Virus record (IMG/VR): IMGVR_UViG_3300027749_002876
Coordinates: 124,001-188,000 of that record
Reading direction: 5' to 3' (one strand)
DNA: 64,000 bases
Shown here: positions 1 through 64,000 of the stretch, piece after piece
How the letters are laid out: every line of letters begins with the position of its first letter
Numbering within the stretch: the first letter of the stretch is position 1
Notes under the pieces: model-generated
Databases searched by the model: none
What the model saw: only the letters and a program-made list of their open reading frames with translations
What the model was told of the DNA's origin: nothing
Translations under genes and position numbers: made by a program

Positions 1-19
1 ATATAAAATATAAATGTTT

Positions 20-289
20 TTACGGAGCATCTAGTATTTGAGTACTAACAATATTACAATTATATTGAGTTGCTTTCTGCATAATAAAATCAATATATTC
101 TTGTGCAGCCGATTGATCTATCCAATATCTATCACAGGTAACATCATCAACCATTATTCCAATTCCGTCTGTTTTGTTTGCCGCAGTCATTTCTTGAATT
201 TTAATTTCTCTATCACTATCAAGTGCCTCATGTCCTGCCCAATCTGCAACCGTTAGCCATTTAATTTTAGTAATTTTAGTTAGTGCCAT
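20..289 (-). CDS. hypothetical protein (89 aa)
   Basis: ORF with upstream AGGAG SD and ATAAATA motif; no recognisable family. Confidence 0.7.
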   Translation of the reverse strand: MALTKITKIKWLTVADWAGHEALDSDREIKIQEMTAANKTDGIGIMVDDVTCDRYWIDQSAAQEYIDFIMQKATQYNCNIVSTQILDAP

Positions 290-352
290 TTATGTTCTCC
301 TGTATACTCTATTTATCTAAAAATAACATTAATTATTACAAATGTACTTATT

Positions 353-428
353 TGGTGCCAACAGCTGGACTTGAACCAGCAACACAAGAATTTTCAATCC
401 TCTGCTCTACCATTGGAGCTATGTCGGC
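353..428 (-). tRNA. tRNA-Phe(GAA)
   Basis: Cloverleaf GCCGACA...TGTTGGC-A-CCA, anticodon loop TTGAAAA, T-loop TTCAAGT. Confidence 0.95.
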
Positions 429-433
429 TTGTT

Positions 434-508
434 TGGTGGATGATAGTGGGGTCGAACCACTGACCTCTTTCTTGTCACGAAAGTATTCTACCGCTGAAAT
501 AATCATCC
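434..508 (-). tRNA. tRNA-Val(GAC)
   Basis: GGATGAT/ATCATCC acceptor, CTTTC-GTGACAA-GAAAG anticodon arm (unusual G32), encoded CCA. Confidence 0.9.
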
Positions 509-584
509 TGGTGCTCCTAGATGGATTCGAACCATCGACTTCTCCATACCAAAGAGATATTTTACCATTGCAAACTATGGGAGC
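509..584 (-). tRNA. tRNA-Thr(GGT)
   Basis: GCTCCCA/TAGGAGC acceptor (one mismatch), loop TTGGTAT, encoded CCA directly abutting tRNA-Val. Confidence 0.9.
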
Positions 585-590
585 ATATAA

Positions 591-742
591 AAGTGGGAGC
601 CTAGCTATCTTATTGTTAATAAACCTCACTAGATTGTCTCGTATAGGCAAGTTTATACACCCATCAATCATACTATAGTGTCATCACAGTTAACCCCACC
701 GTGACTAGATTGACAGGGACTCAAACCTATCGTCTATCCCTA
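591..742 (-). ncRNA. candidate structured RNA between tRNA-Gln and tRNA-Thr
   Basis: ~150-nt spacer with several G-U-containing hairpins on the minus strand (GATAGG/CCTGTC, CACGGT/ACTGTG, GTATA/TATAC, GGTGGGG/TCCCACT). Confidence 0.4.
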
Positions 743-745
743 AAC

Positions 746-819
746 TGGCACCCGGGGTAGGAATCGAACCTACAATAGCAGAGTCAAAGTCTGTTGTGTT
801 ACCACTACACTACCCGGGA
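746..819 (-). tRNA. tRNA-Gln(TTG)
   Basis: Loop CTTTGAC, U1 start, T-loop TTCGATT, CCA. Confidence 0.93.
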
Positions 820-826
820 ATAAATT

Positions 827-903
827 TGGTAGCCTCACCCTGACTCGAACAGGGGACCTTCCGCTTATCAAGCGGATGCTCTAACCAACTGAGCTATGAG
901 GCT
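827..903 (-). tRNA. tRNA-Ile(GAT)
   Basis: TCCGC-TTGATAA-GCGGA arm, canonical D and T arms, CCA. Confidence 0.95.
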
Positions 904-911
904 AAACTGTT

Positions 912-986
912 TGGTGGATGTAAGTAGATTTGAACTACTGACCTATTCCGTATGAAGGAATTGCACTACCGCTGTGCTATACATCC
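912..986 (-). tRNA. tRNA with CAT anticodon (elongator Met or Ile2)
   Basis: ATTCC-TTCATAC-GGAAT arm; G1-C72 paired, so not initiator-type. Confidence 0.88.
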
Positions 987-988
987 AT

Positions 989-1064
989 TGGGGTGAAGGA
1001 CGAGACTTGAACTCGCAACAACTGGAATCACAATCCAGGGCTCTACCATTGAGCTACCGACACC
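989..1064 (-). tRNA. tRNA-His(GTG)
   Basis: CTGGA-TTGTGAT-TCCAG arm, G-1 and C73; two acceptor-stem mismatches. Confidence 0.9.
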
Positions 1065-1070
1065 ATATGT

Positions 1071-1157
1071 TGGAGGAAGATAACAGAATCGAACTGTCAC
1101 CGTGTAAACAGTGGGACGGTTTTCAAGACCGTGTCCGCGCCATGCAGCCTATCTTCC
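1071..1157 (-). tRNA. tRNA-Ser(TGA), probable 8/4 cloverleaf
   Basis: ACGGT-CTTGAAA-ACCGT arm, long variable arm, GGAAGATA/TATCTTCC 8-bp acceptor plus 4-bp T-stem. Confidence 0.88.
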
Positions 1158-1159
1158 TA

Positions 1160-1345
1160 TTATGCTTTTTTATCTACTTGATGATTACTATGTGTAGGTT
1201 CTAATTTACCTACTTTATCATATAGATACTGTACAACTTCTAAGTATTGTTTATTAGTTGCAGGATCTTGTAATGTTTTATAAACTGTTGTACGATATTG
1301 ATGATTGGTAATATCGTTTACCGCTGATATAGTTTGAATTATCAT
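1160..1345 (-). CDS. hypothetical protein (61 aa; start moved to MIIQT)
   Basis: ORF just downstream of the ATAAATA motif. Confidence 0.6.
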   Translation of the reverse strand: MIIQTISAVNDITNHQYRTTVYKTLQDPATNKQYLEVVQYLYDKVGKLEPTHSNHQVDKKA

Positions 1346-1352
1346 AATGTAT

Positions 1353-1370
1353 GTATTTATTAATAAATAC
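1353..1370. promoter_or_regulatory. palindromic back-to-back late-promoter motifs GTATTTATTAATAAATAC
   Basis: Perfect 18-bp palindrome giving ATAAATA on both strands between two divergent ORFs; resembles T4 late TATAAATA. Confidence 0.6.
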
Positions 1371-1373
1371 AGT

Positions 1374-1925
1374 ATGATACTCACAACAACTCCAATTAAG
1401 CAACATACTCAGTTAGTACATTTAGATATGCCATACACATATGAAGAAGTTTTAAATGAGCTAAACACATATGAGTTTAATGAAATTCATCCTTATCGTT
1501 ATAATTCTGCAATAACCACCAAAATTCTTAGTGAAATAAGACAACTAATAGTTGACTACTCTTTTATAGATAAATTTTATGAAATAAAAGATTTTCAAAA
1601 GTTGTGGAATAATGTATCTAAGGAAGAACTTAAAAAAAAATGTAAGTTCGATTGTTCTTTACATCTTGATAAACCTAAATTTTCTCTTACACCCCACCTT
1701 GATAGTAGACAAATTGTAATAGTTGGGATGATTTTCTTGAACCCAGTGAATGATATTAAACAAAACTCTGTACTATATGATACAGAAAATATGCTGAATC
1801 CACAATATGTACCTTCATCATTTGGAGAAGGATGGGTTATGGCTAATGCACATAACACATGGCACTCAGGTGGAAACTCATCTGACTATGATAGATATAG
1901 TATATTGTTCACCTATACCATATAG
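1374..1925 (+). CDS. 2OG-Fe(II) oxygenase-like protein
   Basis: HxD (PHLD)...H (TWHSG)...RYS motif pattern. Confidence 0.7.
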   Translation: MILTTTPIKQHTQLVHLDMPYTYEEVLNELNTYEFNEIHPYRYNSAITTKILSEIRQLIVDYSFIDKFYEIKDFQKLWNNVSKEELKKKCKFDCSLHLDKPKFSLTPHLDSRQIVIVGMIFLNPVNDIKQNSVLYDTENMLNPQYVPSSFGEGWVMANAHNTWHSGGNSSDYDRYSILFTYTI

Positions 1926-1945
1926 ATATTTATACTATCATGATT

Positions 1946-2022
1946 ACAATGTAAATTGGATTTGAACCAACATTTCCAGGACAAGACGCCGGGTTTCCTA
2001 GCTATTTAGAAGATTACATTGT
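1946..2022 (-). pseudogene. degenerate tRNA-like element
   Basis: 9-bp closing stem ACAATGTAA/TTACATTGT, intact T arm GTTGG-TTCAAAT-CCAAT, D-like arm, irregular anticodon arm, no CCA. Confidence 0.55.
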
Positions 2023-2110
2023 TACCATATAGAAACACACTGGCTTGCAAGACTCCTACTAACCTTTCGATAGATGTCGCAGTTAGTATTCAATGTGTTT
2101 TTATATGGTA
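2023..2110 (-). other. long stem-loop pairing with the 3' ACCA end of tRNA-Lys(TTT)
   Basis: TACCATATAAAAACACATTG...CAGTGTGTTTCTATATGGTA, ~20 bp. Confidence 0.6.
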
Positions 2111-2179
2111 GGGGTGTTCGGGAACGATCCGAATTTTACCGGTTAAAAGCCGGTTACTTCACCTTAAAGTTTCACCCCC
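2106..2179 (-). tRNA. tRNA-Lys(TTT), non-canonical A8/U14 and A54/U58
   Basis: ACCGG-CTTTTAA-CCGGT arm, T-loop ATCGTTC, CCA. Confidence 0.88.
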
Positions 2180-2182
2180 ATA

Positions 2183-2256
2183 TGGTCCCACACCACGGTA
2201 ACGATCCGTGTTTTACCGGTTAAGAGCCGGTTACATCACCTTAATGTTTGTGAGGG
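2183..2256 (-). tRNA. tRNA-Lys(CTT), non-canonical A8/U14 and A54/U58
   Basis: ACCGG-CTCTTAA-CCGGT arm, T-loop ATCGTTA, CCA. Confidence 0.88.
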
Positions 2257-2319
2257 ATGGATTCGTAAATATTTTCTTTTACGTGCCATCCAGGACCATA
2301 CGGGGGTCTAAGATGACAC
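2255..2319 (-). promoter_or_regulatory. putative two-state RNA switch between the MKRSGKR leader and tRNA-Lys(CTT)
   Basis: GTGTCATC/GATGGCAC stem excludes the GGATGG/CCATCC stem that pairs with tRNA nt -4..+2. Confidence 0.6.
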
Positions 2320-2342
2320 TATCGTTTACCTGAACGTTTCAT
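2319..2342 (-). CDS. leader peptide MKRSGKR
   Basis: AAGGAGA SD 5 nt upstream of ATG AAA CGT TCA GGT AAA CGA TAG. Confidence 0.65.
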   Translation of the reverse strand: MKRSGKR

Positions 2343-2363
2343 GTCGTTCTCCTTTTAAAAATT

Positions 2364-2442
2364 TGGTACCCTGCCCCGGAGTCGAACCGAGAAAACTCTT
2401 CCTTTTGAGAGAAGCGACTTTGCCAAATTTGTCTAGCAGGGC
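2364..2442 (-). tRNA. tRNA-Leu(CAA) with short variable region
   Basis: CTTCT-CTCAAAA-GGAAG arm, A73, only 6-nt variable region. Confidence 0.87.
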
Positions 2443-2449
2443 ATATGTT

Positions 2450-2526
2450 TGGTGCGACCGGAGAGATTCGAACTCCCGACTCCTAAGTTCGTAGCCTAGT
2501 ACTCTATCCAACTGAGTTACGGTCGC
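2450..2526 (-). tRNA. tRNA-Arg(ACG)
   Basis: GCGACCG/CGGTCGC acceptor, loop CTACGAA, A20, CCA. Confidence 0.95.
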
Positions 2527-2601
2527 ATTCTATAACACACTGAATGCCTTTTCCTTGCGTCAGGGGTAAGGGGCAGTGTTCGTCAATGTATTATAGAATG
2601 C
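2525..2601 (-). other. long stem-loop abutting the 5' end of tRNA-Arg
   Basis: GCATTCTATAATACATTGA...TCAGTGTGTTATAGAATGC, 19 bp, with G-U pairs only on the minus strand. Confidence 0.6.
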
Positions 2602-2721
2602 CGTGTATTGCTACACAACATGATAGGGTTGATACCCTATCCAGTAGTCTTACTAACATGTTGTCTCCATGTTTTCATGTATACTGTCCGCCCATTCTAT
2701 ACATTTTGCGCTGTATTACGG
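2601..2721 (-). ncRNA. candidate multi-branched structured RNA in the tRNA operon leader
   Basis: ACAACATG/CATGTTGT closing a 3-way junction with TTAGTA/TACTGG and ATAGGGT/ACCCTAT; ATGTATA/TATACAT; CCGT/ACGG ends. Confidence 0.45.
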
Positions 2722-2747
2722 CTCTCGTTGCCTATTCACGCTGTCTA

Positions 2748-2894
2748 TCAGTTTACCTTATACAGGATCTGATAGACCTTTGCACGTTGTAACTTGTTAG
2801 CTATCAACTGTGCTAGTTGTTCCTTTGTCAAAACATGATTGCTAAACCAATCACGCTTTGTTTCAGAAGTTTTGTATTGTATCTCTTTATCCAT
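2748..2894 (-). CDS. possible small protein MDKEIQYKTSETKRDWFSNHVLTKEQLAQLIANKLQRAKVYQILYKVN (48 aa)
   Basis: Open frame just after the terminator; its start lies within the spacer of promoter P2, so it is uncertain. Confidence 0.3.
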   Translation of the reverse strand: MDKEIQYKTSETKRDWFSNHVLTKEQLAQLIANKLQRAKVYQILYKVN

Positions 2895-2904
2895 TTATTG
2901 TCAA
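2876..2904 (-). promoter_or_regulatory. sigma70-type promoter P2 (TTGACA-17-TACAAT)
   Basis: Consensus -35, 17-nt spacer, near-consensus -10, facing the tRNA cluster. Confidence 0.7.
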
Positions 2905-2917
2905 ATCCTCTCTGTAC

Positions 2918-2952
2918 AAAACAAAAAACCTGAGAGTCTTGCGATTCCCAGG
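2918..2952 (-). terminator. intrinsic terminator (attenuator) upstream of the tRNA cluster
   Basis: CCTGGGAATC-GCAA-GACTCTCAGG followed by TTTTTTGTTTT. Confidence 0.8.
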
Positions 2953-3000
2953 GTCTTGATAAATTTAGTTATAATGTTAACTTGTTACCTAGTCCCCGGG
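2947..3000 (-). promoter_or_regulatory. antiterminator hairpin overlapping the leader stop codon and the terminator 5' arm
   Basis: CCCGGGG/CCCTGGG, CT/AG, GGTAA/TTATC, AGTTA/TAACT stacked stems. Confidence 0.7.
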
Positions 3001-3122
3001 CTTCTCTCTTGGTTATCATTTGAGCCGCGAATACTTGTTGGATATGCTGGTACAAAGGATACACTGGCTATCGTTAGCCACTGTCCGGTATGTTTCAGCA
3101 TGTTACAAGTTTTATTCATCAT
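2985..3122 (-). CDS. leader peptide MMNKTCNMLKHTGQWLTIASVSFVPAYPTSIRGSNDNQERSPGTR (45 aa, all 20 amino acids)
   Basis: Translated by hand; 36 distinct codons; ends in the antiterminator stem; CTAAATA late-like motif 7 nt upstream. Confidence 0.7.
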   Translation of the reverse strand: MMNKTCNMLKHTGQWLTIASVSFVPAYPTSIRGSNDNQERSPGTR

Positions 3123-3197
3123 AGTCTTTTATTTAGTCCTGGTTGTAAATTAGTGTAATTAACATATGTTTTTACACCTTTTTTCAATTCATGCTGA

Positions 3198-3226
3198 AGT
3201 ATAGCATAGATTGGAATTAATGTCAA
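3198..3226 (-). promoter_or_regulatory. sigma70-type promoter P1 (TTGACA-17-TATACT, extended -10 TG)
   Basis: Near-perfect consensus in an intergenic region upstream of the leader peptide. Confidence 0.8.
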
Positions 3227-3248
3227 CTTCTTTTTTAGGCGGTTTACC

Positions 3249-4181
3249 CTAAACGTTTAGACCTAAACGTTTAGAGATGTGTCTTTGCACCCTGGCATCA
3301 GTGTTTTTATAGAAAGAAATCAATTCTTGTATTGGTATTATGATATGATGTTTGTCATATCTAACTTTATTAAGCAATGAATCGTTTTCTATCCAATCTA
3401 TTTTTTCAAATCCTGTCAATTTTGGAAAGTATAATAATTCATCTCTCCAATACTTAGCCAAGAAGAAAGGTTTAACATAATACTCGTATCTTAGCACGTG
3501 GGGTATTTTTTTATGTTCTTGATTAGCTGCCTTTTCCATAATCAACCCGTTATCTTCAAAATATTCCCAACTGTGCAGGAACTGTTCAACTAGAGGATCT
3601 GATATGCAACTAAGCCACAACTCACTGGTGTCACCAAATATTACAATTTTACCTGATCGGTTTTCTATAGCAGTCAATGCTCTATGTCTGGATACGTCAG
3701 GATCAAACCAACCATAATAAACATAATGTAATTTTTTTCTAAGCAACAACCATGGGGTTGACATACATTGCACTATATCATAATCATTTGGTAATTCTTT
3801 AACAAATAAATGTTGTAATGCGTGGTTAGGATGAACATCTGTTTGTTGCGCTATGTGTTCTATTTCTTCTCTTCGGGTATTTGGATTAATGTTGATTACG
3901 TTAGTCTTAAAACCATACTTTTTTTCTAAAAGTTTTACATTTTCGTATTCAGTTTCATTATAGCCGTCGACTCGTAGAAATGAGCATTCTACTGGAATGT
4001 CTTGAGTCTTTAGACTATGAAGTACTAATTGACTATCTAATCCACTACTTAAACAAAGCATCAATTTATCAGACGCAATTTCTCTAGCACGCCTGTCAAA
4101 TTCTTCTCTATAGTTACCAATTTTTCTATTACTACTAGTGATATCTATATAGAACTTATAATCGTCAAATCCATATATCAT
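3249..4181 (-). CDS. PP-loop (adenine nucleotide alpha-hydrolase-like) protein
   Basis: LCLSSGLDS motif near the N-terminus; C-terminal KLTGFE shared with paralogs. Confidence 0.7.
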   Translation of the reverse strand: MIYGFDDYKFYIDITSSNRKIGNYREEFDRRAREIASDKLMLCLSSGLDSQLVLHSLKTQDIPVECSFLRVDGYNETEYENVKLLEKKYGFKTNVININPNTRREEIEHIAQQTDVHPNHALQHLFVKELPNDYDIVQCMSTPWLLLRKKLHYVYYGWFDPDVSRHRALTAIENRSGKIVIFGDTSELWLSCISDPLVEQFLHSWEYFEDNGLIMEKAANQEHKKIPHVLRYEYYVKPFFLAKYWRDELLYFPKLTGFEKIDWIENDSLLNKVRYDKHHIIIPIQELISFYKNTDARVQRHISKRLGLNV

Positions 4182-4182
4182 A

Positions 4183-4920
4183 TCAAATTAAATTAAAGTG
4201 TTCGGTAATACCTGCTTTTTGAGCCCATTCTTTAGTAAACATTCCGTCTACTCTAAGACTCCATGCAGTGTATTGGGGATGACCGATACTAGAGTGAATG
4301 TTGTTCGTATTAAACACGCAGGCTTTAGCATTAGAGTAATGCACTTCATTTGTATCAGGATCTAACAATCTTAGTTGTTTTGGAATTTTACCAGTTAACC
4401 AAATAAAAGGATCGTTTTTTTTTACCGTACTATCTGCAGGATAGTCTCTGTGATATGCGGTAGTTTGTCCAGGTTCGTTTATCCAAAAAATTACTCTACC
4501 ATATGTGCTGAAACAATTTTGTGAATCTATCCAATCAAATAAAAATTTAAATTGGTCATCAAAAGAAAAAAGTGATGTAAATTCTCTTAGGTGTTTTGCC
4601 GAATATGTTGCCGGGTATCCTATATTTCCCCTTAGTACAAAATTAGTACCCAATGTAGCAGTGCCCAATAATTTGGCATAAATCCCTGCTTCTTTAAGTG
4701 TCATCTTATCGTGTAAGGAAGATTTTAATATTTGATCACGTTTTGCATAAACTGATACAGTGTTTTGGTCAAATAATGTATTTTGCGAGGTACCGGATGG
4801 AGAAAAATGTTGATGGTTTTTTGATAATGTATAACATATTTTATCGTTTATAGCATCAAATGACGCCATATCCAAATAACTTTCTAAGTTATAGAATATC
4901 TGATTGTTGATTAATTTCAT
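4183..4920 (-). CDS. 2OG-Fe(II)/cupin-fold oxygenase-like protein
   Basis: YHRD...FNTNNIHS...SLRVDG motifs. Confidence 0.6.
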   Translation of the reverse strand: MKLINNQIFYNLESYLDMASFDAINDKICYTLSKNHQHFSPSGTSQNTLFDQNTVSVYAKRDQILKSSLHDKMTLKEAGIYAKLLGTATLGTNFVLRGNIGYPATYSAKHLREFTSLFSFDDQFKFLFDWIDSQNCFSTYGRVIFWINEPGQTTAYHRDYPADSTVKKNDPFIWLTGKIPKQLRLLDPDTNEVHYSNAKACVFNTNNIHSSIGHPQYTAWSLRVDGMFTKEWAQKAGITEHFNLI

Positions 4921-4934
4921 TTACTATTATTTAC

Positions 4935-5231
4935 TTAAACTTGTTCTTGCCAGAAAAAAAGTATATCATGCTTGGAATTGTATTGTGCTCTAGCACGCCA
5001 ATTTGGTACTAAGACAGGGTCATCTCTAAATGGTTCCCAATCAGCTTTGCTTGTCCATGTAGCATTGATTGTTTGAACATATTTATCCTCGCTAATAGTG
5101 GTTAAATATTCCTCAATTGCCCCGGTATTTTTATAGGTTGTGTTAATGTGTTCCTGTATTTCTTCGGGAAACTGCCAAAAAGGTATTGTTTTATCTGACC
5201 TAAAAGATGTTATTGTATATTTAAAACTCAT
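4935..5231 (-). CDS. hypothetical protein
   Basis: AGGAG SD; 98-aa ORF. Confidence 0.7.
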   Translation of the reverse strand: MSFKYTITSFRSDKTIPFWQFPEEIQEHINTTYKNTGAIEEYLTTISEDKYVQTINATWTSKADWEPFRDDPVLVPNWRARAQYNSKHDILFFWQEQV

Positions 5232-5256
5232 ACTTATGTGCTCCTATCTGTATTTA

Positions 5257-6438
5257 TCATATAGCTATTATATTAGGTGGTAAACTATTTTCAATCTTTC
5301 CTATCAGGTACTGGTGTCTAAAAGTAACTAATGCATCTGGAACTCCCGCTTGGGTAAAGTATACATATTTTGGTATAGTCTTTACTAGATGCTGAATTCC
5401 TCGTTTCCAAATTTCTCTCTCATTTGAGAATAAAGCTGATTTACGAAACCAATTATCAAACTCAGTATTCCACCAAGCAGTAGCTTTGTCCGTCTGAAAC
5501 CAAGTGTTATCCCAAGTAGTATATATTATATTACGCAACCATTTTTCGTGATATTTTCGGCGAGTATACATAGAAGTGTTGATCCAAAATCGCTGTTTAC
5601 CTGGATTTTTTTCTAACCATCGTTTAATAACATGTGCCTGTTTACACATGATATCTGTCGCATCCTTACTCCAGTAAAACAATTCAGTTGTTACATTTGT
5701 ATAGTCTCTATTAAAATCGTTTATTGTAGTAATATTAGCAGTGGCGTCGTTAAAAAACAAATAAAAACTAGTGTTATCAATGTTGGATATAAATGTTTTT
5801 GGTTTATCTACTCCTACAATAATAGCAACTTTCAAGTTTTTATCAAATTGTTTTTTCATATTTCCAAAATGAAAGTAGTTGTATCTAAATAATTGACCAA
5901 CTGACAAATGATCATTTTTATGTAGGACCCAATCACCATCGGTACTTGTATTCAACTCACTCAAAACATTATTACTCACATCTAATACAGTAATTTTGGT
6001 TTTAGGTAATTTTTCAGAAATATATTTTAACCGCGGAATTGCTTGTAATTCATGTTCGGCTGAAAAGTTCCAACTTTCTTTAAACTCTGTGTCTAATACA
6101 GTTGATTTTTTGGTAATTTCGCTTATATGATTAGTTACAATTTCATCAATATGCAAACCCTGTCTGATGAAACTTTCTAATATGTTGTTTGTATCGGAAC
6201 CCCCGCTATAACTTAAAATAATATAATCATATTTTTCTCTAAGTTGTCGTGTTCTTTTATCGTATAATTGGTCTAAACTCTCAGATGGTTCAATATGCCA
6301 TAGGTATTTTGAAAACGTATCTTGATTAAACATCCATTCAATGGGTTTATCTACTGTAGTGCTATAGATACAAGCATCAATTTTTGATCCAAAATCAATG
6401 CCGTTGCAACGGTAGTAACTAAGATCCGTGTTAAGCAT
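5257..6438 (-). CDS. PP-loop protein
   Basis: LSYSGGSDT motif; GVDKP. Confidence 0.7.
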   Translation of the reverse strand: MLNTDLSYYRCNGIDFGSKIDACIYSTTVDKPIEWMFNQDTFSKYLWHIEPSESLDQLYDKRTRQLREKYDYIILSYSGGSDTNNILESFIRQGLHIDEIVTNHISEITKKSTVLDTEFKESWNFSAEHELQAIPRLKYISEKLPKTKITVLDVSNNVLSELNTSTDGDWVLHKNDHLSVGQLFRYNYFHFGNMKKQFDKNLKVAIIVGVDKPKTFISNIDNTSFYLFFNDATANITTINDFNRDYTNVTTELFYWSKDATDIMCKQAHVIKRWLEKNPGKQRFWINTSMYTRRKYHEKWLRNIIYTTWDNTWFQTDKATAWWNTEFDNWFRKSALFSNEREIWKRGIQHLVKTIPKYVYFTQAGVPDALVTFRHQYLIGKIENSLPPNIIAI

Positions 6439-6682
6439 CTATTTTTCCCACATCAGTAATATCTTTTCCCCAGCCGGAGCGATTCCAAACCCGTTCGTGG
6501 AAGAAATATAAAGTGCTATTAACTATAGTAGTAAGGCTAGCTAATCCTAAACCAAATACTATACTACCCGTAGTGTAATAACCAATAATAAAATATTGAA
6601 AAATAATTAACAGTCTCCAACTAATCATTTTTGCTAATGAGCGTGGTATCTTTTCTTGAAATTTTGATTTTAAACTATTCAT
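6431..6682 (-). CDS. DUF2061-like small membrane protein
   Basis: RSLAKMISWR...YFFHERVW pattern. Confidence 0.7.
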   Translation of the reverse strand: MNSLKSKFQEKIPRSLAKMISWRLLIIFQYFIIGYYTTGSIVFGLGLASLTTIVNSTLYFFHERVWNRSGWGKDITDVGKIDA

Positions 6683-8130
6683 GTTATATCCTTATTAATG
6701 TAATCAATAGGTCGGGATACTAAAGAATAATTATTTAATACCTCGTAGCCTATTTTTGGACCGGCATGTTCAGTCATTTGTTTATTGGTGTGTAATATAG
6801 TAGAATAAACCGTTTTTCGATTTTGTGACTTTGCAATTATATCAACACATGCATGTAATTGCTTATGTATGCCATGTCCTCTATGCTGATTGTTTACATA
6901 TGCCAATCTAATAAACAGAGAGTCTAGATATGATGCACTATGATAAAATATACCTGCAATAATTTCAGTTCCTTTTTTGAGTAACACACCACCATCTATT
7001 GAATGCGGCTGTGGTCTATTTAAATAATCTGCTGTATCCGTTTGGTATAATTGAAACATTTTTTCATATTCAGCAACTAGCATAGGATTAGAATGACTAT
7101 ACAATACAAAGTCATAATCTAAATATTTTTCGCTAGGGGCTATACTTACATTGGGTTCTTCAATTACTTTATCGGTATTTTCTTTAAATTCTGCGTTCAT
7201 CGAAACAAATCTAGCATCCTCACCGTACATCCATTCGCTATAATCTTTATATGTGGATCTAGAATTTTCTAAAAAGTCTACAAGATCCCAGTAGGGCACT
7301 GATACTTTTGTTTCCTTAATCATACAGGAATCTTTGAACCAGCTAGGATATGTTTCGTATCCGCTTAATTTACCATACCATAATATATCATTTTTAAAAT
7401 GTCTGGCCTTCATCATACCTTTGCCGTAGTAATTCCAATAATTGCCGGGCTTTAAAATAGAACCATAAGAGAAAGACAATTTATTTTCATGGTAATATTG
7501 AATTGAGTTACAAAATGATTTTACAAAATCATCAGTATAATAACTTGCAATTGATTCCGGGCTATATGGGAAATCAATAACTTTTCTACTCTTGCCCATC
7601 ATTCTAAAACGCTGTTGCATTGTTTCAAAATAATTACAGTATATCGACATTTTAGCTGTGTTACTACCAATAATCTCAGGATCGTTTGCACCTTGAGTAA
7701 TGATAGGGTAATCTCCGTCTAGTTGTTGGCTAAGCCACTCAAACGGATAATGAAACATGGAGAATGGGTGCTCTGTTTTACTACGTTCTATCCATTTCTC
7801 TTTATGTTCATCTAAGTTAATATCAACGATTCTAACTTTAAATCCAAAGAATTTTTCACATTCACGGACATGTGCTAATTCAACATCACTATGACCGACT
7901 GAGTTTAAAAAAACATATTCAGCATCTACACCCATATCTAAAAATGTTCTAGCTATGACTTGACTATCGACACCCGAGCTAAACAACACATATACTTGCC
8001 CATATGTGTTCTTAATCTGCACAGCATCATTATTTGCTTCAGTTCGGAAATCAGAAAAATTTCTATCCGGAGCTTGATATCGGACAATACATTGTTGTCC
8101 TTCTAATCTATATTCTAACCCTTGTTTCAT
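6679..8130 (-). CDS. PP-loop protein fused to a C-terminal GNAT acetyltransferase
   Basis: VLFSSGVDS; C-terminal YVNNQHRGHGIHKQL acetyl-CoA motif A. Confidence 0.7.
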   Translation of the reverse strand: MKQGLEYRLEGQQCIVRYQAPDRNFSDFRTEANNDAVQIKNTYGQVYVLFSSGVDSQVIARTFLDMGVDAEYVFLNSVGHSDVELAHVRECEKFFGFKVRIVDINLDEHKEKWIERSKTEHPFSMFHYPFEWLSQQLDGDYPIITQGANDPEIIGSNTAKMSIYCNYFETMQQRFRMMGKSRKVIDFPYSPESIASYYTDDFVKSFCNSIQYYHENKLSFSYGSILKPGNYWNYYGKGMMKARHFKNDILWYGKLSGYETYPSWFKDSCMIKETKVSVPYWDLVDFLENSRSTYKDYSEWMYGEDARFVSMNAEFKENTDKVIEEPNVSIAPSEKYLDYDFVLYSHSNPMLVAEYEKMFQLYQTDTADYLNRPQPHSIDGGVLLKKGTEIIAGIFYHSASYLDSLFIRLAYVNNQHRGHGIHKQLHACVDIIAKSQNRKTVYSTILHTNKQMTEHAGPKIGYEVLNNYSLVSRPIDYINKDIT

Positions 8131-8138
8131 AGCTATAT

Positions 8139-8807
8139 TTATATGTATTCCGGTGGTGCTAAAATCTTCTTTAAATACCCAGTAACTTCATTTATATTTT
8201 CAATTGTTACTACATCTTTTGCATTTTGAATAACATACTTAGTGCTAGGTTTCCACCAATTATTTTTTGGTAAAGTTAACATATCCTCATAACAAATCTC
8301 TAAAGGATTAAATCTATTTGTTACCATTTCTGTGTTTTTATCACATTGGTCTAATATATACAATGCATCGTCAATCAATGCGTTAGTTACCCTTATACTT
8401 TTTTTGTTTATTGTATTATGTAATTCTAATGTATTAAGTGCTATTAATAAACTCCAAAATGTATCTCGTTTGTTTTTTCTTTTTAAAAGAATATATTGTA
8501 AATCTTTCTTTTCAAAAAAGTCACATATAGGTTCAGTAAGTAAATGCAGGTGCGTTTTTACTGATATTGCTTTATGTTTTTCTAAAAACATGTCAAATAA
8601 ATCAAATCGATAATCTAAATCATTAGCCGCAGTGGTTGAATAATTATATTGTATTCCTGTATCTAAATTTACACTTTTTATACCACAATACATAGTAAAC
8701 AATTCACTTAAATTAAATTGAGGTAAGCTATCTTGTATCCAAGTGCTACCGCTTCTGGGATGGCTTAAGATAACAATTGGTCGTGTTATGTCAATAGTAA
8801 ATGCCAT
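8139..8807 (-). CDS. sulfotransferase-like protein
   Basis: SHPRSGSTW 5'-PSB loop; LKRKN...S; ICYED. Confidence 0.7.
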   Translation of the reverse strand: MAFTIDITRPIVILSHPRSGSTWIQDSLPQFNLSELFTMYCGIKSVNLDTGIQYNYSTTAANDLDYRFDLFDMFLEKHKAISVKTHLHLLTEPICDFFEKKDLQYILLKRKNKRDTFWSLLIALNTLELHNTINKKSIRVTNALIDDALYILDQCDKNTEMVTNRFNPLEICYEDMLTLPKNNWWKPSTKYVIQNAKDVVTIENINEVTGYLKKILAPPEYI

Positions 8808-9364
8808 GGGTCTTTTATAAATCTAAAACTAATTGTAATACGAACTTCATTTGTGTCATTGCTAATAGCATGCGGAACAGTGTTATTCATAAGTGTTGGA
8901 TTATTTAAAACATACCTATCAATTTCTTTCAACTTGGATTCTGCATAAAATATATAAGATCCTTCAGATGGATCAGGAAGAGGTATATACTGTTTTGGAC
9001 CGCTTAGATATTCATAAAATATCACCGGTGTTTCATTATAGTTTTGTATTCCAAAATTTAAACTTAAACAACCTGAAGTATCACCTGATTCGGCCGGTGG
9101 TTCTATATTTCTATCTACATGAGCATCTCTTTCTCCTGCCCCGGGATGTACAACTATATAACAAACCTTTTTTAAGTTGTCATTTAATTGTATTGATGTA
9201 AGATAGTTAACTGCGCTAGTGCAATTTGCAAAAAACTTGAGTAAGTCTACACTCCATAAACCTGTTGGTTTGCCCTCACAATAAGGTAGAATAAAATCTG
9301 TTAATTCTTTATGTATTTCTTTCAGATTTGGTATATCTAATTGCTTATACGTGATGTAGGTCAT
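8786..9364 (-). CDS. 2OG-Fe(II)/cupin oxygenase-like protein
   Basis: AHVD...NTVPHAI...RITISFRF. Confidence 0.65.
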   Translation of the reverse strand: MTYITYKQLDIPNLKEIHKELTDFILPYCEGKPTGLWSVDLLKFFANCTSAVNYLTSIQLNDNLKKVCYIVVHPGAGERDAHVDRNIEPPAESGDTSGCLSLNFGIQNYNETPVIFYEYLSGPKQYIPLPDPSEGSYIFYAESKLKEIDRYVLNNPTLMNNTVPHAISNDTNEVRITISFRFIKDPWHLLLT

Positions 9365-10062
9365 TTTATTAAATGCTGTATATCTTCAGTGCCGTTAATA
9401 GAAATCATAAACGTATATCTGTCGTGTTTACTAAAATTTATTACAGCGTGTTTAAAGCCAGTATTTAAAAAATATGCATTACCCGGAATAAATGTAACGC
9501 ACTCAACATTATTTTTAACCCAGAATAGATTAACACATTCACTATCCGCAAATATAGGAATTATAATACGTACTGCGTAGCTAGGATCATAGTCAATATG
9601 TGGTGAAATACTTGTGCCTGCACCTAATTTAACTAAACGAATTCTAGTAGGTTTGCCTTTAAACTTTTCAATTATTTTGTCAAATATAGGTGCATATCTA
9701 TTATAGGTATCATTTTTTACAGTATATGTTGATTCATTCAATACACTATTTTCATCAACCACCAAAGATTGTTTGTATCGGTATCCACTAGTATGTAATG
9801 TATCATGTATTACTTCGCATTCATCTATTGTAATAAGCTTATTTTCATTTATGCTATCAGTTAAACCAATTTGAAAAAAGTTGTCGTAAACTGATTTAGC
9901 TAATTCATGGTGTACACCGCACAACCCTTTATTAACTTCTAATACTGATTTAAATTCATTATTCAGTTCAACTATACATTTTTCTAATTCGGATAATAAC
10001 AATCCATCTAAACACAAATGGTCTATTACACTATAAGTAGGTAATCGATATTTTAACTTCAT
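9361..10062 (-). CDS. aspartyl/asparaginyl beta-hydroxylase-like 2OG-Fe(II) oxygenase
   Basis: RIRLVKL...ISPHID...RIIIPI...NTGFKHAVIN...R. Confidence 0.75.
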   Translation of the reverse strand: MKLKYRLPTYSVIDHLCLDGLLLSELEKCIVELNNEFKSVLEVNKGLCGVHHELAKSVYDNFFQIGLTDSINENKLITIDECEVIHDTLHTSGYRYKQSLVVDENSVLNESTYTVKNDTYNRYAPIFDKIIEKFKGKPTRIRLVKLGAGTSISPHIDYDPSYAVRIIIPIFADSECVNLFWVKNNVECVTFIPGNAYFLNTGFKHAVINFSKHDRYTFMISINGTEDIQHLIK

Positions 10063-10766
10063 TTGATGCTCAATAACTTATGAAAATGGCCGCCCCAATC
10101 AGCCCAGTGTCTAAAAGAGGGGTTAGCTGGCTGGTCGTGATGATTCTTGTGCCATCCTTCGCCTCCATTTAAAAAACCTAATAGGGTTACATTAGCTGGT
10201 CCATTTTTATCATGGCAAAACACATTTACTAAACTTCCACCCATCCACATTAATATAGCAGGTACTACAAGAATCATCCAATAATATTGAAACGGTAATA
10301 ATATCAAACCTATGATATGAAGTGAATGTAATACTTGAAAATAGTATTTGTGTTGAAAGACATACAACGGCTTTCTAAGTAAGTCTGGAACATATTTGAT
10401 AATGTCTTTATCATTATTTGACATTTGCCAATATGACCTAAATCGACCCATTACAATTGGGCTGTGTGGATCTTTTTCTGTATCACTATATCTGTGATGT
10501 TTTCTATGTACGCCTGCCCAAGCAATTGCAGATGATGTTGCACCCAACCACGATAACATTAATAATATTTTTTCAGCTAGTGGATGTATTGAATTTTTGT
10601 GTGATACAGTCCTATGAAATAACATGGTCCCGCACAACCCCACGTATACTATTTGTGATAATATAAGTGTGGGGACAGTTACATACCATGGGAATAAAAA
10701 TAATCCCACTATAAATAAAATATGCAAGTATACTTGCGTTGTAATGAGTTTTTGTTTGTAGGTCAT
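10059..10766 (-). CDS. fatty acid (delta-9-like) desaturase
   Basis: His boxes HRTVSH, HRKHH, HKNHH. Confidence 0.88.
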   Translation of the reverse strand: MTYKQKLITTQVYLHILFIVGLFLFPWYVTVPTLILSQIVYVGLCGTMLFHRTVSHKNSIHPLAEKILLMLSWLGATSSAIAWAGVHRKHHRYSDTEKDPHSPIVMGRFRSYWQMSNNDKDIIKYVPDLLRKPLYVFQHKYYFQVLHSLHIIGLILLPFQYYWMILVVPAILMWMGGSLVNVFCHDKNGPANVTLLGFLNGGEGWHKNHHDQPANPSFRHWADWGGHFHKLLSIK

Positions 10767-10778
10767 ATTATTATTTAT

Positions 10779-11309
10779 TCACAGCTTCATAGTTAGTAAC
10801 CATTGTTCAACTCCGTTAAACATTACCGGTTCATTAGATGCAACAAAAGTGTGATTAGGGAAAGCTTTAGGTAAAAGATATCTTTGATTTAAAACAAACA
10901 ATGTGTAATTATAATCATTAAACGAAATAATAACGCTATCACAATTTAAATTTTTGGCTCTTTCAATTTGATATGTAGTATTATACATGTGAGTATAAGA
11001 TTTGACACCTAATCCTTTATGTCTGTTGTCAGCATTAGAGAACCCACGAAATACTGCTTGATACACTTTGTTACCTTCAAACTCTCTAATCATTCCACCT
11101 GTTGCCGTCCAAAATTTATCATTTACATATAATAATTGATATGTATCAATTTTCTCATCTCTAATTAAACTTAATAAACTCCATGGATGAAGAGTGCTAT
11201 AGTTTTCAGGTATATTTTCCCCAAATTTTTCAATTAACGCCAACTTCAATTTTATAGTAAACTCACTTTTATTTTCTTTGGTGAGTGTAACCATTTCTAC
11301 CTTATCCAT
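10779..11309 (-). CDS. hypothetical, possible GNAT fold
   Basis: RHKGLGVK motif; weak. Confidence 0.5.
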   Translation of the reverse strand: MDKVEMVTLTKENKSEFTIKLKLALIEKFGENIPENYSTLHPWSLLSLIRDEKIDTYQLLYVNDKFWTATGGMIREFEGNKVYQAVFRGFSNADNRHKGLGVKSYTHMYNTTYQIERAKNLNCDSVIISFNDYNYTLFVLNQRYLLPKAFPNHTFVASNEPVMFNGVEQWLLTMKL

Positions 11310-11310
11310 A

Positions 11311-12807
11311 TTAAAATTTCAAATTAGTATGCTTCTTCAATAATTCTATTGCCCTAGCTCTTTCAAACGAAGGACCAACATCAAATATTTTTAATTGATT
11401 AACTGTTTTATTTTCTATGTCATCATCTGAAATACCCATATGCCACGCAGTTGGTAATATCCAACCACCGGCTCGTCTTTTTATATTAGATATATTATTT
11501 AAGGTAATTCCCAATTTATGAGCGGCTGGCATATCTATGAATTCATTTTTCCAATGTATGAAGTGACCCGGAGCTCCGGGAATTACGGGTATTTTATTTA
11601 CAACCTCATATCCAAATTTTTCAGGATTATTATCTATTTCACTTGCACCTTTACCATATTTGTCAATATACATACCGAGGCCACTGAAGTGCCAACTAAC
11701 ACAAAATTCATCTTGATTTTTTATCATGTATGTTAGTGTTTTGTATTGATTATCAACCGTGTCATGTGGTAATCCTACAATGAAACTAGCTTCTAGTTTT
11801 ACATTAGTACGTTGTCTGAACAGTTTAACTGCGTCTGCAACTCTGTCAAAATCCATGCCCTTCTTTACAGCTTTTCTAGATTCGTTGTTCATACTTTCCA
11901 TACCCAAAAACCCACCTGACACACCTAACGCTTTCATTTTGTCAATCATTTCAGGTTTAGTTGCCAGTAGTTCAGGCTTAAGATATGACATAAATTTAAA
12001 ATCCGGTAACTTAGCCATATCAATTGCTCTATGTAATCTATCTAGTTTTTCCATGCTATCATTAAAGGTGTCATCCATTAAAATATATCGTGTTGTACCA
12101 AACTGCTCATAATTGCGTCTTAATTCTCTTGCTAAACTTTCAGGTGTTCTTTGATAGCTATCATAATCTTTTGCCCCTTGAAAAGGATGACTGCAAAACG
12201 AACATCTAAATATACATCCACGTGCTACTTCTAATGGCACAGGTTGATAAGATAAAAAATTATCTTCTACATCAAGTACAGTTTCAATTTCATCCGGATT
12301 CATAATTTTATGATTGATATCACTCTGTACTACTTTCTTACCATTATCAGTATCTACAAAATATTTTAATCCATGATTTGGTTTGCCACTGAATAAGTCT
12401 AATAGTTTAGTATAAGATATATCACTAAAACCCACTAGAACCCAGTCACAATTTCTATATACAATTTGAGAACCCTTGACCCATGGACCACCTGGTCCAC
12501 CGCATACAAATTTTACATGAGGGTATTTAACACGCAAGTCGTTAAAAAACTTATCATTAATCCAATTAATATCAGATTTTTGATATCCATCTAACCACGC
12601 AATACTAAAACCCAACATCAATGTTTTTTCGGTTACTACACTGTCTAACAATGTTGTTAATTCATCCCAAGACATTGAAGGTGCTGTATCTATAACAAAA
12701 GTTTCATAACCATATTTTCTTCCTTCTGTTCTTAATCTATAACCGGCTAATATCCTACCACCAATCAAATGTCTATTACCGCCTATAAAAATTGCATCAT
12801 ATTCCAT
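11311..12807 (-). CDS. radical SAM protein with a putative N-terminal cobalamin-binding-like domain
   Basis: EVARGCIFRCSFC (CxxxCxxC), DDTFND, GMES, FIVGLP. Confidence 0.85.
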   Translation of the reverse strand: MEYDAIFIGGNRHLIGGRILAGYRLRTEGRKYGYETFVIDTAPSMSWDELTTLLDSVVTEKTLMLGFSIAWLDGYQKSDINWINDKFFNDLRVKYPHVKFVCGGPGGPWVKGSQIVYRNCDWVLVGFSDISYTKLLDLFSGKPNHGLKYFVDTDNGKKVVQSDINHKIMNPDEIETVLDVEDNFLSYQPVPLEVARGCIFRCSFCSHPFQGAKDYDSYQRTPESLARELRRNYEQFGTTRYILMDDTFNDSMEKLDRLHRAIDMAKLPDFKFMSYLKPELLATKPEMIDKMKALGVSGGFLGMESMNNESRKAVKKGMDFDRVADAVKLFRQRTNVKLEASFIVGLPHDTVDNQYKTLTYMIKNQDEFCVSWHFSGLGMYIDKYGKGASEIDNNPEKFGYEVVNKIPVIPGAPGHFIHWKNEFIDMPAAHKLGITLNNISNIKRRAGGWILPTAWHMGISDDDIENKTVNQLKIFDVGPSFERARAIELLKKHTNLKF

Positions 12808-13669
12808 AACTATTATTTTTTTCTATTAATTTAAAATATTCATGGTTGCTGGAGCCCCACCATTTTTCTTTCCAACTATTAACTAATTGGATATCGGGGT
12901 GATTGAATATAGGACTTTGTTCTACTATTTCATACCCGTGTTTCTTACTACGTTGTTCTAACTTAAATTTATTTTGATTATTGTATACATGTACTTTACT
13001 TGAATAAGAACCCGTTTTACCAGGTATAATATTATTTATTAATTGTTGCATTGTCGGGTCTGTCAAAAACGCAAAAAACTGTTCGGAAGTATAACTTAAA
13101 AAGAAAGGAGTCCCGTATATGTTGTTGTTTTTAAAGAATTCAAATTGAGTGTAAACCGGTTCTATTTCATCCACATACCATTTGCCATCAGTATGTAATA
13201 GTAAATGAGGATTAGAATCACCTGTAATTACAGTGCCGTCGATCTGAGTAGTAAGCCACAAATTACTAGGAAGCTGATATGCGGCTATTTTATATTCTGT
13301 TGCAATTTTTAAAAATTCACCCGATTCAACAAACTTGTCATAGTCTAAATCAATAACAACAGGTGTAATACTATTTTCATCACAATACTTAAATGCATAT
13401 TGAGTTTCATGGTGATTATATTGTGTACGCATAATTACTGGAGTAATTGGCATACCCAAAGATTTAAATACAGCTAATGCATATTCACTATCAAGTCCAC
13501 CGCTATAACACAAAAACAAGTTACCTTGCTTTTGTGACCATACTATTTCTGCTACATTAACTGTTTCTTCATAATAGGAACTAATGGGTCTAACAGGACT
13601 GCTTATTTCAACATTCCATGTAGACCCATTGCCACTACTTTGTAAGTAGTTAGAATAAAGTAACTTCAT
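12797..13669 (-). CDS. PP-loop protein
   Basis: LCYSGGLDSE motif; C-terminal KKHGYE. Confidence 0.7.
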   Translation of the reverse strand: MKLLYSNYLQSSGNGSTWNVEISSPVRPISSYYEETVNVAEIVWSQKQGNLFLCYSGGLDSEYALAVFKSLGMPITPVIMRTQYNHHETQYAFKYCDENSITPVVIDLDYDKFVESGEFLKIATEYKIAAYQLPSNLWLTTQIDGTVITGDSNPHLLLHTDGKWYVDEIEPVYTQFEFFKNNNIYGTPFFLSYTSEQFFAFLTDPTMQQLINNIIPGKTGSYSSKVHVYNNQNKFKLEQRSKKHGYEIVEQSPIFNHPDIQLVNSWKEKWWGSSNHEYFKLIEKNNSYGI

Positions 13670-13674
13670 TAGTG

Positions 13675-14220
13675 TTACGGTGCTACTTTACCAATCGCTG
13701 TAACAACTGCGGCAATACGACCCACTGCCATCAATTCTTGCGTAGTCATGCCTTCAGCCTTTAGAGTGTTATAGTGTGCTTTAACACAGAAATGACATTT
13801 ACCAACAATACTTGCGGCTAATGAATACATTTCGAATTTCTTCTTAGATACACCACCGTGAGTAGCATACGCATTCATACGTAATCCTGCAGGTAAACCC
13901 TTCATGCCTTCATCACCTGCCATTTCAACGAATGGATACCATATATTGTTTTGACCCATGAGACTTGCGGCTGACTTTGCGGCTTCACGTTCTTCTGCAC
14001 CCATTAGTGGCCCGTTCATTTGAATTTCAAATGCTAGTTCACCGTTTCCTGATGCAATAGCGGCTGCTAATGCACAAGCATGTGCATCAATCAAATCTAG
14101 ACCACTGCGATTAATAACCGCATCTAAATTCAACTTAATGTCTTTAGAATGATCTGGTATAGATTCTTTTATGTTTGCAACCCAGTCGCCTCCGATTGTG
14201 ATTGGATTGATTTCATTCAT
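13675..14220 (-). CDS. ahpD: alkyl hydroperoxide reductase AhpD
   Basis: KDIKLNL, NNIWY, SIVGKCHFCVKAH CxxC motif; adjacent to ahpC. Confidence 0.9.
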   Translation of the reverse strand: MNEINPITIGGDWVANIKESIPDHSKDIKLNLDAVINRSGLDLIDAHACALAAAIASGNGELAFEIQMNGPLMGAEEREAAKSAASLMGQNNIWYPFVEMAGDEGMKGLPAGLRMNAYATHGGVSKKKFEMYSLAASIVGKCHFCVKAHYNTLKAEGMTTQELMAVGRIAAVVTAIGKVAP

Positions 14221-14756
14221 AGCGTTGCGCCACCGATAGCACGATTACATGGGCATAGTTCGCCAGTTTGTAATGCGTCTAATACACGCAATGTTTCTTC
14301 TGGGCTACGACCAACGTCTAAGTTGTTAACTGTGATGTGTTGGATAACATTTTGCGGATCAACAATGAATGTTGCACGTAGTGCCGCACCTGCCGGAGCA
14401 TAGAATACTCCTAACTGATTAATCAAGCTACGCTCATCACGTGCTGTGTCAGCAAATTGATTATGACTAATTTTTGCTAAGTCTGGGTGTGCTTTTTGCC
14501 ATGCTACTTTACAGAACTCGTTATCTGTTGAACCTGTTAACAATACTGCGTCTCGGTCAGCAAAATCACTTGCTAGCTTATCAAATGCTACGATTTCTGT
14601 AGGGCATACAAAAGTAAAATCTTTTGGATAGTAAACGATAATTTTCCATTTACCTGTAAAACTTTCTTCTGTAATTGGGAAGAATGCATCTTCCGATTGT
14701 CCTGGTTTAACACCTGTTAATACAAATGCTGTTAATTTATCACCGACTGTTTTCAT
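14217..14756 (-). CDS. ahpC: peroxiredoxin AhpC
   Basis: YPKDFTFVCPTE, GRSPEETLRVLDALQ, LCPCN. Confidence 0.95.
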   Translation of the reverse strand: MKTVGDKLTAFVLTGVKPGQSEDAFFPITEESFTGKWKIIVYYPKDFTFVCPTEIVAFDKLASDFADRDAVLLTGSTDNEFCKVAWQKAHPDLAKISHNQFADTARDERSLINQLGVFYAPAGAALRATFIVDPQNVIQHITVNNLDVGRSPEETLRVLDALQTGELCPCNRAIGGATL

Positions 14757-14826
14757 AATTTCTCCTTGTGTGTAGTCTGTATGAGTATAACATACTCAGC
14801 ATTATTTATACAAGAAAAAGGGTGAA

Positions 14827-15126
14827 TTAATCTTCTGCTGGGATTAAACCATTACTATGTTTGTCTGATGTTTTTTCAACATCTTGGAATAGACGTTTTT
14901 CTTGCTGTGTTAATTCATTAAATGTCTTGCGAGGATTACCGCACATCAGACAACCGGGTTGACCGCAATCCATAGCATGGTGTTTTGCTAAACGATGTGG
15001 CTCTTTGATTGTTTTGTCGTAAAAGCCTAAACCATGCTGTTTAGCAATACGAACTTGTCTTGCGACTGCTATATCATTTTTATGACGGCGGCGACTGTTT
15101 ATAAATTTTGCGATTTCGTTGCTCAT
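14827..15126 (-). CDS. hypothetical basic protein with CxxxxCxxC
   Basis: DCGQPGCLMCGNPRK. Confidence 0.65.
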   Translation of the reverse strand: MSNEIAKFINSRRRHKNDIAVARQVRIAKQHGLGFYDKTIKEPHRLAKHHAMDCGQPGCLMCGNPRKTFNELTQQEKRLFQDVEKTSDKHSNGLIPAED

Positions 15127-15138
15127 ACTAATATTTTA

Positions 15139-15807
15139 TCAGATATCTATAAATTTGTCAATACAGTATTGAGTTTTATTTCTCCAATGTATCAATGATT
15201 CACGTGAGAAATTATTTGTATCAATCTCTGTAAATATACTTATCTTAGATATCAATTCTTCAACATTTCCTTTAAACAACTCTTTCCAAGAGATGAATAA
15301 CACATTAGGCATGTTTTCTATTTTGGTAAATTTTGATTTCCAAGATATAGCCCCATGTTTAATAGTTCTCGGGGTTTGTTTCATAAAATTATGTTTTATT
15401 GGATCATATGTATCTACTACAAACTTACCATAAAACACTGTTGCGATTTCTGAAATATCATCCAAATCATAAGTTATTCGTATAGACCTTTTAAAATTAT
15501 CATTAATTAAATTTATATCGGTAATGTGTGAAGGTGTATAATATGGTTTTTCTGCGGTATCTCGCAATAGTCCTGATAATATAAAATTTATTTTTTCAAT
15601 ATCAGGGTCTGGTATTCCGGCTGGATGACCAGATATATCTCTCAAATTATGCTGATGTGCATTCCCATGTTCACTGAGTTTAATTACAGTTTTTATATTT
15701 CTTTTTGCACTTATTATAAAATGACATAAAAAATTCCCACCAGTACCTGCCATATACGTAATAGGAATTATATCTTCATTGGGAAGCATGTCTTTGTTTA
15801 TAATCAT
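15139..15807 (-). CDS. hypothetical, sulfotransferase-like P-loop
   Basis: YMAGTGGNFL N-terminal motif; ISWKELF. Confidence 0.5.
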   Translation of the reverse strand: MIINKDMLPNEDIIPITYMAGTGGNFLCHFIISAKRNIKTVIKLSEHGNAHQHNLRDISGHPAGIPDPDIEKINFILSGLLRDTAEKPYYTPSHITDINLINDNFKRSIRITYDLDDISEIATVFYGKFVVDTYDPIKHNFMKQTPRTIKHGAISWKSKFTKIENMPNVLFISWKELFKGNVEELISKISIFTEIDTNNFSRESLIHWRNKTQYCIDKFIDI

Positions 15808-16165
15808 TTACTGCGGCTTTGATGGCGTCTTCCGCAAGGATTGAGCAATGGATTTTGACTGGGGGGAGTGCAAGTTCTTCTGCGATTTGAGAGTTTCGGA
15901 GCTTGGCAGCTTCGTCAAGTGTTTTACCTTTGACCCACTCAGTGACAAGACTTGAGCTAGCAATAGCCGACCCGCACCCATATGTTTTAAATTTGGCATC
16001 TGTTATTAATCCTGTTAATTTATCTACTTTAATTTGCAACTTCATTACATCCCCGCATGCAGGGGCACCAACCATACCTGTACCTACATCGTTATCGTCT
16101 TTTGCAAAACTCCCGACGTTTCTTGGATTTTCGTAGTGGTCTATTACAGCGGTTGAGTAAGCCAT
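15776..16165 (-). CDS. iscU: Fe-S cluster scaffold IscU
   Basis: DHYENPRNVG, GAPACGDVM, GCGSAIASSS, LPPVKIHC. Confidence 0.97.
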   Translation of the reverse strand: MAYSTAVIDHYENPRNVGSFAKDDNDVGTGMVGAPACGDVMKLQIKVDKLTGLITDAKFKTYGCGSAIASSSLVTEWVKGKTLDEAAKLRNSQIAEELALPPVKIHCSILAEDAIKAAVNDYKQRHASQ

Positions 16166-16168
16166 ATA

Positions 16169-16285
16169 TTAATCCTTTTTGAACATAGTGAAGATTTTTG
16201 CTTGTATGTTCTTTGCAAACTGCGGTTGAGGGAAATTCCAACCAATAAAAGCACCTAGTGCTAACCAAAATAATGTTTCTAACAT
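16169..16285 (-). CDS. small membrane protein MLETLFWLALGAFIGWNFPQPQFAKNIQAKIFTMFKKD
   Basis: Translated by hand; AAGGAG SD; fills the gap before iscU. Confidence 0.65.
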   Translation of the reverse strand: MLETLFWLALGAFIGWNFPQPQFAKNIQAKIFTMFKKD

Positions 16286-16312
16286 ATTATATACTCCTTG
16301 TGTATGATGTAT

Positions 16313-16879
16313 TTATGCAATTGATTCTTCATCGTCTAATACAATCCAACCCAATTTCAACAAATCTTCTCGTATCTCATCAGTTACCATACCTTCACCT
16401 ACATACGCTTTGTTTTGCATATACATTTCTTGCTGTTTAGTGGTTAGTTTTTGAAATTCATCATCATCTAATTCTTTTGCATTTCTGATACCACTACAAT
16501 ACCAGTCAATATAGTCGCCTTTTTCTTGCATATCAGCAACAATACCGCCGGCGTGTCTCCAACTGCAACTCCAGCGTTTTTCAGTTAATATAGGCCATAC
16601 ATCATTTTTAGTAAAGTCTCGGTTACACATTGCGGCATACAAGTTTTGTGCATACACAGCATCACCTTTAACTTTATCAACAATCCATTGAGTACTACGC
16701 AAATCATACTCCATGTTATCTTTTTGCCAATTAGGATCTACTATGTTTTCTTCATCCTGTTCACGCCAAGATTTATACATATCAATGTAGTCAGGATTGG
16801 GCTCTTTGCCTTCTTCTTCACAGCGTTTAACATACCCTTCTTTTTGAAAGGTATGTCGTTCTGGGCTACTACTTATCAT
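16313..16879 (-). CDS. hypothetical phage protein
   Basis: YAQNLYAAMCN...SCSWR...DYIDWYCSG. Confidence 0.7.
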   Translation of the reverse strand: MISSSPERHTFQKEGYVKRCEEEGKEPNPDYIDMYKSWREQDEENIVDPNWQKDNMEYDLRSTQWIVDKVKGDAVYAQNLYAAMCNRDFTKNDVWPILTEKRWSCSWRHAGGIVADMQEKGDYIDWYCSGIRNAKELDDDEFQKLTTKQQEMYMQNKAYVGEGMVTDEIREDLLKLGWIVLDDEESIA

Positions 16880-17345
16880 CTTCTACCTCTATCCATGTGT
16901 GGTCACCTAACCATTTAACTTTGCAAATATACTCATAGTCTACTGGCTTGCTAGTAGACCAATCATAGGGTCCATTAATACTCAATCTAGTAAACTGTTT
17001 ACGTGTGTCAAACAATAACCAATATACATTACCATTCGATAATTGAAAATCGTATTTGGCTGCATGTACCATATCAGTTAAATCAAGTCTATGTTTAATC
17101 TGATCTGCTTGTTTTTGCAACACAGTAACTAATTCCATAATTCTATCATACTCTTGCTTGGCATGCAACCGTGCAACATTAAGCATAATGTCTTTATATT
17201 TCTCTACCGGTACTAGATCAAATTTAGGGCCACTACTTTCAGTAGCATATGGAGTAACATTACGGTTAAAAAAAGGAATAAGTGAACCGGTTGAAGTAGA
17301 GTCATAACTACTGACACCATTTGCTGAATTAGGTTTATCACTCAT
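16869..17345 (-). CDS. hypothetical protein (DUF2452-like)
   Basis: PYAT...PKF, coiled coil, AKYDF...YWL, DHTW. Confidence 0.6.
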   Translation of the reverse strand: MSDKPNSANGVSSYDSTSTGSLIPFFNRNVTPYATESSGPKFDLVPVEKYKDIMLNVARLHAKQEYDRIMELVTVLQKQADQIKHRLDLTDMVHAAKYDFQLSNGNVYWLLFDTRKQFTRLSINGPYDWSTSKPVDYEYICKVKWLGDHTWIEVEDDK

Positions 17346-17351
17346 AAGTTA

Positions 17352-17975
17352 TTATATCTTATCTTCATTTGCTACAACAGTCTTTTGGGTGTTCTTTGAT
17401 TTTATCTGTTTGCTATAAAAAATATGATTACCAATTTTAGCCACTTGTTTATAAGGCCATAAAGGATCTACCTGCAAATTATGAAAGAATAATGTAGATT
17501 TTGGAACTACATCTTCATATGCATCGTAAGCCATTACATCATATGCAATGGCTTTTGCTTGTACATAACCAAGATTGTTTTTATTTGGTTCACCTTTGTT
17601 TTCACATACCCAACTAAACTGGCATATTTTAGCTTTGTACATATCACCATATTCATTTTCTTTTTCAATATAAGTTGCTTGATATATAACATTGCATGGG
17701 GTAGAACCAAACCCATGACGAATGCGATTCATTACTACTCTGGCTATTGCGGCTTGTCCATTTAATGATTCCCCATTTGATTCATAGAAAATGTTTTTTG
17801 CCATACAGGCTAGTTGTTTTGGATCTACTGCTTTTGCTACTCTAGCTACTTCAGCGACAGGCTCAGGTGTACTATTAAATAAGAAATATCTTTCTTCAGT
17901 ATTAGTAAGAAATAAACCAACTACTAGTACTAGTAAGCCGGTGAGTACTCTTAAAAATTTAATTTTATCGCTCAT
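17352..17975 (-). CDS. cell wall hydrolase, SleB/Hydrolase_2 family
   Basis: CMAKNIFYESNGE...VVMNR...CQFSW...IGNHIFY; N-terminal TM segment. Confidence 0.9.
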   Translation of the reverse strand: MSDKIKFLRVLTGLLVLVVGLFLTNTEERYFLFNSTPEPVAEVARVAKAVDPKQLACMAKNIFYESNGESLNGQAAIARVVMNRIRHGFGSTPCNVIYQATYIEKENEYGDMYKAKICQFSWVCENKGEPNKNNLGYVQAKAIAYDVMAYDAYEDVVPKSTLFFHNLQVDPLWPYKQVAKIGNHIFYSKQIKSKNTQKTVVANEDKI

Positions 17976-17992
17976 AAGAAACTTCCTTTTGT

Positions 17993-19969
17993 TTATGCAA
18001 GAAGCCAGCAATCACAGTTGCAACGGATAACCTCTTCAATTGCTTGATTAACAGTGTAAGTACTTGGCATTAATGTTGATGATGTATACCATGAATTTAA
18101 GTTAGGCGATATTAAGTTAGAATACGGTGATCCTGCAAATGAGCCCGGTTCTGCTGGATCACCAATATCAATAGGTTGACCTGGTACTTGTCCTCCAAAA
18201 ATAGGATTAGTTATTATATATTCTCCGGTACCAACATTTATACTGCCTCCTGGTTGAGGCTTTATATCTACTCTATTACGAATTGTAACAGGTGTAGATG
18301 GTGTTGTGGTATTAGGAATAAACGGTGTTACTGGCCCAGCAGTAATAGCACCACTAGGGATATTTGGGTTAGCCAATCCAGTTGGTAATGTTCCGTTTGC
18401 TATTAATACTTTTTGCTGGTCATATGGTAATTTGTCAAGTATATTGTTATCTAACGAAACACCGATTGCTGACAAGCGATCTTGGTTACGATTCTCTCTC
18501 ATCATACCAACAATACTCTGTCCACCTATTGTGTCCCAATTAGTAATGTTTTCTATTGTTTGAGCATACATGTGTGGTTCAGTATTTTTTCCATATTGCG
18601 GTACAGAATCAACAAATGTGTAAATTGTTGTTGGGTATAATGATAAAAAATTCTGTCTAGGATTATCTAATGGTGGACGCAATCCTTCTTGTCTAGCACG
18701 TTGTTCAATAGTTAATTGAAAACCAGTAGAGTTCCAGTAGTCATTTAACTTCTGACAATCTGCTTTGTTGTTGATATTAATAGAATCAATTTCTGCATTT
18801 GCTTGACCGATATAACCTGATATAGGAGTGTTCATACCCGGGCTAGCGCCGCCTGCTGGCCAAAACCAAGTTCCCTGACTGACAATTCTTTTATAAGAGA
18901 TTGAAAACCCGGGAGTGTTCTGTCCATCAGTAGAAAAATCACCATTGGCCTGTACAGGTAACATTTGAATAGGAGGTGATTCAATTGTGATGATTTCTTC
19001 TGGCATGTTAGCACGAACCCAACCATCATCTTTAGGTGGATAGTGAGGCGGGGTAGTCACTGGATATATTGTCACAGCCCAATTATCTTGTACAGTGTGT
19101 GCCCATAAATAAGACCCACCAAAATTATCACTAGTTGATACTCTACCAAACATACCGGGAATCTCGTTATCATCTCTACCCACGTTTGATACAGAAGTTG
19201 CACCTACATTGTTAGGGACAATAGTAACGATAGGATTAGGTGCAGTACCGCGTCCATAACCGCCACCAACTACATCTAATTGGAAAGTAATTCTATAGTA
19301 CCAATCATATTCTTCAGCCGAACCCGGGTCTACCCAGTATACCGGTGAGTCTGTCGGGGGATATGTATATTCGACCGGATCATATTTAGGGCTTTCAGGA
19401 TCCGGGTCATAATTTGGATTAGCTGGATTAGCACCCGGCGTTGGTGGTACATATGGTTTAGTAATTACATACCAATATGGTTGTGCGATACCCATTTTAG
19501 CTCGTTGTTCTGTTACTGCAAGATATGTTTCATGGTATATGTTGAATAACTTGCGTGTTGCTAATTGTTTTAGCTTGTTATATATACCTTCAAGACCACA
19601 TTCAGGTAATAGAGGGCCTAAATATGAGCGCCCATTGTAGGGTAATCCACTCATGCAACCAAAAAAGTCACTCATTGTATAAGACCCTTGTGGGCCACTT
19701 CCCAATGCAATCTTTGGTCTACCGGCAGTGCGTAGCGGTAAATTAGTAGGAACTAAATTAGTGCTATTACTATTAGTATTCAATCCTACCATTGTTTCAA
19801 TATTAGTCACAACTTGTGCAAACTTTTCAATTGATACTTCTTGTATGTTTTGAATCTGTTGCATTGTTGCGCTAAATGCTCCGGCACCTACGGCAATTTC
19901 AGGAGGCAGTATACCTGATAGATATGAACCATATCCTTTTGCTGGTTGTTGTATTTGTATGGTTGCCAT
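17993..19969 (-). CDS. hypothetical virion/baseplate-region protein
   Basis: 658-aa ORF between the PAAR-linked gene and sleB; ends CNCDCW. Confidence 0.65.
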   Translation of the reverse strand: MATIQIQQPAKGYGSYLSGILPPEIAVGAGAFSATMQQIQNIQEVSIEKFAQVVTNIETMVGLNTNSNSTNLVPTNLPLRTAGRPKIALGSGPQGSYTMSDFFGCMSGLPYNGRSYLGPLLPECGLEGIYNKLKQLATRKLFNIYHETYLAVTEQRAKMGIAQPYWYVITKPYVPPTPGANPANPNYDPDPESPKYDPVEYTYPPTDSPVYWVDPGSAEEYDWYYRITFQLDVVGGGYGRGTAPNPIVTIVPNNVGATSVSNVGRDDNEIPGMFGRVSTSDNFGGSYLWAHTVQDNWAVTIYPVTTPPHYPPKDDGWVRANMPEEIITIESPPIQMLPVQANGDFSTDGQNTPGFSISYKRIVSQGTWFWPAGGASPGMNTPISGYIGQANAEIDSININNKADCQKLNDYWNSTGFQLTIEQRARQEGLRPPLDNPRQNFLSLYPTTIYTFVDSVPQYGKNTEPHMYAQTIENITNWDTIGGQSIVGMMRENRNQDRLSAIGVSLDNNILDKLPYDQQKVLIANGTLPTGLANPNIPSGAITAGPVTPFIPNTTTPSTPVTIRNRVDIKPQPGGSINVGTGEYIITNPIFGGQVPGQPIDIGDPAEPGSFAGSPYSNLISPNLNSWYTSSTLMPSTYTVNQAIEEVIRCNCDCWLLA

Positions 19970-19995
19970 ATTATTTTATTCGATTATTGAAAGTA

Positions 19996-22311
19996 TCATA
20001 CACTTTGCCGCCCCGGTGTAATTGCAGTTTGCGTAATATTATTTAATTCGGCTGAGGCATTGGCCGTAGCTGATGCAGATTGTATAATATCTCTGATAGG
20101 CGGGGTACCTATTGGAGTTTGTGTTCCAATTTGAGCTAATATAGCAGTGCTAGTTAAGTTGGGATTGATTGATCCATTAACATATATTGGATAATAAACT
20201 TTACTATTGGGATATGTTACTACAGGCTCTTCGGGTGGAGGGGGTTCAATGATGATAACGTCACCGGCTGGACCCCATGTAATAGTTTTATTACTAATGG
20301 TTACAGACCAGGGTGAAGCCCCAGAATTTTTAGACACATGTCCAATTACGATTCCAGATTTTTTGGGGTCATAGTAAATATTGTAATCATATATCAATAT
20401 TTGGTCATATATTACGGTTGTCCCTTGCATAATCTTGTACCCGGTAAAGCTCTTACCTGACGCTGATATTTCACTTATTACAGTAAATTTATATTCAACC
20501 CCATCAAGCAACACAGGATTAGCACCGTTGGTATTAGCCAATAATGTATTTCCATAATAATTGACACCGTTTGGTTGCACAGCAACTCCAGCCCAAAATG
20601 ATTCAATTTGTGTAGATGGATATACTGGGTTGGGGGCAAAAGGTACATTAGGTGGTAATGGTGGAACTGTGGGAGTTGGCGCTTGACTCACATTATTAAT
20701 AATCATACCTTGCCCTTGTATATAACCTTGAGCGATTGCGGCATTATTACAACGAACTACCACTGCAAAATGTCCAGTAGGATTTTGAGCAAAATAACTA
20801 TTAGATTTAAATGTGAACTCAAATGTACATCTACCAGAACCAATGTTGTAATTATTAGTAGTTGTAGATGTTAACTCATAGTAATCATTTGGTGGACTAG
20901 TATTAGTATATACCCATGGTGTTGCGTCAATAGTAACGCCAAGAGGGGAAGCTGGTGCGGGAGGTAACGGGGTAGGTGGTATTACAGTTGTGGATGGGGC
21001 GGCCATGTTATAAACAGGAACAGTTAATGTATCATAACTATTTGGAAACATTTTCTTTGGGTTCAATAAGTCAGCCAGTGATGATAATCCTGCTGTCTTA
21101 CAGTTTAATGGAACTAACACTTCAGCTAATGTTTCTCCTACTGTAATATAGTAAGCGGCATATAATTTGCGTTCTTGGTCTTGAGTTGGTTGTGATATAT
21201 TTGATATGATTTCTCCCAGTACATCAACCGGGATACCGGCCGATATAATTGCTAAACTTAAATTCTTAGTTAACGCATTATATTTCACTAATGTTTTTAA
21301 TAAGTTTGACGGTAAACCATAGGTAGCAATAGTAGATAAATCAATTGCTTTGCCCAATGTTATCAAGTCTTGACCAAATGCTTTTGTTGCTAAACTTATA
21401 TTAGTAATATCTGCTGATATTAGGTCATTCATATTACTAAATGTTCCACTTAAAAAGTCTTTACTATTATCTACACTAAGAATAGCATTATTAGAATAAC
21501 CAATGAAGCCATAAGCACTTTGCCATTGTTGTAGGAAATCTCGGTAACCTGCAGGATTAAGACTGTTACCTTGCTCTAATGTAGAATTGTAGTTAAACTC
21601 CATCCACGCCTGTAATGGAAGTAATCTTAAATATGCCCATTGAGTTGCCGGATTAGGATCGGGTCCTTCTAAGTTATTTTTATAAGTTGATCCGCCCCAT
21701 CCTTTAGTATCACCTAAACTAAATGTTCCAGTGCCAAATCTACCAATTAATTCTTCCCAAGTATAGACTAAAGCTTTGGCATTACCTAACCCCGGCACTT
21801 GATTATCAATAACAAATGTGCCCGGAGTTGTTGCTTTACCATATGATGCAGTAGAAAATACTCTGAATTTACCAGCAGTTCCACTTTCAACTAGCCAATT
21901 GCCATTATACCCATCGGGAGTAGCACCGTTGATTCTCACATATGACCCGGATGTTAGTGCAAATGATTGATTATATTTTACATCAAAATAAAATTGTTCT
22001 GTACCTAAAACTACCCCAGAAGTAATACTAGTGATAGGAATAGCCCTAGTACCACCACCTATACTAATTAAGTTGTTATAAACTGAGGTATATGGTATAC
22101 CATCTGCGTTGCCATAGTATCCTTCATGTATAGCATGTGTAATGACACGCAACACGGTTTCTTGTACTACTCTACCAAAAGTATAGCTAGGAAAGTTGTG
22201 TGATGTTCCCATCCATGAAACAAATTTAGGGTTTATTTGTAAACCCTGTACATTTAACAGTGCATTGAGGCTATTAACCCCTAATGGACTTTGCTTTCCT
22301 GTATCGCTCAT
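19996..22311 (-). CDS. hypothetical virion/baseplate-region protein
   Basis: 771-aa ORF overlapping the PAAR stop; internal Pro-rich linkers. Confidence 0.65.
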   Translation of the reverse strand: MSDTGKQSPLGVNSLNALLNVQGLQINPKFVSWMGTSHNFPSYTFGRVVQETVLRVITHAIHEGYYGNADGIPYTSVYNNLISIGGGTRAIPITSITSGVVLGTEQFYFDVKYNQSFALTSGSYVRINGATPDGYNGNWLVESGTAGKFRVFSTASYGKATTPGTFVIDNQVPGLGNAKALVYTWEELIGRFGTGTFSLGDTKGWGGSTYKNNLEGPDPNPATQWAYLRLLPLQAWMEFNYNSTLEQGNSLNPAGYRDFLQQWQSAYGFIGYSNNAILSVDNSKDFLSGTFSNMNDLISADITNISLATKAFGQDLITLGKAIDLSTIATYGLPSNLLKTLVKYNALTKNLSLAIISAGIPVDVLGEIISNISQPTQDQERKLYAAYYITVGETLAEVLVPLNCKTAGLSSLADLLNPKKMFPNSYDTLTVPVYNMAAPSTTVIPPTPLPPAPASPLGVTIDATPWVYTNTSPPNDYYELTSTTTNNYNIGSGRCTFEFTFKSNSYFAQNPTGHFAVVVRCNNAAIAQGYIQGQGMIINNVSQAPTPTVPPLPPNVPFAPNPVYPSTQIESFWAGVAVQPNGVNYYGNTLLANTNGANPVLLDGVEYKFTVISEISASGKSFTGYKIMQGTTVIYDQILIYDYNIYYDPKKSGIVIGHVSKNSGASPWSVTISNKTITWGPAGDVIIIEPPPPEEPVVTYPNSKVYYPIYVNGSINPNLTSTAILAQIGTQTPIGTPPIRDIIQSASATANASAELNNITQTAITPGRQSV

Positions 22312-22580
22312 GGGACATACACATCAGGACTACCTTGTGCCATATGATGACCACAACTATTACCTGACCCTACTCTAGCTACTGCTATACCGTCGGCGTA
22401 TACACTAGGGCTAGCATCTGTTATTGTAGCACTATTATGAGGGCCTTTAAAAGGATTATGTGGGCTAATCTTGCTGCCTTGCTGTGCTACTAATATTCCA
22501 TTAGCAAAGACTGTGCTGGCACCTGCAATGATTGCACCCTTCATCTCATTTGTATCACCTATGCGGCATATTTGTGGCAT
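22308..22580 (-). CDS. PAAR-repeat spike tip protein
   Basis: CRIGD, STVFANG, SVYADGIAVARVG, CGH, GSPDV. Confidence 0.9.
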   Translation of the reverse strand: MPQICRIGDTNEMKGAIIAGASTVFANGILVAQQGSKISPHNPFKGPHNSATITDASPSVYADGIAVARVGSGNSCGHHMAQGSPDVYVP

Positions 22581-22583
22581 TAA

Positions 22584-22889
22584 TTATCCTAATACAATTT
22601 TTTTATCTGGTACTTTGATACCAGTCGTTGCTTCTAAATACTTCATTTTGATACTATCATCAGTTTCAGCATAGAGAGCAATACTAGTAGTATTTAGCTT
22701 AAATTCACCCTTTGGATTTGCGGTAAATACGCTAGGGATCATTTGCATACCCTGTTGAGTAGGAGCGATAGAGACCGGCTCTTCAATTTGAATAAACTCA
22801 CTACCTGCTTGAATTACTTTTGCTATAAGTTCTTCTCCTGAGTTGAGTTTAAATGTATATACTGTATTTGGATGTATTGCTATTTGCAT
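22584..22889 (-). CDS. hypothetical phage protein (Sm-like fold possible)
   Basis: FKLNSGEELIAKV...YLEATTGI. Confidence 0.65.
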   Translation of the reverse strand: MQIAIHPNTVYTFKLNSGEELIAKVIQAGSEFIQIEEPVSIAPTQQGMQMIPSVFTANPKGEFKLNTTSIALYAETDDSIKMKYLEATTGIKVPDKKIVLG

Positions 22890-23119
22890 TAATTACTTTC
22901 TGTTAATTTTTGTTTAAGTTCAGTGAAACCACCGATTAGTACGCCATCTAAAATGATTTGTGGTACTGTACGTGCTGACGGGATTGCTTCAAGCAATTCT
23001 TCTTTGGTAAATCCATCTCCAATCTTACGTTCTTCGAATGCTATACCTTTACTTGTTAATAGTGCCTTTGCTTGATCGCAATAGGGACAATGATATTTAC
23101 TCCATACGATTGCTGTCAT
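22889..23119 (-). CDS. glutaredoxin
   Basis: CPYC, RTVPQI, IGGFTEL. Confidence 0.95.
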   Translation of the reverse strand: MTAIVWSKYHCPYCDQAKALLTSKGIAFEERKIGDGFTKEELLEAIPSARTVPQIILDGVLIGGFTELKQKLTESN

Positions 23120-23130
23120 TTTGTTCTCTT

Positions 23131-24021
23131 TTATTTTGTAGTTACTTGAATATTACTTACACTCCAATATGAGCTACTGTTATTACATAATGCTCCCCAA
23201 CCGCAACTACCATTCCACCATGGTGCAGAGCCTGGACCAGTTGGACTGTAACCTTGCCAGAATGAAATAACAGGCCAATAGCCATTCTTCATTGTGGTTA
23301 CTAAATCATTCATGTCAACTGTGCCACTACCTTGCGCCCCGGTTCCATCATTTGTGTCATATACTACAACACTTGTAGAACCTTGTTGATAAGTCACTAT
23401 CATTCTAGGTGTATCGTATGTGATAGTTGTAACCATGTCAAACGGCTTACTCATATCAATACTAGTTATATCATGCAACCCATTAGTTGGATCATTTTTC
23501 ATATTAGCACTAGTAAAGCAACTGTTGTTCAGTGCGGTGCTGGCATATGAATATTCATACCGCTGTGGTGCTGAACTACCCCCGGCACCTAAATGTAGTG
23601 TAGTTTGAAACAACTTGTTACCGTTTGTTTCCATAAAATCAAGTTCTCTACAGTTCCATTGGGTATTGTTTCCGCCTGCGTCACAATAATTGTTTCCAAT
23701 TGGTTGCACTGACGGGTTATTTGGATTCTGTATCAAGTAGATACTAGCGTTAACATAGTTGTTTGACAACTTGCTTAAATCAACAGTGGCTCTGAACTCA
23801 GTGATGTTGGTATAGCTTTGTGTTGAAACAATTCTGCCGGCTTGACATTGAGTATTTGATCCAAATGTCACAGAGTTCCCACTGATAGTAGGTGCACCAC
23901 CTGATGTGCAATTTGCTGTGTAATCTAATACAAATGCAGGCGCAATTGATTTGGGGGCGTCTGTTGTCTTTGAGCATGCCGCTAGAAAGACTAAACTTAA
24001 TATAACTAATAATTTTTTCAT
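23131..24021 (-). CDS. lipoprotein with a GH7-like (clan GH-B) glycoside hydrolase domain
   Basis: LAAC lipobox; YCDA, CRELDFMETN (ExDxxE), IDMSKPF, VISFW. Confidence 0.65.
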   Translation of the reverse strand: MKKLLVILSLVFLAACSKTTDAPKSIAPAFVLDYTANCTSGGAPTISGNSVTFGSNTQCQAGRIVSTQSYTNITEFRATVDLSKLSNNYVNASIYLIQNPNNPSVQPIGNNYCDAGGNNTQWNCRELDFMETNGNKLFQTTLHLGAGGSSAPQRYEYSYASTALNNSCFTSANMKNDPTNGLHDITSIDMSKPFDMVTTITYDTPRMIVTYQQGSTSVVVYDTNDGTGAQGSGTVDMNDLVTTMKNGYWPVISFWQGYSPTGPGSAPWWNGSCGWGALCNNSSSYWSVSNIQVTTK

Positions 24022-24031
24022 ATTTTTCCTT

Positions 24032-25132
24032 TTAAATATTTGGTAACTCGTCATAGTCTAATGATTCTCCCATTACACCAATGACATAATTTGTGCTTTC
24101 TGTTTCTTGTAATGCAGATTGCTTTTTACTTGTATCGCTATGTTTATTGAACCAAGGAATAGGTGTTGTTTTAGGAGCACTGGATTGATATTTAATACCA
24201 ATTTCCTTCAAGGCAGAAACAGCCGTGTAATCAACAAAGTCTTTCAATACAGTTGCATTCAATCCAATGACTGGGCCCATCTTAAACAAATAGTCTGCCC
24301 AATCTTTTTCTTCACGAATAACATCCATATAAAGTTGATAGACTTCATTTTCACATTCAGATTTAACTTGTGCAAAACGACTATCTTCTTTAACTACTTG
24401 GTTAATAAGGTAGGCAGTCCAGCCTTTATGGAGAAGCTCATCTTGGAGAATTAAACTGATAATATTGCCATTACCAATAAAGATTTTGTTCTCAACCATT
24501 GCTAACGATGTAGCGAATGATACCATAAAGCGGAATGCTTCCAATGCGTAACTGGCATGTAATGCCATATAAATTGCCTTGATATGTTCTTTTTCAGTAA
24601 CTAGTTCACCTAGTTGTTTGCGGCAATTGACTACATGCAATGCCTCATAATAGTCACCTACACTGCTTGCCATATCTACGATCTCTTTAGTGTCATGTAT
24701 AGTAGCGAACACATCCTTGGGAACGTTGTAGATATTACGAATAATGTGACTGTACGATTTACTATGAATGTTTGTTTCAAAGAATGTCCAGTTGTAGACC
24801 AATGCTTCTAATTCTGGCAAACTGATTACCGGCATAAAGATTTGACTTGGGCCACGACCTTGTAAACTGTCTAGTGCTGTTTGTCTTAGCAAGTTACTAG
24901 TAAAAATATGCTTGACTGCATCGCTGGCATCTTTGAAGTCGTTGCTGTCTTTGGTAAGACTAATCTCTTCCGGTTGCCAGAAGAAACCACGTGCAGTAGC
25001 TTCAAAGTCTGCAATTTTCTTGTACTTGACTTCTTCAAAGCGTTGAATAGTAACTGGACCTGCTGGGTCTAGAAACATCTTACGATTGAGATAATCTGTT
25101 TTTGTATTTAGGTTATATTGTTGTTTACTCAT
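24032..25132 (-). CDS. nrdB: ribonucleotide reductase class Ia beta subunit
   Basis: FFWQPEE, ETNIHSKSY, EAFRF, DELLH, QETE...Y. Confidence 0.95.
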   Translation of the reverse strand: MSKQQYNLNTKTDYLNRKMFLDPAGPVTIQRFEEVKYKKIADFEATARGFFWQPEEISLTKDSNDFKDASDAVKHIFTSNLLRQTALDSLQGRGPSQIFMPVISLPELEALVYNWTFFETNIHSKSYSHIIRNIYNVPKDVFATIHDTKEIVDMASSVGDYYEALHVVNCRKQLGELVTEKEHIKAIYMALHASYALEAFRFMVSFATSLAMVENKIFIGNGNIISLILQDELLHKGWTAYLINQVVKEDSRFAQVKSECENEVYQLYMDVIREEKDWADYLFKMGPVIGLNATVLKDFVDYTAVSALKEIGIKYQSSAPKTTPIPWFNKHSDTSKKQSALQETESTNYVIGVMGESLDYDELPNI

Positions 25133-25138
25133 TTTAAT

Positions 25139-25957
25139 TTACTTTTTGTTATAATAATATTCTATAGGATGCTCATGCACTATTTTAGGATAATTCCAAT
25201 TCCACTCATTTGTTATTAATTTATTAAAAACAATTTCAGATACAACTGTGTTCATTTCTAGTGTGAAATGACATCCCATTACTTCTGGCTTTTCTATGTA
25301 GTTTTCACTTTCAGCATATTTTAATCCAAACGTAGACCATTGATACTCAACTAAATCACTTAGTCCTATATTTATATAAGGAGCCGATTGCTTGAAACAA
25401 GGGATTATTATTGTTTTTGGCGCTTTTTTTAGAATATCATCAACCATAAGTTGCTGGGCCATTGATAGGAATTTATCATCTTTAATCATGTGCCAAGTGG
25501 TTAGATCATAAACCATTCGTATTTCACTGTTAGTTAGCTTATATGATTGTTTTATAGACTCTAATTGCTTAATACTAGATGCTTGGTATGTTGGATTTGG
25601 GGCAACAGTTGGTAATAATACTTTTTGAGTATATCTATTTGGATCTGTGACTAAAACTATATTAATATCATAGTTTTGATAATTATTCATAAAAGTATTG
25701 TACGCAAAGAGAAATGGTGTTCCACCAGCACAAAAATTATCTATACTTTTTAATTGTAATCTAATAGCTAGCCGTGTTGGCCACCAATCACCTATATTTG
25801 CAACAACAAATTCATTCTCTTTTGGTAATGGTGGTCCATCGCCGAAGCTGTCACCGTATATTGCCATACGTAAGTTGCTGTTAGGATTTATGTCAACAAC
25901 ATACCGACCTTCGGGCCACTCACCACCGGTTCTATATGTGATACTTTGATATTCCAT
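25139..25957 (-). CDS. hypothetical SGNH/GDSL-like protein inserted between nrdA and nrdB
   Basis: IYGDSF, WPTRLA, C-terminal CHF...N. Confidence 0.55.
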   Translation of the reverse strand: MEYQSITYRTGGEWPEGRYVVDINPNSNLRMAIYGDSFGDGPPLPKENEFVVANIGDWWPTRLAIRLQLKSIDNFCAGGTPFLFAYNTFMNNYQNYDINIVLVTDPNRYTQKVLLPTVAPNPTYQASSIKQLESIKQSYKLTNSEIRMVYDLTTWHMIKDDKFLSMAQQLMVDDILKKAPKTIIIPCFKQSAPYINIGLSDLVEYQWSTFGLKYAESENYIEKPEVMGCHFTLEMNTVVSEIVFNKLITNEWNWNYPKIVHEHPIEYYYNKK

Positions 25958-25959
25958 AT

Positions 25960-28278
25960 TTATAATTTACACGCTTCGCAATCTTCTTCATCCATATCAT
26001 TAAAGCCAGTGGGCAAATCTAATACAGTTTCATCTTGACTCTTACTACCTTGTTTGTTAATCAAGCTATAGTAGAAAGTCTTTAAGCCCCAGTAGTGACT
26101 TTGCATCAAGTTCTTAGCAATTAATGTTGTTGGAACTTTTCTGTCAACAAAGTGAGCCGGGTTATAGAATGTGTTTGTACTGATTGACTGGTCAACATAA
26201 GCCGCAATCACCGCCGCTGTTTTTAGATAACCATCACAATCTTTTTGATCCCACATCATTTGATATTTGTTTTTCAATTTGTGATATTCGGGAACAACTT
26301 GAACAAAGCTACCTGCTTTACTTTCTTTAACACTGATTAAACTCATTGGCATTTCAATGCCATTGGTACTGTTAATAACTATACTACTTGATTCTACAGG
26401 AGCTACAGCCATTTGTGTAGCATTACGAACACCATGTTCTTTCATATTTGTACGTAATGTTTCCCAATCTAATTCTGGTGTAAAATTTGTCAACTCATTA
26501 ACACCATTGGCACGTAGTTCCCAAGGGAATGTCCCTTGACCATATCGTGTTTGATCACTACCCTGGCACTTACCTCGTTCTTTGGCAAGTTCAACTGACG
26601 CTTCGGTTAAGTAGTATGCTTGGTGTTCTGACCATGTCTTAACCTCTTGTAGTGCATCTCGTTCCCCATACTTTAAACTACGCTTTGCATGCCAGTATGC
26701 TAAGTTAGTGACACCGATACCCAATGGGCGAATCTCGTCATTGCTTAGTTTACTTTGAATGCTTAGAAAGTCTTGATAGTCCAATATATTATTGAGGCTA
26801 CGGTGTAGAATACGACAAGCACGGCGCATATCTTCAGGATTGCGGAACGCACCCCAATTAATAGATCCAAGCGTACATAAAGCGATACGACCGTCACTAT
26901 CATCAAGACGTTTAAAAGATTTAGTAGGAAGAAGAATCTCACAGCATAAGTTACTCTGGTAAATTGTATGATACTCAGGGTCAAATGGTCCTTGTTTCAT
27001 AACATTGTCAATGAATACTAGATAGATGCGTCCAGTGTCTGTTCGTTCTTTAAGAATTCCACCTTTAAACACATCTTCTGCATTCATTGTTTTCTTGCGT
27101 AGGTCGTTACGCTTTTCGTATTTTATGTACAATTCTTCAAATAGTTCTGTGTTTTGATAAAATGCTTCATACAAATCAGGTACTTCATTAGGATCAAAGA
27201 ATGTTATGTCTTCTTTGTTTTTGAATCGTCTCCAGAAGAAAGCACTAAGCACAACCCCATAATCCATATGACGGACTCGGGTTTCTTCGGTTCCTTGGTT
27301 GTTCTTAAGGACAATAAGATCATCAAACTGATGATGCCAGATAGGATAAAAAACAGTAGCACTTGCATTACGAATACCTCCTTGACTGCAACTACGCAGG
27401 TCGCCAAACCACTTCTTCAAGAAAGGTATCATACCTGTGTGCATAATCTCACCACCGCGGATGGGACTACCTAATGGGCGTAGTCTTCCAATCTCTAACC
27501 CAATGCCCGCACGTTTGCTGGCATACTTTGCCATCATTTCCCCACTGGCGAAAATACTGTCCAAATCATCATCCGAACGAATAAGTACACAACTACTAAA
27601 CTGCTTAGTAGGCGTACCAAGCCCTGCCAATACTGGCGTGGCCAGCGTAAATAATCCATCACTCGCGGCATTGTAATATTCCTTTATGTAACGCATACGT
27701 GCGCTATTAGGTTCTTCCTTGTGAAAAACCGTAGCGGCTGCAACCATGTATCTAACTTGTGGTGTTTCATATATTTGTTTTGTACTACGATTCTTAACTA
27801 AGTACTTTTCAATTAATTGTTCAATGGCGGCATAAGAATATTGTTCATCTTTAGAATGATCCAGAATGTCATTCATCTTGTTCCAATCTTCTTCACTATA
27901 CCATTCTAATAATTCATTTGTGTAAAGCCCAGTATCCACATTCTTTTTAACAATCTCGTATAAATGAGGTACAGTATAACTTCCATATACATCTTTTCTT
28001 AACATACTCAATCGTTGCTTACCTGCTACATATTGATAATTGGTGTGACCTACATCTGGATTTTGTTCTACATCAATTAAGTCTACAATAGCACGTAATG
28101 TTATTTCATCAATTTGATGTGTAGTGATACCATCATAAAAGTGCAATTGCGATTTAATCTCTACCATTGAGGGGCTTACATCTGCTATTCCTGTACATAC
28201 TTTTGCTACTTGCGCTTGCCATTTTTCTAGCGTGAGAGGCTCTTTTACCCCAGATCGCTTGATGACGTTTATTATCAT
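25960..28278 (-). CDS. nrdA: ribonucleotide reductase class Ia alpha subunit with ATP cone
   Basis: VIKRSG ATP cone, QFSSC, SCSQGGIR, SNLCCEI, C-terminal CEAC. Confidence 0.97.
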   Translation of the reverse strand: MIINVIKRSGVKEPLTLEKWQAQVAKVCTGIADVSPSMVEIKSQLHFYDGITTHQIDEITLRAIVDLIDVEQNPDVGHTNYQYVAGKQRLSMLRKDVYGSYTVPHLYEIVKKNVDTGLYTNELLEWYSEEDWNKMNDILDHSKDEQYSYAAIEQLIEKYLVKNRSTKQIYETPQVRYMVAAATVFHKEEPNSARMRYIKEYYNAASDGLFTLATPVLAGLGTPTKQFSSCVLIRSDDDLDSIFASGEMMAKYASKRAGIGLEIGRLRPLGSPIRGGEIMHTGMIPFLKKWFGDLRSCSQGGIRNASATVFYPIWHHQFDDLIVLKNNQGTEETRVRHMDYGVVLSAFFWRRFKNKEDITFFDPNEVPDLYEAFYQNTELFEELYIKYEKRNDLRKKTMNAEDVFKGGILKERTDTGRIYLVFIDNVMKQGPFDPEYHTIYQSNLCCEILLPTKSFKRLDDSDGRIALCTLGSINWGAFRNPEDMRRACRILHRSLNNILDYQDFLSIQSKLSNDEIRPLGIGVTNLAYWHAKRSLKYGERDALQEVKTWSEHQAYYLTEASVELAKERGKCQGSDQTRYGQGTFPWELRANGVNELTNFTPELDWETLRTNMKEHGVRNATQMAVAPVESSSIVINSTNGIEMPMSLISVKESKAGSFVQVVPEYHKLKNKYQMMWDQKDCDGYLKTAAVIAAYVDQSISTNTFYNPAHFVDRKVPTTLIAKNLMQSHYWGLKTFYYSLINKQGSKSQDETVLDLPTGFNDMDEEDCEACKL

Positions 28279-28718
28279 GTTTTACCTATCTTCTCTATTA
28301 TTTTTGTTATATCTAATTTTTGTACTACCGTAAATTCTGCTAGACTATTACTTATGACCGTATTGGGCCAGTAATTCAGTATATATTTTGCGTTGTCAAC
28401 TAGGACTAGTACCACATCTTCACCTATATTATTCTTTGCTAAAACCAATTCTATGTTGATTATACCTATCAACAATAGAGTATAACACATTCCTAATGCT
28501 CTTGCAACCTCACAGTAGGTATTTTCGGACAAAAGTACCCAGGGATCAGGCCAGGCGTCCATATCATATGGGTGTAGATGATGGGTAATCAATGGTGCAT
28601 GTTGCCACCATTCATCTATGGTTATACACTGTTGTTCTATGGGTAAACTAGTTACGGACGTCCGTAATTGAAACCAATCTTGAAGCCTTGCTTCATACGA
28701 TGATTGAAAGATATTCAT
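28275..28718 (-). CDS. hypothetical phage protein
   Basis: WWQHAP...WPDPW...ALGMCYTL. Confidence 0.7.
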   Translation of the reverse strand: MNIFQSSYEARLQDWFQLRTSVTSLPIEQQCITIDEWWQHAPLITHHLHPYDMDAWPDPWVLLSENTYCEVARALGMCYTLLLIGIINIELVLAKNNIGEDVVLVLVDNAKYILNYWPNTVISNSLAEFTVVQKLDITKIIEKIGKT

Positions 28719-28765
28719 ACATCACTACTTATCATTTCTAAGTAGTGTGTATGAATTTGATATAG

Positions 28766-31700
28766 TTAAGCGTAAGTTGCTTGAAAACGTGAACCAGTTG
28801 TTAATACAAAGTTACCAGTCACGTTACCAGCATTAGTATTTGCACCAGTTGTCAATTGCATGTTATTAGCACTGATTACTGCGGCGTTAGCTAATGTTAC
28901 GTTACCTGCTGTTACATTACCCGTTGCGCTTAATGTAGTATAGAAACCACCAGTTGCACCAATGTTACCAACGTTAGCATTACCTGATACTGAAACAGTT
29001 GTTAATGTACCAACTGAAGTAATATTACCTTGAGCCGCAGTTGTTACAGTACCTGCTGTAGTAGCACTAGTTGCAGTACCTGCTGTTGCAACTGATAAGT
29101 TAGCAACTTGAGTAGTTGAGGTAACAACTAATGGTGCAGTACCTGTTGCAACAGTACTAATGTATTGACCAGTAATGTTTGCTGTTGTACCAGTGTGATT
29201 AGTAGCACTAATATTACCAGCAGTAATATTACCAGAAACACTCAATGATGCTAGTGTTCCAACCGCTGTCAAGCTAGACGTAACTACTGTAGCACTTAAC
29301 GCAGTACCAACAATGTTAGCGGCTTGAACACTTGAGATACCATTAGCGTTACCAGTAATAACACCTGTATTAGCTGTCAATGCGACTGCTGTGATAGTAC
29401 CATTAACACCTAAACCAGTCAATGTACCAACTGATGTAATATTACCTTGAGCCGCTGTTGTTACTGTACCTGCTGTAGTAGCACTTGTAGCCGCACCTGA
29501 TAATGCACCTGTGAATGTCGTTGCAGATACATTACCTGCAGTTACGTTACCAGAAACACTTAAACTTGTTAATGTACCGAGTGAAGTGATGTTTGGCTGT
29601 GCGTTAGTTGTTATTGTACCAGTGAATGTGTTAGCACTAATATTATTAGCCCCGGAAATATTACCACCTGTACCACTTGATACAATATTACCAATTGTTG
29701 CATTACCACTTACACTAAATGTACCATTAATGTTTGCTCCGGTACCGGTTACTACAACAACGTTAGCGTTACCCACTGCACTAATGTTAACATTGCCGTT
29801 AGCTGATGGAACGCTTACGTTACTGTTACCATTAGATATACTTGATGTAGACAATCCAGTCAATGCTGAACCATTACCAATGAAGAAGTTAGCAGTAACG
29901 TTACCGGTAGCACTTACGATGCCACCTGTAATAATGTTACCTGCATTTAAGTTACCAGTGGCAGTTATTAAACCACCTGTACCAATGTTACCAATGTTTG
30001 CATTACCTGATACTGAAACACTTGTTAATGTACCAACTGAAGTAATGTTAGGTTGTGCCGCAGTTGTTACTGTGGCTGCTGAACCAGTTGCACTACCAGT
30101 TAATGCACCTGTAAATGTTGTAGCAGATACATTACCTGCTGAAATATTACCTGTTACTGCTAACGATGTCAGTGTACCAACACTAGTAATATTAGGTTGT
30201 GCCGCAGTTGTTACTGTACCCGCTGTAGTAGCACTTGTGGCCGCACCACTTAGTGCACCAACAAATGTTGTAGCAGTAATAGACGCATTACCCAAGTTCG
30301 CACTAATGCTTGTATTAATTACCGCAGATGAATTCCCATTTGCAGATGAAGTAGAGAATGTAGGGTATGCAGTTGTTGAGGTAGATGTATTTTGTAACAA
30401 TGCAGATGCATTAGTTGCACTTGTTGCCGTACCAGTTAATGCACCTGTGAATGTCGTAGCACTTACATTACCTGCCGCAATGTTACCTGATACTGATAAA
30501 CTAGTTAATGTACCAACTGAAGTAATTTGTGATTGAGCGGCATTGACACTGAATGCTGTTCCAGTTAATGTTAAACCTGTTCCTGCTGTATAACTACCTG
30601 CACCAGAGAATTGTGCCCAAGTAATAGCCGTAGTACCTAATGTACCACCTGCATTTGATGTACATACCCAACCAGTATCTGATTGTGTAGTACCACCTTC
30701 AACGAATACATATGCACCTGGAACCTCTGCCCAAGAATCCATATCTGTTGTTCTTGTCCAAGCACCTGCGGCACATAGATATAGTCCGTTATTCTGATCC
30801 AATGTTTGGTTCTTAACCAATACTCTGTTACCGGCCACTAAAACAACACCATCAACTGTTTGTGTCCCTGATAAAGTAATATTAACTGTAGTTGCGGCTA
30901 CAACACTAGCTTTAGTATCAAGACCTTGTGCTACTGTATCTACATATGCTTTAGTTGCCGCATCTGTATCAGCAGACGGTGTTGCAAGGCTTGTAATGTT
31001 AAAGTTATTCATATTAACATTACCACTGAAACTACCTGTTCCAGTTGCAACTAAGGCTGCTGTACCCAAATTACCTACGTTAGCATTACCACCTGCACTT
31101 AGTGTGCCGGCGGTTGCTAAGTTACCTGCTGTTGCAGTACCGGTTACACTTAATGAAGCTAGTGTGCCAGTACTTGTGATGTTTGGTTGTGCATTAGTTG
31201 TTACAGTACCCGCTGTAGTTGCAGAACCAGCAGTACCTGCACTGGTTGCATATGTTGCATTAGCTACTGTACCACTTACATTAGCCCCTGCTACACTATT
31301 AGCTGTCGTTGCAAATGATACGGCACCGGTAACATTAGCACCTGTGATTGAACTTAAACTTGATCCGTTACCACTTACATTAGTAAATACGCCAAATGTT
31401 GCACCTAAGTTACCAACGTTTGCATTACCCGATACTGACACACTTGTTAATGTACCTGTACTTGTAATGTTTGGCTGTGCCGCGGTTGTTACTGTGGCCG
31501 CAGATCCAGTTGCACTACCTGTTAATGCACCAGTGAATGTTGTAGCAGATACATTACCTGCGCTTACATTACCTGTTACTGATAAAGAAGTCAATGTACC
31601 AACTGATGTAATGTTACCTTGAGCCGCTGTTGTTACAGTACCGGCTGTAGTAGCACTTGATACAGTACCACTTACGTTAGCACCTGCTACTGCATTTGCT

Positions 31701-33142
31701 GTTGTTGCATAAGCAACTGCACCAGAGACGTTAGCACCTGCTACTGCATTGGCTGTTGTTGCGAATGCAACTGCACCACTTACGTTAGCACCTGCTACTG
31801 AGTTAGCTGTTGTTGCATAAGCAACTGCACCGGAGACATTTGCACCTGCTACTGCATTTGCACTTGCTGCCACTGTTGCACTTGCTACAGTACCACTTAC
31901 GTTAGCACCTGCTACTGCATTTGCTGTTGTTGCATAAGCGACTTCTCCTGATACGTTAGCACCTGCTACTGAGTTAGCTGTTGTTGCATAAGCAACTGCT
32001 CCTGATACGTTAGCACCTGCTACTGAGTTAGCACTTGCTGCCACTGTTGCACTTGCTACAGTACCACTTACGTTAGCACCTGCTACTGCATTTGCACTTG
32101 CCGCTACCGTTGCACTAGATGCAAGACCAGTCAATGCACCAGTGAATGTTGTTGCTGATACGTTACCTGCACTGATATTACCTGATGCACTTAGTGTTCC
32201 GGCAACATTAGCACCAGTTCCAGTCACGACTAAAATATTTGCATTACCGGACGCACTAACAGTAACATTACCATTATTAAATGTTCTTACATTTGCTGTA
32301 CCGTTTTGTATTGCAGTTGCATCAATACCAGTTAACTGGCTACCATTACCAATAAAGAAGTTACCACTGACATTACCAGTTGCAGAAACAATACCTGCAG
32401 TTACTAAATTAGCACCAGTGATGTTACCAGATACACTAACAGTTGTACCAGCAATATTTGTTGCAGTTAAAGTATTTGTTGTGGAATTAAAAGTGAAGTT
32501 TGCGCTTGCACCAAAATTGTCAGCATTATTATACTGAACTTGTGTGTTTGTACCACTTGGTTGTTGCATATCCCAAGGACTACCGTTAGCATATAAAATG
32601 TTGTTAGTTAGTACATTGCCGGCTGCTACATTACCAGTAACACTTAAACTTGTTAGTGTACCTGTACTAGTAATATTTGGTTGAGCCGCAGTTGTTACAG
32701 TACCGGCTGTTGTTGCCGCACCTGATAATGCACCAGTGAATGTTGTTGCTGAAACATTACCACCGGAGATGTTACCTGCTACAGATAGTACACCGGTTGC
32801 TTTGTCAAAACTGAACCCACTGTTACCACCTAATGAACTACCATCATTAAATTGAACTTGTGTATTAGTGCCGCCCGGGGTAGCACTGTCAGTTCCCCAA
32901 TATACGTGCCCGTTAGCTCCGTATGATTTGAGTACCTGACCATTAGCACCGTCTGCAATAAAAATATTGCCTACAACACCTAAATCAACGTTACCGGTTG
33001 CAACGAAAGCACCGTTAAATGAACCGTACCCTCCATTACTATTCAATACGTTGAAGTCACCGTTTGTATCAACGAATAACGTTGACTTTCCGGCTGGCGG
33101 GTTGGGGACATTTGAACTTGCTCTTTGTAGTAAAATCAGCAT
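28766..33142 (-). CDS. long repeat-rich tail fibre/appendage protein
   Basis: Repeats AQPNITSVGTLTSL and ANVSG; DAATKAYVD and RVLVKNQ...NGLY fibre motifs. Confidence 0.75.
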   Translation of the reverse strand: MLILLQRASSNVPNPPAGKSTLFVDTNGDFNVLNSNGGYGSFNGAFVATGNVDLGVVGNIFIADGANGQVLKSYGANGHVYWGTDSATPGGTNTQVQFNDGSSLGGNSGFSFDKATGVLSVAGNISGGNVSATTFTGALSGAATTAGTVTTAAQPNITSTGTLTSLSVTGNVAAGNVLTNNILYANGSPWDMQQPSGTNTQVQYNNADNFGASANFTFNSTTNTLTATNIAGTTVSVSGNITGANLVTAGIVSATGNVSGNFFIGNGSQLTGIDATAIQNGTANVRTFNNGNVTVSASGNANILVVTGTGANVAGTLSASGNISAGNVSATTFTGALTGLASSATVAASANAVAGANVSGTVASATVAASANSVAGANVSGAVAYATTANSVAGANVSGEVAYATTANAVAGANVSGTVASATVAASANAVAGANVSGAVAYATTANSVAGANVSGAVAFATTANAVAGANVSGAVAYATTANAVAGANVSGTVSSATTAGTVTTAAQGNITSVGTLTSLSVTGNVSAGNVSATTFTGALTGSATGSAATVTTAAQPNITSTGTLTSVSVSGNANVGNLGATFGVFTNVSGNGSSLSSITGANVTGAVSFATTANSVAGANVSGTVANATYATSAGTAGSATTAGTVTTNAQPNITSTGTLASLSVTGTATAGNLATAGTLSAGGNANVGNLGTAALVATGTGSFSGNVNMNNFNITSLATPSADTDAATKAYVDTVAQGLDTKASVVAATTVNITLSGTQTVDGVVLVAGNRVLVKNQTLDQNNGLYLCAAGAWTRTTDMDSWAEVPGAYVFVEGGTTQSDTGWVCTSNAGGTLGTTAITWAQFSGAGSYTAGTGLTLTGTAFSVNAAQSQITSVGTLTSLSVSGNIAAGNVSATTFTGALTGTATSATNASALLQNTSTSTTAYPTFSTSSANGNSSAVINTSISANLGNASITATTFVGALSGAATSATTAGTVTTAAQPNITSVGTLTSLAVTGNISAGNVSATTFTGALTGSATGSAATVTTAAQPNITSVGTLTSVSVSGNANIGNIGTGGLITATGNLNAGNIITGGIVSATGNVTANFFIGNGSALTGLSTSSISNGNSNVSVPSANGNVNISAVGNANVVVVTGTGANINGTFSVSGNATIGNIVSSGTGGNISGANNISANTFTGTITTNAQPNITSLGTLTSLSVSGNVTAGNVSATTFTGALSGAATSATTAGTVTTAAQGNITSVGTLTGLGVNGTITAVALTANTGVITGNANGISSVQAANIVGTALSATVVTSSLTAVGTLASLSVSGNITAGNISATNHTGTTANITGQYISTVATGTAPLVVTSTTQVANLSVATAGTATSATTAGTVTTAAQGNITSVGTLTTVSVSGNANVGNIGATGGFYTTLSATGNVTAGNVTLANAAVISANNMQLTTGANTNAGNVTGNFVLTTGSRFQATYA
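31660..32105 (-). repeat. eight in-frame copies of AN(A/S)VAGANVSG, 54/63-nt units
   Basis: Repeated GTTAGCACCTGCTACTG cores. Confidence 0.85.
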
Positions 33143-33202
33143 AATTTTTTCCTATTATATTATATTTATCTCTTTATCATTTAATACTGTAATTTTACAA
33201 TA

Positions 33203-33895
33203 TTATGGGCTATAATTCAATATTGGGTATGCACTTAAGATCCAACCACGAGGACCATTGTAGTATACCAGTGTTACCGCAGAATCATTGACTCCCAGTA
33301 TATACGCATTAGCATCACCTAATATATTTGCACCGTTTCCGGAAATTGATATTGGGCTTAGATACGCATTACCAGTACCATCAATGATTGTTACTTGATC
33401 ACCAAAACCAGAATCTGAGGGCAACAATACTGTTCTAGAAGTTGTTGTATCTACGATGTATGATTTACCAACCTCCATCAGAACATTATTAGATGTGACT
33501 GATTCAAATAAGGCTGCAGGATCTGGATTACCTACTTCAATCAATTCACCATCAATTACAAAATCACCGTTAATTGTTATAGTGTTTGCAAATAAACCTT
33601 GAAAGTTATCATACACAATGTATGAGGTACCATCTGGAATTAGATAGGGCATAGGGCCCGCAACATTACTAACCGCTGAGGGCACTGCGAATGATAGATT
33701 ACCAGAACCATCAGTTTGCAAGAATTGACCATTTGTACCACCAGTAATAACGATGTTTGCTACGTTACCTAGATTTGCATCGAGACTTACGGTTATAGCA
33801 TCAGTGGTAATATTACCAGCAGAATCAATGATAACAATGTTAGCATTTGATCCTACTGCGAATCCACCTAGCGAACTTAAGGGTTTTTGTGCCAT
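33203..33895 (-). CDS. virion fibre-associated protein
   Basis: GGTNGQFLQTDGSGNLSF; YIVDTT...GDQVTIID...GW domain. Confidence 0.65.
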   Translation of the reverse strand: MAQKPLSSLGGFAVGSNANIVIIDSAGNITTDAITVSLDANLGNVANIVITGGTNGQFLQTDGSGNLSFAVPSAVSNVAGPMPYLIPDGTSYIVYDNFQGLFANTITINGDFVIDGELIEVGNPDPAALFESVTSNNVLMEVGKSYIVDTTTSRTVLLPSDSGFGDQVTIIDGTGNAYLSPISISGNGANILGDANAYILGVNDSAVTLVYYNGPRGWILSAYPILNYSP

Positions 33896-33914
33896 TTTTA
33901 TTCTTTACTAGTTA

Positions 33915-36900
33915 TTAAATTGTTCTGAACTGTGTTGTCCAAACAGTGCTATTAGAGCTTGCCGGAGTTACTTGCAATTGAATGTTGCCACCGCTCAACA
34001 CAACGCTTAGTGTCCCAGTTGGTGCTCCATTAACTAAAACTGTTCCAAACGTTGCATAATCAGCAACAGTAGCACCATCTGTAACTGTTTGAACAGTTGC
34101 GATAGAGTATTTACCACCGGCTGCATCTACCCCTTTAACTAAGAACTCTACACCAGTGATTCCAGAAACCGGTACACTTGCAATCACTTGACCTGCAGTA
34201 ATTGAAGTTGTTGTTGCTGTTCCCCACTGAATATTAGTGTTACCCAATTTTACAAAAGTAGATATATTTGCAGTGTTGGCTGCAATTTCACCTGTAGTTG
34301 ATAAATTACCACCTGATACATTACCTGACACTGACAAGTATCCATTAATATTTGCACCAGTACCAGTAAATGTAACAACGTTAGCATTACCTGCTACTGA
34401 GAATTCAATATTGCCATTAGCAACAGGAATACTTACATTACTAGTACCATTACTGATACCAGCTGAGTTAATAGCTATCCAACTTAGTACGCCGTTGCCA
34501 TCAGTTCGTAATACATAACCACTAGTACCACCAGTAATTGTTACATTACTAACTGGACCTAAATTGCTTGTACCAGTTACTGACAATGTACCAATGTTTG
34601 CTGTACTAATGTTTGCTGTACCAGTTGTTGCTATGTTACCAGCAGTTATATTACCTGTAGCACTTATGTTATTACCAACGTTTAAGTTAGCAGTAACGTT
34701 TGCATTGTAAGCTGTTAATGTATCTGTACTGAATGTTAAGTTACCACTATCACTTAATACACCACCGGTGCCTGCTAATGTTACACGACCTGAAGTCAAA
34801 CTTGTAACTTGAGCATTTGGAGTTTTTACTAATGTAGCAACGTTAGCATAAGCGCCAATGTTTGCATTACCCACAACTAATAAATCTGTAACTCCATTGT
34901 ACGTAAATGTTGATGCATCAACTAATTGTCCACCTGTATTAGAGAATGTAACACGACCGTTTGACAAATTATTAGAACTTAAGTTTGCTGCCACTAAGTT
35001 AGCAGTAAAGTTACCCATACCAGTTGATAAACTGTTCCAGAATGAATCGTATGTTAGATTTGAATTGTCAACTAACAAACCATTTGTATCAGCAAACGTT
35101 ATTCGTCCGGCAACTAATGATGTTACTTCAACGTTTGGAGAGTTAACTAATGTTCCAACGTTTGCATATGAGCCAACGTTTGCATTACCAACTGATAATA
35201 AATCACCTATTGCCGCATATGTGAACTGTGAGTTACCTGCTAACAAACCACCTGTACCAGCGTATGTGACATATGTTGCTGTTAATGCGTTTGATGTTAA
35301 GTTTGCCGCAACAACGTTGCCACTTAAATTAGCATTTACAGTTGATAGTGTATTTGTTACAAATGTAAGATTAGCACTATCTGTTAATAAACCACCTGTA
35401 CCAGCAAATGTTATTCTAGTTGAAGTCAACCCATTTGATGTTAAGTTTGCCGCAATTGCGTTGCCAGTTAAGTTAGCATTTACAGTTGATAGTGTATTTG
35501 CTACAAATGTAAGATTAGCACTGTTTGTTAGTACTCCGCCTGTACCAGCAAATGTAACATAAGTTGATGTTAAATTATTTGATGTTACATTACTAGCAAT
35601 AACATTGCCACTTAAGTTAGCATTGACGGTTGATAGAGTATCTGCTACAAATGTAAGATTTGCGCTATCGTTTAGGATACCACCTGTACCAGCGAATGTA
35701 ACACGTGTTGATGTTAAATTATTTGATGTTAAGTTTGCCGCAATTGCGTTTCCACTTAAGTTAGCATTTACAGTTGATAGAGTATCTGCTACAAATGTAA
35801 GATTTGCACTATCTGTTAATATACCAGCAGTGCCAGCAAGTGTAACACGTGTTGATGTTAAATTATTTGATGTTACATTACTAGCAATAACATTGCCACT
35901 TAAGTTAGCATTTACAGTTGATAGAGTATCTGCTACAAATGTAAGATTTGCACTATCTGTTAATATACCAGCAGTGCCAGCAAGTGTAACACGTGTTGAT
36001 GTTAAATTATTTGATGTTACATTTCCTGCAATTAAGCCATTTGTAATGTTTGCAGTATTTGAACTTAGTGCATTATTAGCAGTGATATTATTAGCAGTAA
36101 AATTACCTGTTAATGAAGAACTTCCGTTAACTGTTAAGTTACCAACTACTAAGTTACCACTAACGTTTCCAGAATTTGCAGTAAACTCATTAGTGATGCT
36201 TAAGTTGTTAGTAGTGCTATTACCTGTTACAGACAATGAGCCTACGTTTGCTGAAGTTGTAACACTTAATGTGTTAGTAAAAACTACACCATTAGAATTA
36301 ATATTGGCTGCTTGAACATTACCGGTTAAGTCTACGCTCGTACCTGTTGCCGCACCAAGATTTGGTGTTGTGAATGCGGCATTTGCTTTAACAATAATGT
36401 TACCGCCGTTGATTTCAGTTGTAATATTATCAACGTTAGCAGTGATTAGTGTACCAATAACACTGATACCATTGGAGCCTGTATATTGTCCTGCGGCACT
36501 AAACTGAGAGAAAACAATATTACTAGTACCAATATGAATCTCACCGGGCGGTGCCGTCAATACATACGAAGAACCTGCATAAATAGCCCCGTCCATAATA
36601 AAGAAGAACGACCCAGTGCATAATGCAACAGCACTCTTTGGTTGATATGAATCACCGTCGCTTGAACGTGTAAGTACCCAGTTAGTTGCACCTGTACCAA
36701 CTGTTGTTACATCGTATATACCATTTTCAATTTGATTTGTCTGACCTTGAACAAGTACTCTTGCTCCAACTGTCATTAATGTATTATCAATAGTTAATGC
36801 GGCTTGTGCACCTGAATTAGTAAGAGTAGCACCAACGCCACCGTTACCTAGTGCTGGTTGTGTTAAACCTGTAGCATTTGTTAATGTCGTGACTTCAGCT

Positions 36901-39900
36901 CCAAAGTAACCATTTTTAATAGTAATAGAATTTAATGTTGGTGCACTGTATACGAAATATCCTTCACCTGCAATAATTCCATTGAATGAATTCGTGAATT
37001 CAATATCATCGTCAACAACTAATCCATGATTAGTACTAAATGTAATTGTTTTACCACCAGCAATAGTAGTAACTGATAATACAGTACCACCATTTAAGTA
37101 ACTAGCAGTTAAATTAGATACCGATGTAACATTAGCTGCCGGGTGAATGAATAAACCTTGACTGATGTTATCAACATATTCTTTTGTTGCCGCATCTGTT
37201 GGTGTAGTAGGTAATGCAAGACTTGTAATTCTTACACTACCCACATCAACTGTACCAGTACCAAAAGTGTGCAAGTTGATATTTGTATTACCAGTTTGCT
37301 GAGAATAAATGTCTAATGCACCAACATTAGATGTTAGAGTTGGTGAGTATAATGCACCTGCATTAACATTACCAGTAGCATCAATATAACCTGTTACGTT
37401 TGCGCCAAGTTCAGATACAACAATAATATTAGCAAAACCGTTTGCACTAAAAGCAATATTACTATCTTGGAAGATTGCTATGTTTGATGTTCCATTTGCT
37501 AATATACCATACAAGTAATTAGCACTGACAATATTTGCAGTTACGTTACCAGATGCAGTAAAGTGGTTAGCAGATGCTAAATTACCTAAATTAGCATTTA
37601 GTGATGTTAAGTTACCAGTAAAGTTACCATAACCCGTAATATTAGCACCAGTTGGTGTTATTATTACTGTTGTGTTTCCACCTGCTGTTACACCAACGTT
37701 ACCATTATTTGCAATAGTTACATTAGATGAACCGTTAACTAATACACCAGTGAAGTAATTGGCAGATGCCAAGTTACCTAAATTAGCATTCAATGATGTT
37801 AAGTTGCCACTAAAGTTAGCAACATTACCAGTCAATATATTTGCCACTGTTGCATTGTTTGCTGTCAAATTACCAGTTACATTAGCAGTCAATGCTGTTA
37901 ATGTATCACTGATGTTTGCATTGTTAGCAGATGCTAAATTACCTAAATTAGCATTTAATGATGTTAGATTACCACTGAAATTAGCGACATTACCGGTTAA
38001 CAGATTTGTTACTGTTGCATTGTTTGCACTTAAATTACCAGTTACATTAGCTTGAGCCGCTGTAAGAGCTGTTGTAATATTAGCATTAACTGATGTAAGA
38101 TTTGCTGTTACATTTGCATTGTTGGCTGTTAAATTACCAGTTACATTAGCTTGGGCCGCTGTAAGAGCTGTTGTAATGTTAGCATTAGCTGATGTAAGAT
38201 TTGCTGTTACATTTGCATTGTTGGCTGTTAAATTACCAGTTACATCAGCAGTTAATACTGTTAATGTAGCACTGATATTTGCATAGTTAGCAGTTAACAA
38301 GTTACCAGCTGAAATATTACCAGCTGAAATATTACCTGATACACTGAACGCATTAGCATTTAACGTATTAATATTTGCAATGTTTGCAATCAATGTGTTT
38401 GTTACATTAGCATTACTTGTTGTCAACAATGTTGTTACATTGGCATTACTTGTTGTCAACAATGTTACGATGTTTGCGCTATTTGCTGTTAAAACGTCAG
38501 TTATGTTTGCGTTAGCAGATACTAGATTGCCAGAGAAATTAGCAAAGTTTGCTGTTATTAAATTACCTAAATTAGCATTACCGGATGTGATATTACCGTT
38601 AATATTTGCTACGTTTGCAAGAATTGTTCCTAGAACGTTAGCATTATTAGATTGTAAGTTACTAGAAACTTGCAAGAAGTTAACAATTGCATAATTACCT
38701 AAGTTAGCATTACCTGCTGTCAAGTTTGCACTAATGTTAGCGTATTGTGTTTCTAAGAACTGTGCAATGTTTGCATTACCTGCATACAAGTTGCCAGTTA
38801 TGTTTGCTGTGCTTGCATTAATATTACCAGAAATATTTGCAGTGTTTGCATTTAATATTCCAAAGTTTCCATAATTAGCTGTTGCTAAATTACCTAAATT
38901 AGCATTTAGTGCAACGATATTACCAGAAAAGTTTGCTGTATTACCAGAAAGTGCTAGGTTAACTTTTAAGTTAGTTGTTGCATTGATATTACCGGGACTT
39001 GTAAATGAACCGTCTTGTGCAAATGTCCAAGTATTAGCAATTGAACCACCTGTACCAACTTGTACAGTTACATTACCACCACGATTTTGGTATAAATCTG
39101 TTTGACTTCCACCTAATGTAAGTCCAGAACCACCAAATGTTCCACCAACAATTTGTGAAGCACCACCTAATTCTACTTGACCACTTGGTTTAAATTGTGT
39201 TGCGTTGCCAGCTGAGTAGATTGCTACGATACCACTACCGTTGCCCATACCAATACTTGTATTAGCTGTTATATTAACTATGTTTTCAGTTTGTACGTTT
39301 CCAGCTGTTACTAAGTTACCACCAGTGACGTTACCACTAAAATTACCAACGTTACCGTTTAAGGCGCCGCTGATATTTGCAGTGCCAGTAACATTTAATG
39401 TTTGAGTAGCATAATCAAACGTAAAGTTTGCGCTTGCGCCAAAATTGTTACTACCGTCATTGTATTGAATCTGTGTATTTGCACCGGCAGCTTCTTGTAA
39501 ATCCCAAGGTTGACCGTTTGCATATAATAGATTGTTTGTACGAACATTGCCAGCTTGCATTGTATCTGTAACATTAATATTACTTGATGCGTTAACAAAG
39601 TTAGCTGTTGCTAAATTGCCTAAGTTAGCATTTGTTGATATGATGTTACCATTAACATTTAGATATCCAACTACATTTGCGCCTGTTGTAGTAACAACTA
39701 ATGTTGTATTACCACCTGCAGTAAGATTAATATTACCATTTGCTGTAGGGATGCTTAAATTACTAGTACCGTTGCTCACACCAGACGTGTTTAGTCCTGT
39801 TAATTGACTACCATTACCAATAAAGTAACCAGCAGTGATGTTAGCAGTAGATGTTAAATTACCACCAATAACTACTTGCCCGGTTCCATTAGGATTAATG

Positions 39901-40520
39901 TTTAAATTTGCATTAGTATCGGTACCTGCAATATTAGAACCTGAAATTTGAAGGTTGCCAATATCAGTACCACTTGGTAAATTTGTTACACCTGTTAAAC
40001 CAACATATCTGTAACCAACAATATAAAGAACTTTACCAGCAGTCAATGCCGCAGGGATAGTTTCACCAATGAAGTTTAATACACCAGATTCATAATTATA
40101 ATAATATTGACCAGTGCCGCCTGAACCATCAGCAAAGATTTGTGTACCTGTAACCGTTGGGTTTGCGGCGCCAGAAGTATCGACCCACACTTGAACCACA
40201 TAGGTAGCGCCAAATTCTTGTGGAATCCAGTTAGTTAATTGAGTTTCCCAAGTTGGGTATATACCACCAACTGGTACTGTTGTGTTATCTGCAATAGTTT
40301 CTACAGCAGTTGCACCAACGTATGCTTGAACAATACTTGTTACTGCGGCAGCTGGATTGGGAATTGCATCTGCTTGTGTCCAAGCAGTGTCTCCGCGATT
40401 TAGTGCGGGGCTAGGAATTGATTCGTTACTAGGACTTTTATTTTGTGCAGTGTCAGTTTTAGTGACACCAAACGCTTGTTTGTATAATAAGTCAACGATT
40501 TGTGCTTGTGATACGGCCAT
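33915..40520 (-). CDS. giant (2201 aa) repeat-rich fibre/appendage protein
   Basis: ANLGNL repeats, DAATKEYVD, RVLVQGQ...NGIY, WVLTR. Confidence 0.75.
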   Translation of the reverse strand: MAVSQAQIVDLLYKQAFGVTKTDTAQNKSPSNESIPSPALNRGDTAWTQADAIPNPAAAVTSIVQAYVGATAVETIADNTTVPVGGIYPTWETQLTNWIPQEFGATYVVQVWVDTSGAANPTVTGTQIFADGSGGTGQYYYNYESGVLNFIGETIPAALTAGKVLYIVGYRYVGLTGVTNLPSGTDIGNLQISGSNIAGTDTNANLNINPNGTGQVVIGGNLTSTANITAGYFIGNGSQLTGLNTSGVSNGTSNLSIPTANGNINLTAGGNTTLVVTTTGANVVGYLNVNGNIISTNANLGNLATANFVNASSNINVTDTMQAGNVRTNNLLYANGQPWDLQEAAGANTQIQYNDGSNNFGASANFTFDYATQTLNVTGTANISGALNGNVGNFSGNVTGGNLVTAGNVQTENIVNITANTSIGMGNGSGIVAIYSAGNATQFKPSGQVELGGASQIVGGTFGGSGLTLGGSQTDLYQNRGGNVTVQVGTGGSIANTWTFAQDGSFTSPGNINATTNLKVNLALSGNTANFSGNIVALNANLGNLATANYGNFGILNANTANISGNINASTANITGNLYAGNANIAQFLETQYANISANLTAGNANLGNYAIVNFLQVSSNLQSNNANVLGTILANVANINGNITSGNANLGNLITANFANFSGNLVSANANITDVLTANSANIVTLLTTSNANVTTLLTTSNANVTNTLIANIANINTLNANAFSVSGNISAGNISAGNLLTANYANISATLTVLTADVTGNLTANNANVTANLTSANANITTALTAAQANVTGNLTANNANVTANLTSVNANITTALTAAQANVTGNLSANNATVTNLLTGNVANFSGNLTSLNANLGNLASANNANISDTLTALTANVTGNLTANNATVANILTGNVANFSGNLTSLNANLGNLASANYFTGVLVNGSSNVTIANNGNVGVTAGGNTTVIITPTGANITGYGNFTGNLTSLNANLGNLASANHFTASGNVTANIVSANYLYGILANGTSNIAIFQDSNIAFSANGFANIIVVSELGANVTGYIDATGNVNAGALYSPTLTSNVGALDIYSQQTGNTNINLHTFGTGTVDVGSVRITSLALPTTPTDAATKEYVDNISQGLFIHPAANVTSVSNLTASYLNGGTVLSVTTIAGGKTITFSTNHGLVVDDDIEFTNSFNGIIAGEGYFVYSAPTLNSITIKNGYFGAEVTTLTNATGLTQPALGNGGVGATLTNSGAQAALTIDNTLMTVGARVLVQGQTNQIENGIYDVTTVGTGATNWVLTRSSDGDSYQPKSAVALCTGSFFFIMDGAIYAGSSYVLTAPPGEIHIGTSNIVFSQFSAAGQYTGSNGISVIGTLITANVDNITTEINGGNIIVKANAAFTTPNLGAATGTSVDLTGNVQAANINSNGVVFTNTLSVTTSANVGSLSVTGNSTTNNLSITNEFTANSGNVSGNLVVGNLTVNGSSSLTGNFTANNITANNALSSNTANITNGLIAGNVTSNNLTSTRVTLAGTAGILTDSANLTFVADTLSTVNANLSGNVIASNVTSNNLTSTRVTLAGTAGILTDSANLTFVADTLSTVNANLSGNAIAANLTSNNLTSTRVTFAGTGGILNDSANLTFVADTLSTVNANLSGNVIASNVTSNNLTSTYVTFAGTGGVLTNSANLTFVANTLSTVNANLTGNAIAANLTSNGLTSTRITFAGTGGLLTDSANLTFVTNTLSTVNANLSGNVVAANLTSNALTATYVTYAGTGGLLAGNSQFTYAAIGDLLSVGNANVGSYANVGTLVNSPNVEVTSLVAGRITFADTNGLLVDNSNLTYDSFWNSLSTGMGNFTANLVAANLSSNNLSNGRVTFSNTGGQLVDASTFTYNGVTDLLVVGNANIGAYANVATLVKTPNAQVTSLTSGRVTLAGTGGVLSDSGNLTFSTDTLTAYNANVTANLNVGNNISATGNITAGNIATTGTANISTANIGTLSVTGTSNLGPVSNVTITGGTSGYVLRTDGNGVLSWIAINSAGISNGTSNVSIPVANGNIEFSVAGNANVVTFTGTGANINGYLSVSGNVSGGNLSTTGEIAANTANISTFVKLGNTNIQWGTATTTSITAGQVIASVPVSGITGVEFLVKGVDAAGGKYSIATVQTVTDGATVADYATFGTVLVNGAPTGTLSVVLSGGNIQLQVTPASSNSTVWTTQFRTI
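35230..36020 (-). repeat. in-frame 144-nt (48-aa) tandem repeat, about 5-6 copies
   Basis: NLTSTRVTLAGTAGILTDSANLTFVADTLSTVNANLSGN recurring at 144-nt period. Confidence 0.85.
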
Positions 40521-40522
40521 GA

Positions 40523-43069
40523 TTAGTTACTCGCAGTTTGTAATGATAATGCAGTCACAGATTGACCGCTTGTTAATGCTATTCTTATATAAATTTCGTT
40601 TGTTGCAGTACCTGAACTACTTACAGTACCAAAAGTAGCAGTTACTGCCTTATTAGTTTGTGCAGAATTTAATGGTGCAACACCACCTAATGCACATCCA
40701 TCAGATCCGTTACCACCTGATCCAATATTTTGACCAGGGGCGCCTGAACCTGCATATGCAACATTCATATTTACCCAGCCATTAGCGCCGGATGTTGCGT
40801 CAATGATACTTCCCGGTAATGCTACCCATAAACCGGCAATTGTACCTGTCCATTTAACATCAAATTTAGAAACAGATGTTCGAACAACTTTAAACGTAAA
40901 GTATTGTGTACCACTACGACCTGTACTTAAGTTGGGACCAACTGGTAAGTAACCGGTTGAATAATTAGTTTGATCGTGTTTTAATATGTTTGCAACAACA
41001 GTGCTATCGTATGCTTGTAATGGACCAGTCTGACTGTTAAATGCAGCCTCACTACCTGTAAACGACGGAGTATTTCCTGAACCTGGATTAGCAATTCTAA
41101 ACGCTAGACCAGAACCACTACCAACTGTTGAACCAATGAATACATTTGCTTCTTCAATTCTAGTTGCAGAACTTACAGTGCCTGTTTTGTACAACACGTT
41201 TGCTCCAGTACTGAATGTTTGTGTTCCTGTAGCATAACTGTTTAGTGCGCTTAGTGAAGGGGCACCAGAACTTGCACCAAATCCAGAAATAATAGTTGAA
41301 TTTGTATTAGCTGTTAAGCTACCAGAAGCAACATATAAATTCTGTGCTAGAGGAGTACCAACTCCTGCTGTCGTGTATGTTACACTTGTAGGGGTACCAA
41401 ATGCACCACCTGCTGTACCAGTAATAAATGTATCACTTACTGGATACATATTACCCGATAAACGATTTACGTTAAATGCTAAGTTGAATGCATTCGTACT
41501 ATCATAGTGGGGAACTGTACTTGAATACGCATAGTTTGGTGAGCCCGGTGCAGTAATACTTGTTGAACTAAACTGAGGTGTACCCGGAGTACTTGAGTCA
41601 TAGAACCAATAAGGAATGTTAGTGCTTGTTGCGGCACTATCTGCAATATATACTTCGTTCCAACCTTGGCCAACCGTTCCACTAGCTCTAGCAGAGAATA
41701 CACTCCAGAAGCCTGCAGGAACATTTGCATTGGCAACATTGTAATCAAAGTTATTGAATATAACCAAATTACTATAAGTTCCGTTACCATCAAGATTTGC
41801 AGTTAGTGTTCTAGAACCTGCAAGTGATCCGTTTAGATATGTAGCAATTGTACCGCTATCTCCAGGACCCACTGTACTAATATTTGATGTTGAATAACCA
41901 CTTGCTCTTAATACACTTGATACGGTTGTTCCACCTGCTACACCTTTGTTTGCACCTGACGTGTTATCAGTCTGCGTATAGTTAGCCATACGATATGTTG
42001 ACAAACTTCCAATACTTAGTGTTTGTCCACCTGGGAAGTTTGATGGTGAGTTAGGAACTAATTTTCCTAAAACATTGTTTAATAATGCAATAGCATTTGA
42101 TACTGATGAACTGTTTGTTAGTGTTACTGCATTACTTACTAGATTACCTTGAGTTGGATCACCTAATTGTAAACCTGTGCTACCACCTACTGTATTTGCA
42201 ATAACAACTAAACCAGTACCATTTGGTGACAAGTCTAAGTTAGCATTGCTTGCTGTTGAAATAACACCATCTTCAATTGTAGCGTTACCGGTAGCAGTAA
42301 GATTTCCACCAACTGTTACTCCTGTACTAGCAACAACAAATACGTTTGCTTGACCAGCTACGCCAAATAGAATGTTACCGTCTACAGTTGGAATACTGAT
42401 GTTTGAAGTACCATTACTAATACCTGATGTGTTTAATCCCGTTAAATAAGCACCATTACCTAAGATAAAGTTGCCAGTGACATTACCTGTTGCACTAACT
42501 TGACCAATGGTTGTAATATTTCCACCAGAAACATTACTTGTAGCAGATACAATACCACCTGTAAATAAATTAGCACCAGTAACGTTACCAGTTGCAGTAA
42601 TTAATGTTGTGCCGATGTTTCCAATGTTTGCGTTACTTGATATGTTTGCAAAACTAACCGTCAACAAGTTACCAGCATCTACGTTACCTGCAACTAAGTT
42701 ACCAGTTAAGTTTCCTGTAACACCGTAGAATCCAGTAGCGCCAATATTGCCAACGTTGGCATTACCTGATACGCTAAAGAGTCCTGTGACATTTGCACCT
42801 GTACCACTTACAAGCAATACATTTGCATTACCGGTTGAAGATAGTTGTATGGCACCATTAGCTACAATAACTATATTAGAGTTACCGTTAATAAAATTAC
42901 CAGTAAAGTTGTTAGATGTAGTTAAATTTCCTAAATTAGCATTTAGGGCAGTAAGATTACCGATAAAATTAGCAGTATTACCTGTAATGTTACCAGTATT
43001 ACTGATTATGACCGTTGGCGATTCCCCTACTGAGAAACCGCTTACCGAATTAAATGGTTGTAGTGCCAT
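40523..43069 (-). CDS. virion structural protein
   Basis: N-terminal GNV repeats followed by a S/T/G-rich beta domain. Confidence 0.7.
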   Translation of the reverse strand: MALQPFNSVSGFSVGESPTVIISNTGNITGNTANFIGNLTALNANLGNLTTSNNFTGNFINGNSNIVIVANGAIQLSSTGNANVLLVSGTGANVTGLFSVSGNANVGNIGATGFYGVTGNLTGNLVAGNVDAGNLLTVSFANISSNANIGNIGTTLITATGNVTGANLFTGGIVSATSNVSGGNITTIGQVSATGNVTGNFILGNGAYLTGLNTSGISNGTSNISIPTVDGNILFGVAGQANVFVVASTGVTVGGNLTATGNATIEDGVISTASNANLDLSPNGTGLVVIANTVGGSTGLQLGDPTQGNLVSNAVTLTNSSSVSNAIALLNNVLGKLVPNSPSNFPGGQTLSIGSLSTYRMANYTQTDNTSGANKGVAGGTTVSSVLRASGYSTSNISTVGPGDSGTIATYLNGSLAGSRTLTANLDGNGTYSNLVIFNNFDYNVANANVPAGFWSVFSARASGTVGQGWNEVYIADSAATSTNIPYWFYDSSTPGTPQFSSTSITAPGSPNYAYSSTVPHYDSTNAFNLAFNVNRLSGNMYPVSDTFITGTAGGAFGTPTSVTYTTAGVGTPLAQNLYVASGSLTANTNSTIISGFGASSGAPSLSALNSYATGTQTFSTGANVLYKTGTVSSATRIEEANVFIGSTVGSGSGLAFRIANPGSGNTPSFTGSEAAFNSQTGPLQAYDSTVVANILKHDQTNYSTGYLPVGPNLSTGRSGTQYFTFKVVRTSVSKFDVKWTGTIAGLWVALPGSIIDATSGANGWVNMNVAYAGSGAPGQNIGSGGNGSDGCALGGVAPLNSAQTNKAVTATFGTVSSSGTATNEIYIRIALTSGQSVTALSLQTASN

Positions 43070-43105
43070 GTTATTATCCTTGTTATATTATATTTATCAT
43101 TTTGG

Positions 43106-45151
43106 TCAAATATCATATGATTGAATCGATATTTTGTGTACTATATTATGGTTCGTTGTCGGAGTGACATACAGAACAAATTGTGGTGTGACAGAAACAT
43201 TACCCGGCAAATAAGCCATTGAATAGTATCCTGTAGCACCGTTAACAGCCAGTGTGCTGTATTCGTTATACTGGTAAGCTTCACCTAAAAAGATTGAAGA
43301 TATTTTACTTACCTGTCTTGTGTTTGCACTAGTATCAGTTGCAATGATTGTAAAATCTGCACCTGATATTGTATTTGCCTTAATAGAATACAACTCTTGT
43401 GTTGAATTACTACTGGTTATTGCAAAGAATACATTAGAGCGAGAAAAAGCGTACCCGCCTGATCCTAATGTTAATGTGTTCGCAATTAAATTACCTGCTA
43501 CTTGAACGTTATTGGTATTTTCATTGAACGTAAAGAAAGAACTACCATTGAACAAGCCCTGGTCATTATATTGTATTTGTGTATTGGCTCCGCCTGGACT
43601 TCCATTTCCACCGCCTCCGCCTGCACTCCAACTTAGATTTCCTGTACCATCAGTCTGTAATACTTGACCGTTCGTTCCACCTTGAATATGTAAATTTGAG
43701 ATTGAACCTAAATTTACATTTGGAGACATTGATGCATTAATATTACTTGATGCTGTCAATATACCATTAATATTAGTTGTGTATAAATTTGCAGTAGTGT
43801 TTACTGTTAATGAATTGGCAATAGAAACAGTAGTTGTATTAATAGTAGGTACTGCTAATACATAACTGAAGGGATTAAACGTGAAGTTTGCGCTTGCTCC
43901 AAAAGTACCGTTATCGTTAAACTGAACTTGCGTAGTATTACCACCTGGTGTTCCATTTCCGCCACCACCACCTGCACTCCAACTTAAATTTCCTGCACCA
44001 TCTGTACGTAAAAAGTATCCTGAGATACCACCACCAATATGAATATTAGCTACACTGCCCAATGTTACATTTGGTGCGGCTGTAAAGTTTACATTACCAA
44101 AAGAAGTAATAGTACCAGTATTAGTTACAGTAACTATACCTGATAAATTAATAGTTCCAGTAATGTTTGCATTTAATGCATTAAAGTATTGATTTGCAGT
44201 AACATTGGCACCAATAATATTGGCTGTTGCTGTAACATTACCTGAAGTAACTACATCAAGTAATGTACCAACACTTGTAATATTTGGTTGACTACTTACG
44301 GTAACATTGCCTGCATAGTTAGCAAAGTTAGCTAATGGTGTGTAATTTGCATTACCAACACCGGTTAAAAATGCGCCATTGCCATAATAGAAATTAGCTG
44401 TAGCAATATTTCCTAAATTACTATTACCTGCTGTTATATTTCCAGTAACACTTAAACTAGTTAATGTGCCAACTGAAGTAATATTTGGTTGAGCATTAGT
44501 TGTTACTGTTCCTGCTGTATTGGCATTCCCGTAAAATCTACCAGTAAAATAGTTTGCAACAGCACTATTTCCTAAATTACTATTGCCTGCAACACTTAAG
44601 CTAGTTAATGTACCAACGCTTGTTATATTTGGTTGACTACTTACAGTAATATTACCGGCATAGTTAGCAAAATTTGCAGATGATGCTGATATACCAGTTA
44701 ACTGGCTACCATTACCTATTAGATAATTTGCTGTAACATTGCCATTGGCATTTATATTAGCAATAGTTATGTTGCCGGTACCAATGAAGTTATTAGATAT
44801 GATGTTACCGGAGACAGATAAAATATTGTTTATGCTGTCATATGTAAATCCGGCGTCGCCTCCAAAGTTTCCGGCGTTATTATATTGAACTTGTGTATTG
44901 GCGCCGCCTGGACTTCCATTTCCACCTCCACCATTACCACCGGGCGCCCAAGTTAATCTGCCTTCACCGTCTGTTTGTAGGAAATATCCGTTCTCACCAC
45001 CTAAGATGATTACATTACCAATTGATCCTAAGTTTGATAATCCTGTTACTTGTAAGCCGTTTAGGGTGGCTACGCCGTTATCATTTATAACTAGTATCGG
45101 TGGTATACCTACTGATAATCCACCAACTAAACCAAAAGGTTCAAATGCCAT
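43106..45151 (-). CDS. virion fibre-like protein
   Basis: Three TDGxGxLxW...PGGxxTQ(V/I)Q(Y/F)N modules. Confidence 0.7.
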   Translation of the reverse strand: MAFEPFGLVGGLSVGIPPILVINDNGVATLNGLQVTGLSNLGSIGNVIILGGENGYFLQTDGEGRLTWAPGGNGGGGNGSPGGANTQVQYNNAGNFGGDAGFTYDSINNILSVSGNIISNNFIGTGNITIANINANGNVTANYLIGNGSQLTGISASSANFANYAGNITVSSQPNITSVGTLTSLSVAGNSNLGNSAVANYFTGRFYGNANTAGTVTTNAQPNITSVGTLTSLSVTGNITAGNSNLGNIATANFYYGNGAFLTGVGNANYTPLANFANYAGNVTVSSQPNITSVGTLLDVVTSGNVTATANIIGANVTANQYFNALNANITGTINLSGIVTVTNTGTITSFGNVNFTAAPNVTLGSVANIHIGGGISGYFLRTDGAGNLSWSAGGGGGNGTPGGNTTQVQFNDNGTFGASANFTFNPFSYVLAVPTINTTTVSIANSLTVNTTANLYTTNINGILTASSNINASMSPNVNLGSISNLHIQGGTNGQVLQTDGTGNLSWSAGGGGGNGSPGGANTQIQYNDQGLFNGSSFFTFNENTNNVQVAGNLIANTLTLGSGGYAFSRSNVFFAITSSNSTQELYSIKANTISGADFTIIATDTSANTRQVSKISSIFLGEAYQYNEYSTLAVNGATGYYSMAYLPGNVSVTPQFVLYVTPTTNHNIVHKISIQSYDI

Positions 45152-45248
45152 TGTTCATCCTAAATTTATGTGATATGTTATTTATCAATAAATATGAATC
45201 ATTGCCACAGAAAAAAACACCCAGGTGTGCTTTTTTATTAAATAACCC

Positions 45249-45614
45249 ATGCTTACAAGACAGCCAAACAGACCCTTATGTACAAATTGCAATGCATCAT
45301 TGGCCAAACCAAATGGTGTTAGTAAGCACGGCTTTACCAAATGGCACAAGTATTGTGTTGACTGTGCTAAGGGTGCATATAACAACAAGTACGGCTACTT
45401 ATTATATAAAAAAAACAAATGCGAGAACTGTGATTTTGTACCAGAAGATAAATGTCAGTTAGATATTATCTATAAAGATAATAATAAAAAGAATAAGGAT
45501 AAAAGAAATCTAAAAACACTATGCGCCAACTGTAATAGAATACTTCAAAAGAAATTAAAAGAAAAGCGTAAGAGTATTTTAGATATCACAAGTGATACTG
45601 ACTATACTCTTTAA
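45249..45614 (+). CDS. Zn-finger/HNH-like protein, apparently catalytically degenerate
   Basis: CxxC pairs; QLDIIYKDNN...NLKTLCANCNR lacks the HNH histidines. Confidence 0.6.
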   Translation: MLTRQPNRPLCTNCNASLAKPNGVSKHGFTKWHKYCVDCAKGAYNNKYGYLLYKKNKCENCDFVPEDKCQLDIIYKDNNKKNKDKRNLKTLCANCNRILQKKLKEKRKSILDITSDTDYTL

Positions 45615-45994
45615 TAACTTTTTTCTTCAATGATATCACTACCAACTATTAGATTGATATCACGTTTAATCTTAGCACGTAAATCATTTTTTAAATAAAC
45701 TTGTCTAGCAAGTTGAACAAATTCTTCATTAAATTTTTGCTCACTTTCATGTTTACGTTTTGAATCTTCTATGTCCCATAGTTGATTGTTCACATGATAT
45801 AATTGCTGAAACAAAGGACCAGTGTCAGCAAGTTGGTTTAGAGTTAATATTCTACTATGTATATCAATCAATTGATCTAATTCTTTAAGAACATTCTTTA
45901 GTTTAATTGGATCTTGAATACGTTCTTGTTTGATTTGTAGTATAGTAATCTTGTCTATTAATTCACCCACTGATATTGGAGCATGTATAATCAT
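45611..45994 (-). CDS. DUF6165-like protein
   Basis: APISVGELIDKITILQIK...LWDIED...EEKSY. Confidence 0.7.
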   Translation of the reverse strand: MIIHAPISVGELIDKITILQIKQERIQDPIKLKNVLKELDQLIDIHSRILTLNQLADTGPLFQQLYHVNNQLWDIEDSKRKHESEQKFNEEFVQLARQVYLKNDLRAKIKRDINLIVGSDIIEEKSY

Positions 45995-45998
45995 ACTA

Positions 45999-46706
45999 TT
46001 ATATAGCACGTACTTTAGCTAACCTAAAGAATTTAAAAATTGATATCCATATCCATCCAATGTCAAACTCAAACCAACGACGGCTCAGTTTAGGATTAGC
46101 AGGATCTAAGTGATGATTGTTATGTAATTCTTCTCCCCCAATCAATATACCCCATGGACTTACATTGTGTGAATGGTCTTTGGTTTCACCATTGCGATAA
46201 CCCCACCAGTGACCAACACCGTTGATAAAACCAGCTGCCCAGAATGGAATCCAAATCATTTGTACGCCCCAAATTAAGAAGCCCCAATAACCAAACAATA
46301 ATAAGTCTATGGCTAACATTAAAAGAATACCGTATCGACTGTACGGAGTGTATAGATTACGTTCAATCCAGTCTTTAGGAGTTCCCATGCCATAATTCAT
46401 AATCATATTGGCATCGCGTCCTGCTTGGTTATAGTATTTGACTCCACCTAATACTAATTGCCATATTCCATATATATGAGGACTATGTGGGTCTCCCTCT
46501 ATATCTGTATTTTGATGGTGCTTACGATGTATTGCTACCCATTGCTTAGTGGTCATGCCAGTTGTCGTCCACAACCAAAAACGCATAAAGTGACTTAAGA
46601 CAGGATGAAACTCTACTCCACGATGTGCCTGACTTCTATGTAGATATAGTGTGACACACAATATAGTAACATGAGTAGCTATTAATATATATAATAATTC
46701 GTTCAT
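45999..46706 (-). CDS. fatty acid desaturase (DesA-like)
   Basis: YLHRSQAHR, HRKHH, GEELHNNHH, EFDIGW. Confidence 0.92.
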   Translation of the reverse strand: MNELLYILIATHVTILCVTLYLHRSQAHRGVEFHPVLSHFMRFWLWTTTGMTTKQWVAIHRKHHQNTDIEGDPHSPHIYGIWQLVLGGVKYYNQAGRDANMIMNYGMGTPKDWIERNLYTPYSRYGILLMLAIDLLLFGYWGFLIWGVQMIWIPFWAAGFINGVGHWWGYRNGETKDHSHNVSPWGILIGGEELHNNHHLDPANPKLSRRWFEFDIGWIWISIFKFFRLAKVRAI

Positions 46707-46724
46707 TGTATATTTATGCTCAAC

Positions 46725-46749
46725 AAAAAAGGCTCCGTAGAACCTTTTT
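46725..46749. terminator. probable intrinsic terminator
   Basis: AAAAAAGGCTC-CGTA-GAACCTTTTT hairpin with A/T tails. Confidence 0.55.
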
Positions 46750-46789
46750 ATTATTTACTATTGTTGTTTAACCGTAGGCTGCGGCTATA

Positions 46790-47644
46790 TTAAAACGTTA
46801 TTGACCCGGAACCAACTGTGGTCCACTTGTACACTCTGTAGCCGCCGGCTACTGTAATGTTGGGTGATCCTGTTGTGGCTGTAGCGGCTGCATATGAGTC
46901 AGGGTAGCGAATGACAACAATGCCTGAACCACCATTCCATCCAACACTAACTGCATTGGAAGACCTGGAACCACCACCACCATTTCCTGAGTTTGCCGGA
47001 GCATCAGCACTAACTGTGCTTGAATAGTAGGCCTGACCTCCAGCCGCATACACTACAGATGAACCGGTTATAGATGATGCTAAACCTGCACCACCTAAAG
47101 CTCCATAAGGAGGAGAAGCACCAGTATCATAATTACTAGCACTTGCTCCTACAGCTCCGGCACCACCACCACCGGCTCCTACCCAACCATAATAAGAACT
47201 AGCAGTTGCACTTCCACCAGCATTTCCCTGTCCAGATGTTGCTGTACCACCAGTTGCAGTTCCTGTATATCCAGAGCCAAGTGAACCGCCTCCTCCAGAA
47301 CCTCCATCTAATCCATTAGTAAGTGCATAACCACCGCCGCCTCCGCCGCCACCAATTGATGTAATTGAACCAAATACAGAGTTGCTACCGCTTGTTGCAC
47401 TAGCTGATCCTTGTGTTCCGGCCGTGCCACCGGTGCCAACTGTGACTGCGATGGGTATGCCTGATGCAACTGCAAATCCAGTCGCTGTTCTAAAACCACC
47501 GGCACCGCCGCCACCTCCAGACCCACCACCACCACCACCAACTACTAGATATTCCACTGTGGGGGTGGTTGAGCCGCCACCTCCGGGTGCAAATGTTAAT
47601 CCGCCACCACTAAATGTTATTCCACCTGTTACTGTTATTGTCAT
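46790..47644 (-). CDS. glycine-rich virion-associated protein
   Basis: VEYLVVGGGGGG...GGSGIVVIRYP. Confidence 0.75.
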   Translation of the reverse strand: MTITVTGGITFSGGGLTFAPGGGGSTTPTVEYLVVGGGGGGSGGGGGAGGFRTATGFAVASGIPIAVTVGTGGTAGTQGSASATSGSNSVFGSITSIGGGGGGGGYALTNGLDGGSGGGGSLGSGYTGTATGGTATSGQGNAGGSATASSYYGWVGAGGGGAGAVGASASNYDTGASPPYGALGGAGLASSITGSSVVYAAGGQAYYSSTVSADAPANSGNGGGGSRSSNAVSVGWNGGSGIVVIRYPDSYAAATATTGSPNITVAGGYRVYKWTTVGSGSITF

Positions 47645-47670
47645 ATAAGTAATCCTTTATTTTATTTATC

Positions 47671-47696
47671 AAAAAAAGGCTCATAAGAGCCTCTTT
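47671..47696 (-). terminator. probable intrinsic terminator
   Basis: AGGCTC-TTAT-GAGCCT-TTTTTT on the minus strand. Confidence 0.65.
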
Positions 47697-47713
47697 GTAT
47701 ACAAAAAACTATA

Positions 47714-48379
47714 TTACTTTGCTCTTTTTATTTTCTTCTTAGGTGTAGCTGTTTCTAATTCTTTGACTGGTTCTGCTGGTATTGATTGATTGGCAATAGC
47801 AGTCATAATATGTTTTTGTTCTAATAATTCAGTACCTTGTGGCACTAATCCAACCAACTGCAATGATTGTAATGATTCTGGATTACTCATAGCGTTTAGT
47901 AGTTTAGCTGGGCTAGGTCTGCCATTGGCAATGATCTCTGCTTGTAGTTCACGACCAATCGTTACTGTAAACTCATAGTTAGCATTAGCTTCAAACATTT
48001 CGTCATCGGTATACGCGGTACCATCTGGATGCGTTAATCTAGTTGGTTCTACTTCAGCATATAGTTCAGTCATTAACTTCTCTAGTATTTTAATCTCTTT
48101 ACGATTGAGTTCAAAAGCATGAGCCTGGTCATCCAAATGTGATTCTAACTCAATGATTTCTGCTTGTAGATTAAGCATAATATGCGGTAGTGCTGGAACT
48201 GTTTTTAGATGTTTGAGTTCTTCAAGTTTAGCTTGATATTTTAAGTCAGCCACTGTTTCTAATACCGCGGCACGTTTGCGTCCCACCAAGAAGCCTTGAA
48301 GTGTTTTGAGTTTTTCCCAGGGTGTTGAACCGATAACTTGGTAACGATAGTTAAATTCTGAATTTAGATTTGAAGCCAT
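47714..48379 (-). CDS. hypothetical coiled-coil protein
   Basis: NSEFNYRYQVIGSTPWEK; helical. Confidence 0.7.
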   Translation of the reverse strand: MASNLNSEFNYRYQVIGSTPWEKLKTLQGFLVGRKRAAVLETVADLKYQAKLEELKHLKTVPALPHIMLNLQAEIIELESHLDDQAHAFELNRKEIKILEKLMTELYAEVEPTRLTHPDGTAYTDDEMFEANANYEFTVTIGRELQAEIIANGRPSPAKLLNAMSNPESLQSLQLVGLVPQGTELLEQKHIMTAIANQSIPAEPVKELETATPKKKIKRAK

Positions 48380-48456
48380 TATATCTCTCTATAAGTTGTG
48401 TATAGAGATATTTAATAGATTTTTTGTGTGAGTAAAAATTTTATGTTTAAAATTCC

Positions 48457-50469
48457 TTAATAAGTTGGTAACGCCGCTGTGGGTGGCGTGAAGTTGGCGG
48501 TGTATCTGGCGTATCCCTTGGTGATGCGGAGATCGTCAATGTAGCCATTGAATGCAAATGGATCAAATGCAGTAGCAACGTATTTGAAAGGCACTGTATA
48601 ATTTGTAGAATTAGAACCAGTACTAACCGAAGTTCCGTTTATGTATAATTTCATTGTGCCACTTGACCTTACAACTGCTACGTGATTCCAAGTACTTTGA
48701 GTAACAGTTCCAGTGACTACATTTGTTGTATTGTCTTTCCATCCAATCTGATTTGCAGTACCTGTGTAACCAAAATAAACTAATCCGGTGCCATCTCCGC
48801 TTGTTCTTGAATCTAATAGACCAGCATATGTTGAACCATATGTTAAATTTGGATACATCCACATTTCTACAGTGAAATCTCCAGAACCCAATGGTAGTGT
48901 TGTACTAACAGGTAATAATAACCAATCACCTGAGCCATCAAACGCCATACTTGAACCGCCAAACTTGCTTTGTGCAGTGGATATTTTGGCATCGCCCACT
49001 GTTTCTAATTCGGTAATCATTGCATTGTCAATGATACCAGCGTTGGTGTAGTTGAGTAGTAGGCTTGTGTTTGTGATTGCTGTTAGTGGTGATGTGGGTA
49101 CGGTTACAGTGGTAACACCCGAACCTTTAACTATGCGAAGGTCTTCTATGTATGCTTTTGCATAAACAGGAGCACCGTCATTTGATGCACCAATCAACAA
49201 GGTGCCACTTGTATCGATATTTGCAGTAACAGAAGTTGGTGTCATTGCTGATACACCATTGATAAATTGATACAATGTTCCGCTAACTCGGCTAGTAACT
49301 ACATGAGTCCAGGTATTCAATGGAAAAGTTGAAGTGGTAATATAATTTGTGCCGGTATAAAAATTAAGTTTTCCGGCAGTATCCGTGTACCAAACCCAGG
49401 GAGCAACAGATCCAGTAGTAGTTCGTTTATCAAGTATTCCACTATTACCAGAAAAACTAGTTATATAAATCCACGCTTCTATTGTAAAATCACCAGTACC
49501 TAAATTTAGGGCAGCATTATTGGCCACACTCAAATAATCCCCTGAGCCGTCAAAGTATCCTGACCCACCGATTGTGCTGGCACTGTATGCGGCTGTGGGT
49601 TCGAATGGTGAGAATCGTTGTACAGTTGGTGAACCTGTTAGTGTAATGGCAAAAGTGTTTGCGGAGTTGTCAATGAATCTATTGCTTTGACAGGTTAATA
49701 ATCTTGTACCCGATATAGCAGTCAATGGAGTTGTGCTTGGAGTAAATGCTGATGAATAAACAACTGTATTTGTCAACCGGTAATTAGAAATGTAGCCAGA
49801 AAAATATGTTGGTTGATTGCCTTCAACACCAATATTGTCATTTTGGTTAAGACCAGCGGCTGCTACACCAGTATAAGTTGCAGAAGTTGTACTTAATACC
49901 CCGTTGACATAAATTTTAATTGTAGTGCCATTAATTGTAGCCGCAATATGAGTCCATGTATTAAGTGGAACATCACTTGTAGACGCAGAATCTACATTTT
50001 TATATCCCCCGTCATACCAGTAAAATCTAACAGCTCCATTACGAATACCAAAATTAAAGTATGTTGCACCTTTAGCCTGAACGGGAGAAAACATCCAAGC
50101 AGATGCACCTGTGTTATATGCTGTTGGATACACCCATGCTTCAAATGTGGCAGTTATACCAGTAGCTGAACCTGTACAAAGAAAGTTTGATGCAGTTGTT
50201 CCTGCGGTTAAATAACTGCTACCTGTAAAGAAATTACTCCAATTACTTCCATAAGGACTAAACGTGCCTTGTGTTGTATTACCGTTGCGAGTTATTGCAA
50301 AGTTGTTTGTACTACCATCTAAAAATGTATTGTTCTGTGCAAGATTTGTACCATTCCCTGGTAACAACAATGAGTTGTACATAAAGTATGGGTCGTTTGC
50401 GGCAGCTCCCGAAGGTGCAAACGTCAATCCACCACTAAATGTTATACCTCCGGTTACTGTTACTGTCAT
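48457..50469 (-). CDS. protein with three LamG/concanavalin A-like domains (receptor-binding/appendage)
   Basis: Three copies of (FT/TF)xExWxY...W(T/N)H...(Y/F)(V/I)NG...YI. Confidence 0.85.
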   Translation of the reverse strand: MTVTVTGGITFSGGLTFAPSGAAANDPYFMYNSLLLPGNGTNLAQNNTFLDGSTNNFAITRNGNTTQGTFSPYGSNWSNFFTGSSYLTAGTTASNFLCTGSATGITATFEAWVYPTAYNTGASAWMFSPVQAKGATYFNFGIRNGAVRFYWYDGGYKNVDSASTSDVPLNTWTHIAATINGTTIKIYVNGVLSTTSATYTGVAAAGLNQNDNIGVEGNQPTYFSGYISNYRLTNTVVYSSAFTPSTTPLTAISGTRLLTCQSNRFIDNSANTFAITLTGSPTVQRFSPFEPTAAYSASTIGGSGYFDGSGDYLSVANNAALNLGTGDFTIEAWIYITSFSGNSGILDKRTTTGSVAPWVWYTDTAGKLNFYTGTNYITTSTFPLNTWTHVVTSRVSGTLYQFINGVSAMTPTSVTANIDTSGTLLIGASNDGAPVYAKAYIEDLRIVKGSGVTTVTVPTSPLTAITNTSLLLNYTNAGIIDNAMITELETVGDAKISTAQSKFGGSSMAFDGSGDWLLLPVSTTLPLGSGDFTVEMWMYPNLTYGSTYAGLLDSRTSGDGTGLVYFGYTGTANQIGWKDNTTNVVTGTVTQSTWNHVAVVRSSGTMKLYINGTSVSTGSNSTNYTVPFKYVATAFDPFAFNGYIDDLRITKGYARYTANFTPPTAALPTY

Positions 50470-50478
50470 AATATTCCT

Positions 50479-50916
50479 TTATTCACGGTTCTTTAATATA
50501 CTACGCAACATCCAACTATGTTTTTCGTGTGCGTCTAGTCGTTCAGCAATGAAGTTTGCGATACCTTGTTTGTTCTCATCTTCAGCAGAAACAAAACAAC
50601 CATTTAGTAAATCAATCATCTTTTCATTATCAGATAATAACTCAGCAAACATTAAGTGTGGACGAGGAACTTTAAGTTGGTCCTCAATGATAGTTAGTTC
50701 TGCATAACGTGACAAACTACCCGGTGCATAGCTATCTAGTGTGCGAATATACTCTCCAATCGGGTCAATGGAATTATACACCTCAGCATAAAAATCACCT
50801 AAAAACTTGTGGTATTGCGGGAAGTTATCACCCTCTATATTAAAATGAAAACCATGTATTTTTACATAAAATGCAAAAGTACTACCTAACAATACCTTAA
50901 GATTATCTACTAACAT
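50479..50916 (-). CDS. dps: Dps/ferritin-like DNA protection protein
   Basis: HGFHFNIEG.NF.QYH, D.IGE.IR, HEKHSWML. Confidence 0.9.
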   Translation of the reverse strand: MLVDNLKVLLGSTFAFYVKIHGFHFNIEGDNFPQYHKFLGDFYAEVYNSIDPIGEYIRTLDSYAPGSLSRYAELTIIEDQLKVPRPHLMFAELLSDNEKMIDLLNGCFVSAEDENKQGIANFIAERLDAHEKHSWMLRSILKNRE

Positions 50917-51023
50917 TTGAAATTCCTTATATAACTATATTTATCTATTTTAGCATAAATAAAAGTGAGGATCGCGGTACTGGAAATACCCACCCTCTCT
51001 AATGCTAAAAAGGAGCAATCAGC

Positions 51024-51620
51024 TTGACTATTTATTCAACTTCGGACCATCGTAAGATTTACGAAACACACATTGGTCCAATTCCAAAAGACATAGAAGG
51101 TCGTAGTTATGAAATTCATCATATTGACGGAAATCACAATAACAATGAATTGTCAAATTTATTGTGTGTTTCTATTAGAGAACACTATGAAATACATAAA
51201 TCTCAGGGAGACCTTAAGGCTTGTTTAATTATGTCTCAAAGAATGGGTGTTTCCCCTGAAGAAAAATCACACCTAGCAAAATTATCAAATACAGGAAAAA
51301 ATAATCCAATGTATGGTACTATTTGGATTAACGACGGAATTATTAATAAGAAAATTCGCGGAGATATACCCGAAGGCTGGGCACGAGGCAGATTAATATC
51401 ACACGAACACGCTTCAAAATTTACAAAACGATCCAAAGTTGGTACTAATAACACTAGATTTAATAAGACAATTTATTGTTTTGAGAATATTAAAACACTA
51501 GAACAAATTCATAGTACATCATATGAGTTTGCTATTAAGTATGGAGTTAGCACTGTTGGAATAAGAGGTCTCATTCAAAAAAACAAGACCTCTTATAAGG
51601 GTTGGCGAATGGTTTTTTGA
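51024..51620 (+). CDS. HNH homing endonuclease
   Basis: YEIHHIDGNHNNN..NL...EHYEIH; NUMOD-like GKNNPMYG; opposite strand to neighbours. Confidence 0.85.
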   Translation: MTIYSTSDHRKIYETHIGPIPKDIEGRSYEIHHIDGNHNNNELSNLLCVSIREHYEIHKSQGDLKACLIMSQRMGVSPEEKSHLAKLSNTGKNNPMYGTIWINDGIINKKIRGDIPEGWARGRLISHEHASKFTKRSKVGTNNTRFNKTIYCFENIKTLEQIHSTSYEFAIKYGVSTVGIRGLIQKNKTSYKGWRMVF

Positions 51621-54600
51621 TTATTCATTTCTAGGCAATACGAATACTCTACCGCCTGCTAAAATAGCCATATAGTTTCCTATGCCACGCTCACCCATTA
51701 CAGCTTGGGGGATAACAATTTGTTGCCCGCCGCGTGGTCTGATGCCACCAGGTTCTAACATAATCATTTTATATTCTTGTCCATCAACTGTAACAGTACC
51801 TGCTTGTCTATCAGCACGTTCTGCACGAACTAATCCTTGACCGGGTATAGTTGCAGTAGATGGTGTTGCCGCCGGAGCTGGATCAGTTGCTTGTTGTGTA
51901 GCAGTGGGTTTCATTCCACCTACTTGATTACCGTCAGCATCATATGTTACACGACCGTGTGCGGCACCTGTACCTAATGCCATTGCACCAGTCAATGCGG
52001 CGGCACCTAATTTTTGTTTCCAACCTTCGTCTACATTTTCATTAGACTTTTTCTTTGTATCAACATTGATAGCTTTACCACTACGATCTGGATTAGGATC
52101 TTCTCTACGCTTACGTTGAGCGGCACTTGCACGACCCTTCTTACCTAAACTATGCGCTTTACTTTGAGGCAAGCATTTTGGTTTACCTTCTCCTGGTTCT
52201 CTAGCACACGGACCTTTAATCTTTCCTTTAGTATCCATGCGAACCCATTTTTCTTTGTTGAACCAATCGTGCAAACTTTCATCTGCTTGTTCAATACCTT
52301 CTAGTATAGAACTTTCATTCTTCTTTCCACCGTTGCCCCAGTTACTTGCACCTTTTTTACGACATTTAACTAATGCCCCAGACGCATAAGCACTTGGCCA
52401 TACTTTATAACGACTCTTTACTTTATAGTAGCAAGCATCTTTCTTTTCGTTCATTAGTTCTTCGCTAACCATTTCACCACCACAGTGTGGGCAACTATGT
52501 TGTGCTTCCGCCACACCTTGCTGACCCGGCACTGTATCAACAATGTTTATCATTTTATCAGGAACTATTTGTACAGGAACATTGCCGTTGTATCCGGCGG
52601 CTTGGTATGCGATAAATCTATGATTCCCATCTATTACAAAAAGTTTACCTTTGTTATTCCAAACAACTAACGGACCTAATTTCCCATTTTGTTTTAGTTG
52701 TGGTAAAAGATTGTTATTGACCCATTGAGCAACCTTTGGATCCTTCATTGACTTACCATTTTCCCACATTTGTAATTTATTAAAAGGTGCTTCAGTTACT
52801 GGCAAACTTTTCTTTATCCTGTCATCAACAGTAGCACCTTTATAAGCAGGATTTGTGTAGATAGTTACTAGTTGCTGTTCCAAGGCTTCCGCCACACCTT
52901 GCTGTCCTAGTAATGATTGCACCCAAGGAATGAACGTGTTAATGATCCAGTCATTGTGCTGTTTGCTTTTGTCCAGTGTGCTGGAATCTGCCACACGACC
53001 GTTTATGGTCACAGGCTTGATATTGTTCACAGCATCTGTAATTTTCTTCTGCACAGCAGGATCAGCATCCTTGATAACTGTTTGCAGTCGGCCAGCGGCT
53101 TCACTTTGTCTGCCTTGCATGGCCAACAATGCCACACGTTGCAGATTGGCAAACACAGGATCGCCTAGGTTGTTGAACGCCTTGGTGATACCAGCGGCGG
53201 TGTTATTTTCTGCCACACCTTCCGCCACACCTTCGTTCTTCACACAGTTGGGATATGTTTTTCCAAACATTTTTTTGTTACCTTCTTTGTGATAACCTTT
53301 CCAACAAGCTTCATCTAAATTTTCATGGTCTCCGTGAGTTTCACACATACCACAATCAGGACAAGTCATCTCCATAACATTGTCAATACTTTCATTGTGC
53401 TTCTTCTTACCTGCACAATGAGCCTTTTGACTAAAGCCTTTAGGATGACTACAGTTGATACTGGATTTATATTTTTGACTCCACTCTTCCTCTACATTTT
53501 CAGGCATCATACCGTGTTTTTTAACGTGTGCATCTAACTCATCACGTTGCTTATTCAATTCCTGTATACGTGCTTTGTCACCCATCTGAATAGCGTGTCT
53601 GAGTTTTTCCTGAATACTATCTGCTAAATCCATATAATCATTCATTCTCATTCTAGTAGGAACACTATCATCTTCATCAATACCTTTTGGTTTAGCATAT
53701 GCGGCTTTGTTAGTCAATAATCTATTCTTAACATATTCTAATGCTTTGTCTAGTTTTCTATTCAACTCAACATAGTTATCTCTTGCACCATCACGTGCTA
53801 ACATACCTGTATCAACACCGGCTTCAATGTTTGGTGTCAATAAGCCTTTCTTATCAAGTCTCTGAACTAAGTTATCTAATATACCTTGTTTCTCAATAGC
53901 TTTGTTTAATTGACCTAATCTAGTTTTTAGGTCAGAATGTTTCTCACCTGGCATCGCTACCATAGGACTAGATGTTGCTCTTTGTCTAAGATTAGGTTCT
54001 CTTGCCGTGAACTTAGCAACTGTGTTTTGTTTAAAATCTTTTTCCCACTGTTCTAACTCAGCCATACGTTGTTGTTCAAGTTGTTGTTTAACTTGTTGTA
54101 ATGCTTGTATAGACTTAGATGTTAGTTCATCACCTAAGCTTTCTGGTAATGGTTTATCTAGTTTCTTTATTGGTGGTCTAGTAGGTGGATGATAAGCTGA
54201 TTTAGCTCTATTCTGTGTTCCTAATATTTTAGGATTGTTTACTCTAGGGTAACCAGTTTTGAATGGGTCAATTGGTTGTTCAGTAGCTTCATCCATACCT
54301 TGCTCTATAACTTCTACGAATTTTTTACCAATAGGATTAATATAAGGTTCTGTAGGGTTGAATGTAGCTAGTTTGTGTGCCAATGTTTCTGCCATATCGC
54401 GGCCAGAAATACCATCAGCAACTATTGCACTGCCGGATCTTTTAATTTGATTTAACACGCTAGCTTGTGGGCTGGCTAACTGTGCCCCGTAGCTGTTGAA
54501 ATCTTTTGGAGGATACTGTTTAGGAAATACAGCACTTAGAGCTTCCCAAATTGCGGCGGCTGCAGGGCCACCTCGTCCAAGTGGCCCATATACTTTGATA

Positions 54601-55142
54601 GCAAAACCATGACTAGGTGGTTTGTTAGTAGCAGGCGCAGTGAATGTTTCTACATCACCTTCAAACTCATTTATTCCCTGGCTGATGCTAGATTTCTTTT
54701 TATCATTATCAAATTGTTTCTTAGTTGCTTTAACAATACCACTAAAACGTTTGTTACCACGCTTATGATTACCTTCACTGTCAGCCTTACTTGCATCAGA
54801 CGCAGCCGCTGTTTTATATTGACTTAACTTGGTGTTAGATAATTCATCTAGTTGAGATTCCGCTACACTGCGACTTACTAATCCAACTTCTAATTCTGGA
54901 CGCTTTGCTAATAGTGATTGTCTTGCTTTTAATGCTTGTTCTTTACTAGCAAACGTAACTGTCTTGCCATCTTTACTCCAAACTTTGCCATTAATCTTTA
55001 ACGCCCATTCTTGTTTAGATGGTTGCTGAACATCTAAATCGTGTCGTTCATCATCTCTTGGACCGCGACTGAAGCCAGTACGATTATCACCATATCTTCT
55101 ATGTGTAGCTTCGTTTAATAAACCTTTAAGAATTTTACTCAT
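51621..55142 (-). CDS. modular head-associated polyprotein including a ParB/Srx-like module
   Basis: Short modules separated by (V/L/I)xE and QQGVAE linkers; PLVV...VIDGNHR. Confidence 0.7.
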   Translation of the reverse strand: MSKILKGLLNEATHRRYGDNRTGFSRGPRDDERHDLDVQQPSKQEWALKINGKVWSKDGKTVTFASKEQALKARQSLLAKRPELEVGLVSRSVAESQLDELSNTKLSQYKTAAASDASKADSEGNHKRGNKRFSGIVKATKKQFDNDKKKSSISQGINEFEGDVETFTAPATNKPPSHGFAIKVYGPLGRGGPAAAAIWEALSAVFPKQYPPKDFNSYGAQLASPQASVLNQIKRSGSAIVADGISGRDMAETLAHKLATFNPTEPYINPIGKKFVEVIEQGMDEATEQPIDPFKTGYPRVNNPKILGTQNRAKSAYHPPTRPPIKKLDKPLPESLGDELTSKSIQALQQVKQQLEQQRMAELEQWEKDFKQNTVAKFTAREPNLRQRATSSPMVAMPGEKHSDLKTRLGQLNKAIEKQGILDNLVQRLDKKGLLTPNIEAGVDTGMLARDGARDNYVELNRKLDKALEYVKNRLLTNKAAYAKPKGIDEDDSVPTRMRMNDYMDLADSIQEKLRHAIQMGDKARIQELNKQRDELDAHVKKHGMMPENVEEEWSQKYKSSINCSHPKGFSQKAHCAGKKKHNESIDNVMEMTCPDCGMCETHGDHENLDEACWKGYHKEGNKKMFGKTYPNCVKNEGVAEGVAENNTAAGITKAFNNLGDPVFANLQRVALLAMQGRQSEAAGRLQTVIKDADPAVQKKITDAVNNIKPVTINGRVADSSTLDKSKQHNDWIINTFIPWVQSLLGQQGVAEALEQQLVTIYTNPAYKGATVDDRIKKSLPVTEAPFNKLQMWENGKSMKDPKVAQWVNNNLLPQLKQNGKLGPLVVWNNKGKLFVIDGNHRFIAYQAAGYNGNVPVQIVPDKMINIVDTVPGQQGVAEAQHSCPHCGGEMVSEELMNEKKDACYYKVKSRYKVWPSAYASGALVKCRKKGASNWGNGGKKNESSILEGIEQADESLHDWFNKEKWVRMDTKGKIKGPCAREPGEGKPKCLPQSKAHSLGKKGRASAAQRKRREDPNPDRSGKAINVDTKKKSNENVDEGWKQKLGAAALTGAMALGTGAAHGRVTYDADGNQVGGMKPTATQQATDPAPAATPSTATIPGQGLVRAERADRQAGTVTVDGQEYKMIMLEPGGIRPRGGQQIVIPQAVMGERGIGNYMAILAGGRVFVLPRNE
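52504..52904. repeat. 20-bp direct repeats GCTTCCGCCACACCTTGCTG (52504-52523, 52885-52904) flanking the ParB-like module
   Basis: Exact match; partial copies at 53211-53233. Confidence 0.85.
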
Positions 55143-55143
55143 A

Positions 55144-56214
55144 TTACTTCTTACCAGTTATTTTATCTACGGCACGGTCAATACCAGCCTGACGTTTTTC
55201 AATCTTGGCATCTTTTTCAAAACGACTTGCAGGTAATTTTGAATTGAAAGCGGAAGTAGCTACTCTAGCACCTTTCTGAAACTGTGTATCACCTTTACGG
55301 TTAGCCATATCACCTGATGCTGATTTTACATAACTACCTAATGCTTTTGGACTTAATTCGTCAAGTTGACTCTCACCCATTTCACCATTGGTCATAGCAC
55401 CAGTAGTACCTAAACTTTCATTAGCACCTTGCTGACCATATGCATCAATCATTTGCCTAATATAGAAATTATAAAAACCACGACGGCTATTGTATTCTCT
55501 ATCTCCTAATACAGTCTTTAGTGCCTTTACAGCATCATTTACATCTGAACCACGCATTATTTTTAATGCATCAGTAACAAGTGAATCAACTCTATCATTG
55601 CCTTCATTCATAGCATCTGGATCAGTTTGCATTTCTTTTGCGCTGATTAAGTAATCCATAACTGTTACCATGTTACTCTTTACAGCACCAATCTTTTCTG
55701 AAACCCATTCTGGGAAGTTATCTCTAGTCGATAGCTCTTTATCTAAATGACTTGCTACACGAACAATAGTATGTAAACTATTTTTTAATGTTTCACCTTC
55801 GTGTTCTGATTTATCAGGATCGTGCTTAACAAAACCAGACTTTTTTAAACGACCTTGACCAGGAACAACTATTAAATCTTGTTCGCTTAAATCAGTTTCA
55901 TTGACTGGTGGTGCGGGTCTTTGTTGAGGCTGCTTATTCATTGAAGCCTTCATTTCTTCTCTACTTTTACCGTATTTCTTTTGAAATTCAGCTGGTTTCA
56001 TATTCTGTAAGTCATATGCTAAATCTTTCATTGCGGCTTCGTTTAAACTGTTAGCAAATGCTTTATTAGTTTTCTTGCCTTTAAGTAGATTACCTACTTT
56101 ATTGCCACCATAAACACTTGGATTACGTGTTTGCATTTTGACAAAACCCATTTCAGTGGGTGCAACTGAACCTGCTGTTGTGCTTGTTTCTTGGATAATT
56201 TGACTGATTTTCAT
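55144..56214 (-). CDS. modular head-associated protein
   Basis: MKISQIIQE N-terminus; ESQLDELS module shared with the neighbouring gene. Confidence 0.65.
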   Translation of the reverse strand: MKISQIIQETSTTAGSVAPTEMGFVKMQTRNPSVYGGNKVGNLLKGKKTNKAFANSLNEAAMKDLAYDLQNMKPAEFQKKYGKSREEMKASMNKQPQQRPAPPVNETDLSEQDLIVVPGQGRLKKSGFVKHDPDKSEHEGETLKNSLHTIVRVASHLDKELSTRDNFPEWVSEKIGAVKSNMVTVMDYLISAKEMQTDPDAMNEGNDRVDSLVTDALKIMRGSDVNDAVKALKTVLGDREYNSRRGFYNFYIRQMIDAYGQQGANESLGTTGAMTNGEMGESQLDELSPKALGSYVKSASGDMANRKGDTQFQKGARVATSAFNSKLPASRFEKDAKIEKRQAGIDRAVDKITGKK

Positions 56215-56264
56215 ATGGAATCCCGTTTGATATAGTATTTATCAAAATACCATATTAACGAAAC

Positions 56265-58685
56265 TTAAGAGATTTTGCCGTTTGCTTTTGCTGTAGGAGG
56301 AACGCCGGCTCTACTAGTTAACCAACCAAACGCTTTTGCGTTCTTTTTGATACTGTAGGGATTAACATCTACTGTTAGTGCTGTCTTAAATCGTGGATCG
56401 TTTTTTTGTTTTTCACTTGGTATATAACCTGAGGCTTCATTAATTGGCTGTTTTAATATTTCAATGACTTTATCTGCGGCGGCTTTTAATGCTTGGTCAT
56501 ATCCCATTTCTTCTGCTTCTTTATCACTTTTACCTAAGAATGGTTTAAGCATACTTTTAGCAACATTTAACCTTACTTTTTCCTCGTCAGGTTGATTGTA
56601 CACCCGTTGTAATTGGCTTTCACGTTGAAAATAGCTAGACCATCCAATAGCATCAGCTAATCCTTGTATATCGTATCGTCTATGTTGTAGTGTTGGATTA
56701 CGATTATCAAACATCTTATGCTGTTTAATAATTCGTGGATCTAACACAACGCCTTGTGTTGGTTCATTGTGAGCAATCCAACCACCACCATCGTCATACA
56801 CACTGGTAAAGCCTAAATCACGCAATACTTTATTCCAACGAACAACATTAGTTTCATCATTTTGTCCTAGTCTACTTAAGCAGTCGTAGATAAACCAGTA
56901 TGGCGTATCATCATATTCATCTTCTTCACTTGCTTGTTGTATTACTTCTTCTGGGCAATATTGAAGTAATGCTTGTTTTAGTTTGGCAGGATCAACTTTG
57001 GTTTGTTTAGTCATTTCGCCTGAACGGTTATACTGAAACAACTGTAGATAGGGGAAGTTATCTCCCCATGGTAGTGATTCATCACGGTCAGCCATTTGCA
57101 TAAAATATTGCAATGGATAAAAGTAAATACCTTTAGGTGTGTCTTCGCTAACAGCCGCACGTGGGTTAATGCCTAACTTAGGCTCCATAGTCATACTAAC
57201 AGCCCAGTTATCTTTATCACTGATATTATCTTCAGCGTAATTAATAAGGTCATATTTTCCAGAGCCACTTTTTCTATTCTGTTCTGGGTTTCTACGTGCT
57301 TCTGCTACATCTTTCTTTACCCTACTCAATTCGTAGATAACTTTATTGCCGGTGTCTGCTCTAAATGCTTTAAAGCCCCAAGACTTAGAATAACGCTGAA
57401 CTAATTTGTCATATAGATTAGCTCTGCTTTGTGAGTCGTGTCCGGTGTCATCTACTTTGTTTGCAGAAAAGGTTATTTTATTGGGCGTATACTCTTTAAT
57501 AAATGTTTGTATAGCACTTAACACAGTGGCAAATACACGTTGTTGATCACCTTCGCCGGTGACTTCTTGGCTATTGTTTCTCCAAAACTCAACACTCCAT
57601 GCTTCCTCTTTTGAATCTTTACTAAATCCCTTGTTAAACATAATACTTAGAAAAGTTCCGTCATCTAATCGTGCTATTGCATCTACATCACCATAGTCAC
57701 CCTTTTCCCACCGAAGTACTTCATACGGTTTATCAAAACTTTCTTCTAATCCAATTTTAGCTAATTTGTTGTAATAATGAGGATCTTCGCCAATATGGTC
57801 TAGTGCAATTTTACGTGCAATATTACGTTCACTTGTATGCTCTAATTCAACTTTGATTCCTTTGTCTAACTGTATCAATATATCACGTTTAGGTACTTTA
57901 TACTTGATAACAAGTTGCTCAATAGTAGGAGTAGTTTTATACATCAGTTCATTATCTTCTTCAACGGAATACATACCTTCAATACTCAATCGTTGGCTAT
58001 GTAGCTTGTCCCGTAAATCATATAATTTAGTAATAACACCCTGACTACGTAACACTTTATAAGCTAGGTTCTCTGGGCCAAACTCACCACCAAAGTCCAA
58101 TCCAGCTTGGCGATATCGTTTGATAGTATCTAATACGTTTTTTACCTTACTTAAATCTTTTGAATGTAATGCATATTCTATTATTTTAGCTAACTTTTCA
58201 TACTTCTGCTTAGTAGCAGTTTGGTCTAAGTTGCTTCTACGTTTACTGGGGACTCTGATCCATTTGTTCTTTATTATACTATATTCACCTAAACTAATTA
58301 CCGGTAAATTTGCATCCTGAACATATAACTCTACTGGAATTCCATTGATAGTGATATCATGTGATTCATTATACAGATTCTTTTTAGCGTGAAACAGTTC
58401 TTGGTAAACTGCATCATCTGAGTATTGAGTTAAATCCACTAAGATATGTAAATCTAAATCACTATTGGGAGTGTAACTAAATGCCGCATTACTGCCGGAT
58501 ATAGTAATATCTTTAACGTCTAAGTCTTTGACACCTAATTCAGAAATAAAATCTTGTGCAATAACTTTAAGTTGTTCATCAACATCAGGACGTAGTTGTT
58601 GCCCATGAAATAACTTAGGGTTAAGTTGGTCGTGAAATGCTATTGCATCTGACATTTTAAATGAGTCGAGTTCTTTTAGGTCCAT
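56265..58685 (-). CDS. polyvalent protein: pol-beta-type nucleotidyltransferase, DUF5661-like and further modules
   Basis: GSNA...SDLDLH; GIKVELEH...IALDH..EDPHYY; TPKGIYFYP...EPTQGVVLDP. Confidence 0.7.
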   Translation of the reverse strand: MDLKELDSFKMSDAIAFHDQLNPKLFHGQQLRPDVDEQLKVIAQDFISELGVKDLDVKDITISGSNAAFSYTPNSDLDLHILVDLTQYSDDAVYQELFHAKKNLYNESHDITINGIPVELYVQDANLPVISLGEYSIIKNKWIRVPSKRRSNLDQTATKQKYEKLAKIIEYALHSKDLSKVKNVLDTIKRYRQAGLDFGGEFGPENLAYKVLRSQGVITKLYDLRDKLHSQRLSIEGMYSVEEDNELMYKTTPTIEQLVIKYKVPKRDILIQLDKGIKVELEHTSERNIARKIALDHIGEDPHYYNKLAKIGLEESFDKPYEVLRWEKGDYGDVDAIARLDDGTFLSIMFNKGFSKDSKEEAWSVEFWRNNSQEVTGEGDQQRVFATVLSAIQTFIKEYTPNKITFSANKVDDTGHDSQSRANLYDKLVQRYSKSWGFKAFRADTGNKVIYELSRVKKDVAEARRNPEQNRKSGSGKYDLINYAEDNISDKDNWAVSMTMEPKLGINPRAAVSEDTPKGIYFYPLQYFMQMADRDESLPWGDNFPYLQLFQYNRSGEMTKQTKVDPAKLKQALLQYCPEEVIQQASEEDEYDDTPYWFIYDCLSRLGQNDETNVVRWNKVLRDLGFTSVYDDGGGWIAHNEPTQGVVLDPRIIKQHKMFDNRNPTLQHRRYDIQGLADAIGWSSYFQRESQLQRVYNQPDEEKVRLNVAKSMLKPFLGKSDKEAEEMGYDQALKAAADKVIEILKQPINEASGYIPSEKQKNDPRFKTALTVDVNPYSIKKNAKAFGWLTSRAGVPPTAKANGKIS

Positions 58686-58692
58686 ACAGTAT

Positions 58693-59340
58693 TTATCTCT
58701 GCATTAATAGGTCAACAAACTCTAATAGTAGTGTATGATGTTTCTCCTGATGCCAGTGTTTATTGATATATTGCCATGGTTTTTGATACCAATATTCCTG
58801 ACTTTCTAAATGACAGCCTATTAATCCTATTCTATTTTGTATGATAGCCATTGGATCGCCGTTAGCATATGTTGATATTGTTGTGAATTTATCACTATTT
58901 CCTATCATTGCACATCCATCATAAAAAAACATATTTTCATTGTTACCATTCCATATTACCGATGCTACTGTACCATAAGATTTTTTAATGTCGCTAGTTG
59001 GTCTCTTAATGTATTGTACTGGCTCAACGTTATCAAGTATGTCAAAATAATAACTTCCGGCCCAATATGCCCCCATACATATTCCCAAATATCTACCGCC
59101 ATTACTAATGTAATCAGCAAATTTGTTTTGTATTTTTCTTCTAAAAAATTTATCATAAGAACTAGCGTCTCCTATTCCTCCTGGAAATGATACCATATCA
59201 TATGATTCTAAATTAATAGTGCTACATTCATCAAATGAGAATAAAGTAATAGCATATGAATTAGATAGTGCTTTTATCATACCTTCACAACAATCCTTAC
59301 TACATTCAGGATGGTTTATGAATAATGCTATTGTTTTCAT
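58693..59340 (-). CDS. BPL_N-like / class I glutamine amidotransferase-like protein
   Basis: FPGG, GGRYLGICMGAY, GCHLE. Confidence 0.8.
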   Translation of the reverse strand: MKTIALFINHPECSKDCCEGMIKALSNSYAITLFSFDECSTINLESYDMVSFPGGIGDASSYDKFFRRKIQNKFADYISNGGRYLGICMGAYWAGSYYFDILDNVEPVQYIKRPTSDIKKSYGTVASVIWNGNNENMFFYDGCAMIGNSDKFTTISTYANGDPMAIIQNRIGLIGCHLESQEYWYQKPWQYINKHWHQEKHHTLLLEFVDLLMQR

Positions 59341-59347
59341 TTAGTTA

Positions 59348-60058
59348 CTAACTCCAGTATTTAGATGAGTCTAAACTATCCCAATATCTTTTATTATTGC
59401 GGTTGATGAAGTTTTTAATTAAGTAAGTAGCCATACCAAAGTATCCCATCTTTTTAAATCTACGACTGTCCTGTCCAAAATAGTGATTGACAATACTAAA
59501 CTTTTTAGGACTATACATTCTGGATAGGAAATAATCTTCAGACGTTACTGTCTTTTCGGGGAAACCACCCAATTCTTCAAACTTGTCCCTGCGAGTCAAC
59601 ATAAATGCTCCAATTGCAAAGGGTGAGAAATATTTCAGTATATGGTTTATAATATTAAAGATAGTAAATCCAATACTTGCACGTATATCGTTGTCATAAG
59701 ACTTGATGTTTAATCCAACCAGATCCAATTGATTAACTTCTATTTCTCTAACAGCATCTTTAATTACATCATTTTTAAAAAAACGTACATCGGCGTCAAT
59801 GAATAGTATGTATGGTGTTGTAACTAATTTAGCTCCATTGTTCTTAGCAATAGAAACAGGGCCACCTTCAATAACTTCCACGTTCAATGAATAACTATTA
59901 TCTTTTATAACGTGTCTGGTATTATCAGTAGAACAGTCTGCAATGATAATTCTAGTATCACCGATGTATTGTAAACGCAGTGATTCTAATAAATGATGGA
60001 TATAATTTTCCTCATTTTTGCAAGGAACTACGATAGTAATTTTATCACTGACTTTCAT
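59348..60058 (-). CDS. glycosyltransferase family 2
   Basis: IVVPCKNEE, DCSTDNT, FIDAD, SEDY. Confidence 0.9.
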   Translation of the reverse strand: MKVSDKITIVVPCKNEENYIHHLLESLRLQYIGDTRIIIADCSTDNTRHVIKDNSYSLNVEVIEGGPVSIAKNNGAKLVTTPYILFIDADVRFFKNDVIKDAVREIEVNQLDLVGLNIKSYDNDIRASIGFTIFNIINHILKYFSPFAIGAFMLTRRDKFEELGGFPEKTVTSEDYFLSRMYSPKKFSIVNHYFGQDSRRFKKMGYFGMATYLIKNFINRNNKRYWDSLDSSKYWS

Positions 60059-60225
60059 TTCTTTACACACTTTCCTTCAATTTTAAATTGATTAAATTTT
60101 AACCAATATGTCATACTTTGTAGACTTTGTTCACATGCCACTCGGTCCTGAAACATCAACTCCACTCTCGCCGGCACGTCTTTTGAGTCGTTTAAGTGAA
60201 CTGCCATTAACATCAATATCCACAT
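60055..60225 (-). CDS. small protein MWILMLMAVHLNDSKDVPARVELMFQDRVACEQSLQSMTYWLKFNQFKIEGKCVKK
   Basis: Translated by hand; AAGGAG SD; ATGA overlap with the GT2 start. Confidence 0.55.
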   Translation of the reverse strand: MWILMLMAVHLNDSKDVPARVELMFQDRVACEQSLQSMTYWLKFNQFKIEGKCVKK

Positions 60226-60973
60226 TGTCCTTCTCCTTAGTCCAGGTTACTATTTCCCAACTACCATTGTGATGTTCTACTAATGCTGTACAACTTTCAA
60301 CCCAGTCACCATCATTCATGTAGATGACACCATCTATCTCTTTAATCTCTGCGTGGTGTATATGTCCACATATGACACCATCATAACCACGTTTTTTACA
60401 ATAACCTGCCAAGTTCTTTTCAAACTGGAACATGAAGTCTATTGCTTTTTTTACTTTGTATTTAATATATTTACTAAGACTAAAATACCCAAAACCCATG
60501 CGATGACGGATCCAATTGAATTTGCTATTAAGCGATAAAATAAAGTCATATGCTTTGTCTCCTAAAAATGCTATCCAGGGTGCTAATCTAGTAATGCCAT
60601 CAAACAAGTCACCGTGTGTAACTAGATAATGCTTCCCATCAATACCTATATGTTCTATTTGATTGTGTATCTCTACTAGACCAAAGCTAAAACCATATGG
60701 TATCATTGGTCTGAGAAACTCATCGTGATTGCCTGCTATATAAACAACTCTAGTTCCTCGTTTAGCATGTCCTAATACCCTACGAACAACGTTAGTATGA
60801 CTTTGTTTCCAACGCCATTTATTCTGTTGTATGCGCCATGCATCAATGATATCACCCACAAGATATAATGTGTCGCAGGTGTTGTGTTTAAGAAAGTTGT
60901 TTAACTTATCCGCTTTACTATCTTTAGTACCAAGATGAACATCACTAACAAAGATAGAGCGGTATGTTTTCAT
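60131..60973 (-). CDS. UDP-2,3-diacylglucosamine hydrolase-like metallophosphoesterase
   Basis: SDVHLG, VGDIID, GNHD, HGD, CGHIH, NDGDW. Confidence 0.88.
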   Translation of the reverse strand: MKTYRSIFVSDVHLGTKDSKADKLNNFLKHNTCDTLYLVGDIIDAWRIQQNKWRWKQSHTNVVRRVLGHAKRGTRVVYIAGNHDEFLRPMIPYGFSFGLVEIHNQIEHIGIDGKHYLVTHGDLFDGITRLAPWIAFLGDKAYDFILSLNSKFNWIRHRMGFGYFSLSKYIKYKVKKAIDFMFQFEKNLAGYCKKRGYDGVICGHIHHAEIKEIDGVIYMNDGDWVESCTALVEHHNGSWEIVTWTKEKDNVDIDVNGSSLKRLKRRAGESGVDVSGPSGM

Positions 60974-61022
60974 CTTGTATTTATTTGTAATATTATGACA
61001 AATATGTGACAAGATAGCCATT

Positions 61023-61045
61023 AAAAAAGCCCCTTTCGGGGCTAG
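61023..61045 (-). terminator. intrinsic terminator
   Basis: AGCCCC-GAAA-GGGGCT-TTTT. Confidence 0.8.
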
Positions 61046-61046
61046 T

Positions 61047-61970
61047 TTAAGTTTGAATCGTAACGTTTCCGTCTGCATCCGGAACAGCTTGTTCTGCTAA
61101 CTTTTTCGCTTGTTCTTCGGCATACATAGGTCCGATTGTGTTCATCAAGTGTTGTTGATTTTCCATGCAGAATACATATGATCCTGAATGACGTAACAAT
61201 ACACGTTTATCCATCCAGATACGACCGCCCATATCACGCCAGTTTTCGCAGAATGTCCAGTCTTCACTGTAGTAACGATTCTGACGAACTGCTGTATCAA
61301 AGTAAGTCTTCAAGTGTTGGTCATACTTTGGATCTAAACCAATGTCGTTCTTATACTGCTTAACTGCAGGATGAGTCTTCATCTTCTCAAATACATGTTT
61401 CTTCATTAATAAGAAACCTGTACCTGCCTTAGATACTTCTTGTAAGCCATCTGGTCCTTCTTCAGCACCTTCAAATCCATTGACTACCCATTTGATTGGC
61501 ATAGTCTTCATAGGGTATAGTCCACCGATAACATCTACGTCACGGTTCAATAATACTAATAGATGCCATGGCTCCCAACCAATGTCTGCATCAACAAAGA
61601 ATAAGTGTGTTGCATCTGGCATGTCCAAAAACTTTGCAGTTAGTGTATTACGTGCCCGGCTAATGAGTGATTCATTGACCATTGTTTCTAATGTCCAATC
61701 GATACCAAGTTGACGGGCTGTGTTTGCCCACTTAATAAATGACATAAATGTAGATTCGGTTAGCATACCACCATAACATGGCATTGCAATATGTACTTTA
61801 GTTGTACGTAGAAAATCTACGTTAACTTGTACTTGTCCGGGAGTTGCGGCAGCTGGAGTTTCCGTTGGTGCAGCCGGGGGATTTTCAGCCGCTTGTTGGG
61901 CTATTTCTTGTACCTGTTCGACGGGTATTGTTTTTTCTTCAGTTGTTGCTTTGGTTTTTTTAGTTGCCAT
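61047..61970 (-). CDS. glycosyltransferase-like protein (GT-A fold)
   Basis: IAMPCYGG, ESLISRARN, FVDADI, GTGFLL, SEDWTFC. Confidence 0.8.
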   Translation of the reverse strand: MATKKTKATTEEKTIPVEQVQEIAQQAAENPPAAPTETPAAATPGQVQVNVDFLRTTKVHIAMPCYGGMLTESTFMSFIKWANTARQLGIDWTLETMVNESLISRARNTLTAKFLDMPDATHLFFVDADIGWEPWHLLVLLNRDVDVIGGLYPMKTMPIKWVVNGFEGAEEGPDGLQEVSKAGTGFLLMKKHVFEKMKTHPAVKQYKNDIGLDPKYDQHLKTYFDTAVRQNRYYSEDWTFCENWRDMGGRIWMDKRVLLRHSGSYVFCMENQQHLMNTIGPMYAEEQAKKLAEQAVPDADGNVTIQT

Positions 61971-62026
61971 GTGGTCCTCTTAAATGATGTAATTATTTAC
62001 ACTAGTTAAGAGGTGCCGAAATATTT

Positions 62027-63502
62027 TTATTTTTCGTCTAAGTAATCTTCATTTAGTCCTAAATCGCTATGAGGGAAAGCTATATAGCTATCGCCGTGCT
62101 CATCACCTATTCTAATGACAAATACTCCCGCATCGTCATCCCCGGATTCATTTTGTCCTATTTCCCAGCCCATTGAGTGTAATGTTTGTTGGGCTTGCCT
62201 CATTTGTTGCTCAGTACCATTCCACCACATTGCGGCTAACTTACGTAGTATTTCTTCATCAGGCTCTCTATCATCACTGCCGTTAGGGGCAAACTCTGTC
62301 AAATCAGTTATACGCATTGGCCCTCTACGTTTGAACTTATTGTTCTCTTGTTCATATGTAGTGGGGTAAGGAATACCTAAGCTCTCATCAACTTCACTGC
62401 CTGTAATAGCTTGCAACAAAGCACGTGCAACTACACGATCCTTTTCCTTTTCATCTTCAGGAAGTTGACTATAAGATTGCATAGCTAACTTAGCACGTTT
62501 TAATTTCTTCTCATCTGGTGTGGGAGTATCTAACTGTAGTTGGCCTTTATAGTCAGCTGCCGCTGTTACATTCCAACCTTTGTGAATAGCATCACTGATA
62601 GCTTCAATATCGGTTACACCTGCATCAATTAGTCGCTTTGCGGCTTTTGCTGATTGCATATTTGCCATCCAACCAAAGTTTGCACCCGGTGTACTACGAC
62701 CATAATGGTAGGCGTCATCTAACGCTTTATCGCTGATATGTGCAAGTTGTTCTACTGATAGACTTGCACCCTCTTTTACTTCTCGCGGTTTAATATGATT
62801 TATAACTGCTGGGGTTTTCTTCTCAGGAGGAATATATACATGTTGTTTAGGCTGTGTTACTGTTTTTTGGATAGGCACTGATTTTACTACTGGATCAACT
62901 TTGATATTCTCTGCTAACTCATTACCCATACCCATGTCTAACATTTTAACAACATTGGCAGCAAGCTTAGGGTTCTTTTGAGTGACTGGATATAAACTCA
63001 TAACCATTGCAGTCTTACGTTTATCATTCAATGTAGGCCAAGCATCACGTATCTCACTTGCACTTGTGATACCAGGACCAAACTCTACTGTAGGTAGATA
63101 TGTAATATATGCATGTTTGCTGAATGGTTGTAACCTTTTAGGTGGCCATGGTTGGAAGTAAGCCGGACTGCCATCTTTCTTCGTCCCACCTGGCTTAGGT
63201 TGTTCATTCTTATCTTTCTCACTACGAACAAAGATTAATACATCTTCGTTAGGATTGTAATGACTTGTGATTTCTTCTGCTTTGAAAGGACTTTTAACTT
63301 GTACAAAGTGTTTGTCAGCAACACCTGCAAGTTTTGCTAGTTTCTCTTTGATACTAAAAGGAAATGGTCTTGTTTTTGTATCATTGGTGGCGGCTACGTA
63401 TACATCAGCATCAGGAAAAGCCTTGATAGCACTTTGATACAGTGAAGCATGTCCTGCGTGAAACGGATGAAAGCCTCCCGGCATGACTACAATTTGTCTC
63501 AT
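62027..63502 (-). CDS. HxGH cytidylyltransferase-like domain plus RyR-like module
   Basis: PGGFHPFHAGH; SASEIR; AIHKGW...YSQLPEDEKEKDR. Confidence 0.75.
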   Translation of the reverse strand: MRQIVVMPGGFHPFHAGHASLYQSAIKAFPDADVYVAATNDTKTRPFPFSIKEKLAKLAGVADKHFVQVKSPFKAEEITSHYNPNEDVLIFVRSEKDKNEQPKPGGTKKDGSPAYFQPWPPKRLQPFSKHAYITYLPTVEFGPGITSASEIRDAWPTLNDKRKTAMVMSLYPVTQKNPKLAANVVKMLDMGMGNELAENIKVDPVVKSVPIQKTVTQPKQHVYIPPEKKTPAVINHIKPREVKEGASLSVEQLAHISDKALDDAYHYGRSTPGANFGWMANMQSAKAAKRLIDAGVTDIEAISDAIHKGWNVTAAADYKGQLQLDTPTPDEKKLKRAKLAMQSYSQLPEDEKEKDRVVARALLQAITGSEVDESLGIPYPTTYEQENNKFKRRGPMRITDLTEFAPNGSDDREPDEEILRKLAAMWWNGTEQQMRQAQQTLHSMGWEIGQNESGDDDAGVFVIRIGDEHGDSYIAFPHSDLGLNEDYLDEK

Positions 63503-63503
63503 A

Positions 63504-63869
63504 TCAATAACTTAACTTTACGAAATTAACTACACCTTGTGAAAAATCTTCAACTTTGGCTCTCATATAAACATAGCTACCTTCAATGTTAGTATACGTT
63601 GAAGCATTGGAATTTGCATTGCCATCAGCTACTAATTCATATACTTTGAACCAATCATTTTCAGTCGGAGTTGTAGCTAATGTAGCTTGTATAATGATAT
63701 TACCATTAACTTCTGTTAGGTTAATGTTAACAGTTTGCAATGCTCTAGGTGTTATGATATATGATGCGGCTGGTTGTTCATCACCTACTACTGTATAAGC
63801 ATTACCGTTATCTACGGTTGCACTCCATGCAGTTTGTGGCAATAAAATGAGTGTAGTTGTTTGGCTCAT
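63504..63869 (-). CDS. hypothetical structural protein
   Basis: IQATLATTPTENDWF...NIEGSYVYMRA. Confidence 0.7.
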   Translation of the reverse strand: MSQTTTLILLPQTAWSATVDNGNAYTVVGDEQPAASYIITPRALQTVNINLTEVNGNIIIQATLATTPTENDWFKVYELVADGNANSNASTYTNIEGSYVYMRAKVEDFSQGVVNFVKLSY

Positions 63870-64000
63870 TATGCTTTTACAACCTCAACAACAACACTGT
63901 CGCCAATTAATTCTTGGGCAACTTGTTCTAAAGCCGTTTCTATTTCAGGACTAGTGATACTAGTACCTGAATCATTGTCTTTTACTATTTTACTAAAAGT
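63869..64000 (-). CDS. partial hypothetical protein (3' end)
   Basis: Open frame ...ALEQVAQELIGDSVVVEVVKA* with TAATG overlap. Confidence 0.6.
   Translation of the reverse strand, partial: TFSKIVKDNDSGTSITSPEIETALEQVAQELIGDSVVVEVVKA

Follow-up and report, generated by a model that had tools for sequence, protein, structure and literature searches.

Two lysine tRNA genes of a 525-kb freshwater phage carry two of the most conserved tertiary contacts of tRNA, the 8-14 and 54-58 pairs, in inverted form. They belong to a large family that is spread across phages of many bacterial groups and often missed by gene finders, and they are preceded by a small lysine-codon leader that looks like a feedback switch. 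The initial annotation had noticed from the sequence alone that both genes read A8/U14 and A54/U58, and this observation was confirmed. We analyzed a window of 64,000 nt (positions 124,001 to 188,000 of IMG/VR record IMGVR_UViG_3300027749_002876), in which ARAGORN called a tRNA-Lys(UUU) and a tRNA-Lys(CUU) gene on the minus strand, both with an encoded CCA (Table 1). The Rfam alignment gave the same register for the UUU gene. In the whole 524,565-bp genome, 53 of the 56 tRNAs called by ARAGORN have U8/A14 and T54/A58, with a TTCRA-type T loop, and only these two genes and one tRNA-Asp(GUC) at genome positions 423201-423275 carry both swaps. The two lysine genes are identical at 36/39 positions over nt 8 to 48 but at only 6/24 over the acceptor and T stems. 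They therefore share one central cassette and do not constitute independent cases.

Table 1. Features of the tRNA-Lys locus and its leader (window coordinates)
Positions	Strand	Feature	Details
2106-2179	-	tRNA-Lys(UUU)	74 nt with encoded CCA; acceptor strands GGGGGTG and CACCCCT with a G1-U72 pair; A8 A9; D stem ACTT/AAGT; D loop UAAGGUG; anticodon stem ACCGG/CCGGT, loop CTTTTAA; 4-nt variable loop AAAA; T stem TTCGG/CCGAA; T loop AUCGUUC; A73
2183-2256	-	tRNA-Lys(CUU)	74 nt with encoded CCA; acceptor strands CCCTCAC and GTGTGGG with a U4-U69 mismatch (also in the near-identical CCCTCAC-type copies); A8 A9; D stem ACAT/ATGT; central cassette as in the UUU gene; anticodon loop CTCTTAA; T stem CACGG/CCGTG; T loop AUCGUUA; A73
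2166-2172	-	Inverted 8-14 tertiary pair, tRNA-Lys(UUU)	A8 at 2172, U14 at 2166
2124-2128	-	Inverted 54-58 T-loop pair, tRNA-Lys(UUU)	A54 at 2128, U58 at 2124
2243-2249	-	A8 to U14, tRNA-Lys(CUU)	A8 at 2249, U14 at 2243
2201-2205	-	A54 to U58, tRNA-Lys(CUU)	A54 at 2205, U58 at 2201
2257-2354	-	Conserved leader directly upstream of the tRNA genes	
2349-2354	-	Shine-Dalgarno (SD) sequence of the leader ORF	AAGGAG
2319-2342	-	Leader mini-ORF	ATG AAA CGT TCA GGT AAA CGA TAG (MKRSGKR*)
2283-2319	-	37-nt hairpin	Begins with the G of the leader's TAG stop; conserved loop (CCCGUAUGG); covered by metatranscriptome contigs
2255-2264	-	Leader/tRNA junction	CCATCC (2260-2255, including tRNA nt 1-2) can pair with the 3' arm of the hairpin, GGATGG (2291-2286)
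1946-2021	-	Degenerate tRNA-like gene, probably a pseudo-tRNA	Lys-CUU-like only at relaxed ARAGORN settings; 35 bits on RF00005; no CCA; flawed anticodon stem; found only in the closest relative, designated L030

Both genes fold into a class I cloverleaf with acceptor, D, anticodon, and T stems of 7, 4, 5, and 5 bp. They display a 7-nt anticodon loop with U33, the anticodon UUU or CUU, and A37, as well as discriminator A73, G53-C61, and the elbow nucleotides G18, G19, U55, and C56. The U8-A14 and T54-A58 pairs are absent from both. Compared with canonical bacterial and phage elongator tRNA-Lys (Rfam RF00005), they also differ in A15-A48, A46, G21, the lack of nucleotides 17 and 47, and an A at position 16. 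The initial annotation had further suggested that such genes may score poorly in tRNA scanners, and this holds: RF00005 scored the UUU gene with 47.4 bits but the CUU gene with 22.4 bits, below the gathering score of 29. ARAGORN missed 25 of 32 relatives with G54-G58, and five GenBank phage records leave such genes unannotated. Relaxed ARAGORN settings added only the degenerate tRNA-like gene and obvious false positives.

To find relatives, we first compared the region with cultured phages by megablast, which returned nothing. Motif searches were more productive. The exact anticodon arm was found in 31 IMG/VR contigs and the D-arm signature in at least 119 viral contigs. Altogether, the signature defines at least 169 copies (100 unique) in IMG/VR contigs and in cultured phages of Synechococcus, Leptolyngbya, Curtobacterium, and Xanthomonas. 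The cultured phages carrying it are BUCT-ZZ01, Yappy, X1, and Lbo-JY46, while RsoM2USA carries a close variant with an 8-nt D loop and RSP15 a double-swapped tRNA-Asp. In contrast, 185,579 species genomes (596 Gb of cellular sequence) yielded only 22 hits, most of which are phage-like arrays. Literature searches on A54-U58, A8-U14, and related terms found no tRNA paper, although they covered open-access papers only and the absence is therefore weak evidence.

Among the 100 unique members, the stems are 93 to 100% paired, with several pair types at most positions, and A73 is present in 99/100. G53-C61 is found in 100/100, and U55 and C56 hold in most but not all T loops. The D loop UAAGGUG, including G18 and G19, is fixed by the search signature, but A15, A46, A48, and the 4-nt variable loop are invariant. 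The 10-25/45 triple covaries (GC-G 71, AU-A 24), and positions 54/58 are restricted to A-U (47), G-G (29), U-A (12), A-A (3), C-A (2), and G-C (2), although these statistics treat related sequences as independent. An identical 74-nt gene occurs in 13 loci whose flanks are only 59 to 79% identical. The evidence against chance comes from relatives: in 1,672 unique tRNAs from phage arrays outside the signature family, A54 and U58 co-occur 68 times (A54 alone 31, U58 alone 1), and A8 and U14 co-occur 46 times, against about 5 expected. Each swap also occurs alone in many other phage tRNAs, including A8/U14 in T5 tRNA-Thr.

Next, we asked whether the design is compatible with translation. Five Actinomycetota genomes of 2.7 to 3.9 Mb carry the A8/U14 form, and it is their only hit to a generic tRNA-Lys(UUU) pattern; in the two loci examined, the neighbors are housekeeping genes. 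The design should therefore support translation. In 112 viral loci, the family member is usually the only Lys tRNA with that anticodon. Only 4 of the 112 loci show a second one, which ruled out the idea that a phage keeps a canonical and an inverted tRNA for the same codon as bet hedging. The genome studied here, with its two mirrored arrays, is a special case: it keeps a canonical tRNA-Lys(UUU) at genome positions 417128-417204, while the CUU gene is its only tRNA-Lys(CUU). Searches of the phage for a class IIb synthetase (PF00152) and a CCA-adding enzyme (PF01743) found neither, and a Pfam search of ten neighboring ORFs gave no usable hit. Freshwater metatranscriptome contigs matched the Lys-UUU gene exactly or with a compensated stem change, while the flanking stretches 1073-2010 and 2949-4000 had zero depth. 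These are assembled contigs from relatives, which show presence in RNA libraries but prove neither transcription nor maturation.

Directly upstream of the genes lies the conserved leader, which comprises an SD, an ORF of 6 to 8 codons, and a hairpin. Mini-ORFs with an SD precede 66/193 Lys tRNAs, against 15% or less for other tRNAs. Those upstream of non-Lys tRNAs are mostly misread upstream tRNA genes, such as MQQIANLS from a Ser anticodon arm, and were discarded. The ATG, AAR at codon 2, AAR at the second-to-last sense codon, and TAG are invariant. The hairpin shows compensatory pairs, and its 3' arm can alternatively pair with the 5' end of the tRNA. For this alternative helix, 75% of cells are paired, against 65.5 ± 1.5 in shuffles and 49% or less when slid, and pairing with a variant's own junction gave a dG of -10.05 compared to -6.9 for the junctions of other variants (0/5000 permutations). 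As in leader-peptide attenuators of the trp, his, and pheST type, a short SD-led ORF contains codons for the regulated amino acid, and its end overlaps one arm of mutually exclusive helices. However, the product is a tRNA instead of an enzyme, and the hairpin is followed by GUAAAAGAAAAUAUUUAC without a terminator U-run, so the leader is not a classical attenuator. The alternative helix would sequester the tRNA 5' end and RNase P site, so control would act on folding or processing. The leader precedes Lys tRNAs of every core type and thus says nothing about the inversion itself. A literature search for leader peptides before tRNA genes found nothing in the open-access papers covered.

With moderate confidence, we interpret the two genes as working elongator tRNAs for lysine from a lineage carried mainly by phages, in which the L-shaped core is held by a complete but different set of tertiary contacts. 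In this view, A8-U14 replaces U8-A14, A15-A48 replaces the R15-Y48 pair, U13-A22 pairs with A46, R10-Y25 with a covarying R45, and A26 with R44, while G18/G19 still meet U55/C56. A54-U58 replaces T54-A58, and relatives instead have G54-G58 or the ordinary U54-A58. Whereas the sequence pattern, its conservation, the covariation, and the distribution were demonstrated directly, we infer from sequence that the tRNAs are transcribed with the array, processed, charged by the host lysyl-tRNA synthetase, and used on the ribosome, since the anticodon and A73 are intact and the phage encodes no class IIb synthetase. The geometry of the swapped pairs is likewise inferred. The swaps remove nearly all the universal body-modification sites known from E. 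coli tRNA-Lys (s4U8, D16/17, m7G46, acp3U47, m5U54, and m1A58 in other bacteria) and change the D-loop and T-loop nucleotides that tRNA-binding proteins read. The most likely benefit, in our opinion, would be to insulate lysine decoding from host enzymes that act on canonical tRNA-Lys, defense tRNases first among them, but this last step is tentative and less likely than not. The leader most likely couples the output of mature tRNA-Lys to how well ribosomes decode lysine codons: a ribosome that reaches the stop codon would open the hairpin, and the freed arm would trap the tRNA 5' end, while a ribosome stalled at a Lys codon would leave the hairpin closed and the tRNA free to fold.

The interpretation offered by the initial annotation, i.e., selection rather than decay and a core remodeled to evade tRNA-Lys-targeting nucleases or toxins, was only partly supported. 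Selection is supported, but not by the argument of swaps in two genes, which count as one event; the support comes from the compensated stems, A73, and covariation of the 100 unique members, the identical genes in diverged flanks, and the five bacterial genomes. Escape from the anticodon nucleases PrrC, RloC, and AriB as the reason for the design is plausible but unlikely in this specific form. tRNA-Lys(UUU) is the main target of PrrC and AriB, and phage tRNA-Lys rescues infection (PMC11464382, PMC11555353, PMC12409363), and the genes, which lie in a phage tRNA array, are phage-encoded isoacceptors of a tRNA known to be cut by defense nucleases. AriB needs D-loop U16 and other distal contacts (PMC12409363). 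None of the 100 members has U39-C40-A41 and the family lacks U16/U17, but the anticodon loop is canonical, and no host is assigned to this phage for comparison. T5 tRNA-Thr(UGU), one of three T5 tRNAs that together are sufficient to inhibit PARIS defense, shares the A8 A9/U14/G21 D-arm design. However, T5 tRNA-Lys, the proven AriB-resistant tRNA, which we had expected to belong to the family, has a canonical core. Published escapes from AriB and OLD map to the anticodon stem plus D-loop U16 (PMC12409363, PMC12445682), and the loop CUUUUAA, on which anticodon nucleases act, is unchanged, so PrrC-type recognition is not obviously avoided. Moreover, the same swaps occur in Asp, Thr, Pro, Gly, His, Ile, Asn, and other phage tRNAs, including tRNAs with no known nuclease link, and the 8-14 swap is present in cellular tRNA-Lys, where no phage-defense argument applies. 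Defense-evading phage tRNAs of the T5 type are likewise copies of the tRNAs that defense nucleases cut and differ from host tRNAs at nuclease contact points; cleavage data exist for no core-inverted tRNA. Mycobacteriophage tRNAs with anticodon-loop changes have also been proposed to evade tRNA-targeting host systems (eLife 2023, PMC10264068). That work concerns the anticodon loop only and mentions neither the D loop nor the T loop, although Mycobacterium phage Bonray tRNA-Lys(CUU) has the A54-U58 T loop. Eukaryotic initiator tRNAs (A54, A60) are a natural class with A at position 54. A54-A58 also occurs here (31 phage tRNAs and cellular ATCCATA members), but initiators keep A58, whereas here 58 becomes U, which inverts the pair, and these tRNAs are elongators.

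Neutral compensated drift is a possible, though less favored, alternative. Phage tRNA genes are backed up by host tRNAs and evolve fast, and the inverted states could be frozen accidents reached through tolerated intermediates (U-A to A-A to A-U; U-A to U-U or A-A to A-U). Such intermediates are present in phage arrays (A54-A58 31, A8-A14 30, U8-U14 52), the swaps are scattered over at least 16 isoacceptors and occur independently of each other, and cellular members exist, so drift is sufficient to explain the pattern. Drift alone, however, does not predict the persistence of the family across phages of Cyanobacteria, Actinomycetota, and Proteobacteria, its invariant core positions, the identical genes in diverged flanks, or the excess of viral over cellular hits. 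Similarly tentative is a structural alternative in which 54-58 is an ordinary Watson-Crick pair extending the T stem over a 3-nt loop with 59-60 bulged, and U14 may pair with G21 to extend the D stem rather than with A8. The only 54/58 states with a pyrimidine at 58 are A-U and G-C, both Watson-Crick complementary, and the minimum-free-energy fold extends the D stem through U14-G21 and A15-U20. Nevertheless, G18, G19, U55, C56, and R57 stay conserved, as expected for a normal elbow. Position 21 is G, A, C, or U in different A8/U14 tRNAs, so 14-21 does not covary, whereas A8 goes with U14 in at least 13 anticodon classes, and G54-G58 and A54-A58 fit a Hoogsteen-type pair but not a Watson-Crick pair.

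Three other explanations appear very unlikely. A decoy that titrates a host factor would be compatible with the additional canonical tRNA-Lys(UUU) of the phage but not readily with the role of the design as the only tRNA-Lys(UUU) found in five bacterial genomes, with its usual status as the only Lys tRNA of its anticodon in phage loci, with the CUU gene being the phage's only one, or with the conserved identity elements, CCA, and stems. Protection from near-UV damage, in which A8 cannot become s4U8 and form the 8-13 photo-crosslink that blocks tRNA charging in sunlit habitats, would fit the many carriers from lakes, cyanobacteria, and plant-associated bacteria. It explains neither the 54-58 swap nor why only a few tRNAs per phage carry A8, and T5 (E. 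coli) and soil phages also carry A8 tRNAs. Pseudogenes or assembly artifacts, suggested by the low Rfam score of the CUU gene and the degenerate neighbor, are contradicted by the conservation and covariation and by the appearance of the same sequence in many independent metagenomes and metatranscriptomes. A further reading is speculative and unlikely on present evidence, namely, that many phages carry a self-contained emergency module for lysine decoding. It would pair a tRNA-Lys whose inverted, modification-free core is invisible to host enzymes recognizing canonical tRNA-Lys with a translated leader that releases the tRNA 5' end for maturation only when ribosomes stall for lack of Lys-tRNA, for example, after attack by PrrC, RloC, or PARIS. 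This would be the first leader-peptide switch known to control a tRNA and the first natural tRNA class with both universal reverse-Hoogsteen pairs inverted.

U8-A14 and T54-A58 are treated as near-universal rules of tRNA architecture and are built into gene finders, covariance models, and tRNA engineering. Because the inverted genes are underannotated, phage tRNA inventories and codon-supply analyses are biased. Tractable hosts exist for studying whether core remodeling protects against tRNA-targeting immunity (S. elongatus PCC 7942 with BUCT-ZZ01, M. smegmatis with Bonray, and E. coli with T5 tRNA-Thr), and the covariation provides a ready series of variants (U-A, A-A, G-G, and A-U) for structural study. 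A natural, widespread, and apparently translation-competent family that inverts both pairs suggests that the rules have a second solution, and if the Lys-codon leader works as proposed, it would be a new way of regulating a tRNA.

The window has a G+C content of 36.7% and uses the standard code, with TAA, TGA and TAG all serving as stops. It belongs to a 524,565-bp IMG/VR virus record that was judged complete, and DNA matching the first 6 kb was found in freshwater and lake metagenomes. ARAGORN identified 56 tRNA genes in the genome, all ending in CCA. These genes lie in two arrays with the same gene order in inverted orientation, and the window holds the end of the first array, in which the two tRNA-Lys genes are located. 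The positions of the features are collected in the following table.

Coordinates of the tRNA genes, the leader element and neighboring features
Feature	Coordinate system	Position	Strand
Window	genome	124001-188000	
First tRNA array	genome	115.3-126.5 kb	minus
Second tRNA array	genome	417.0-426.6 kb	plus
tRNA-Lys(UUU), A8/U14 and A54/U58	window	2106-2179	minus
tRNA-Lys(CUU), A8/U14 and A54/U58	window	2183-2256	minus
tRNA-Asp(GUC) with both swaps, second array	genome	423201-423275	
Canonical tRNA-Lys(UUU)	genome	417128-417204	
Canonical tRNA-Asp	genome	120876-120950	
tRNA-Tyr(GUA) with A8 A9 and C14, outside the window	genome	423111-423192	plus
tRNA-Ser(UGA) with A8 and C14	window	1071-1157	minus
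Degenerate tRNA-like gene	window	1946-2021	minus
Conserved leader element	window	2257-2354	minus
Leader SD (AAGGAG)	window	2354-2349	minus
Leader mini-ORF	window	2342-2319	minus
Leader hairpin, 37 nt	window	2319-2283	minus
3' arm of the hairpin (GGATGG)	window	2291-2286	minus
Leader/tRNA junction (CCATCC, including tRNA nt 1-2)	window	2260-2255	minus
High metatranscriptome depth, between tRNA-Leu and tRNA-Lys(CUU)	window	2271-2328	
Zero metatranscriptome depth	window	1073-2010 and 2949-4000	
Conserved stretch matched by metatranscriptome contigs	window	2680-2750	
82-aa ORF enclosing this stretch	window	2544-2792	plus

The initial annotation, which had described two inverted tertiary pairs in both tRNA-Lys genes, was correct in this observation. 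Both genes read A8 A9, a 4-bp D stem, D loop UAAGGUG (U14), A26, a 4-nt variable loop AAAA and T loop AUCGUU(C/A) (A54, U58), together with ordinary anticodon loops, A73 and CCA. The Rfam alignment gave the same register for the UUU gene. In contrast, 53 of the 56 genes have U8 and a TTCRA T loop, and the only other gene with both swaps is the tRNA-Asp(GUC) of the second array. The inverted-core and canonical versions of Lys-UUU and Asp-GUC are distributed in a complementary way between the two arrays. The two Lys genes are 36/39 identical over nt 8-48 but only 6/24 over the acceptor and T stems. They share one central cassette and thus represent one evolutionary event, not two. Further unusual genes were observed in the genome. 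The tRNA-Tyr(GUA) was missed by ARAGORN and scored 35.4 bits with RF00005. The best Rfam match of the tRNA-Ser(UGA) was tRNA-Sec (38 bits, below threshold); this gene can be drawn with an 8-bp acceptor and a 4-bp T stem, and the same gene occurs in locus L001 and in locus L030, the closest relative. The degenerate tRNA-like gene (RF00005, 35 bits) was called by ARAGORN only at relaxed settings, as Lys-CUU-like; it has no CCA and a flawed anticodon stem, and among the retrieved loci it was found only in L030.

Next, the distribution of these tRNAs was investigated. The exact anticodon arm occurs in 31 IMG/VR contigs. A signature composed of the D arm plus the anticodon loop (AARCNTTAAGGTGANGYANNNNNCTYTTAA) occurs in at least 119 viral contigs, whereas it was found only 22 times in one genome for each of 185,579 prokaryote species. 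BLAST against cultured phages returned members, or close variants lacking one signature position, in Synechococcus phage BUCT-ZZ01, Curtobacterium phage Yappy, Xanthomonas phage X1, Leptolyngbya phage Lbo-JY46, Ralstonia phage RsoM2USA and a 595-kb uncultured phage. A double-swapped tRNA-Asp occurs in Ralstonia phage RSP15. In five deposited records (GenBank ON615601, OQ427096, PP438436, MG752970 and LC121084), the inverted-core tRNA-Lys or tRNA-Asp gene is not annotated as a tRNA, and in ON615601 it is overlapped by a "hypothetical protein" CDS.

Extraction anchored on the signature yielded 169 copies and 100 unique sequences, which show that the family is under purifying selection as a tRNA. 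Every stem is 93-100% paired, with several pair types at most variable positions; acceptor pair 7, for example, is G-C 47, C-G 23, U-A 15 and A-U 13. A73 is present in 99/100 sequences, and A9, C11-G24, U13-A22, A15, A26, A46, A48 and G53-C61 are invariant. The 10-25/45 triple covaries, with G-C and G45 in 71 cases and A-U and A45 in 24. The identical 74-nt UUU gene occurs in 13 loci, and all but one of these have flanks only 59-79% identical to those of the window. Thus, a normal L-shaped core is kept, but with different letters.

The 54-58 pair covaries as well. Within the family, 54/58 is A-U 47, G-G 29, U-A 12, A-A 3, C-A 2 and G-C 2, and nothing else. Outside the family, 1,672 unique well-parsed tRNAs from the same phage arrays showed A54 with U58 68 times, A54 without U58 31 times (all A54-A58) and U58 without A54 once, while A8 with U14 occurred 46 times against about 5 expected. 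These counts treat related sequences as independent, so that the p-values are only descriptive; however, A54-U58 occurs in 16 anticodon classes and A8-U14 in 13. Each swap also occurs without the other. A54-U58 alone was found in His, Ile, Asn, Phe and Trp tRNAs and in Mycobacterium phage Bonray tRNA-Lys, and A8-U14 alone was found in other tRNA-Lys(CUU) lineages, in Pro, Thr and Gly tRNAs and in phage T5 tRNA-Thr(UGU). The latter has A8 A9 / U14 / G21, and T5 tRNA-Asp has G8 G9 / G14 (AY543070, 28667-28741 and 33578-33654). Therefore, noncanonical 8-14 pairs exist in a model phage whose tRNA-Thr is a PARIS rescue tRNA. Both sites show the same spectrum of states (U-A, A-A, G-G and A-U), as expected if a Hoogsteen-type pair is what is conserved. 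States with a purine at 58 fit the normal polarity, while A-U and the rare G-C require either the inverted polarity or a Watson-Crick pair, both of which are compatible with the sequences.

Most of the 22 genome hits lie in dense tRNA arrays typical of phage DNA binned into MAGs. Seven are lone or nearly lone chromosomal tRNA-Lys(UUU) genes without CCA in Actinomycetota MAGs, and in the two loci examined, the neighbors were a GGDEF/PAS sensor, glycosidases and Ada/AlkA. Five of these genomes were examined; they are 2.7-3.9 Mb in size and have 33-46 tRNA hits each. In each of them, this gene is the only match to a generic tRNA-Lys(UUU) pattern, although MAG incompleteness and the strictness of the pattern have to be considered. 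This indicates that the design should work in translation. Only 2 of 151 sampled genomes of that order have it. These cellular copies carry A8-U14 with G54-G58 or A54-A58 (T loops AUCCAUA or GUC(G/A)GUA), and in this sample the A54-U58 state is confined to phage-type contexts, apart from two loci with only 2-3 tRNAs. Neither a class IIb synthetase nor a CCA-adding enzyme was found in the phage, so host enzymes would have to serve these tRNAs. In 112 viral loci, the family member is usually the only Lys tRNA of its anticodon, which argues against a decoy role. Contigs from freshwater metatranscriptomes match the UUU gene exactly (contigs X25 and X31) or with a compensated anticodon-stem change (contig X26), while the depth is zero over two flanking stretches. 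This is consistent with expression in relatives but does not prove it. Contigs of three metatranscriptomes also match a further stretch, which is conserved at 84-100% in seven related loci and lies inside an 82-aa ORF without a Pfam hit.

Compared to E. coli tRNA-Lys, the sequence lacks U8, U16/U17, G46, U47 and U54, and also A58. Outside the anticodon loop, only U20 and U55 remain as usual modification sites. The body is therefore, as inferred from sequence, nearly free of sites for host modification, and it presents a different D-loop and T-loop surface. The initial annotation had proposed that the remodeled core evades nucleases or toxins that target tRNA-Lys. AriB of PARIS cuts E. coli tRNA-Lys(UUU), Thr(UGU) and Asn(GUU) at 40|41; cleavage needs U39, A41, D-loop U16 and further distal contacts, and the T5 versions of these three tRNAs neutralize PARIS (PMC12409363). 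Phage tRNA-Thr(UGU) resists P2 OLD through anticodon-stem changes (PMC12445682), and phage tRNA-Lys rescues from PrrC (PMC11555353). The absence of U16/U17 in the family, the absence of U39-C40-A41 in all 100 members and the A8/U14 design of T5 tRNA-Thr fit evasion. However, T5 tRNA-Lys has a canonical core, the anticodon loop of the family is canonical, the remodeling is not specific to Lys, and bacteria use the 8-14 swap themselves. Therefore, we tentatively keep, at less than even odds, evasion or, more broadly, insulation from host enzymes that read the canonical core as the most likely selective value, with neutral compensated drift as the main rival. The defence-evasion reading is plausible but unproven, and it is weakened in its Lys-specific form.

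Metatranscriptome depth was high upstream of tRNA-Lys(CUU), in a leader element of roughly 100 nt. It is conserved at 76-100% identity in more than 40 related loci and, in the loci checked, lies directly upstream of a Lys tRNA gene, whatever the core type of that gene. On the tRNA strand, it comprises an SD, the ORF ATG AAA CGT TCA GGT AAA CGA TAG, a hairpin beginning with the G of TAG, a small AU hairpin and the junction to the tRNA. Across 31-33 unique variants, the ATG, a Lys codon at position 2, a Lys codon at the second-to-last sense codon, one further codon and TAG are invariant, whereas the middle of the ORF (6-8 codons in total) varies in length, in frame. Examples are MKRAKR, MKRSGKR, MKRKSRKL and MKHSKR. 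SD-led mini-ORFs precede 66 of 193 Lys tRNAs, against 15% or less for other tRNAs, and those other cases are mostly misread upstream tRNA genes. The hairpin has compensatory pairs, and its 3' arm can instead pair with the leader/tRNA junction. This alternative helix is 75% paired, against 65.5+-1.5 in shuffles (0/500) and 49% or less when slid, and one pair splits A-U 11, U-A 11 and G-C 2. The duplex energy with a variant's own junction is -10.05 kcal/mol, against -6.9 with the junctions of other variants (0/5000 permutations). No U-run follows the hairpin, so this is not a classical terminator. No Rfam family matches the element, and no paper on such leaders was found in our literature search. 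A second, unrelated leader (AAAAGGAGATCTGTC ATG ACN AGT GAC AAG AGT GAT AAG ..., encoding M-x-S-D-K-S-D-K) was observed upstream of family tRNA-Lys(UUU) genes in about ten other loci. It has two Lys and two Asp codons and runs into the first 16-21 nt of the tRNA gene; in one frame, A8-A10 read as a Lys codon and U14-A16 as the stop.

The analysis itself establishes the sequence pattern, which is far from chance, and its conservation, covariation and distribution, whereas activity in translation, insulation from host enzymes and the operation of the leader are inferred. The genes can be regarded as members, inferred to be functional, of a widespread tRNA-Lys lineage, mainly carried by phages, with an alternative tertiary core that current tools underdetect and of which we found no description. 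The adjacent Lys-codon leader is an unexpected addition. In our view, a ribosome that decodes the Lys codons and reaches TAG would open the hairpin, and the freed arm would trap the tRNA 5' end, while a ribosome stalled at a Lys codon would leave the hairpin closed and the tRNA free to fold and be processed. Such a mechanism would constitute negative feedback on the tRNA-Lys supply.

Follow-up and report, generated by a model that had tools for sequence, protein, structure and literature searches.

In a tRNA array on the minus strand of a giant phage, a seven-codon reading frame with two lysine codons lies directly in front of two tRNA-Lys genes. Why should a mini-ORF precede tRNA genes, and could its translation decide whether these tRNAs mature? 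We analysed a 64,000-nt stretch of the IMG/VR record IMGVR_UViG_3300027749_002876 (positions 124,001 to 188,000), hereafter the window. The order of the array is tRNA-Arg(ACG) 2526-2450, tRNA-Leu(CAA) 2442-2364, a 107-nt spacer, tRNA-Lys(CTT) 2256-2183 and tRNA-Lys(TTT) 2179-2106, the latter with the T-loop ATCGTTC. The spacer contains a Shine-Dalgarno (SD) sequence AAGGAGA at 2354-2348, which is followed after 5 nt by the ORF MKRSGKR at 2342-2319 (ATG 2342-2340, Lys codons AAA at 2339-2337 and 2327-2325, TAG 2321-2319). Hairpin A (2319-2283; 5' strand 2319-2305, loop 2304-2298, 3' strand 2297-2283) begins at the G of TAG, contains 9 + 4 bp and folds at -16.8 kcal/mol. GGATGG (2291-2286) in the 3' strand of A is complementary to CCATCC (2260-2255), and this alternative pairing B encloses hairpin C (CGTAAA/TTTACG, 2283-2264), whose first C is shared with the closing pair of A. 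Since ARAGORN starts tRNA-Lys(CTT) at 2256, CCATCC covers positions -4 to +2 of this tRNA. Thus, the sequence-only reading, which had placed the SD, the ORF and the competing pairings A and B here, is correct in every coordinate. The leader alone folds as A plus C at -26.6 kcal/mol (z = -2.3), and the whole precursor 2319-2106 folds with z = -4.9. The first fold also showed a hairpin sequestering the SD, however, its bases are not conserved in the alignment. It should be noted that in the window tRNA-Lys(CTT), which starts with a C1-G72 pair, is called only by ARAGORN. The tRNA model of Rfam does not report it even in a 201-nt search at E up to 10, and it has a U4-U69 mismatch and an odd T-loop, while tRNA-Lys(TTT) scores 47.4 bits. 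In other loci the CTT tRNA is canonical, and its cloverleaf is full of compensatory changes.

To determine whether this arrangement is more than chance, we searched for further copies. Megablast and blastn with the region and with the leader alone found no close relatives among cultured phages, and a scan of 185,579 species genomes found none either. Rfam searches at E up to 1 over 1-4000 and at E up to 10 over 2170-2370 returned no T-box or any other cis-regulatory family for the leader. Neighbouring proteins gave no useful context, with no Pfam or PHROG match beyond RNR, a radical SAM enzyme and lectin-like domains, and tblastn with RNR and with the 2201-aa protein gave only distant hits to phages of mixed hosts. 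It turned out, however, that the module is common in uncultured material. An exact 48-mer of tRNA-Lys(TTT) found 16 IMG/VR contigs, nearly all with the same ORF-hairpin arrangement in very different flanks. A pattern over the hairpin found at least 120 IMG/VR contigs. A second pattern, which required neither the ORF, the TAG nor the 5' strand of A, found at least 120 metagenome contigs, and all 103 distinct copies from that scan had the ORF ending in TAG. Pooled, these scans gave 188 distinct true copies. Depending on the contig, the module sits behind a near-consensus promoter, another tRNA or a conserved hairpin, and therefore it travels as a unit.

In all 188 copies codon 2 and the second-last codon are Lys, with AAA used far more often than AAG. 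Exactly one further codon follows, which is free (R, L, P, K, S, M, I, H, Q), and then TAG, whose G opens hairpin A. The ORFs are 6-9 codons long, indels come only in threes, and entropy rises across the codon, from 0.21-0.36 at position 1 to 0.47-0.66 at position 2 and 0.71-0.86 at position 3. An SD-like motif lies within 20 nt of the ATG in 180 of 189 copies. Read-through of TAG into a longer frame was rejected, because the length of the hairpin varies from 36 to 41 nt by amounts that are not multiples of three.

We next assessed which tRNAs the leader accompanies. Of 109 distinct IMG/VR copies, 93 are followed by tRNA-Lys(CTT) and 10 by tRNA-Lys(TTT), 62-71 nt after TAG. The remaining six are truncated loci, chance pattern hits, or one tRNA remnant. 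Of the 93 CTT tRNAs, 86 are followed 2-6 nt later by tRNA-Lys(TTT). The fetched loci hold 4223 tRNAs, and an SD plus mini-ORF lies upstream of 163 of 178 distinct tRNA-Lys(CTT) contexts. For every other species the rate is 0-12%, and those cases are spurious frames inside the preceding tRNA. The CTT tRNAs behind the leader are diverse (68 sequences, median identity 65%, seven clusters), and all of them start with C.

To test whether the alternative structures are maintained, we examined their covariation. Hairpin A folds in all 99 aligned copies, at -13.6 to -22.8 kcal/mol. Its lower helix is 92.5% paired against 21-57% when partners are slid, with compensatory UA/AU/CG exchanges. When the 5' strand of A is removed, its 3' strand pairs with positions -4 to +2 or +3 of the CTT tRNA in almost every copy, and the two sides change together: GGATGG with CCATCC, GGTTGG with CCAACC, GGGTTG with CAACCC, GGGATGG with CTATCCC, and AAGGTG with CACCTT in a locus whose tRNA starts CTT. 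Column-wise covariation for B on the first MAFFT alignment was blurred by register shifts (78.7% paired but few double changes), and we replaced it with duplex-energy permutation tests and a second alignment. Native B duplexes average -9.5 kcal/mol against -6.8 for mismatched partners, and 0 of 2000 shuffles did as well. Hairpin C is conserved but nearly invariant, and offers no covariation evidence either way. Thus, the ORF, its Lys codons and the stems are conserved, and A and B covary, as the sequence-only reading requires.

We also found a third pairing, D, which the sequence-only reading had not seen. The last two bases of the inner 5' strand of A, its apical loop and the inner part of its 3' strand (2306-2293, CCCCCGTATGGTCC) are complementary over 14 bp, with one G-U pair, to 2188-2175 (GGACCATATGGGGG). 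This target covers positions 71-76 of tRNA-Lys(CTT), the spacer TAT and positions +1 to +5 of tRNA-Lys(TTT), so that one leader addresses both tRNAs. Across loci helix D is worth -14 to -30 kcal/mol and follows changes in spacer length and in the tRNA start. Loop CCCGTATTGG goes with junction CCAATACGGG, CCCATGTATGG goes with CCATACATGGGA, CTTCCATGTATGG goes with CCATATTATGGAAG, and ACTCCGTATGG goes with CCATTACGGAGT. Native pairs beat shuffled ones in 5000 of 5000 trials, and this holds even with one representative per junction class. However, much of the complementarity of D rests on motifs that hardly vary (GGACCA, GGGGG), even mismatched partners reach -20 kcal/mol, and since the copies are related sequences, the shuffle controls overstate their independence. 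On a MAFFT alignment not fitted to these helices, D plus B are 89.2% paired against 33-60% when partners are slid, and nine pairs changed on both sides against 5.5 +/- 1.2 expected, which was reached by 0 of 500 shuffles. In copies that lack the CTT tRNA, the same strand forms one continuous helix of about 20 bp that ends at position +5 of tRNA-Lys(TTT). Therefore, the CTT tRNA looks like an insertion into the target strand of a simple two-hairpin switch.

For 86 full precursors we compared the energy of the open state (A, C and two cloverleaves) with that of the minimum-energy fold. They differ by 4.8 kcal/mol on average, and the minimum contains D in 58 precursors and B in 62. For the window the minimum is the masked state at -79.3 kcal/mol. 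RNAalifold, which rewards covariation, returns A plus the cloverleaf. Both states are therefore encoded, and they are close in energy, so B is not a weak side structure. Nearest-neighbour energies ignore tRNA tertiary structure, modifications and co-transcriptional order, and do not tell which state forms first. It is possible that the antisense clamp works without translation, as a storage or processing structure of the precursor, for example a substrate for RNase III or RNase E or a site for a phage protein, and that the mini-ORF encodes a small basic peptide with its own role or has no function. The masked state is the computed ground state in most copies even without a ribosome, the loop of A is strongly conserved, helix D is long enough to be a nuclease substrate, and a further long hairpin with a conserved base follows tRNA-Lys(TTT). 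We consider this unlikely, because the stop codon is fused to the first pair of A in all 188 copies, the spacing between Lys and the hairpin is fixed, and the peptide is only 6-9 residues long with a free last residue.

Transcription attenuation could also be suggested, since a leader ORF with cognate codons and mutually exclusive helices is found in the trp, his and pheST leaders. Leader translation would then decide whether RNA polymerase terminates before the tRNA-Lys genes, at an intrinsic terminator or through Rho. However, no terminator-like site lies on the minus strand between 2363 and 2106. Hairpin A is followed by GTAAAAG and pairing B by CTCACAAAC, neither a U-tract. In addition, the alternative helices pair with the tRNA ends themselves, including a site about 150 nt downstream, which a terminator would not need. 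This explanation is very unlikely.

To assess whether a ribosome could select between the two states, we simulated ribosome cover on 93 leaders, each with its CTT tRNA. With no ribosome, or with the last Lys codon in the A site, leader positions -4 to -1 are unpaired, and CTT bases +1 and +2 pair with the acceptor 3' strand in 88 of 93. With the ribosome at the stop codon (6 nt of A masked), at least 3 of positions -4 to -1 are paired in 83 of 93, and tRNA positions +1 and +2 pair with the leader in 49. With 9 nt of A masked, the first tRNA base pairs with the leader in 88 of 93. The last Lys codon begins 8 nt before the first pair of A in every copy. With that codon in the A site, A therefore starts 11 nt downstream of the first P-site nucleotide. 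The bacterial mRNA channel holds 11 nt downstream of P-site position +1, and a stem in this geometry has been shown to hinder A-site tRNA binding (PMC7282821), with a slowing of 15-20 fold (PMC8861025). Thus, the likely sensing codon is the second-last Lys and not the first, at which the sequence-only reading had placed the stalled ribosome. Its decoding would be made slow by the hairpin, and hence dependent on Lys-tRNA supply, and it is also the step that starts to unwind the hairpin.

Some tRNA-Lys(TTT) genes have a different leader (family II, as opposed to family I described above). It consists of AAGGAGA, then nCTGTC, then an ORF reading M-x-S-D-K-S-D/G-K-x-x that runs straight into the tRNA without any hairpin, and its stop codon lies inside the tRNA, usually at positions 8-10. 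A pattern that fixed only the SD and start region returned 36 copies with a tRNA within 60 nt. All 36 tRNAs are tRNA-Lys(TTT), with several different tRNA bodies, and the last Lys codon starts 8 nt before tRNA position +1 in 31 of the 36. One copy with a single SDK unit keeps the same spacing. The sequences of the two families are unrelated, and the covariance model of family I finds no copy in family II loci and only one copy in the window. A 48-aa CDS overlapping tRNA-Lys in Synechococcus phage BUCT-ZZ01 has no homologue in the phage collection, and its Lys-to-tRNA spacing is 12 nt, not 8.

Taken together, these data support the sequence-only reading, according to which a ribosome reaching the stop melts A and the tRNA becomes masked, in an enlarged form. 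In the first state hairpin A is closed, the leader just upstream of tRNA-Lys(CTT) and the CTT/TTT junction are single-stranded, both tRNAs fold, and RNase P can cut them. In the second state the 5' strand of A is held away from its partner, B takes positions -4 to +2 or +3 of tRNA-Lys(CTT), and D takes the ACCA end of CTT, the spacer and positions +1 to +5 of tRNA-Lys(TTT), so that both RNase P sites and both acceptor stems are buried. If Lys-tRNA is plentiful, the ribosome would move two more codons to TAG and melt about 7 bp of A, and little new tRNA-Lys would mature. If Lys-tRNA is scarce, for example after attack by an anticodon nuclease, ribosomes would wait at the Lys codons, A would stay closed and both phage tRNA-Lys would mature. 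We consider this reading more likely than not, although translation of the ORF, the effect on RNase P, the direction of control in vivo and the trigger, including any link to PrrC or PARIS, are inferred, and it does not explain why a phage should limit tRNA-Lys maturation at all. The reverse polarity, in which translation to the stop codon promotes maturation and stalling blocks it, has no direct support and is very unlikely. A ribosome ending at TAG can reach only the 5' strand of A and cannot unwind B or D, which lie downstream, and covering this strand frees the antisense strand. In family II translation runs into the acceptor strand and D arm of the tRNA, which cannot coexist with the tRNA fold.

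We cannot rule out that the two-state RNA is ribosome-gated but reads general translation activity, or acts as a folding timer that orders processing of the two tRNAs. In this case the Lys codons would serve efficient initiation and termination context. Lys as the second codon favours initiation in general, and AAA is probably common at this position in well-translated genes. The base after each Lys codon is C in about 92% of copies, and TAG is universal in the leader although it ends only 1 of 23 long ORFs in the window. The Arg codons of the leader are always CGN, although AGA makes up 39% of Arg codons in the long ORFs of the window. This points to a constraint at the nucleotide or codon-pair level that our model does not explain. 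However, only tRNA-Lys, out of about 40 tRNA species in the same arrays, carries a leader, two unrelated leader families both keep two Lys codons and the same 8-nt spacing to the structure, and the other codons of the ORF are free to vary. Therefore, a generic sensor seems unlikely.

The logic of the element is that of the trp, his, leu and pheST attenuators of enterobacteria, where the position of a ribosome on a short SD-driven ORF with cognate codons selects between mutually exclusive helices, giving negative feedback from charged-tRNA supply. Here, however, the regulated genes are tRNAs and not mRNAs, the alternative helices pair with the tRNA ends, no intrinsic terminator is present, and there are only two regulatory codons, one of them at a fixed distance from the hairpin. 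In the ErmCL and CatA86 leaders of erm and cat genes, a ribosome on a very short ORF also remodels a downstream hairpin without ending transcription, but stalling is caused by a drug and the nascent peptide and exposes a ribosome-binding site, whereas here the presumed signal is a hungry codon and the output is the folding of a tRNA precursor. T-box riboswitches likewise feed the state of one specific tRNA back onto genes of the same amino-acid pathway through alternative helices, but they bind the tRNA directly, need no ribosome and control synthetase or amino-acid genes. In dnaX-type frameshift sites a stem-loop also starts 11-12 nt downstream of the first P-site nucleotide with a Lys codon in the A site (PMC7282821). 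In our case the bases before TAG (GGT AAA CGA) do not form a slippery heptamer, there is no extended frame, and the pause would be used for sensing, not for recoding. ARAGORN reports no tmRNA in the window, and the ORF has its own SD and ATG, in contrast to a tag reading frame without a start codon. Phage tRNA-Lys is known in counter-defence, as T5 tRNA-Lys against PARIS AriB and as anticodon-loop variants against PrrC-type nucleases (PMC11464382, PMC10264068). Those studies concern the tRNA sequence itself and describe no regulatory leader.

We know of no tRNA gene controlled by a leader peptide, and full-text literature searches found none. It is possible, though we put it at somewhat less than even, that this is a new regulatory class, a ribosome-gated antisense clamp built into a polycistronic tRNA precursor, which releases two phage tRNA-Lys when lysine decoding fails. 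That would make it a built-in alarm against anticodon nucleases aimed at tRNA-Lys, and the design appears to have evolved at least twice. If the model holds, this is the first case in which codon-specific ribosome pausing controls the folding and maturation of the very tRNA that reads that codon, that is, direct homeostatic feedback on a tRNA pool. It gives a natural use for the 11-12 nt stem-loop pause geometry outside frameshifting, in a module that is compact (about 260 nt) and portable across genomic contexts. The module singles out tRNA-Lys, the tRNA attacked by PrrC and PARIS, and therefore offers a testable idea of how large phages sense and answer tRNA-targeting defence.

Around the feature, the window (1-64000; see also locus L007 of the loci we fetched) is identical to a 524,565-bp IMG/VR contig. 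It carries at least 12 tRNAs in 2.5 kb, as well as class I ribonucleotide reductase (28278-25960), a radical SAM protein (12807-11311) and a weak QueC-like match (8130-6679). Most of the large ORFs match no family, and the nearest cultured relatives are very distant.

In the window (2342-2319) and in all leader copies, the Arg codons are always CGN, although AGA makes up 39% of the Arg codons in the window's long ORFs. The codon after each Lys starts with C in about 92% of copies. A final Leu is always CTN, although the genome prefers TTA. No current model explains this. In one fetched locus, L050, the tRNA-Lys(CTT) body, about 60-110 nt after the TAG of the leader, is reduced to what looks like an acceptor-stem minihelix. 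However, the leader, the B target and the D target all remain in this locus.

We also found that a second leader family sits before tRNA-Lys(TTT). It was seen in loci L001, L153, L252-L272 and part of L274-L381 (for example, at 4323-4400 of L252). In this family, an SD is followed by CTGTC and then by an ORF reading M-x-S-D-K-S-D/G-K-x-x, which runs into the tRNA and stops at about tRNA positions 8-10. The last Lys codon starts 8 nt before tRNA position +1. In the Synechococcus phage BUCT-ZZ01 (ON615601; locus L273, 1376-1522), which has a cultured host, an annotated 48-aa CDS rich in Lys and Arg runs into tRNA-Lys(TTT) and stops in its D loop. However, the last Lys codon of this CDS is 12 nt, not 8, before the tRNA, and the CDS has no homologue in the phage collection.

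The phage tRNA-Lys of the window (2183-2256 and 2106-2179) have a T-loop reading ATCGTTC or ATCGTTA, where positions 54 and 58 are normally U and A. The same loop occurs in the cultured Synechococcus phage BUCT-ZZ01 (L273, 1502-1575). The CTT copy of the window also has a U4-U69 mismatch, and Rfam does not score it. On the minus strand at 2020-1947, Rfam's tRNA model scores 35 bits (gathering score 29) but ARAGORN calls nothing. Parsing this region by hand suggests an 8-nt loop containing CTT on a mismatched stem. It is possible that this is a degenerate or unusual third tRNA.

On the minus strand, tRNA-Lys(TTT) is followed by a hairpin of about 90 nt (2110-2023; -29.7 kcal/mol, z = -4.85), and the 5' strand of its basal stem begins with the ACCA end of the tRNA. 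In other loci the base of this hairpin is conserved, while the interior of 60-70 nt differs completely. In some contigs the same element precedes the leader. This element may be a processing site or a small RNA.

What the first reader, a model, noticed from the sequence alone, without database searches (positions are those of the whole stretch)
23131..24021. Phage lipoprotein with GH7 cellulase-like motifs
Seen: signal peptide with LAAC lipobox, then NASIYL, YCDA, CRELDFMETN, IDMSKPFDMVT and MKNGYWPVISFW. Established: GH7 enzymes carry NGALY, YCDAQC, CxEMDIWEAN, (V/I)DTxKPFTVVT and GMVLVMSLW in the same order and are known essentially from eukaryotes; GH16 shares only ExDxxE. Inference: a compact GH7-like enzyme anchored in the host membrane, perhaps degrading a polysaccharide receptor or matrix for superinfection exclusion or release.
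Basis: partly seen in the sequence, partly recalled or inferred. Interest (0 to 1): 0.62.

Follow-up and report, generated by a model that had tools for sequence, protein, structure and literature searches.

The report
Phage lipoprotein related to GH7 cellulases
A freshwater T4-like phage carries a well-conserved gene for an exported, lipid-anchored enzyme that is a clear but distant relative of the GH7 cellulases known from fungi and protists, and it belongs to a large, undescribed, mostly phage-borne sister group of that family.

Summary
Window 23131-24021 (-) encodes a 296-aa protein with a lipoprotein signal peptide (LAAC lipobox).

The resemblance to GH7 is real homology:
- A profile of 60 homologues hits the small GH7 endoglucanase RsSymEG1 (PDB 8POF) at E 1.4e-12.
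- 45 of 56 distant hits in 1.8 billion proteins are Pfam GH7. None of the Pfam families they matched is GH16.
- Profile-profile comparison gives 99.9% probability (E 3e-31) against GH7, but only 30% against GH16.
- The AlphaFold model (pLDDT 92) matches GH7 structures first (Z 18 for 8POF, GH16 15).
- The catalytic E-x-D-x-x-E, the following His and the YCD motif with its cysteine are invariant. The two Trp that align with conserved GH7 Trp are nearly invariant.

The protein does not reach Pfam's GH7 model. In a GH16-rooted tree its clade is sister to GH7.

The family is mostly phage-borne, with 115 IMG/VR loci, usually inside the nrdA-nrdB-glutaredoxin module. It is under strong purifying selection (dN/dS 0.05-0.15). 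It is absent from a sister genome copy and sporadic in bacteria (Halieaceae).

The most likely function is an exported retaining endo-beta-glycanase acting on a host envelope or matrix glycan. Substrate and role are untested.

The parts
23131..24021 (-). Coding sequence of the 296-aa GH7-related lipoprotein (P0001), stop codon included.
   Evidence: ORF list and translation. There are 120 homologues at 35-94% identity. dN/dS is 0.05-0.15 among phage copies.
23974..24021 (-). Signal peptide with lipobox (residues 1-16, MKKLL...LAAC). Cys16 is the predicted lipidation site and Ser is at +2.
   Evidence: Read directly from the sequence. 77 of 107 full-length homologues carry a lipobox, and most of the rest have signal-peptidase-I-type leaders. 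Only weak N-terminal matches to the lipoprotein attachment site and to spanin/Cor leaders were found.
24027..24031 (-). AAGGA ribosome-binding site, 5 nt upstream of the ATG and directly after the nrdB stop codon.
   Evidence: Sequence read.
23680..23688 (-). Y112-C113-D114. It aligns with the YCD block of GH7. C113 and C124 are both invariant and probably form a disulfide.
   Evidence: Invariant in 60 of 60 sequences. Aligned to YCDA of 8POF and to the GH7 consensus. The disulfide itself is inferred, not shown.
23617..23652 (-). Catalytic strand, residues 124-135 (C-R-E126-L-D128-F-M-E131-T-N-G-N). By analogy with GH7 it holds the predicted nucleophile, its helper Asp and the acid/base Glu.
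   Evidence: C124, E126, D128, E131, N133 and N135 are invariant. Aligned to the C.E.D..E.N block of 8POF and of Pfam-positive GH7 proteins.
23593..23595 (-). His143, aligned with the conserved His that follows the catalytic strand in GH7.
   Evidence: Invariant. Aligned to His in 8POF and in the GH7 consensus.
23218..23259 (-). Residues 255-268, bounded by Trp255 and Trp268. These align with the two conserved GH7 Trp positions (...SLW and WLD).
   Evidence: W255 and W268 are at least 90% conserved. Alignment. That they form sugar-stacking platforms at subsites -2 and +1 is inferred from my knowledge of Cel7A.
24032..25132 (-). nrdB (ribonucleotide reductase small subunit), directly upstream. 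Its stop is 10 nt before the gene's ATG, so the two are probably co-transcribed.
   Evidence: ORF list. Annotated relatives. Synteny in about 60 of 80 viral loci.
22889..23119 (-). Glutaredoxin/thioredoxin-fold gene directly downstream. The gap is 11 nt.
   Evidence: phrog_22 at E 5.5e-17. Synteny.

Best explanation
The gene encodes an exported lipoprotein whose mature domain is a compact beta-jelly-roll glycoside hydrolase of clan GH-B. It belongs to a mainly phage-borne clade that is sister to family GH7.

Proposed mechanism:
1. It is transcribed with the nrdA-nrdB-glutaredoxin genes in the infected cell.
2. The Sec pathway exports it and it is lipidated at Cys16. Ser at +2 suggests the outer membrane if the host sorts lipoproteins as E. 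coli does.
3. It folds with disulfides in the periplasm.
4. It then acts as a retaining, endo-acting beta-glycanase. E126 would be the nucleophile, E131 the acid/base and D128 and H143 helpers. W255 and W268 would stack against sugars either side of the cleavage site.

The most likely target is a beta-linked (most probably beta-1,4-glucan-like) envelope or matrix polysaccharide of the host. Cutting it would clear glycan around the infected cell, which could help progeny escape or remove a glycan receptor.

Shown: homology, fold, residue conservation, export signal, selection and gene distribution. Inferred: enzymatic activity, endo mode, location, substrate and physiological role.
For: **Homology to GH7**
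- The family profile hits GH7 RsSymEG1 (8POF) at E 1.4e-12.
- The profile finds 460 proteins in a 1.84-billion-protein library.
- 45 of 56 distant hits are Pfam PF00840. Several score 120-143 bits against a cut-off of 27.
- hhalign against 60 GH7-clade domains gives 99.9% probability, E 3.4e-31 over 225 columns.

**Fold**
- The AF2 model has pLDDT 91.9.
- The top 49 listed Foldseek PDB matches are all GH7.
- VIA-align gives Z 18.0, 242 aligned residues and 22% identity to 8POF. Other GH7 structures score Z 16-17. GH16 scores 15.3 over only 182 residues.

**Catalytic competence**
- Y112, C113, D114, C124, E126, D128, E131, N133, N135, Q139 and H143 are invariant in 60 sequences.
- Most of them (Tyr, Asp and the E-D-E-H set) are also invariant across the 56 distant hits.

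**Export**
- The lipobox is present.
- 77 of 107 homologues carry a lipobox and most others have cleavable signal peptides.

**Functional gene**
- dN/dS is 0.05-0.15.

**Accessory phage gene**
- It lies in the nrd module in most of 80 IMG/VR loci, at two alternative positions.
- It is absent between nrdB and grx in the second, related genome copy of the same record.
- It occurs in other phage lineages, once two genes from an Amidase_2 endolysin.

**Endo mode**
- At 296 aa the protein is much shorter than the roughly 430-aa cellobiohydrolases in the match lists. By inference it lacks their tunnel-forming loops.
- Its closest solved relative is an endoglucanase.
Against: - No activity, substrate, localisation or expression data exist.
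- Pfam's GH7 model does not detect the protein or any of 60 family members.
- The Gln of the GH7 YCDxQ block is Gly116 here, so subsite chemistry may differ from cellulases.
- Early or middle co-expression with nucleotide-metabolism genes is not what one would expect of a release factor.
- The host is unknown, so no candidate glycan can be named.
- The lipid anchor is not universal in the family.
Confidence: 0.55

Rival explanations
1. It is an auxiliary metabolic enzyme. A periplasmic or surface glycanase would release sugars from a host glucan store (for example periplasmic osmoregulated glucans, which are abundant at low osmolarity) or from external polysaccharide. The sugars would feed energy and nucleotide synthesis during infection.
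For: - The gene sits inside the nrdA-nrdB-glutaredoxin module with gaps of only 10-11 nt, so it is probably co-expressed with nucleotide metabolism.
- The IMG/VR and lake-metagenome hits suggest a freshwater origin for the phage group, by my reading of the sample records.
- Some bacterial members carry a dockerin-like module, as free-living carbohydrate-active enzymes do.
Against: - From my own knowledge, beta-1,2-glucan hydrolases known so far have other folds, so the periplasmic-glucan version needs a new specificity.
- No sugar-uptake or catabolic genes were seen next to the gene.
- A lipid anchor is not needed for such a role.
Confidence: 0.15
2. It is a cell-wall or lysis accessory enzyme. 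A periplasm-facing lipoprotein glycanase would cut the beta-1,4 glycan of peptidoglycan or another wall polymer and assist lysis, in the manner of membrane-bound lytic transglycosylases.
For: - In another phage lineage the gene lies two genes after an Amidase_2 endolysin.
- An endolysin-like gene lies about 5 kb away in the window.
- Only the N-terminal leader resembles spanin lipoprotein leaders.
- GH7 enzymes can act on beta-1,4-glucosamine polymers such as chitosan (PMC12323267).
Against: - In most phages the gene sits in the nrd module, not in a lysis cassette.
- From my own knowledge, no clan GH-B enzyme is known to cleave peptidoglycan.
- Early Sec export of a murein hydrolase would risk premature lysis.
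Confidence: 0.1
3. It is a non-catalytic lipoprotein. The jelly-roll would act as a lectin, or as a superinfection-exclusion factor like the Cor or Llp lipoproteins, blocking a receptor by binding rather than by hydrolysis.
For: - It is a small phage lipoprotein with presence/absence polymorphism, which is typical of exclusion genes.
- Its leader weakly matches the Cor family at E 0.25.
Against: - The whole catalytic set (E126, D128, E131, H143) is invariant in 60 sequences down to about 39% identity, and also in distant GH7 relatives.
- Such conservation is not expected of a pure binding protein.
- The Cor and spanin matches cover only the signal peptide.
Confidence: 0.07
4. It is an ordinary GH16 enzyme (laminarinase or lichenase type) that merely resembles GH7 because both belong to clan GH-B.
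For: - GH16 structures also match the model (Z about 15).
- The protein-language-model search lists GH16 clusters at 0.84, against GH7 at 0.83.
- The best hits in the viral structure library are GH16.
Against: - There is no Pfam GH16 hit even at E up to 10.
- The family HMM scores at most 4.5 bits on 13 Pfam-positive GH16 proteins.
- hhalign against GH16 gives 30% probability over 91 columns, against 99.9% over 225 columns for GH7.
- None of the Pfam families matched by the 56 distant sequence hits is GH16.
- In the tree, GH16 separates from GH7 plus the phage-type clade with support 98.
Confidence: 0.03

Closest known systems
RsSymEG1 (PDB 8POF), a small GH7 endoglucanase from a protist symbiont of the termite Reticulitermes speratus
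   Same: - It is the best sequence and structure match: profile E 1.4e-12, Z 18.0, 242 aligned residues, 22% identity.
- It is similarly compact at 321 aa.
- It has the same short spacing between the YCD block and the E-x-D-x-x-E strand.
- It shares the IDxxKPF, Q-G-G and SLW blocks.
   Different: - RsSymEG1 is a eukaryotic secreted enzyme recognised as GH7. The phage protein is not detected by Pfam GH7.
- The phage protein has a bacterial lipoprotein leader.
- It has Gly in place of the Gln of YCDAQ.
- Its C-terminal region is different and Trp-rich (GYSP.GPG..PWW).
Classical GH7 cellulases (Trichoderma Cel7A and Cel7B, Humicola Cel7B; Pfam PF00840)
   Same: - Beta-jelly-roll fold (Z 16-17 over 240-250 residues).
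- Catalytic E-x-D-x-x-E plus His, the conserved Cys next to the nucleophile and two Trp positions.
   Different: - These enzymes are 370-440 aa, with long loops that form the tunnel or deep cleft (lengths; loop role from my own knowledge).
- They are eukaryotic and often carry a CBM1 module.
- The phage-type clade is sister to the sampled GH7 clade, not nested in it (support 77 and 93).
GH16 (laminarinases, lichenases, VvEG16 and others), the other family of clan GH-B
   Same: - Same jelly-roll architecture and a related catalytic motif.
- Comparable size.
- Z about 15.
   Different: - No significant sequence-profile relation was found.
- Only about 180 residues superpose.
Phage-encoded lipoproteins of the cell envelope (Cor, Llp, Rz1-type spanins)
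   Same: - Each has a Sec- and lipobox-dependent leader and is made in the infected cell.
- The leader matches these families weakly.
   Different: Those proteins are small and non-enzymatic. Here a 280-aa catalytic-type domain follows the leader.

Membership tests
GH7 (Pfam PF00840 / CAZy GH7) | Match to the family's curated sequence model above its threshold | tested here: not met
   There is no PF00840 hit at E up to 10 for the protein. None of 60 family members hits it at E up to 1. The six-frame search of the whole record finds nothing. CAZy and dbCAN models were not available.
GH7 (Pfam PF00840 / CAZy GH7) | Demonstrable homology to bona fide GH7 proteins | tested here: met
   The profile hits 8POF at E 1.4e-12. 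45 of 56 distant hits are PF00840, several at 120-143 bits. hhalign gives 99.9% probability, E 3.4e-31.
GH7 (Pfam PF00840 / CAZy GH7) | GH7-type beta-jelly-roll fold | tested here: met
   The top 49 listed Foldseek PDB matches are GH7. VIA-align Z is 16-18 over 240-250 residues. This rests on a predicted model (pLDDT 91.9), not an experimental structure.
GH7 (Pfam PF00840 / CAZy GH7) | Catalytic E-x-D-x-x-E with downstream His, and the YCD block with its Cys | tested here: met
   E126, D128, E131, H143, Y112, C113, D114 and C124 are invariant and align with the GH7 blocks. The Gln after YCDx is not conserved (Gly116).
GH7 (Pfam PF00840 / CAZy GH7) | Placement inside the GH7 clade in a rooted phylogeny | tested here: inconclusive
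   With a GH16 outgroup the phage-type clade (support 77) is sister to the sampled GH7 clade (support 93). This was a quick tree. The GH7 sample consisted only of environmental search hits, and a long-branch warning was raised.
GH7 (Pfam PF00840 / CAZy GH7) | Retaining beta-1,4-glucanase (or chitosanase) activity | not testable with these tools
   This needs enzyme assays.
GH16 (Pfam PF00722) | Match to the family model or homology to GH16 proteins | tested here: not met
   There is no PF00722 hit. The family HMM scores at most 4.5 bits on 13 GH16 proteins. hhalign probability is 30%.
Bacterial lipoprotein | Basic n-region, hydrophobic h-region, then a lipobox [LVI][ASTVI][GAS]C | tested here: met
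   The leader is MKK, then a hydrophobic stretch, then L-A-A-C16. 77 of 107 homologues carry a lipobox. No dedicated signal-peptide predictor was available.
Bacterial lipoprotein | Actual lipidation and membrane anchoring | not testable with these tools
   This needs labelling or fractionation in the host, which is unknown.
Phage accessory (moron-like) gene | Present or absent between close relatives at a conserved locus, and under selection where present | tested here: met
   The second nrd module of the same record has nrdB followed 14 nt later by grx, with no such gene. The gene takes two alternative positions in the module across loci. dN/dS is 0.05-0.15.

The most novel reading that the evidence does not exclude
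The phage-type clade would be a new glycoside hydrolase family-level lineage of clan GH-B. It would be carried mainly by aquatic phages and would represent the prokaryotic and viral sister, or source, of eukaryotic GH7 cellulases. Its substrate would be a bacterial envelope glycan rather than plant or algal cellulose.
Probability: 0.25. Interest if true: 0.85.

Novelty: new variant of a known kind. Interest (0 to 1): 0.65.

Why it matters
- **Distribution of GH7.** To my knowledge GH7 is one of the main cellulase families and is treated as essentially eukaryotic. A large, conserved clade sister to GH7 in phages, with scattered bacterial, giant-virus-like and dinoflagellate members, changes where this fold is known to occur. 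It also gives a concrete handle on the origin of GH7 within clan GH-B.
- **Phage biology.** This is an abundant, selected and exported enzyme of unknown substrate in freshwater T4-like phages. It is therefore a candidate for a new way in which phages remodel the host surface or its glycans.
- **Enzymology.** It offers a minimal 280-aa GH7-like scaffold that is naturally made in bacteria.

Tried and rejected
**Searches that found nothing useful**
- Pfam, PHROGs and NCBIfam scans of the protein gave no family. Only weak matches to the signal peptide appeared.
- tblastn against 50,697 deposited phage genomes found no match.
- A single-sequence search of PDB gave only a chance-level hit, E 0.24.
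- The viral predicted-structure library holds no close relative. The best hit is a GH16 at 9% identity.
- Literature searches for 8POF, RsSymEG1 and bacterial, prokaryotic, viral or GH7-like phrases found no description of such phage or bacterial proteins. One paper id was not held.
No read mapping was done.
- psbA is absent from the record, so the phage is not a typical cyanophage. The host was not identified.

**Readings rejected**
- Virion-borne depolymerase: rejected because of the Sec/lipoprotein leader.
- GH16 membership.
- A lectin-only role, because the catalytic residues are invariant.
- The longer ORF starting at 24054, because that start lies inside nrdB, has no ribosome-binding site and is not shared by homologues.

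Full report
**The gene.** Window 23131-24021 on the minus strand encodes a 296-aa protein, P0001. The listed ORF extends to an ATG at 24054, but that codon lies inside nrdB. The ATG at 24021 follows an AAGGA site by 5 nt, and that site comes directly after the nrdB stop codon. Homologues begin at the same MKKLL. The next gene, a glutaredoxin-like protein, starts 11 nt after the stop. The surrounding genes all lie on the minus strand in the window: nrdA, a 272-aa ORF, nrdB, this gene, glutaredoxin, a 101-aa ORF, a PAAR-like protein and a large baseplate-region protein. PHROG hits to baseplate wedge and virion structural proteins, together with nrd similarity to T4-like phages, identify a T4-like myovirus.

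**The observation.** The N-terminus has a basic start, a hydrophobic stretch and the lipobox L-A-A-C16, followed by Ser.

**The family.**
- A word-index search found 120 metagenomic homologues at 35-94% identity. None has a Pfam domain.
- In an alignment of 60 of them, these residues are invariant: G62, A78, Y95, Y112, C113, D114, C124, E126, D128, E131, N133, N135, Q139, H143, Q213, Y221 and G247. W255 and W268 are at least 90% conserved.
- 77 of 107 full-length homologues have a lipobox, and most of the others carry ordinary cleavable signal peptides. Export is therefore a family trait, while the lipid anchor is common but not universal.
- Pairwise dN/dS among phage copies is 0.05-0.15.

**Relation to GH7, by sequence.**
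- Pfam, PHROGs and NCBIfam do not place the protein. No family member reaches Pfam's GH7 model.
- A profile of the family hits one solved structure convincingly. This is 8POF, RsSymEG1, described by its depositors as a smaller form of GH7 endoglucanase, at E 1.4e-12. The catalytic strand, the YCD block, the IDxxKPF block and the SLW block are all aligned.
- An exhaustive HMM search of 1.84 billion representative proteins gave 460 hits.
- Of 56 distant hits sampled, 45 are Pfam PF00840 and none of the matched Pfam families is GH16. Several pass the GH7 threshold by about 100 bits. Some carry CBM1, ricin or PAN modules, which I read as eukaryotic.
- Profile-profile comparison with 60 GH7-clade domains, with all phage-type rows excluded, gives 99.9% probability, E 3.4e-31 over 225 columns.
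- The control with GH16 is clear. The family HMM scores at most 4.5 bits on 13 Pfam-positive GH16 proteins. hhalign gives 30% probability over 91 columns.

**Relation to GH7, by fold.**
- AlphaFold2 with the family alignment gives a confident model, with pLDDT 91.9 and pTM 0.89.
- The first 49 listed Foldseek matches in PDB are all GH7.
- VIA-align gives Z 18.0 for 8POF, with 242 residues aligned at 22% identity. Other GH7 structures give Z 16-17 over 240-250 residues. GH16 gives Z 15.3 over only 182 residues.
- The language-model atlas is ambiguous between GH16 and GH7 at sub-threshold scores. The viral structure library holds no close relative.

**Phylogeny.**
- In a tree of 118 domains, the phage-type sequences and the Pfam-GH7-type sequences fall on opposite sides of a branch with support 92.
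- With ten GH16 domains as outgroup, GH16, GH7-type and phage-type are each one side of a branch, with supports 98, 93 and 77. The phage-type clade is therefore sister to the sampled GH7s, not nested in them.
- These were quick trees. The GH7 sample came only from my own search hits, and a long-branch warning was raised. The sister position is provisional.

**Distribution.**
- IMG/VR holds 115 relatives.
- In most of the 80 loci fetched, the gene lies in the same module. It sits either between nrdB and glutaredoxin, as here, or between nrdA and nrdB.
- Other phage lineages carry it elsewhere. In one it lies two genes after an Amidase_2 endolysin. Others lie next to RNA ligase or sugar-modification genes.
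- The window's own record is a single 524,565-bp contig containing a second, diverged copy of the nrd module. There nrdB is followed directly by glutaredoxin and the gene is missing.
- Four Halieaceae genomes carry a roughly 50% identical copy in ordinary chromosomal surroundings. Only 3 of 151 sampled genomes of that family have a match.
- These bacterial copies form one clade among sequences from the metagenomic family.
- Further members sit in another bacterial context with a dockerin-like module, on giant-virus-like marine contigs and in a dinoflagellate transcriptome.

**Mechanism.**
- The invariant E126-x-D128-x-x-E131 with H143 aligns with the GH7 catalytic strand. In GH7 this strand holds the nucleophile, the helper Asp, the acid/base Glu and a nearby His; those residue roles come from my knowledge of Cel7A.
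- C113 and C124 align with GH7 cysteines next to the nucleophile. They suggest a disulfide formed after export.
- W255 and W268 align with two conserved GH7 Trp positions.
- The protein is much shorter than cellobiohydrolases, and its nearest solved relative is an endoglucanase. I therefore infer an open cleft and endo action.
- Together with the leader peptide, this points to a retaining endo-beta-glycanase placed in the envelope of the infected cell.
- Known GH7 substrates are beta-1,4-glucans and related polymers, including chitosan (PMC12323267). The actual substrate here is unknown.
- I favour a host envelope or matrix glycan as the target. Rivals are sugar mobilisation, a wall or lysis role and a purely binding role.

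**Limits.**
- The host is not assigned.
- CAZy and dbCAN models were not available, and model coordinates could not be inspected.
- Literature searches in the held library found no description of phage or bacterial GH7-like proteins. That library is incomplete, and the 8POF paper itself is not held.

Noticed in passing
whole record G000 (524,565 bp); the window is G000 124001-188000: The record is one linear contig with two tRNA arrays in opposite orientation (about 115.3-126.5 kb and from about 417.0 kb to at least 426.1 kb). It has many inverted blocks at 75-90% identity and a 4.1-kb 99.6% direct repeat (172924-177012 = 520477-524565). This looks like two or more related T4-like genomes joined in assembly rather than one 524-kb genome, although the record is listed as 100% complete.
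   Followed up: partly
G000 399511-402797 (outside the window): The second nrdA copy matches the window's nrdA in two pieces separated by about 950 bp (400887-401844). This is a candidate intein, intron or homing-endonuclease insertion.
   Followed up: no
window 25139-25957 (-): A 272-aa ORF lies between nrdA and nrdB with no PHROG family. Among the fetched loci it appears only in the two identical copies of this region (L005, L006) and weakly in L033.
   Followed up: no
window 353-2526 (-): This is part of a dense tRNA array. The first array of the record has 31 tRNAs.
   Followed up: no
L107 / L108 6001-7635 (+): A 544-aa protein (P0278) matches the phage-type GH7-like family profile in its C-terminal half. 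It lies on 42-62-kb marine contigs among a Ser/Thr kinase, a papain-like protease and an RNA polymerase Rpb1 fragment, which is a giant-virus-like context. Another contig carrying the protein reaches 110 kb.
   Followed up: partly
P0145 (EukProt, Biecheleria cincta transcript): A dinoflagellate transcriptome protein falls inside the phage-type clade, paired with metagenomic P0142 at support 99. It could be a true eukaryotic member or a contaminant.
   Followed up: partly
L106 6001-7368 (+); also P0123, P0128, P0280: These family members have an N-terminal dockerin-like calcium-binding module. The one context inspected (P0090, L106) is bacterial, next to rRNA methyltransferase, PhzF and MerC genes.
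   Followed up: partly
L085 6608-8861 (+): In a different phage lineage (RNR, DnaB and queuosine-synthesis genes) the homologue lies two genes downstream of an Amidase_2 endolysin.
   Followed up: no
window 28766-33142 (-) and 33915-40520 (-): Two very large ORFs of 1458 and 2201 aa lie next to the nrd module. The first matches only PHROGs of unknown function, and the second was not scanned.
   Followed up: no

What the first reader, a model, noticed from the sequence alone, without database searches (positions are those of the whole stretch)
52504..53233. QQGVAE linker doubles as a DNA repeat bounding exchangeable cassettes
Seen: an exact 20-bp direct repeat (52504-52523, 52885-52904), including synonymous positions with GC-rich codons (GTG GCG), flanks the ParB-like module. 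Partial tandem copies at 53211-53233 bound a second, visibly more GC-rich module, and a related GCACCTTGCTG occurs near 55424. Inference: microhomology-driven in-frame insertion and excision of effector cassettes, each automatically flanked by cleavage sites, giving an integron-like array inside a single ORF.
Basis: partly seen in the sequence, partly recalled or inferred. Interest (0 to 1): 0.7.

Follow-up and report, generated by a model that had tools for sequence, protein, structure and literature searches.

The report
Cleavage-site linker doubles as recombination joint
A freshwater giant phage builds a multi-domain protein, probably packed in the capsid, from modules joined by a short linker; the linker looks like a protease cutting site, and its DNA is kept almost letter-for-letter identical across many phages, marking the exact places where modules have been swapped.

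Summary
The 20-mer GCTTCCGCCACACCTTGCTG occurs exactly at 52504-52523 and 52885-52904 (0.01 expected). On the minus strand it encodes QQGVAEA. The two copies flank a 127-aa ParB/Srx-fold module in a 1173-aa ORF (51621-55142, minus) of a 524-kb freshwater jumbo-phage record. A tandem EGVAEGVAE (53208-53231) bounds a module with GC3 0.51, against 0.19-0.32 elsewhere.

The linker is family-wide. The same 20-mer lies in frame in 31 IMG/VR contigs with unrelated flanks. In 120 linkers not selected by the search, codons are fixed at GGT GTG GCG GAA, although GTG and GCG make up only 20% and 8% of Val and Ala codons.

The ParB cassette recurs at 96% nucleotide identity in another contig, and identity stops at the linkers. 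Similarity-block ends cluster at linkers (37/71 against 5/71 random). Residues before the core follow the upstream module; the residue after it follows the downstream module.

The record has an S77 prohead protease, T4 CTS-like leaders and an L-x-E site in the capsid protein. I read the linker as a prohead-protease site that also serves as short homology for in-frame module exchange.

I found no integrase, no attC-like hairpin and no excision product. "Integron-like" is an analogy only.

The parts
51621..55142 (-). P0001, a 1173-aa polyvalent polyprotein made of nine modules. They are separated by hydrophobic-x-Glu sites: SVAE95|S, GINE159|F, GMDE285|A, NVEE552|E, GVAE641|GVAE645|N, GVAE752|A, GVAE879|A, NVDE1039|G.
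   Evidence: BLAST blocks against relatives start and stop at these sites.
52504..52523 (-). Linker copy 1 (20-mer; QQGVAE879|A880), at the C-terminal boundary of the ParB/Srx module.
   Evidence: The same 20-mer is in frame in 31 IMG/VR contigs.
52885..52904 (-). Linker copy 2 (20-mer; QQGVAE752|A753), at the boundary between module M6 and the ParB/Srx module.
52506..52886 (-). Module M7 (aa 753-879), a ParB/Srx-fold domain with the invariant D-G-x-H-R motif (VIDGNHR).
   Evidence: It occurs in 197 cluster representatives at very different positions in proteins of 104-1759 aa.
52887..53207 (-). Module M6 (aa 646-752), helical, function unknown, GC3 0.505. It looks like a recent import from a more GC-rich relative.
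   Evidence: In relatives, M6-like modules follow the ParB module instead of preceding it (P0072, P0018, P0021).
53208..53231 (-). Tandem linker GVAE-GVAE (two 12-nt units). It may be a scar of out-of-register exchange between linkers.
   Evidence: It is the only exact GVAEGVAE tandem in the sequences examined.
53208..53486 (-). Module M5 (aa 553-645), a Cys-rich zinc-ribbon-like module. It is 81% identical to the paralogue at G000 10846-14511.
52026..52505 (-). Module M8 (aa 880-1039), a zinc ribbon plus a DUF5872-like basic module. Cyanomyoviruses carry it as part of free-standing proteins.
51624..52025 (-). Module M9 (aa 1040-1173), a C-terminal module with a hydrophobic Gly/Ala-rich segment.
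53487..55142 (-). Modules M1-M4 (aa 1-552), bounded by decayed linkers (SVAE, GINE, GMDE, NVEE). M1 and M2 stand in the opposite order in the paralogue.
55144..56214 (-). P0002, the adjacent 356-aa ORF of the same system. It has a T4-CTS-like leader, MKISQIIQE|T, and a degenerate linker QQGANE|S (55417-55434) followed by an M2-like module. In contig L031 its homologue is fused through QQGVAEA to an M1-like module.

Best explanation
P0001, with its neighbour P0002, is a polyvalent polyprotein of a freshwater jumbo phage, probably packaged in the capsid. It is built from independently folding modules (a ParB/Srx domain, zinc ribbons, small basic modules). The modules are joined by a short unstructured linker with consensus x-Q-G-V-A-E|[A/G]. 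At the protein level the linker is most likely a cutting site for the phage's T4 gp21-type (S77) prohead protease, which would release the modules inside the head. At the DNA level the linker is a GC-rich box, rAG CAA GGT GTG GCG GAA GS, conserved across a whole guild of uncultured aquatic phages. This box is the place where modules have been exchanged, duplicated, permuted and replaced, always in frame and always rebuilding a linker. The likely mechanism is short-homology recombination by the phage's own recombination machinery. Shown here: the repeat, the fixed codons, the cassette boundaries at the linker, and the crossover zone inside the GVAE core. Inferred: the proteolytic cleavage, capsid packaging, the recombination mechanism, and why the nucleotides stay fixed. 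The fixation could be a by-product, because only consensus linkers spawn new junctions, or it could be selected.
For: (1) The repeat is exact and not due to chance.
(2) The same 20-mer occurs in 31 IMG/VR contigs, always in frame as QQGVAEA in open frames of 180-1216 aa with unrelated flanks. By contrast, 596 Gb of bacterial genomes give only 4 hits, one of them a phage-like polyprotein.
(3) Codons are fixed. In 120 linkers not selected by the search pattern, GGT is used in 104, GTG in 106 (background 0.197, p = 5e-59), GCG in 98 (background 0.083, p = 1e-83) and GAA in 104. The wobble base of the preceding variable codon (Q, E or K) is also mostly G.
(4) Control: the CTS-like leaders of the same genome are also conserved peptides ending in a predicted cleavage site, yet they use ordinary, variable AT-rich codons.
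(5) The ParB cassette is 96% identical in nucleotides between the window and L022. Identity runs from the upstream linker to the last base of the downstream linker and is absent beyond. Cassettes at 97% identity or more sit in at least six otherwise different proteins.
(6) Internal ends of blocks at 85% nucleotide identity or more lie within 25 nt of a linker in 37 of 71 cases, against 5 of 71 for random positions (Fisher p = 3e-9).
(7) 282 segments fall into 162 module clusters. Of the 51 clusters with several members, 23 have two or more different downstream partners and 23 have two or more different upstream partners.
(8) Residues P6-P5 follow the upstream module (0.51, against 0.16 background). 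P1' follows the downstream module (0.94, against 0.34). This places the crossover inside the invariant core.
(9) Logan contigs from four freshwater metagenomes break at 52505, 52884/52886 and 53221 and continue in several different ways there.
(10) Protease-site reading: an S77 prohead protease is encoded. The capsid protein and its relatives in PA5oct and Vibrio phage 2.275.O share an L-x-E site at one alignment column. P0002, 10 G000 ORFs and most of the ParB-module relatives listed begin with M[RK]x.E[FI][ILV].E, resembling the T4 capsid targeting sequence MKTYQEFIAE, which is cleaved after the Glu. The linker residues are disordered in the model (pLDDT below 50 at residues 124-127).
(11) A RecA/UvsX-like recombinase is encoded.
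Against: No cleavage or packaging data exist for this phage or any relative that carries the linker, and no cultured phage with the linker was found. The exact excision product (M6-linker-M8) was absent from IMG/VR and from JGI metagenome contigs, so activity in this lineage is not shown. About 31 of the 71 block ends lie more than 60 nt from a strict linker. Selection for viable in-frame products would by itself push junctions into inter-domain linkers. Twelve to twenty base pairs is short for efficient homologous recombination. Fixation of unusual codons could have a translational or RNA-level cause instead. Part of the junction statistics is dominated by proteins chosen for carrying the ParB module.
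Confidence: 0.6

Rival explanations
1. The linker matters only at the protein and translation level. It is a protease site or plain inter-domain spacer whose unusual codons (GTG, GCG, G-ending codon before it) are selected to slow the ribosome between domains or for some mRNA feature. Modules are shuffled by ordinary illegitimate recombination, and only in-frame junctions in linkers survive.
For: GTG and GCG are rare codons in these ORFs (0.197 and 0.083). Domain boundaries are where viable junctions must fall in any case. No excision product was found.
Against: Fixation is to one specific codon at each of five or more positions, not to 'any rare codon'. Gly uses the commonest codon GGT rather than the rare GGG, and Val uses GTG rather than the rarer GTC. 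Junctions rebuild one perfect linker, with the crossover inside the 12-15 nt core. Random joining plus selection would instead give ragged junctions. CTS leaders, which also end in a predicted cleavage site, show no codon fixation.
Confidence: 0.17
2. The 15-20 nt box is the recognition site of a dedicated enzyme, such as a site-specific recombinase, nuclease or homing-type endonuclease. That would make it a true integron-like cassette system.
For: A strictly conserved, oriented, non-palindromic nucleotide motif occurs only inside these genes: 6 copies of the 12-mer in G000, all in polyprotein genes. Jumbo phages carry many nucleases, and a GIY-YIG-like ORF lies next to the capsid gene.
Against: G000 has no tyrosine recombinase, and no inverted repeat or hairpin involves the linker. 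No candidate enzyme is linked to the locus. No circles or deletion products were seen.
Confidence: 0.1
3. The mosaic is an assembly artefact: metagenome assemblers joined different phages at the shared repeat.
For: All data come from metagenome assemblies. The G000 contig itself ends in a 99.6% copy of 172924-177012. Assembly graphs branch at the linkers.
Against: The shared box is only about 20 nt, shorter than the word length of the Logan graph described by the tool and, from general knowledge, of usual final assembly words. The window's arrangement has even depth (43-45) across modules in run X1. The same junction types recur in independent samples and studies (for example L042/L085, L093/L098/L119, L006/L009). 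The protein-level pattern is seen in 150 independent cluster representatives.
Confidence: 0.04

Closest known systems
T4 internal proteins (IPI, IPII, IPIII, Alt) with the capsid targeting sequence, processed by the gp21 prohead protease
   Same: Both have proteins delivered through the capsid, a short conserved leader ending in hydrophobic-x-Glu that the S77 protease cuts, and a highly diverse cargo behind a conserved signal (PMC3012670; bioRxiv 10.1101/2021.01.19.427310). Here an S77 protease and CTS-like leaders are present.
   Different: T4 internal proteins are separate small genes cut once. Here up to nine modules sit in one ORF, separated by internal sites. The internal sites, but not the leaders, are fixed at the nucleotide level.
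Polyvalent proteins of phages and conjugative elements (Iyer et al. 2017, PMC5512222)
   Same: Both are multi-domain, highly mosaic proteins encoded next to virion genes, include ParB-type domains, and are thought to be injected and processed into separate units.
   Different: In that paper processing is assigned to an embedded zincin-like MPTase domain, and no conserved linker is described ('linker' occurs 0 times). Here no peptidase domain is detected in the polyprotein, and processing is predicted to occur in trans at a repeated linker that is also conserved as DNA.
PeSL cassettes of T4-type phages (Arbiol et al. 2010, PMC2839356; Comeau et al. 2014, PMC4122927)
   Same: In both, short conserved sequences flank variable units and serve as sites of homologous exchange without a dedicated integrase. 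The PeSL authors also draw the comparison with integrons.
   Different: PeSLs are intergenic promoter-plus-stem-loop elements that move whole genes, and mini-circles were demonstrated by inverse PCR. Here the box is coding, has no hairpin, moves protein domains in frame, and no circles are shown.
Conserved-motif recombination inside T-even tail-fibre and adhesin genes (gp38 glycine-rich motifs; Trojet et al. 2011, PMC3157838, citing Tetart et al. 1996, 1998)
   Same: [quoted passage not shown]
   Different: The gp38 motifs form the structural core of one domain, and the variable parts are loops. Here the motif is a disordered inter-domain linker and a predicted cleavage site, and whole folded domains are the units exchanged.
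Ejection-protein processing in giant phages (SPN3US gp245, cuts after A-x-E; PMC10052503)
   Same: A T4-type prohead protease cuts many head and ejection proteins after x-x-Glu motifs, sometimes at several sites in one propeptide.
   Different: The reported cuts mostly remove N-terminal propeptides. A string of functional modules separated by identical sites, and DNA-level conservation of the site, are not described there.
Integron gene cassettes
   Same: Both are arrays of exchangeable units, each bounded by a repeated sequence.
   Different: There is no IntI and no attC hairpin. The units are protein domains inside one reading frame rather than promoterless genes. The resemblance is an analogy only.

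Membership tests
Integron | IntI-type tyrosine recombinase encoded with the array | tested here: not met
   PF00589 gives no match in the whole 524,565-bp record, while all 14 control genomes match.
Integron | attC sites: imperfect inverted repeats that fold into hairpins at cassette ends | tested here: not met
   The 20-mer is not self-complementary. None of the three inverted repeats in 52400-53300 involves a linker.
Integron | Excised circular cassettes and site-specific re-insertion | tested here: inconclusive
   The precise deletion junction was absent from IMG/VR and JGI contigs. Only assembled contigs were available, not raw reads, so rare circles could not be seen.
T4-type capsid internal proteins (CTS plus gp21 processing) | S77 (gp21-like) prohead protease in the genome | tested here: met
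   PF03420 scores 94.2 bits, E 1.9e-27, at G000 353734-354165, lying between the portal/scaffold-like genes and the capsid gene.
T4-type capsid internal proteins (CTS plus gp21 processing) | N-terminal capsid targeting leader of about 10 aa ending in hydrophobic-x-Glu | tested here: met
   P0002 starts MKISQIIQE|T. Ten G000 ORFs and most of the ParB-module relatives listed start M[RK]x.E[FI][ILV].E, compared with T4 MKTYQEFIAE. P0001's own leader (MSKILKGLLNE|A) matches only weakly.
T4-type capsid internal proteins (CTS plus gp21 processing) | Cleavage after Glu by the prohead protease; presence in the mature head | not testable with these tools
   This needs virion proteomics. The indirect support is an L-x-E site at one alignment column of the capsid protein in three phages and a disordered linker in the model.
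Polyvalent proteins (Iyer et al. 2017) | Two to fifteen unrelated domains in one polypeptide of a phage, encoded near virion genes | tested here: met
   There are nine modules. The neighbours include a baseplate-wedge-like virion protein.
Polyvalent proteins (Iyer et al. 2017) | Embedded MPTase (zincin-like) peptidase domain for self-processing | tested here: not met
   No peptidase family is found in P0001 or P0002 with Pfam at E up to 1 or with PHROGs. A very divergent domain cannot be excluded.
ParB/Srx superfamily (module M7) | ParB N-terminal/sulfiredoxin fold with the conserved D-G-x-H-R-type motif | tested here: met
   The single sequence is below Pfam's threshold (E 0.018). A 41-sequence profile hits ParB, SbnI, Spo0J, Noc and Srx at E 2e-8 to 1e-4. 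The model has pLDDT 90.7, and its top 25 Foldseek matches are all of this fold. D86, G87, H89 and R90 are invariant. Membership in the DdrB subfamily and nuclease activity were not tested.
PeSL regulatory cassettes | Intergenic early promoter plus stem-loop terminator | tested here: not met
   The box lies inside a reading frame and has no stem-loop. The system works like PeSLs but is not one.

The most novel reading that the evidence does not exclude
The linker is an evolved, nucleotide-level recombination joint. On this reading it is a GC-rich homology box embedded in coding sequence and kept by selection, because it lets a guild of freshwater jumbo phages swap capsid-delivered effector domains in frame, each swap rebuilding a protease site. 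That would be a dedicated domain-shuffling system, a phage counterpart of exon shuffling or of integron cassettes, but operating within proteins.
Probability: 0.35. Interest if true: 0.85.

Novelty: new variant of a known kind. Interest (0 to 1): 0.72.

Why it matters
Phages are thought to carry fast-changing sets of injected proteins that counter host defences, but how such sets are reshuffled without breaking reading frames is poorly understood. Here one 7-residue, roughly 20-nt element appears to solve three problems at once. It separates folded modules, it tells the head protease where to cut, and it gives DNA recombination a common in-frame address. If confirmed, it explains the extreme mosaicism of polyvalent proteins in one phage group, with 294 junction types among 343 junctions. 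It also gives a simple sequence tag for cataloguing hundreds of candidate capsid-delivered modules in metagenomes. Finally, it offers a natural design rule for building multi-cargo phage capsid payloads. A full-text search of open-access papers and bioRxiv preprints found no phage paper that mentions the motif.

Tried and rejected
1. Megablast of the gene and tblastn of the ParB module against 50,697 cultured-phage records gave no match. Only the small zinc-ribbon and basic modules hit cyanomyoviruses.

2. The degenerate QGVAE pattern in the whole records of PA5oct and Vibrio phage 2.275.O gave one hit in PA5oct. It turned out to be out of frame in a 119-aa ORF, so it is chance. The Vibrio phage had none. 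No cultured carrier is known.

3. The precise excision product (M6-linker-M8) gave 0 hits in IMG/VR and 0 in JGI metagenome contigs.

4. Joints 52522>52882, 52526>52886 and 52527>52875 in Logan contigs were rejected as evidence of excision. Only 20-23 letters fit on one side, which is the linker itself.

5. I tried to compare synonymous-codon identity in linkers and flanks for junctions conserved between diverged genomes. Only 2 usable pairs were found, so it is uninformative.

6. I first suspected that G000 is a 1.5-fold concatemer with period 347,553. This was rejected because 126,273 of 177,012 positions mismatch. I then suspected a concatenation of several genomes. Head genes are single copy, so this is not a simple concatenation.

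7. Simple tandem duplication within this one gene was rejected as the origin of the repeat, because the same 20-mer occurs in 31 other contigs with unrelated flanks.

8. I checked by eye whether the linker could act as an internal Shine-Dalgarno plus GTG start. The spacing is wrong and no conserved start codon follows. This was not pursued.

9. Repoila et al. 1994 (PMC395341), on shuffling at the T4 internal-protein locus, is not held in the library. It is cited only through PMC3012670 and PMC4122927.
Full report
OBSERVATION. The 20-mer GCTTCCGCCACACCTTGCTG is present exactly at 52504-52523 and 52885-52904. No other copy exists in the 64-kb window even with three mismatches, and 0.01 are expected. 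Both copies lie in a 1173-aa ORF on the minus strand (51621-55142, P0001). There they read CAG CAA GGT GTG GCG GAA GC = QQGVAEA. At 53208-53231 the same core is duplicated in tandem (GGT GTG GCG GAA GGT GTG GCA GAA = GVAEGVAE). The module between the tandem copy and the second 20-mer (aa 646-752) has GC3 0.505, against 0.19-0.32 in the other modules. The 'related' sequence near 55424 is a degenerate linker, QQGANE|S, in the adjacent ORF P0002 (55144-56214, minus). The one addition is that the coding strand is the minus strand.

CONTEXT. The window is part of a 524,565-bp IMG/VR virus record (G000, GC 36.7%). The public runs that hold the sequence are freshwater and lake metagenomes. The capsid protein is 64-67% identical to those of the jumbo phages Vibrio phage 2.275.O, Sinorhizobium phage Phosso and Pseudomonas phage PA5oct. 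The head module has the order portal, acidic protein, S77 prohead protease, scaffold, capsid protein, and each gene is single copy. Around P0001 lie virion genes, including a baseplate-wedge-like protein.

ANATOMY OF THE PROTEIN. BLAST blocks shared with relatives divide P0001 into nine modules. Each ends in hydrophobic-x-Glu: SVAE95, GINE159, GMDE285, NVEE552, GVAE641/645, GVAE752, GVAE879 and NVDE1039. The module between the two 20-mers (M7, aa 753-879) is a ParB/Srx-fold domain. The single sequence is sub-threshold in Pfam (E 0.018). A profile of 41 homologues hits ParB, SbnI, Spo0J, Noc and sulfiredoxin chains at E 2e-8 to 1e-4. An AlphaFold model (pLDDT 90.7) matches only that fold, and D-G-x-H-R is invariant. 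The last four residues of the model, which are the linker, have pLDDT below 50. Other modules are zinc-ribbon-like and DUF5872-like small basic units. Cyanomyoviruses also carry these, in another order and without GVAE linkers.

THE LINKER IS A FAMILY-WIDE, NUCLEOTIDE-LEVEL ELEMENT. An exact scan of IMG/VR found the 20-mer in 31 further contigs (GC 0.35-0.49). It is always in frame as QQGVAEA in open frames of 180-1216 aa, and both the amino-acid and nucleotide flanks are unrelated among most of them. As an empirical chance control, 596 Gb of bacterial genomes gave 4 hits, one of which is a phage-like polyprotein binned in a Haliscomenobacter MAG. A codon-degenerate scan brought in more polyprotein ORFs, and these carry up to seven xQGVAE[GA] sites each. 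To avoid ascertainment bias I counted only the 120 linker instances that the search patterns could not have selected. Among these, Gly is GGT in 104, Val is GTG in 106, Ala is GCG in 98 and Glu is GAA in 104. In the same ORFs GTG and GCG account for 19.7% and 8.3% of Val and Ala codons (p = 5e-59 and 1e-83). Even the variable residue two places before the Gly (Q, E or K) prefers its rarer G-ending codon. The nucleotide consensus is rAG CAA GGT GTG GCG GAA GS. There is an internal control. Ten ORFs of G000 begin with a conserved leader peptide that also ends in a predicted cleavage site, yet these leaders use ordinary and variable AT-rich codons. The fixation is therefore a property of the internal linker, not of cleavage sites in general.

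MODULES ARE EXCHANGED AT THE LINKER.
(a) The ParB cassette of the window is 96% identical in nucleotides (394/410) to a stretch of contig L022. The alignment begins in the upstream linker and ends on the last base of the downstream linker, and the modules on both sides are unrelated.
(b) An exhaustive HMMER search found the module in 197 cluster representatives, at positions from the N-terminus to residue 1119 in proteins of 104-1759 aa. Six representatives that belong to different 50%-identity clusters carry it at 97% identity or more. Its edges carry G[VLMI][AD]E in 46 of 128 upstream boundaries and 58 of 127 downstream boundaries. By inspection, most of the rest carry a looser hydrophobic-x-E.
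(c) The paralogue in the same record (G000 10846-14511, 1222 aa) shares M5 (81%) and M8-M9 (79%). Between them it has an unrelated 58-aa module flanked by KEGVAKG and NKGVAE|E, in place of M6+M7, and it has M1 and M2 in the opposite order.
(d) In an all-against-all comparison of 80 polyprotein ORFs, 37 of 71 internal ends of blocks at 85% nucleotide identity or more lie within 25 nt of a linker, against 5 of 71 random positions (Fisher p = 3e-9). Block starts fall 12-22 nt before the cleavage point and block ends 0-9 nt after it. This is the pattern expected if the blocks are linker-module-linker units.
(e) Cutting these ORFs at the linkers gives 282 segments in 162 clusters. Of the 51 clusters with several members, 23 have two or more different downstream partners and 23 have two or more different upstream partners.
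(f) Among 294 distinct junction types, the two residues before the Gly go with the upstream module (same in 0.51 of pairs, against 0.16 overall and 0.13 for a shared downstream module). The residue after the Glu goes with the downstream module (0.94, against 0.34 overall and 0.39 for a shared upstream module). The exchange point therefore lies inside the invariant core. This sample is enriched for ParB-containing proteins, which inflates the second figure.
(g) In four freshwater metagenomes the Logan contigs covering the window break at 52505, 52884/52886 and 53221, with several different continuations at those points. The window's own arrangement has even depth of 43-45 in run X1.

WHY A PROTEASE SITE. 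The record encodes an S77 (T4 gp21-type) prohead protease. In T4 the internal proteins are cut once, next to a roughly 10-aa capsid targeting sequence, MKTYQEFIAE (bioRxiv 10.1101/2021.01.19.427310). The related giant-phage protease gp245 cuts after A-x-E (PMC10052503). P0002 starts MKISQIIQE|T. Ten ORFs of G000 and most of the ParB-module relatives listed start M[RK]x.E[FI][ILV].E, for example MRAQEFITE|G directly followed by the ParB module. The capsid proteins of G000, PA5oct and Vibrio phage 2.275.O share L-x-E at one alignment column about 43 residues from the N-terminus (LAE, LVE, LME). The acidic head protein has QGMVE|A. V-A-E| fits this specificity. Cleavage and packaging themselves are inferred, not shown.

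MECHANISM AND WHAT REMAINS OPEN. The simplest reading is short-homology recombination within the 12-20 nt GC-rich box. The core is 67% GC (70% over the 20-mer) in a genome of 37% GC. The recombination would be carried out by general recombination functions; a RecA/UvsX-like gene is present and no tyrosine recombinase is. Every exchange is automatically in frame and rebuilds a linker. The tandem GVAEGVAE may be an out-of-register scar. Why the wobble positions stay fixed is not settled. It may be a by-product, because new junctions can only arise between consensus boxes, so a survey of distinct junctions is dominated by young, consensus ones. P0001's N-terminal half carries decayed linkers such as GMDE, GINE and NVEE. 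Alternatively there may be selection or gene conversion. My attempt to separate these readings with conserved junctions had too few pairs. I found no evidence of ongoing excision in this lineage. The predicted M6-linker-M8 junction is absent from IMG/VR and JGI contigs. The apparent 359-nt 'skips' in Logan contigs rest on the 20 linker letters alone. Raw reads were not available for these runs.

COMPARISON WITH WHAT IS KNOWN. Four known systems come close.
(1) T4 internal proteins: diverse cargo behind a conserved, cleaved capsid targeting sequence (PMC3012670), with shuffling at the internal-protein locus noted long ago (Repoila et al. 1994, as cited in PMC4122927).
(2) Polyvalent proteins: mosaic, multi-domain, with ParB-type domains, encoded next to virion genes. 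Processing is ascribed there to an embedded MPTase, and no conserved linker is mentioned (PMC5512222).
(3) PeSL cassettes: short conserved intergenic elements that mediate modular shuffling and mini-circle formation without an integrase, which their authors compare with integrons (PMC2839356).
(4) Recombination at conserved motifs inside T-even adhesin genes (PMC3157838).
The present case combines these. It is an in-ORF, disordered linker that encodes a protease site and is conserved as DNA, and it bounds whole folded domains. It is not an integron, because IntI and attC are both absent. A full-text search for the motif returned only alpha-synuclein papers. No cultured phage in the 50,697-record collection carries the ParB cassette, and the two related isolates I scanned (PA5oct and Vibrio phage 2.275.O) carry no in-frame linker.

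VERDICT. I rate it a new variant of a known kind, with interest 0.72.

Noticed in passing
G000 520477-524565 against 172924-177012 (window 48924-53012): The last 4,089 bases of the 524,565-bp record are a 99.6% direct copy of the region that holds M6 (part) to M9 of P0001 and the downstream genes, including both 20-mers. This is either a third, recently converted polyprotein locus or an assembly artefact at the contig end.
   Followed up: partly
G000 1-175 kb against 375-524 kb; also 39-4058 against 187824-191860: There are long series of inverted, colinear paralogous segments at 70-88% nucleotide identity, while the portal, protease, scaffold, capsid and tape-measure genes are single copy. 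This could be large-scale internal duplication of accessory and structural genes, or a partly chimeric assembly of related phages.
   Followed up: partly
G000 10007-10852, 16227-16799, 36973-37890, 66497-67927, 258305-259089, 466254-467405, 493577-494473, 519136-520095; window 55144-56214: At least ten ORFs begin with a leader resembling the T4 capsid targeting sequence (for example MRATEFVTE, MRAKEFISE, MRINEFITE). This suggests a large repertoire of capsid-internal proteins.
   Followed up: partly
L128 12815-16735 (G000 357815-361735): Four consecutive paralogous genes of about 310 aa lie 1.2 kb downstream of the capsid gene, after the GIY-YIG-like ORF. They are built of repeats such as TNLVSNTGVVATDTTGVGTAR...AIFGYG. 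Related copies lie at about 269-272 kb and 276-278 kb.
   Followed up: no
L128 11776-12756 (G000 356776-357756): A 326-aa ORF lies immediately after the capsid gene with a GIY-YIG-like N-terminus (IYKTTHTNGKYYIGRH). PA5oct has a homing endonuclease annotated at the same position.
   Followed up: no
L130 2450-3499 (Synechococcus phage S-RIM2, AON98902.1): This cyanophage 'hypothetical protein', lying between the terminase small subunit and a virion structural protein, contains the same small zinc-ribbon and basic modules as M5 and M8 in a different order and without GVAE linkers.
   Followed up: partly
L135 1726-1745 (MAG Haliscomenobacter sp., NZ_JBBAKG010000049.1, 42,862 bp): A contig binned with a freshwater Bacteroidota MAG carries a polyprotein with the exact 20-mer followed by an M5-like zinc ribbon. 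This is either a hint to the host or a binning contaminant.
   Followed up: no
window 52482-53235: A Logan contig of run X1 (depth 7) replaces M6+M7 and their linkers by 34 other letters that join M5 to the zinc ribbon of M8. This co-occurring variant lacks both cassettes but was not made by linker-to-linker deletion.
   Followed up: partly
window 52056-52547 and 53204-53531: Summed contig depth over M8 and M5 is 3-8 times that of the neighbouring modules in all four metagenomes (for example 160-350 against 45 in X1). These small Cys-rich modules are therefore shared by many co-occurring phages.
   Followed up: no
window 51624-52025 (M9): The C-terminal module has a Gly/Ala-rich hydrophobic segment (KLGAAALTGAMALGTGAA) resembling a membrane or fusion-type helix. 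It is conserved at 79% in the paralogue.
   Followed up: no
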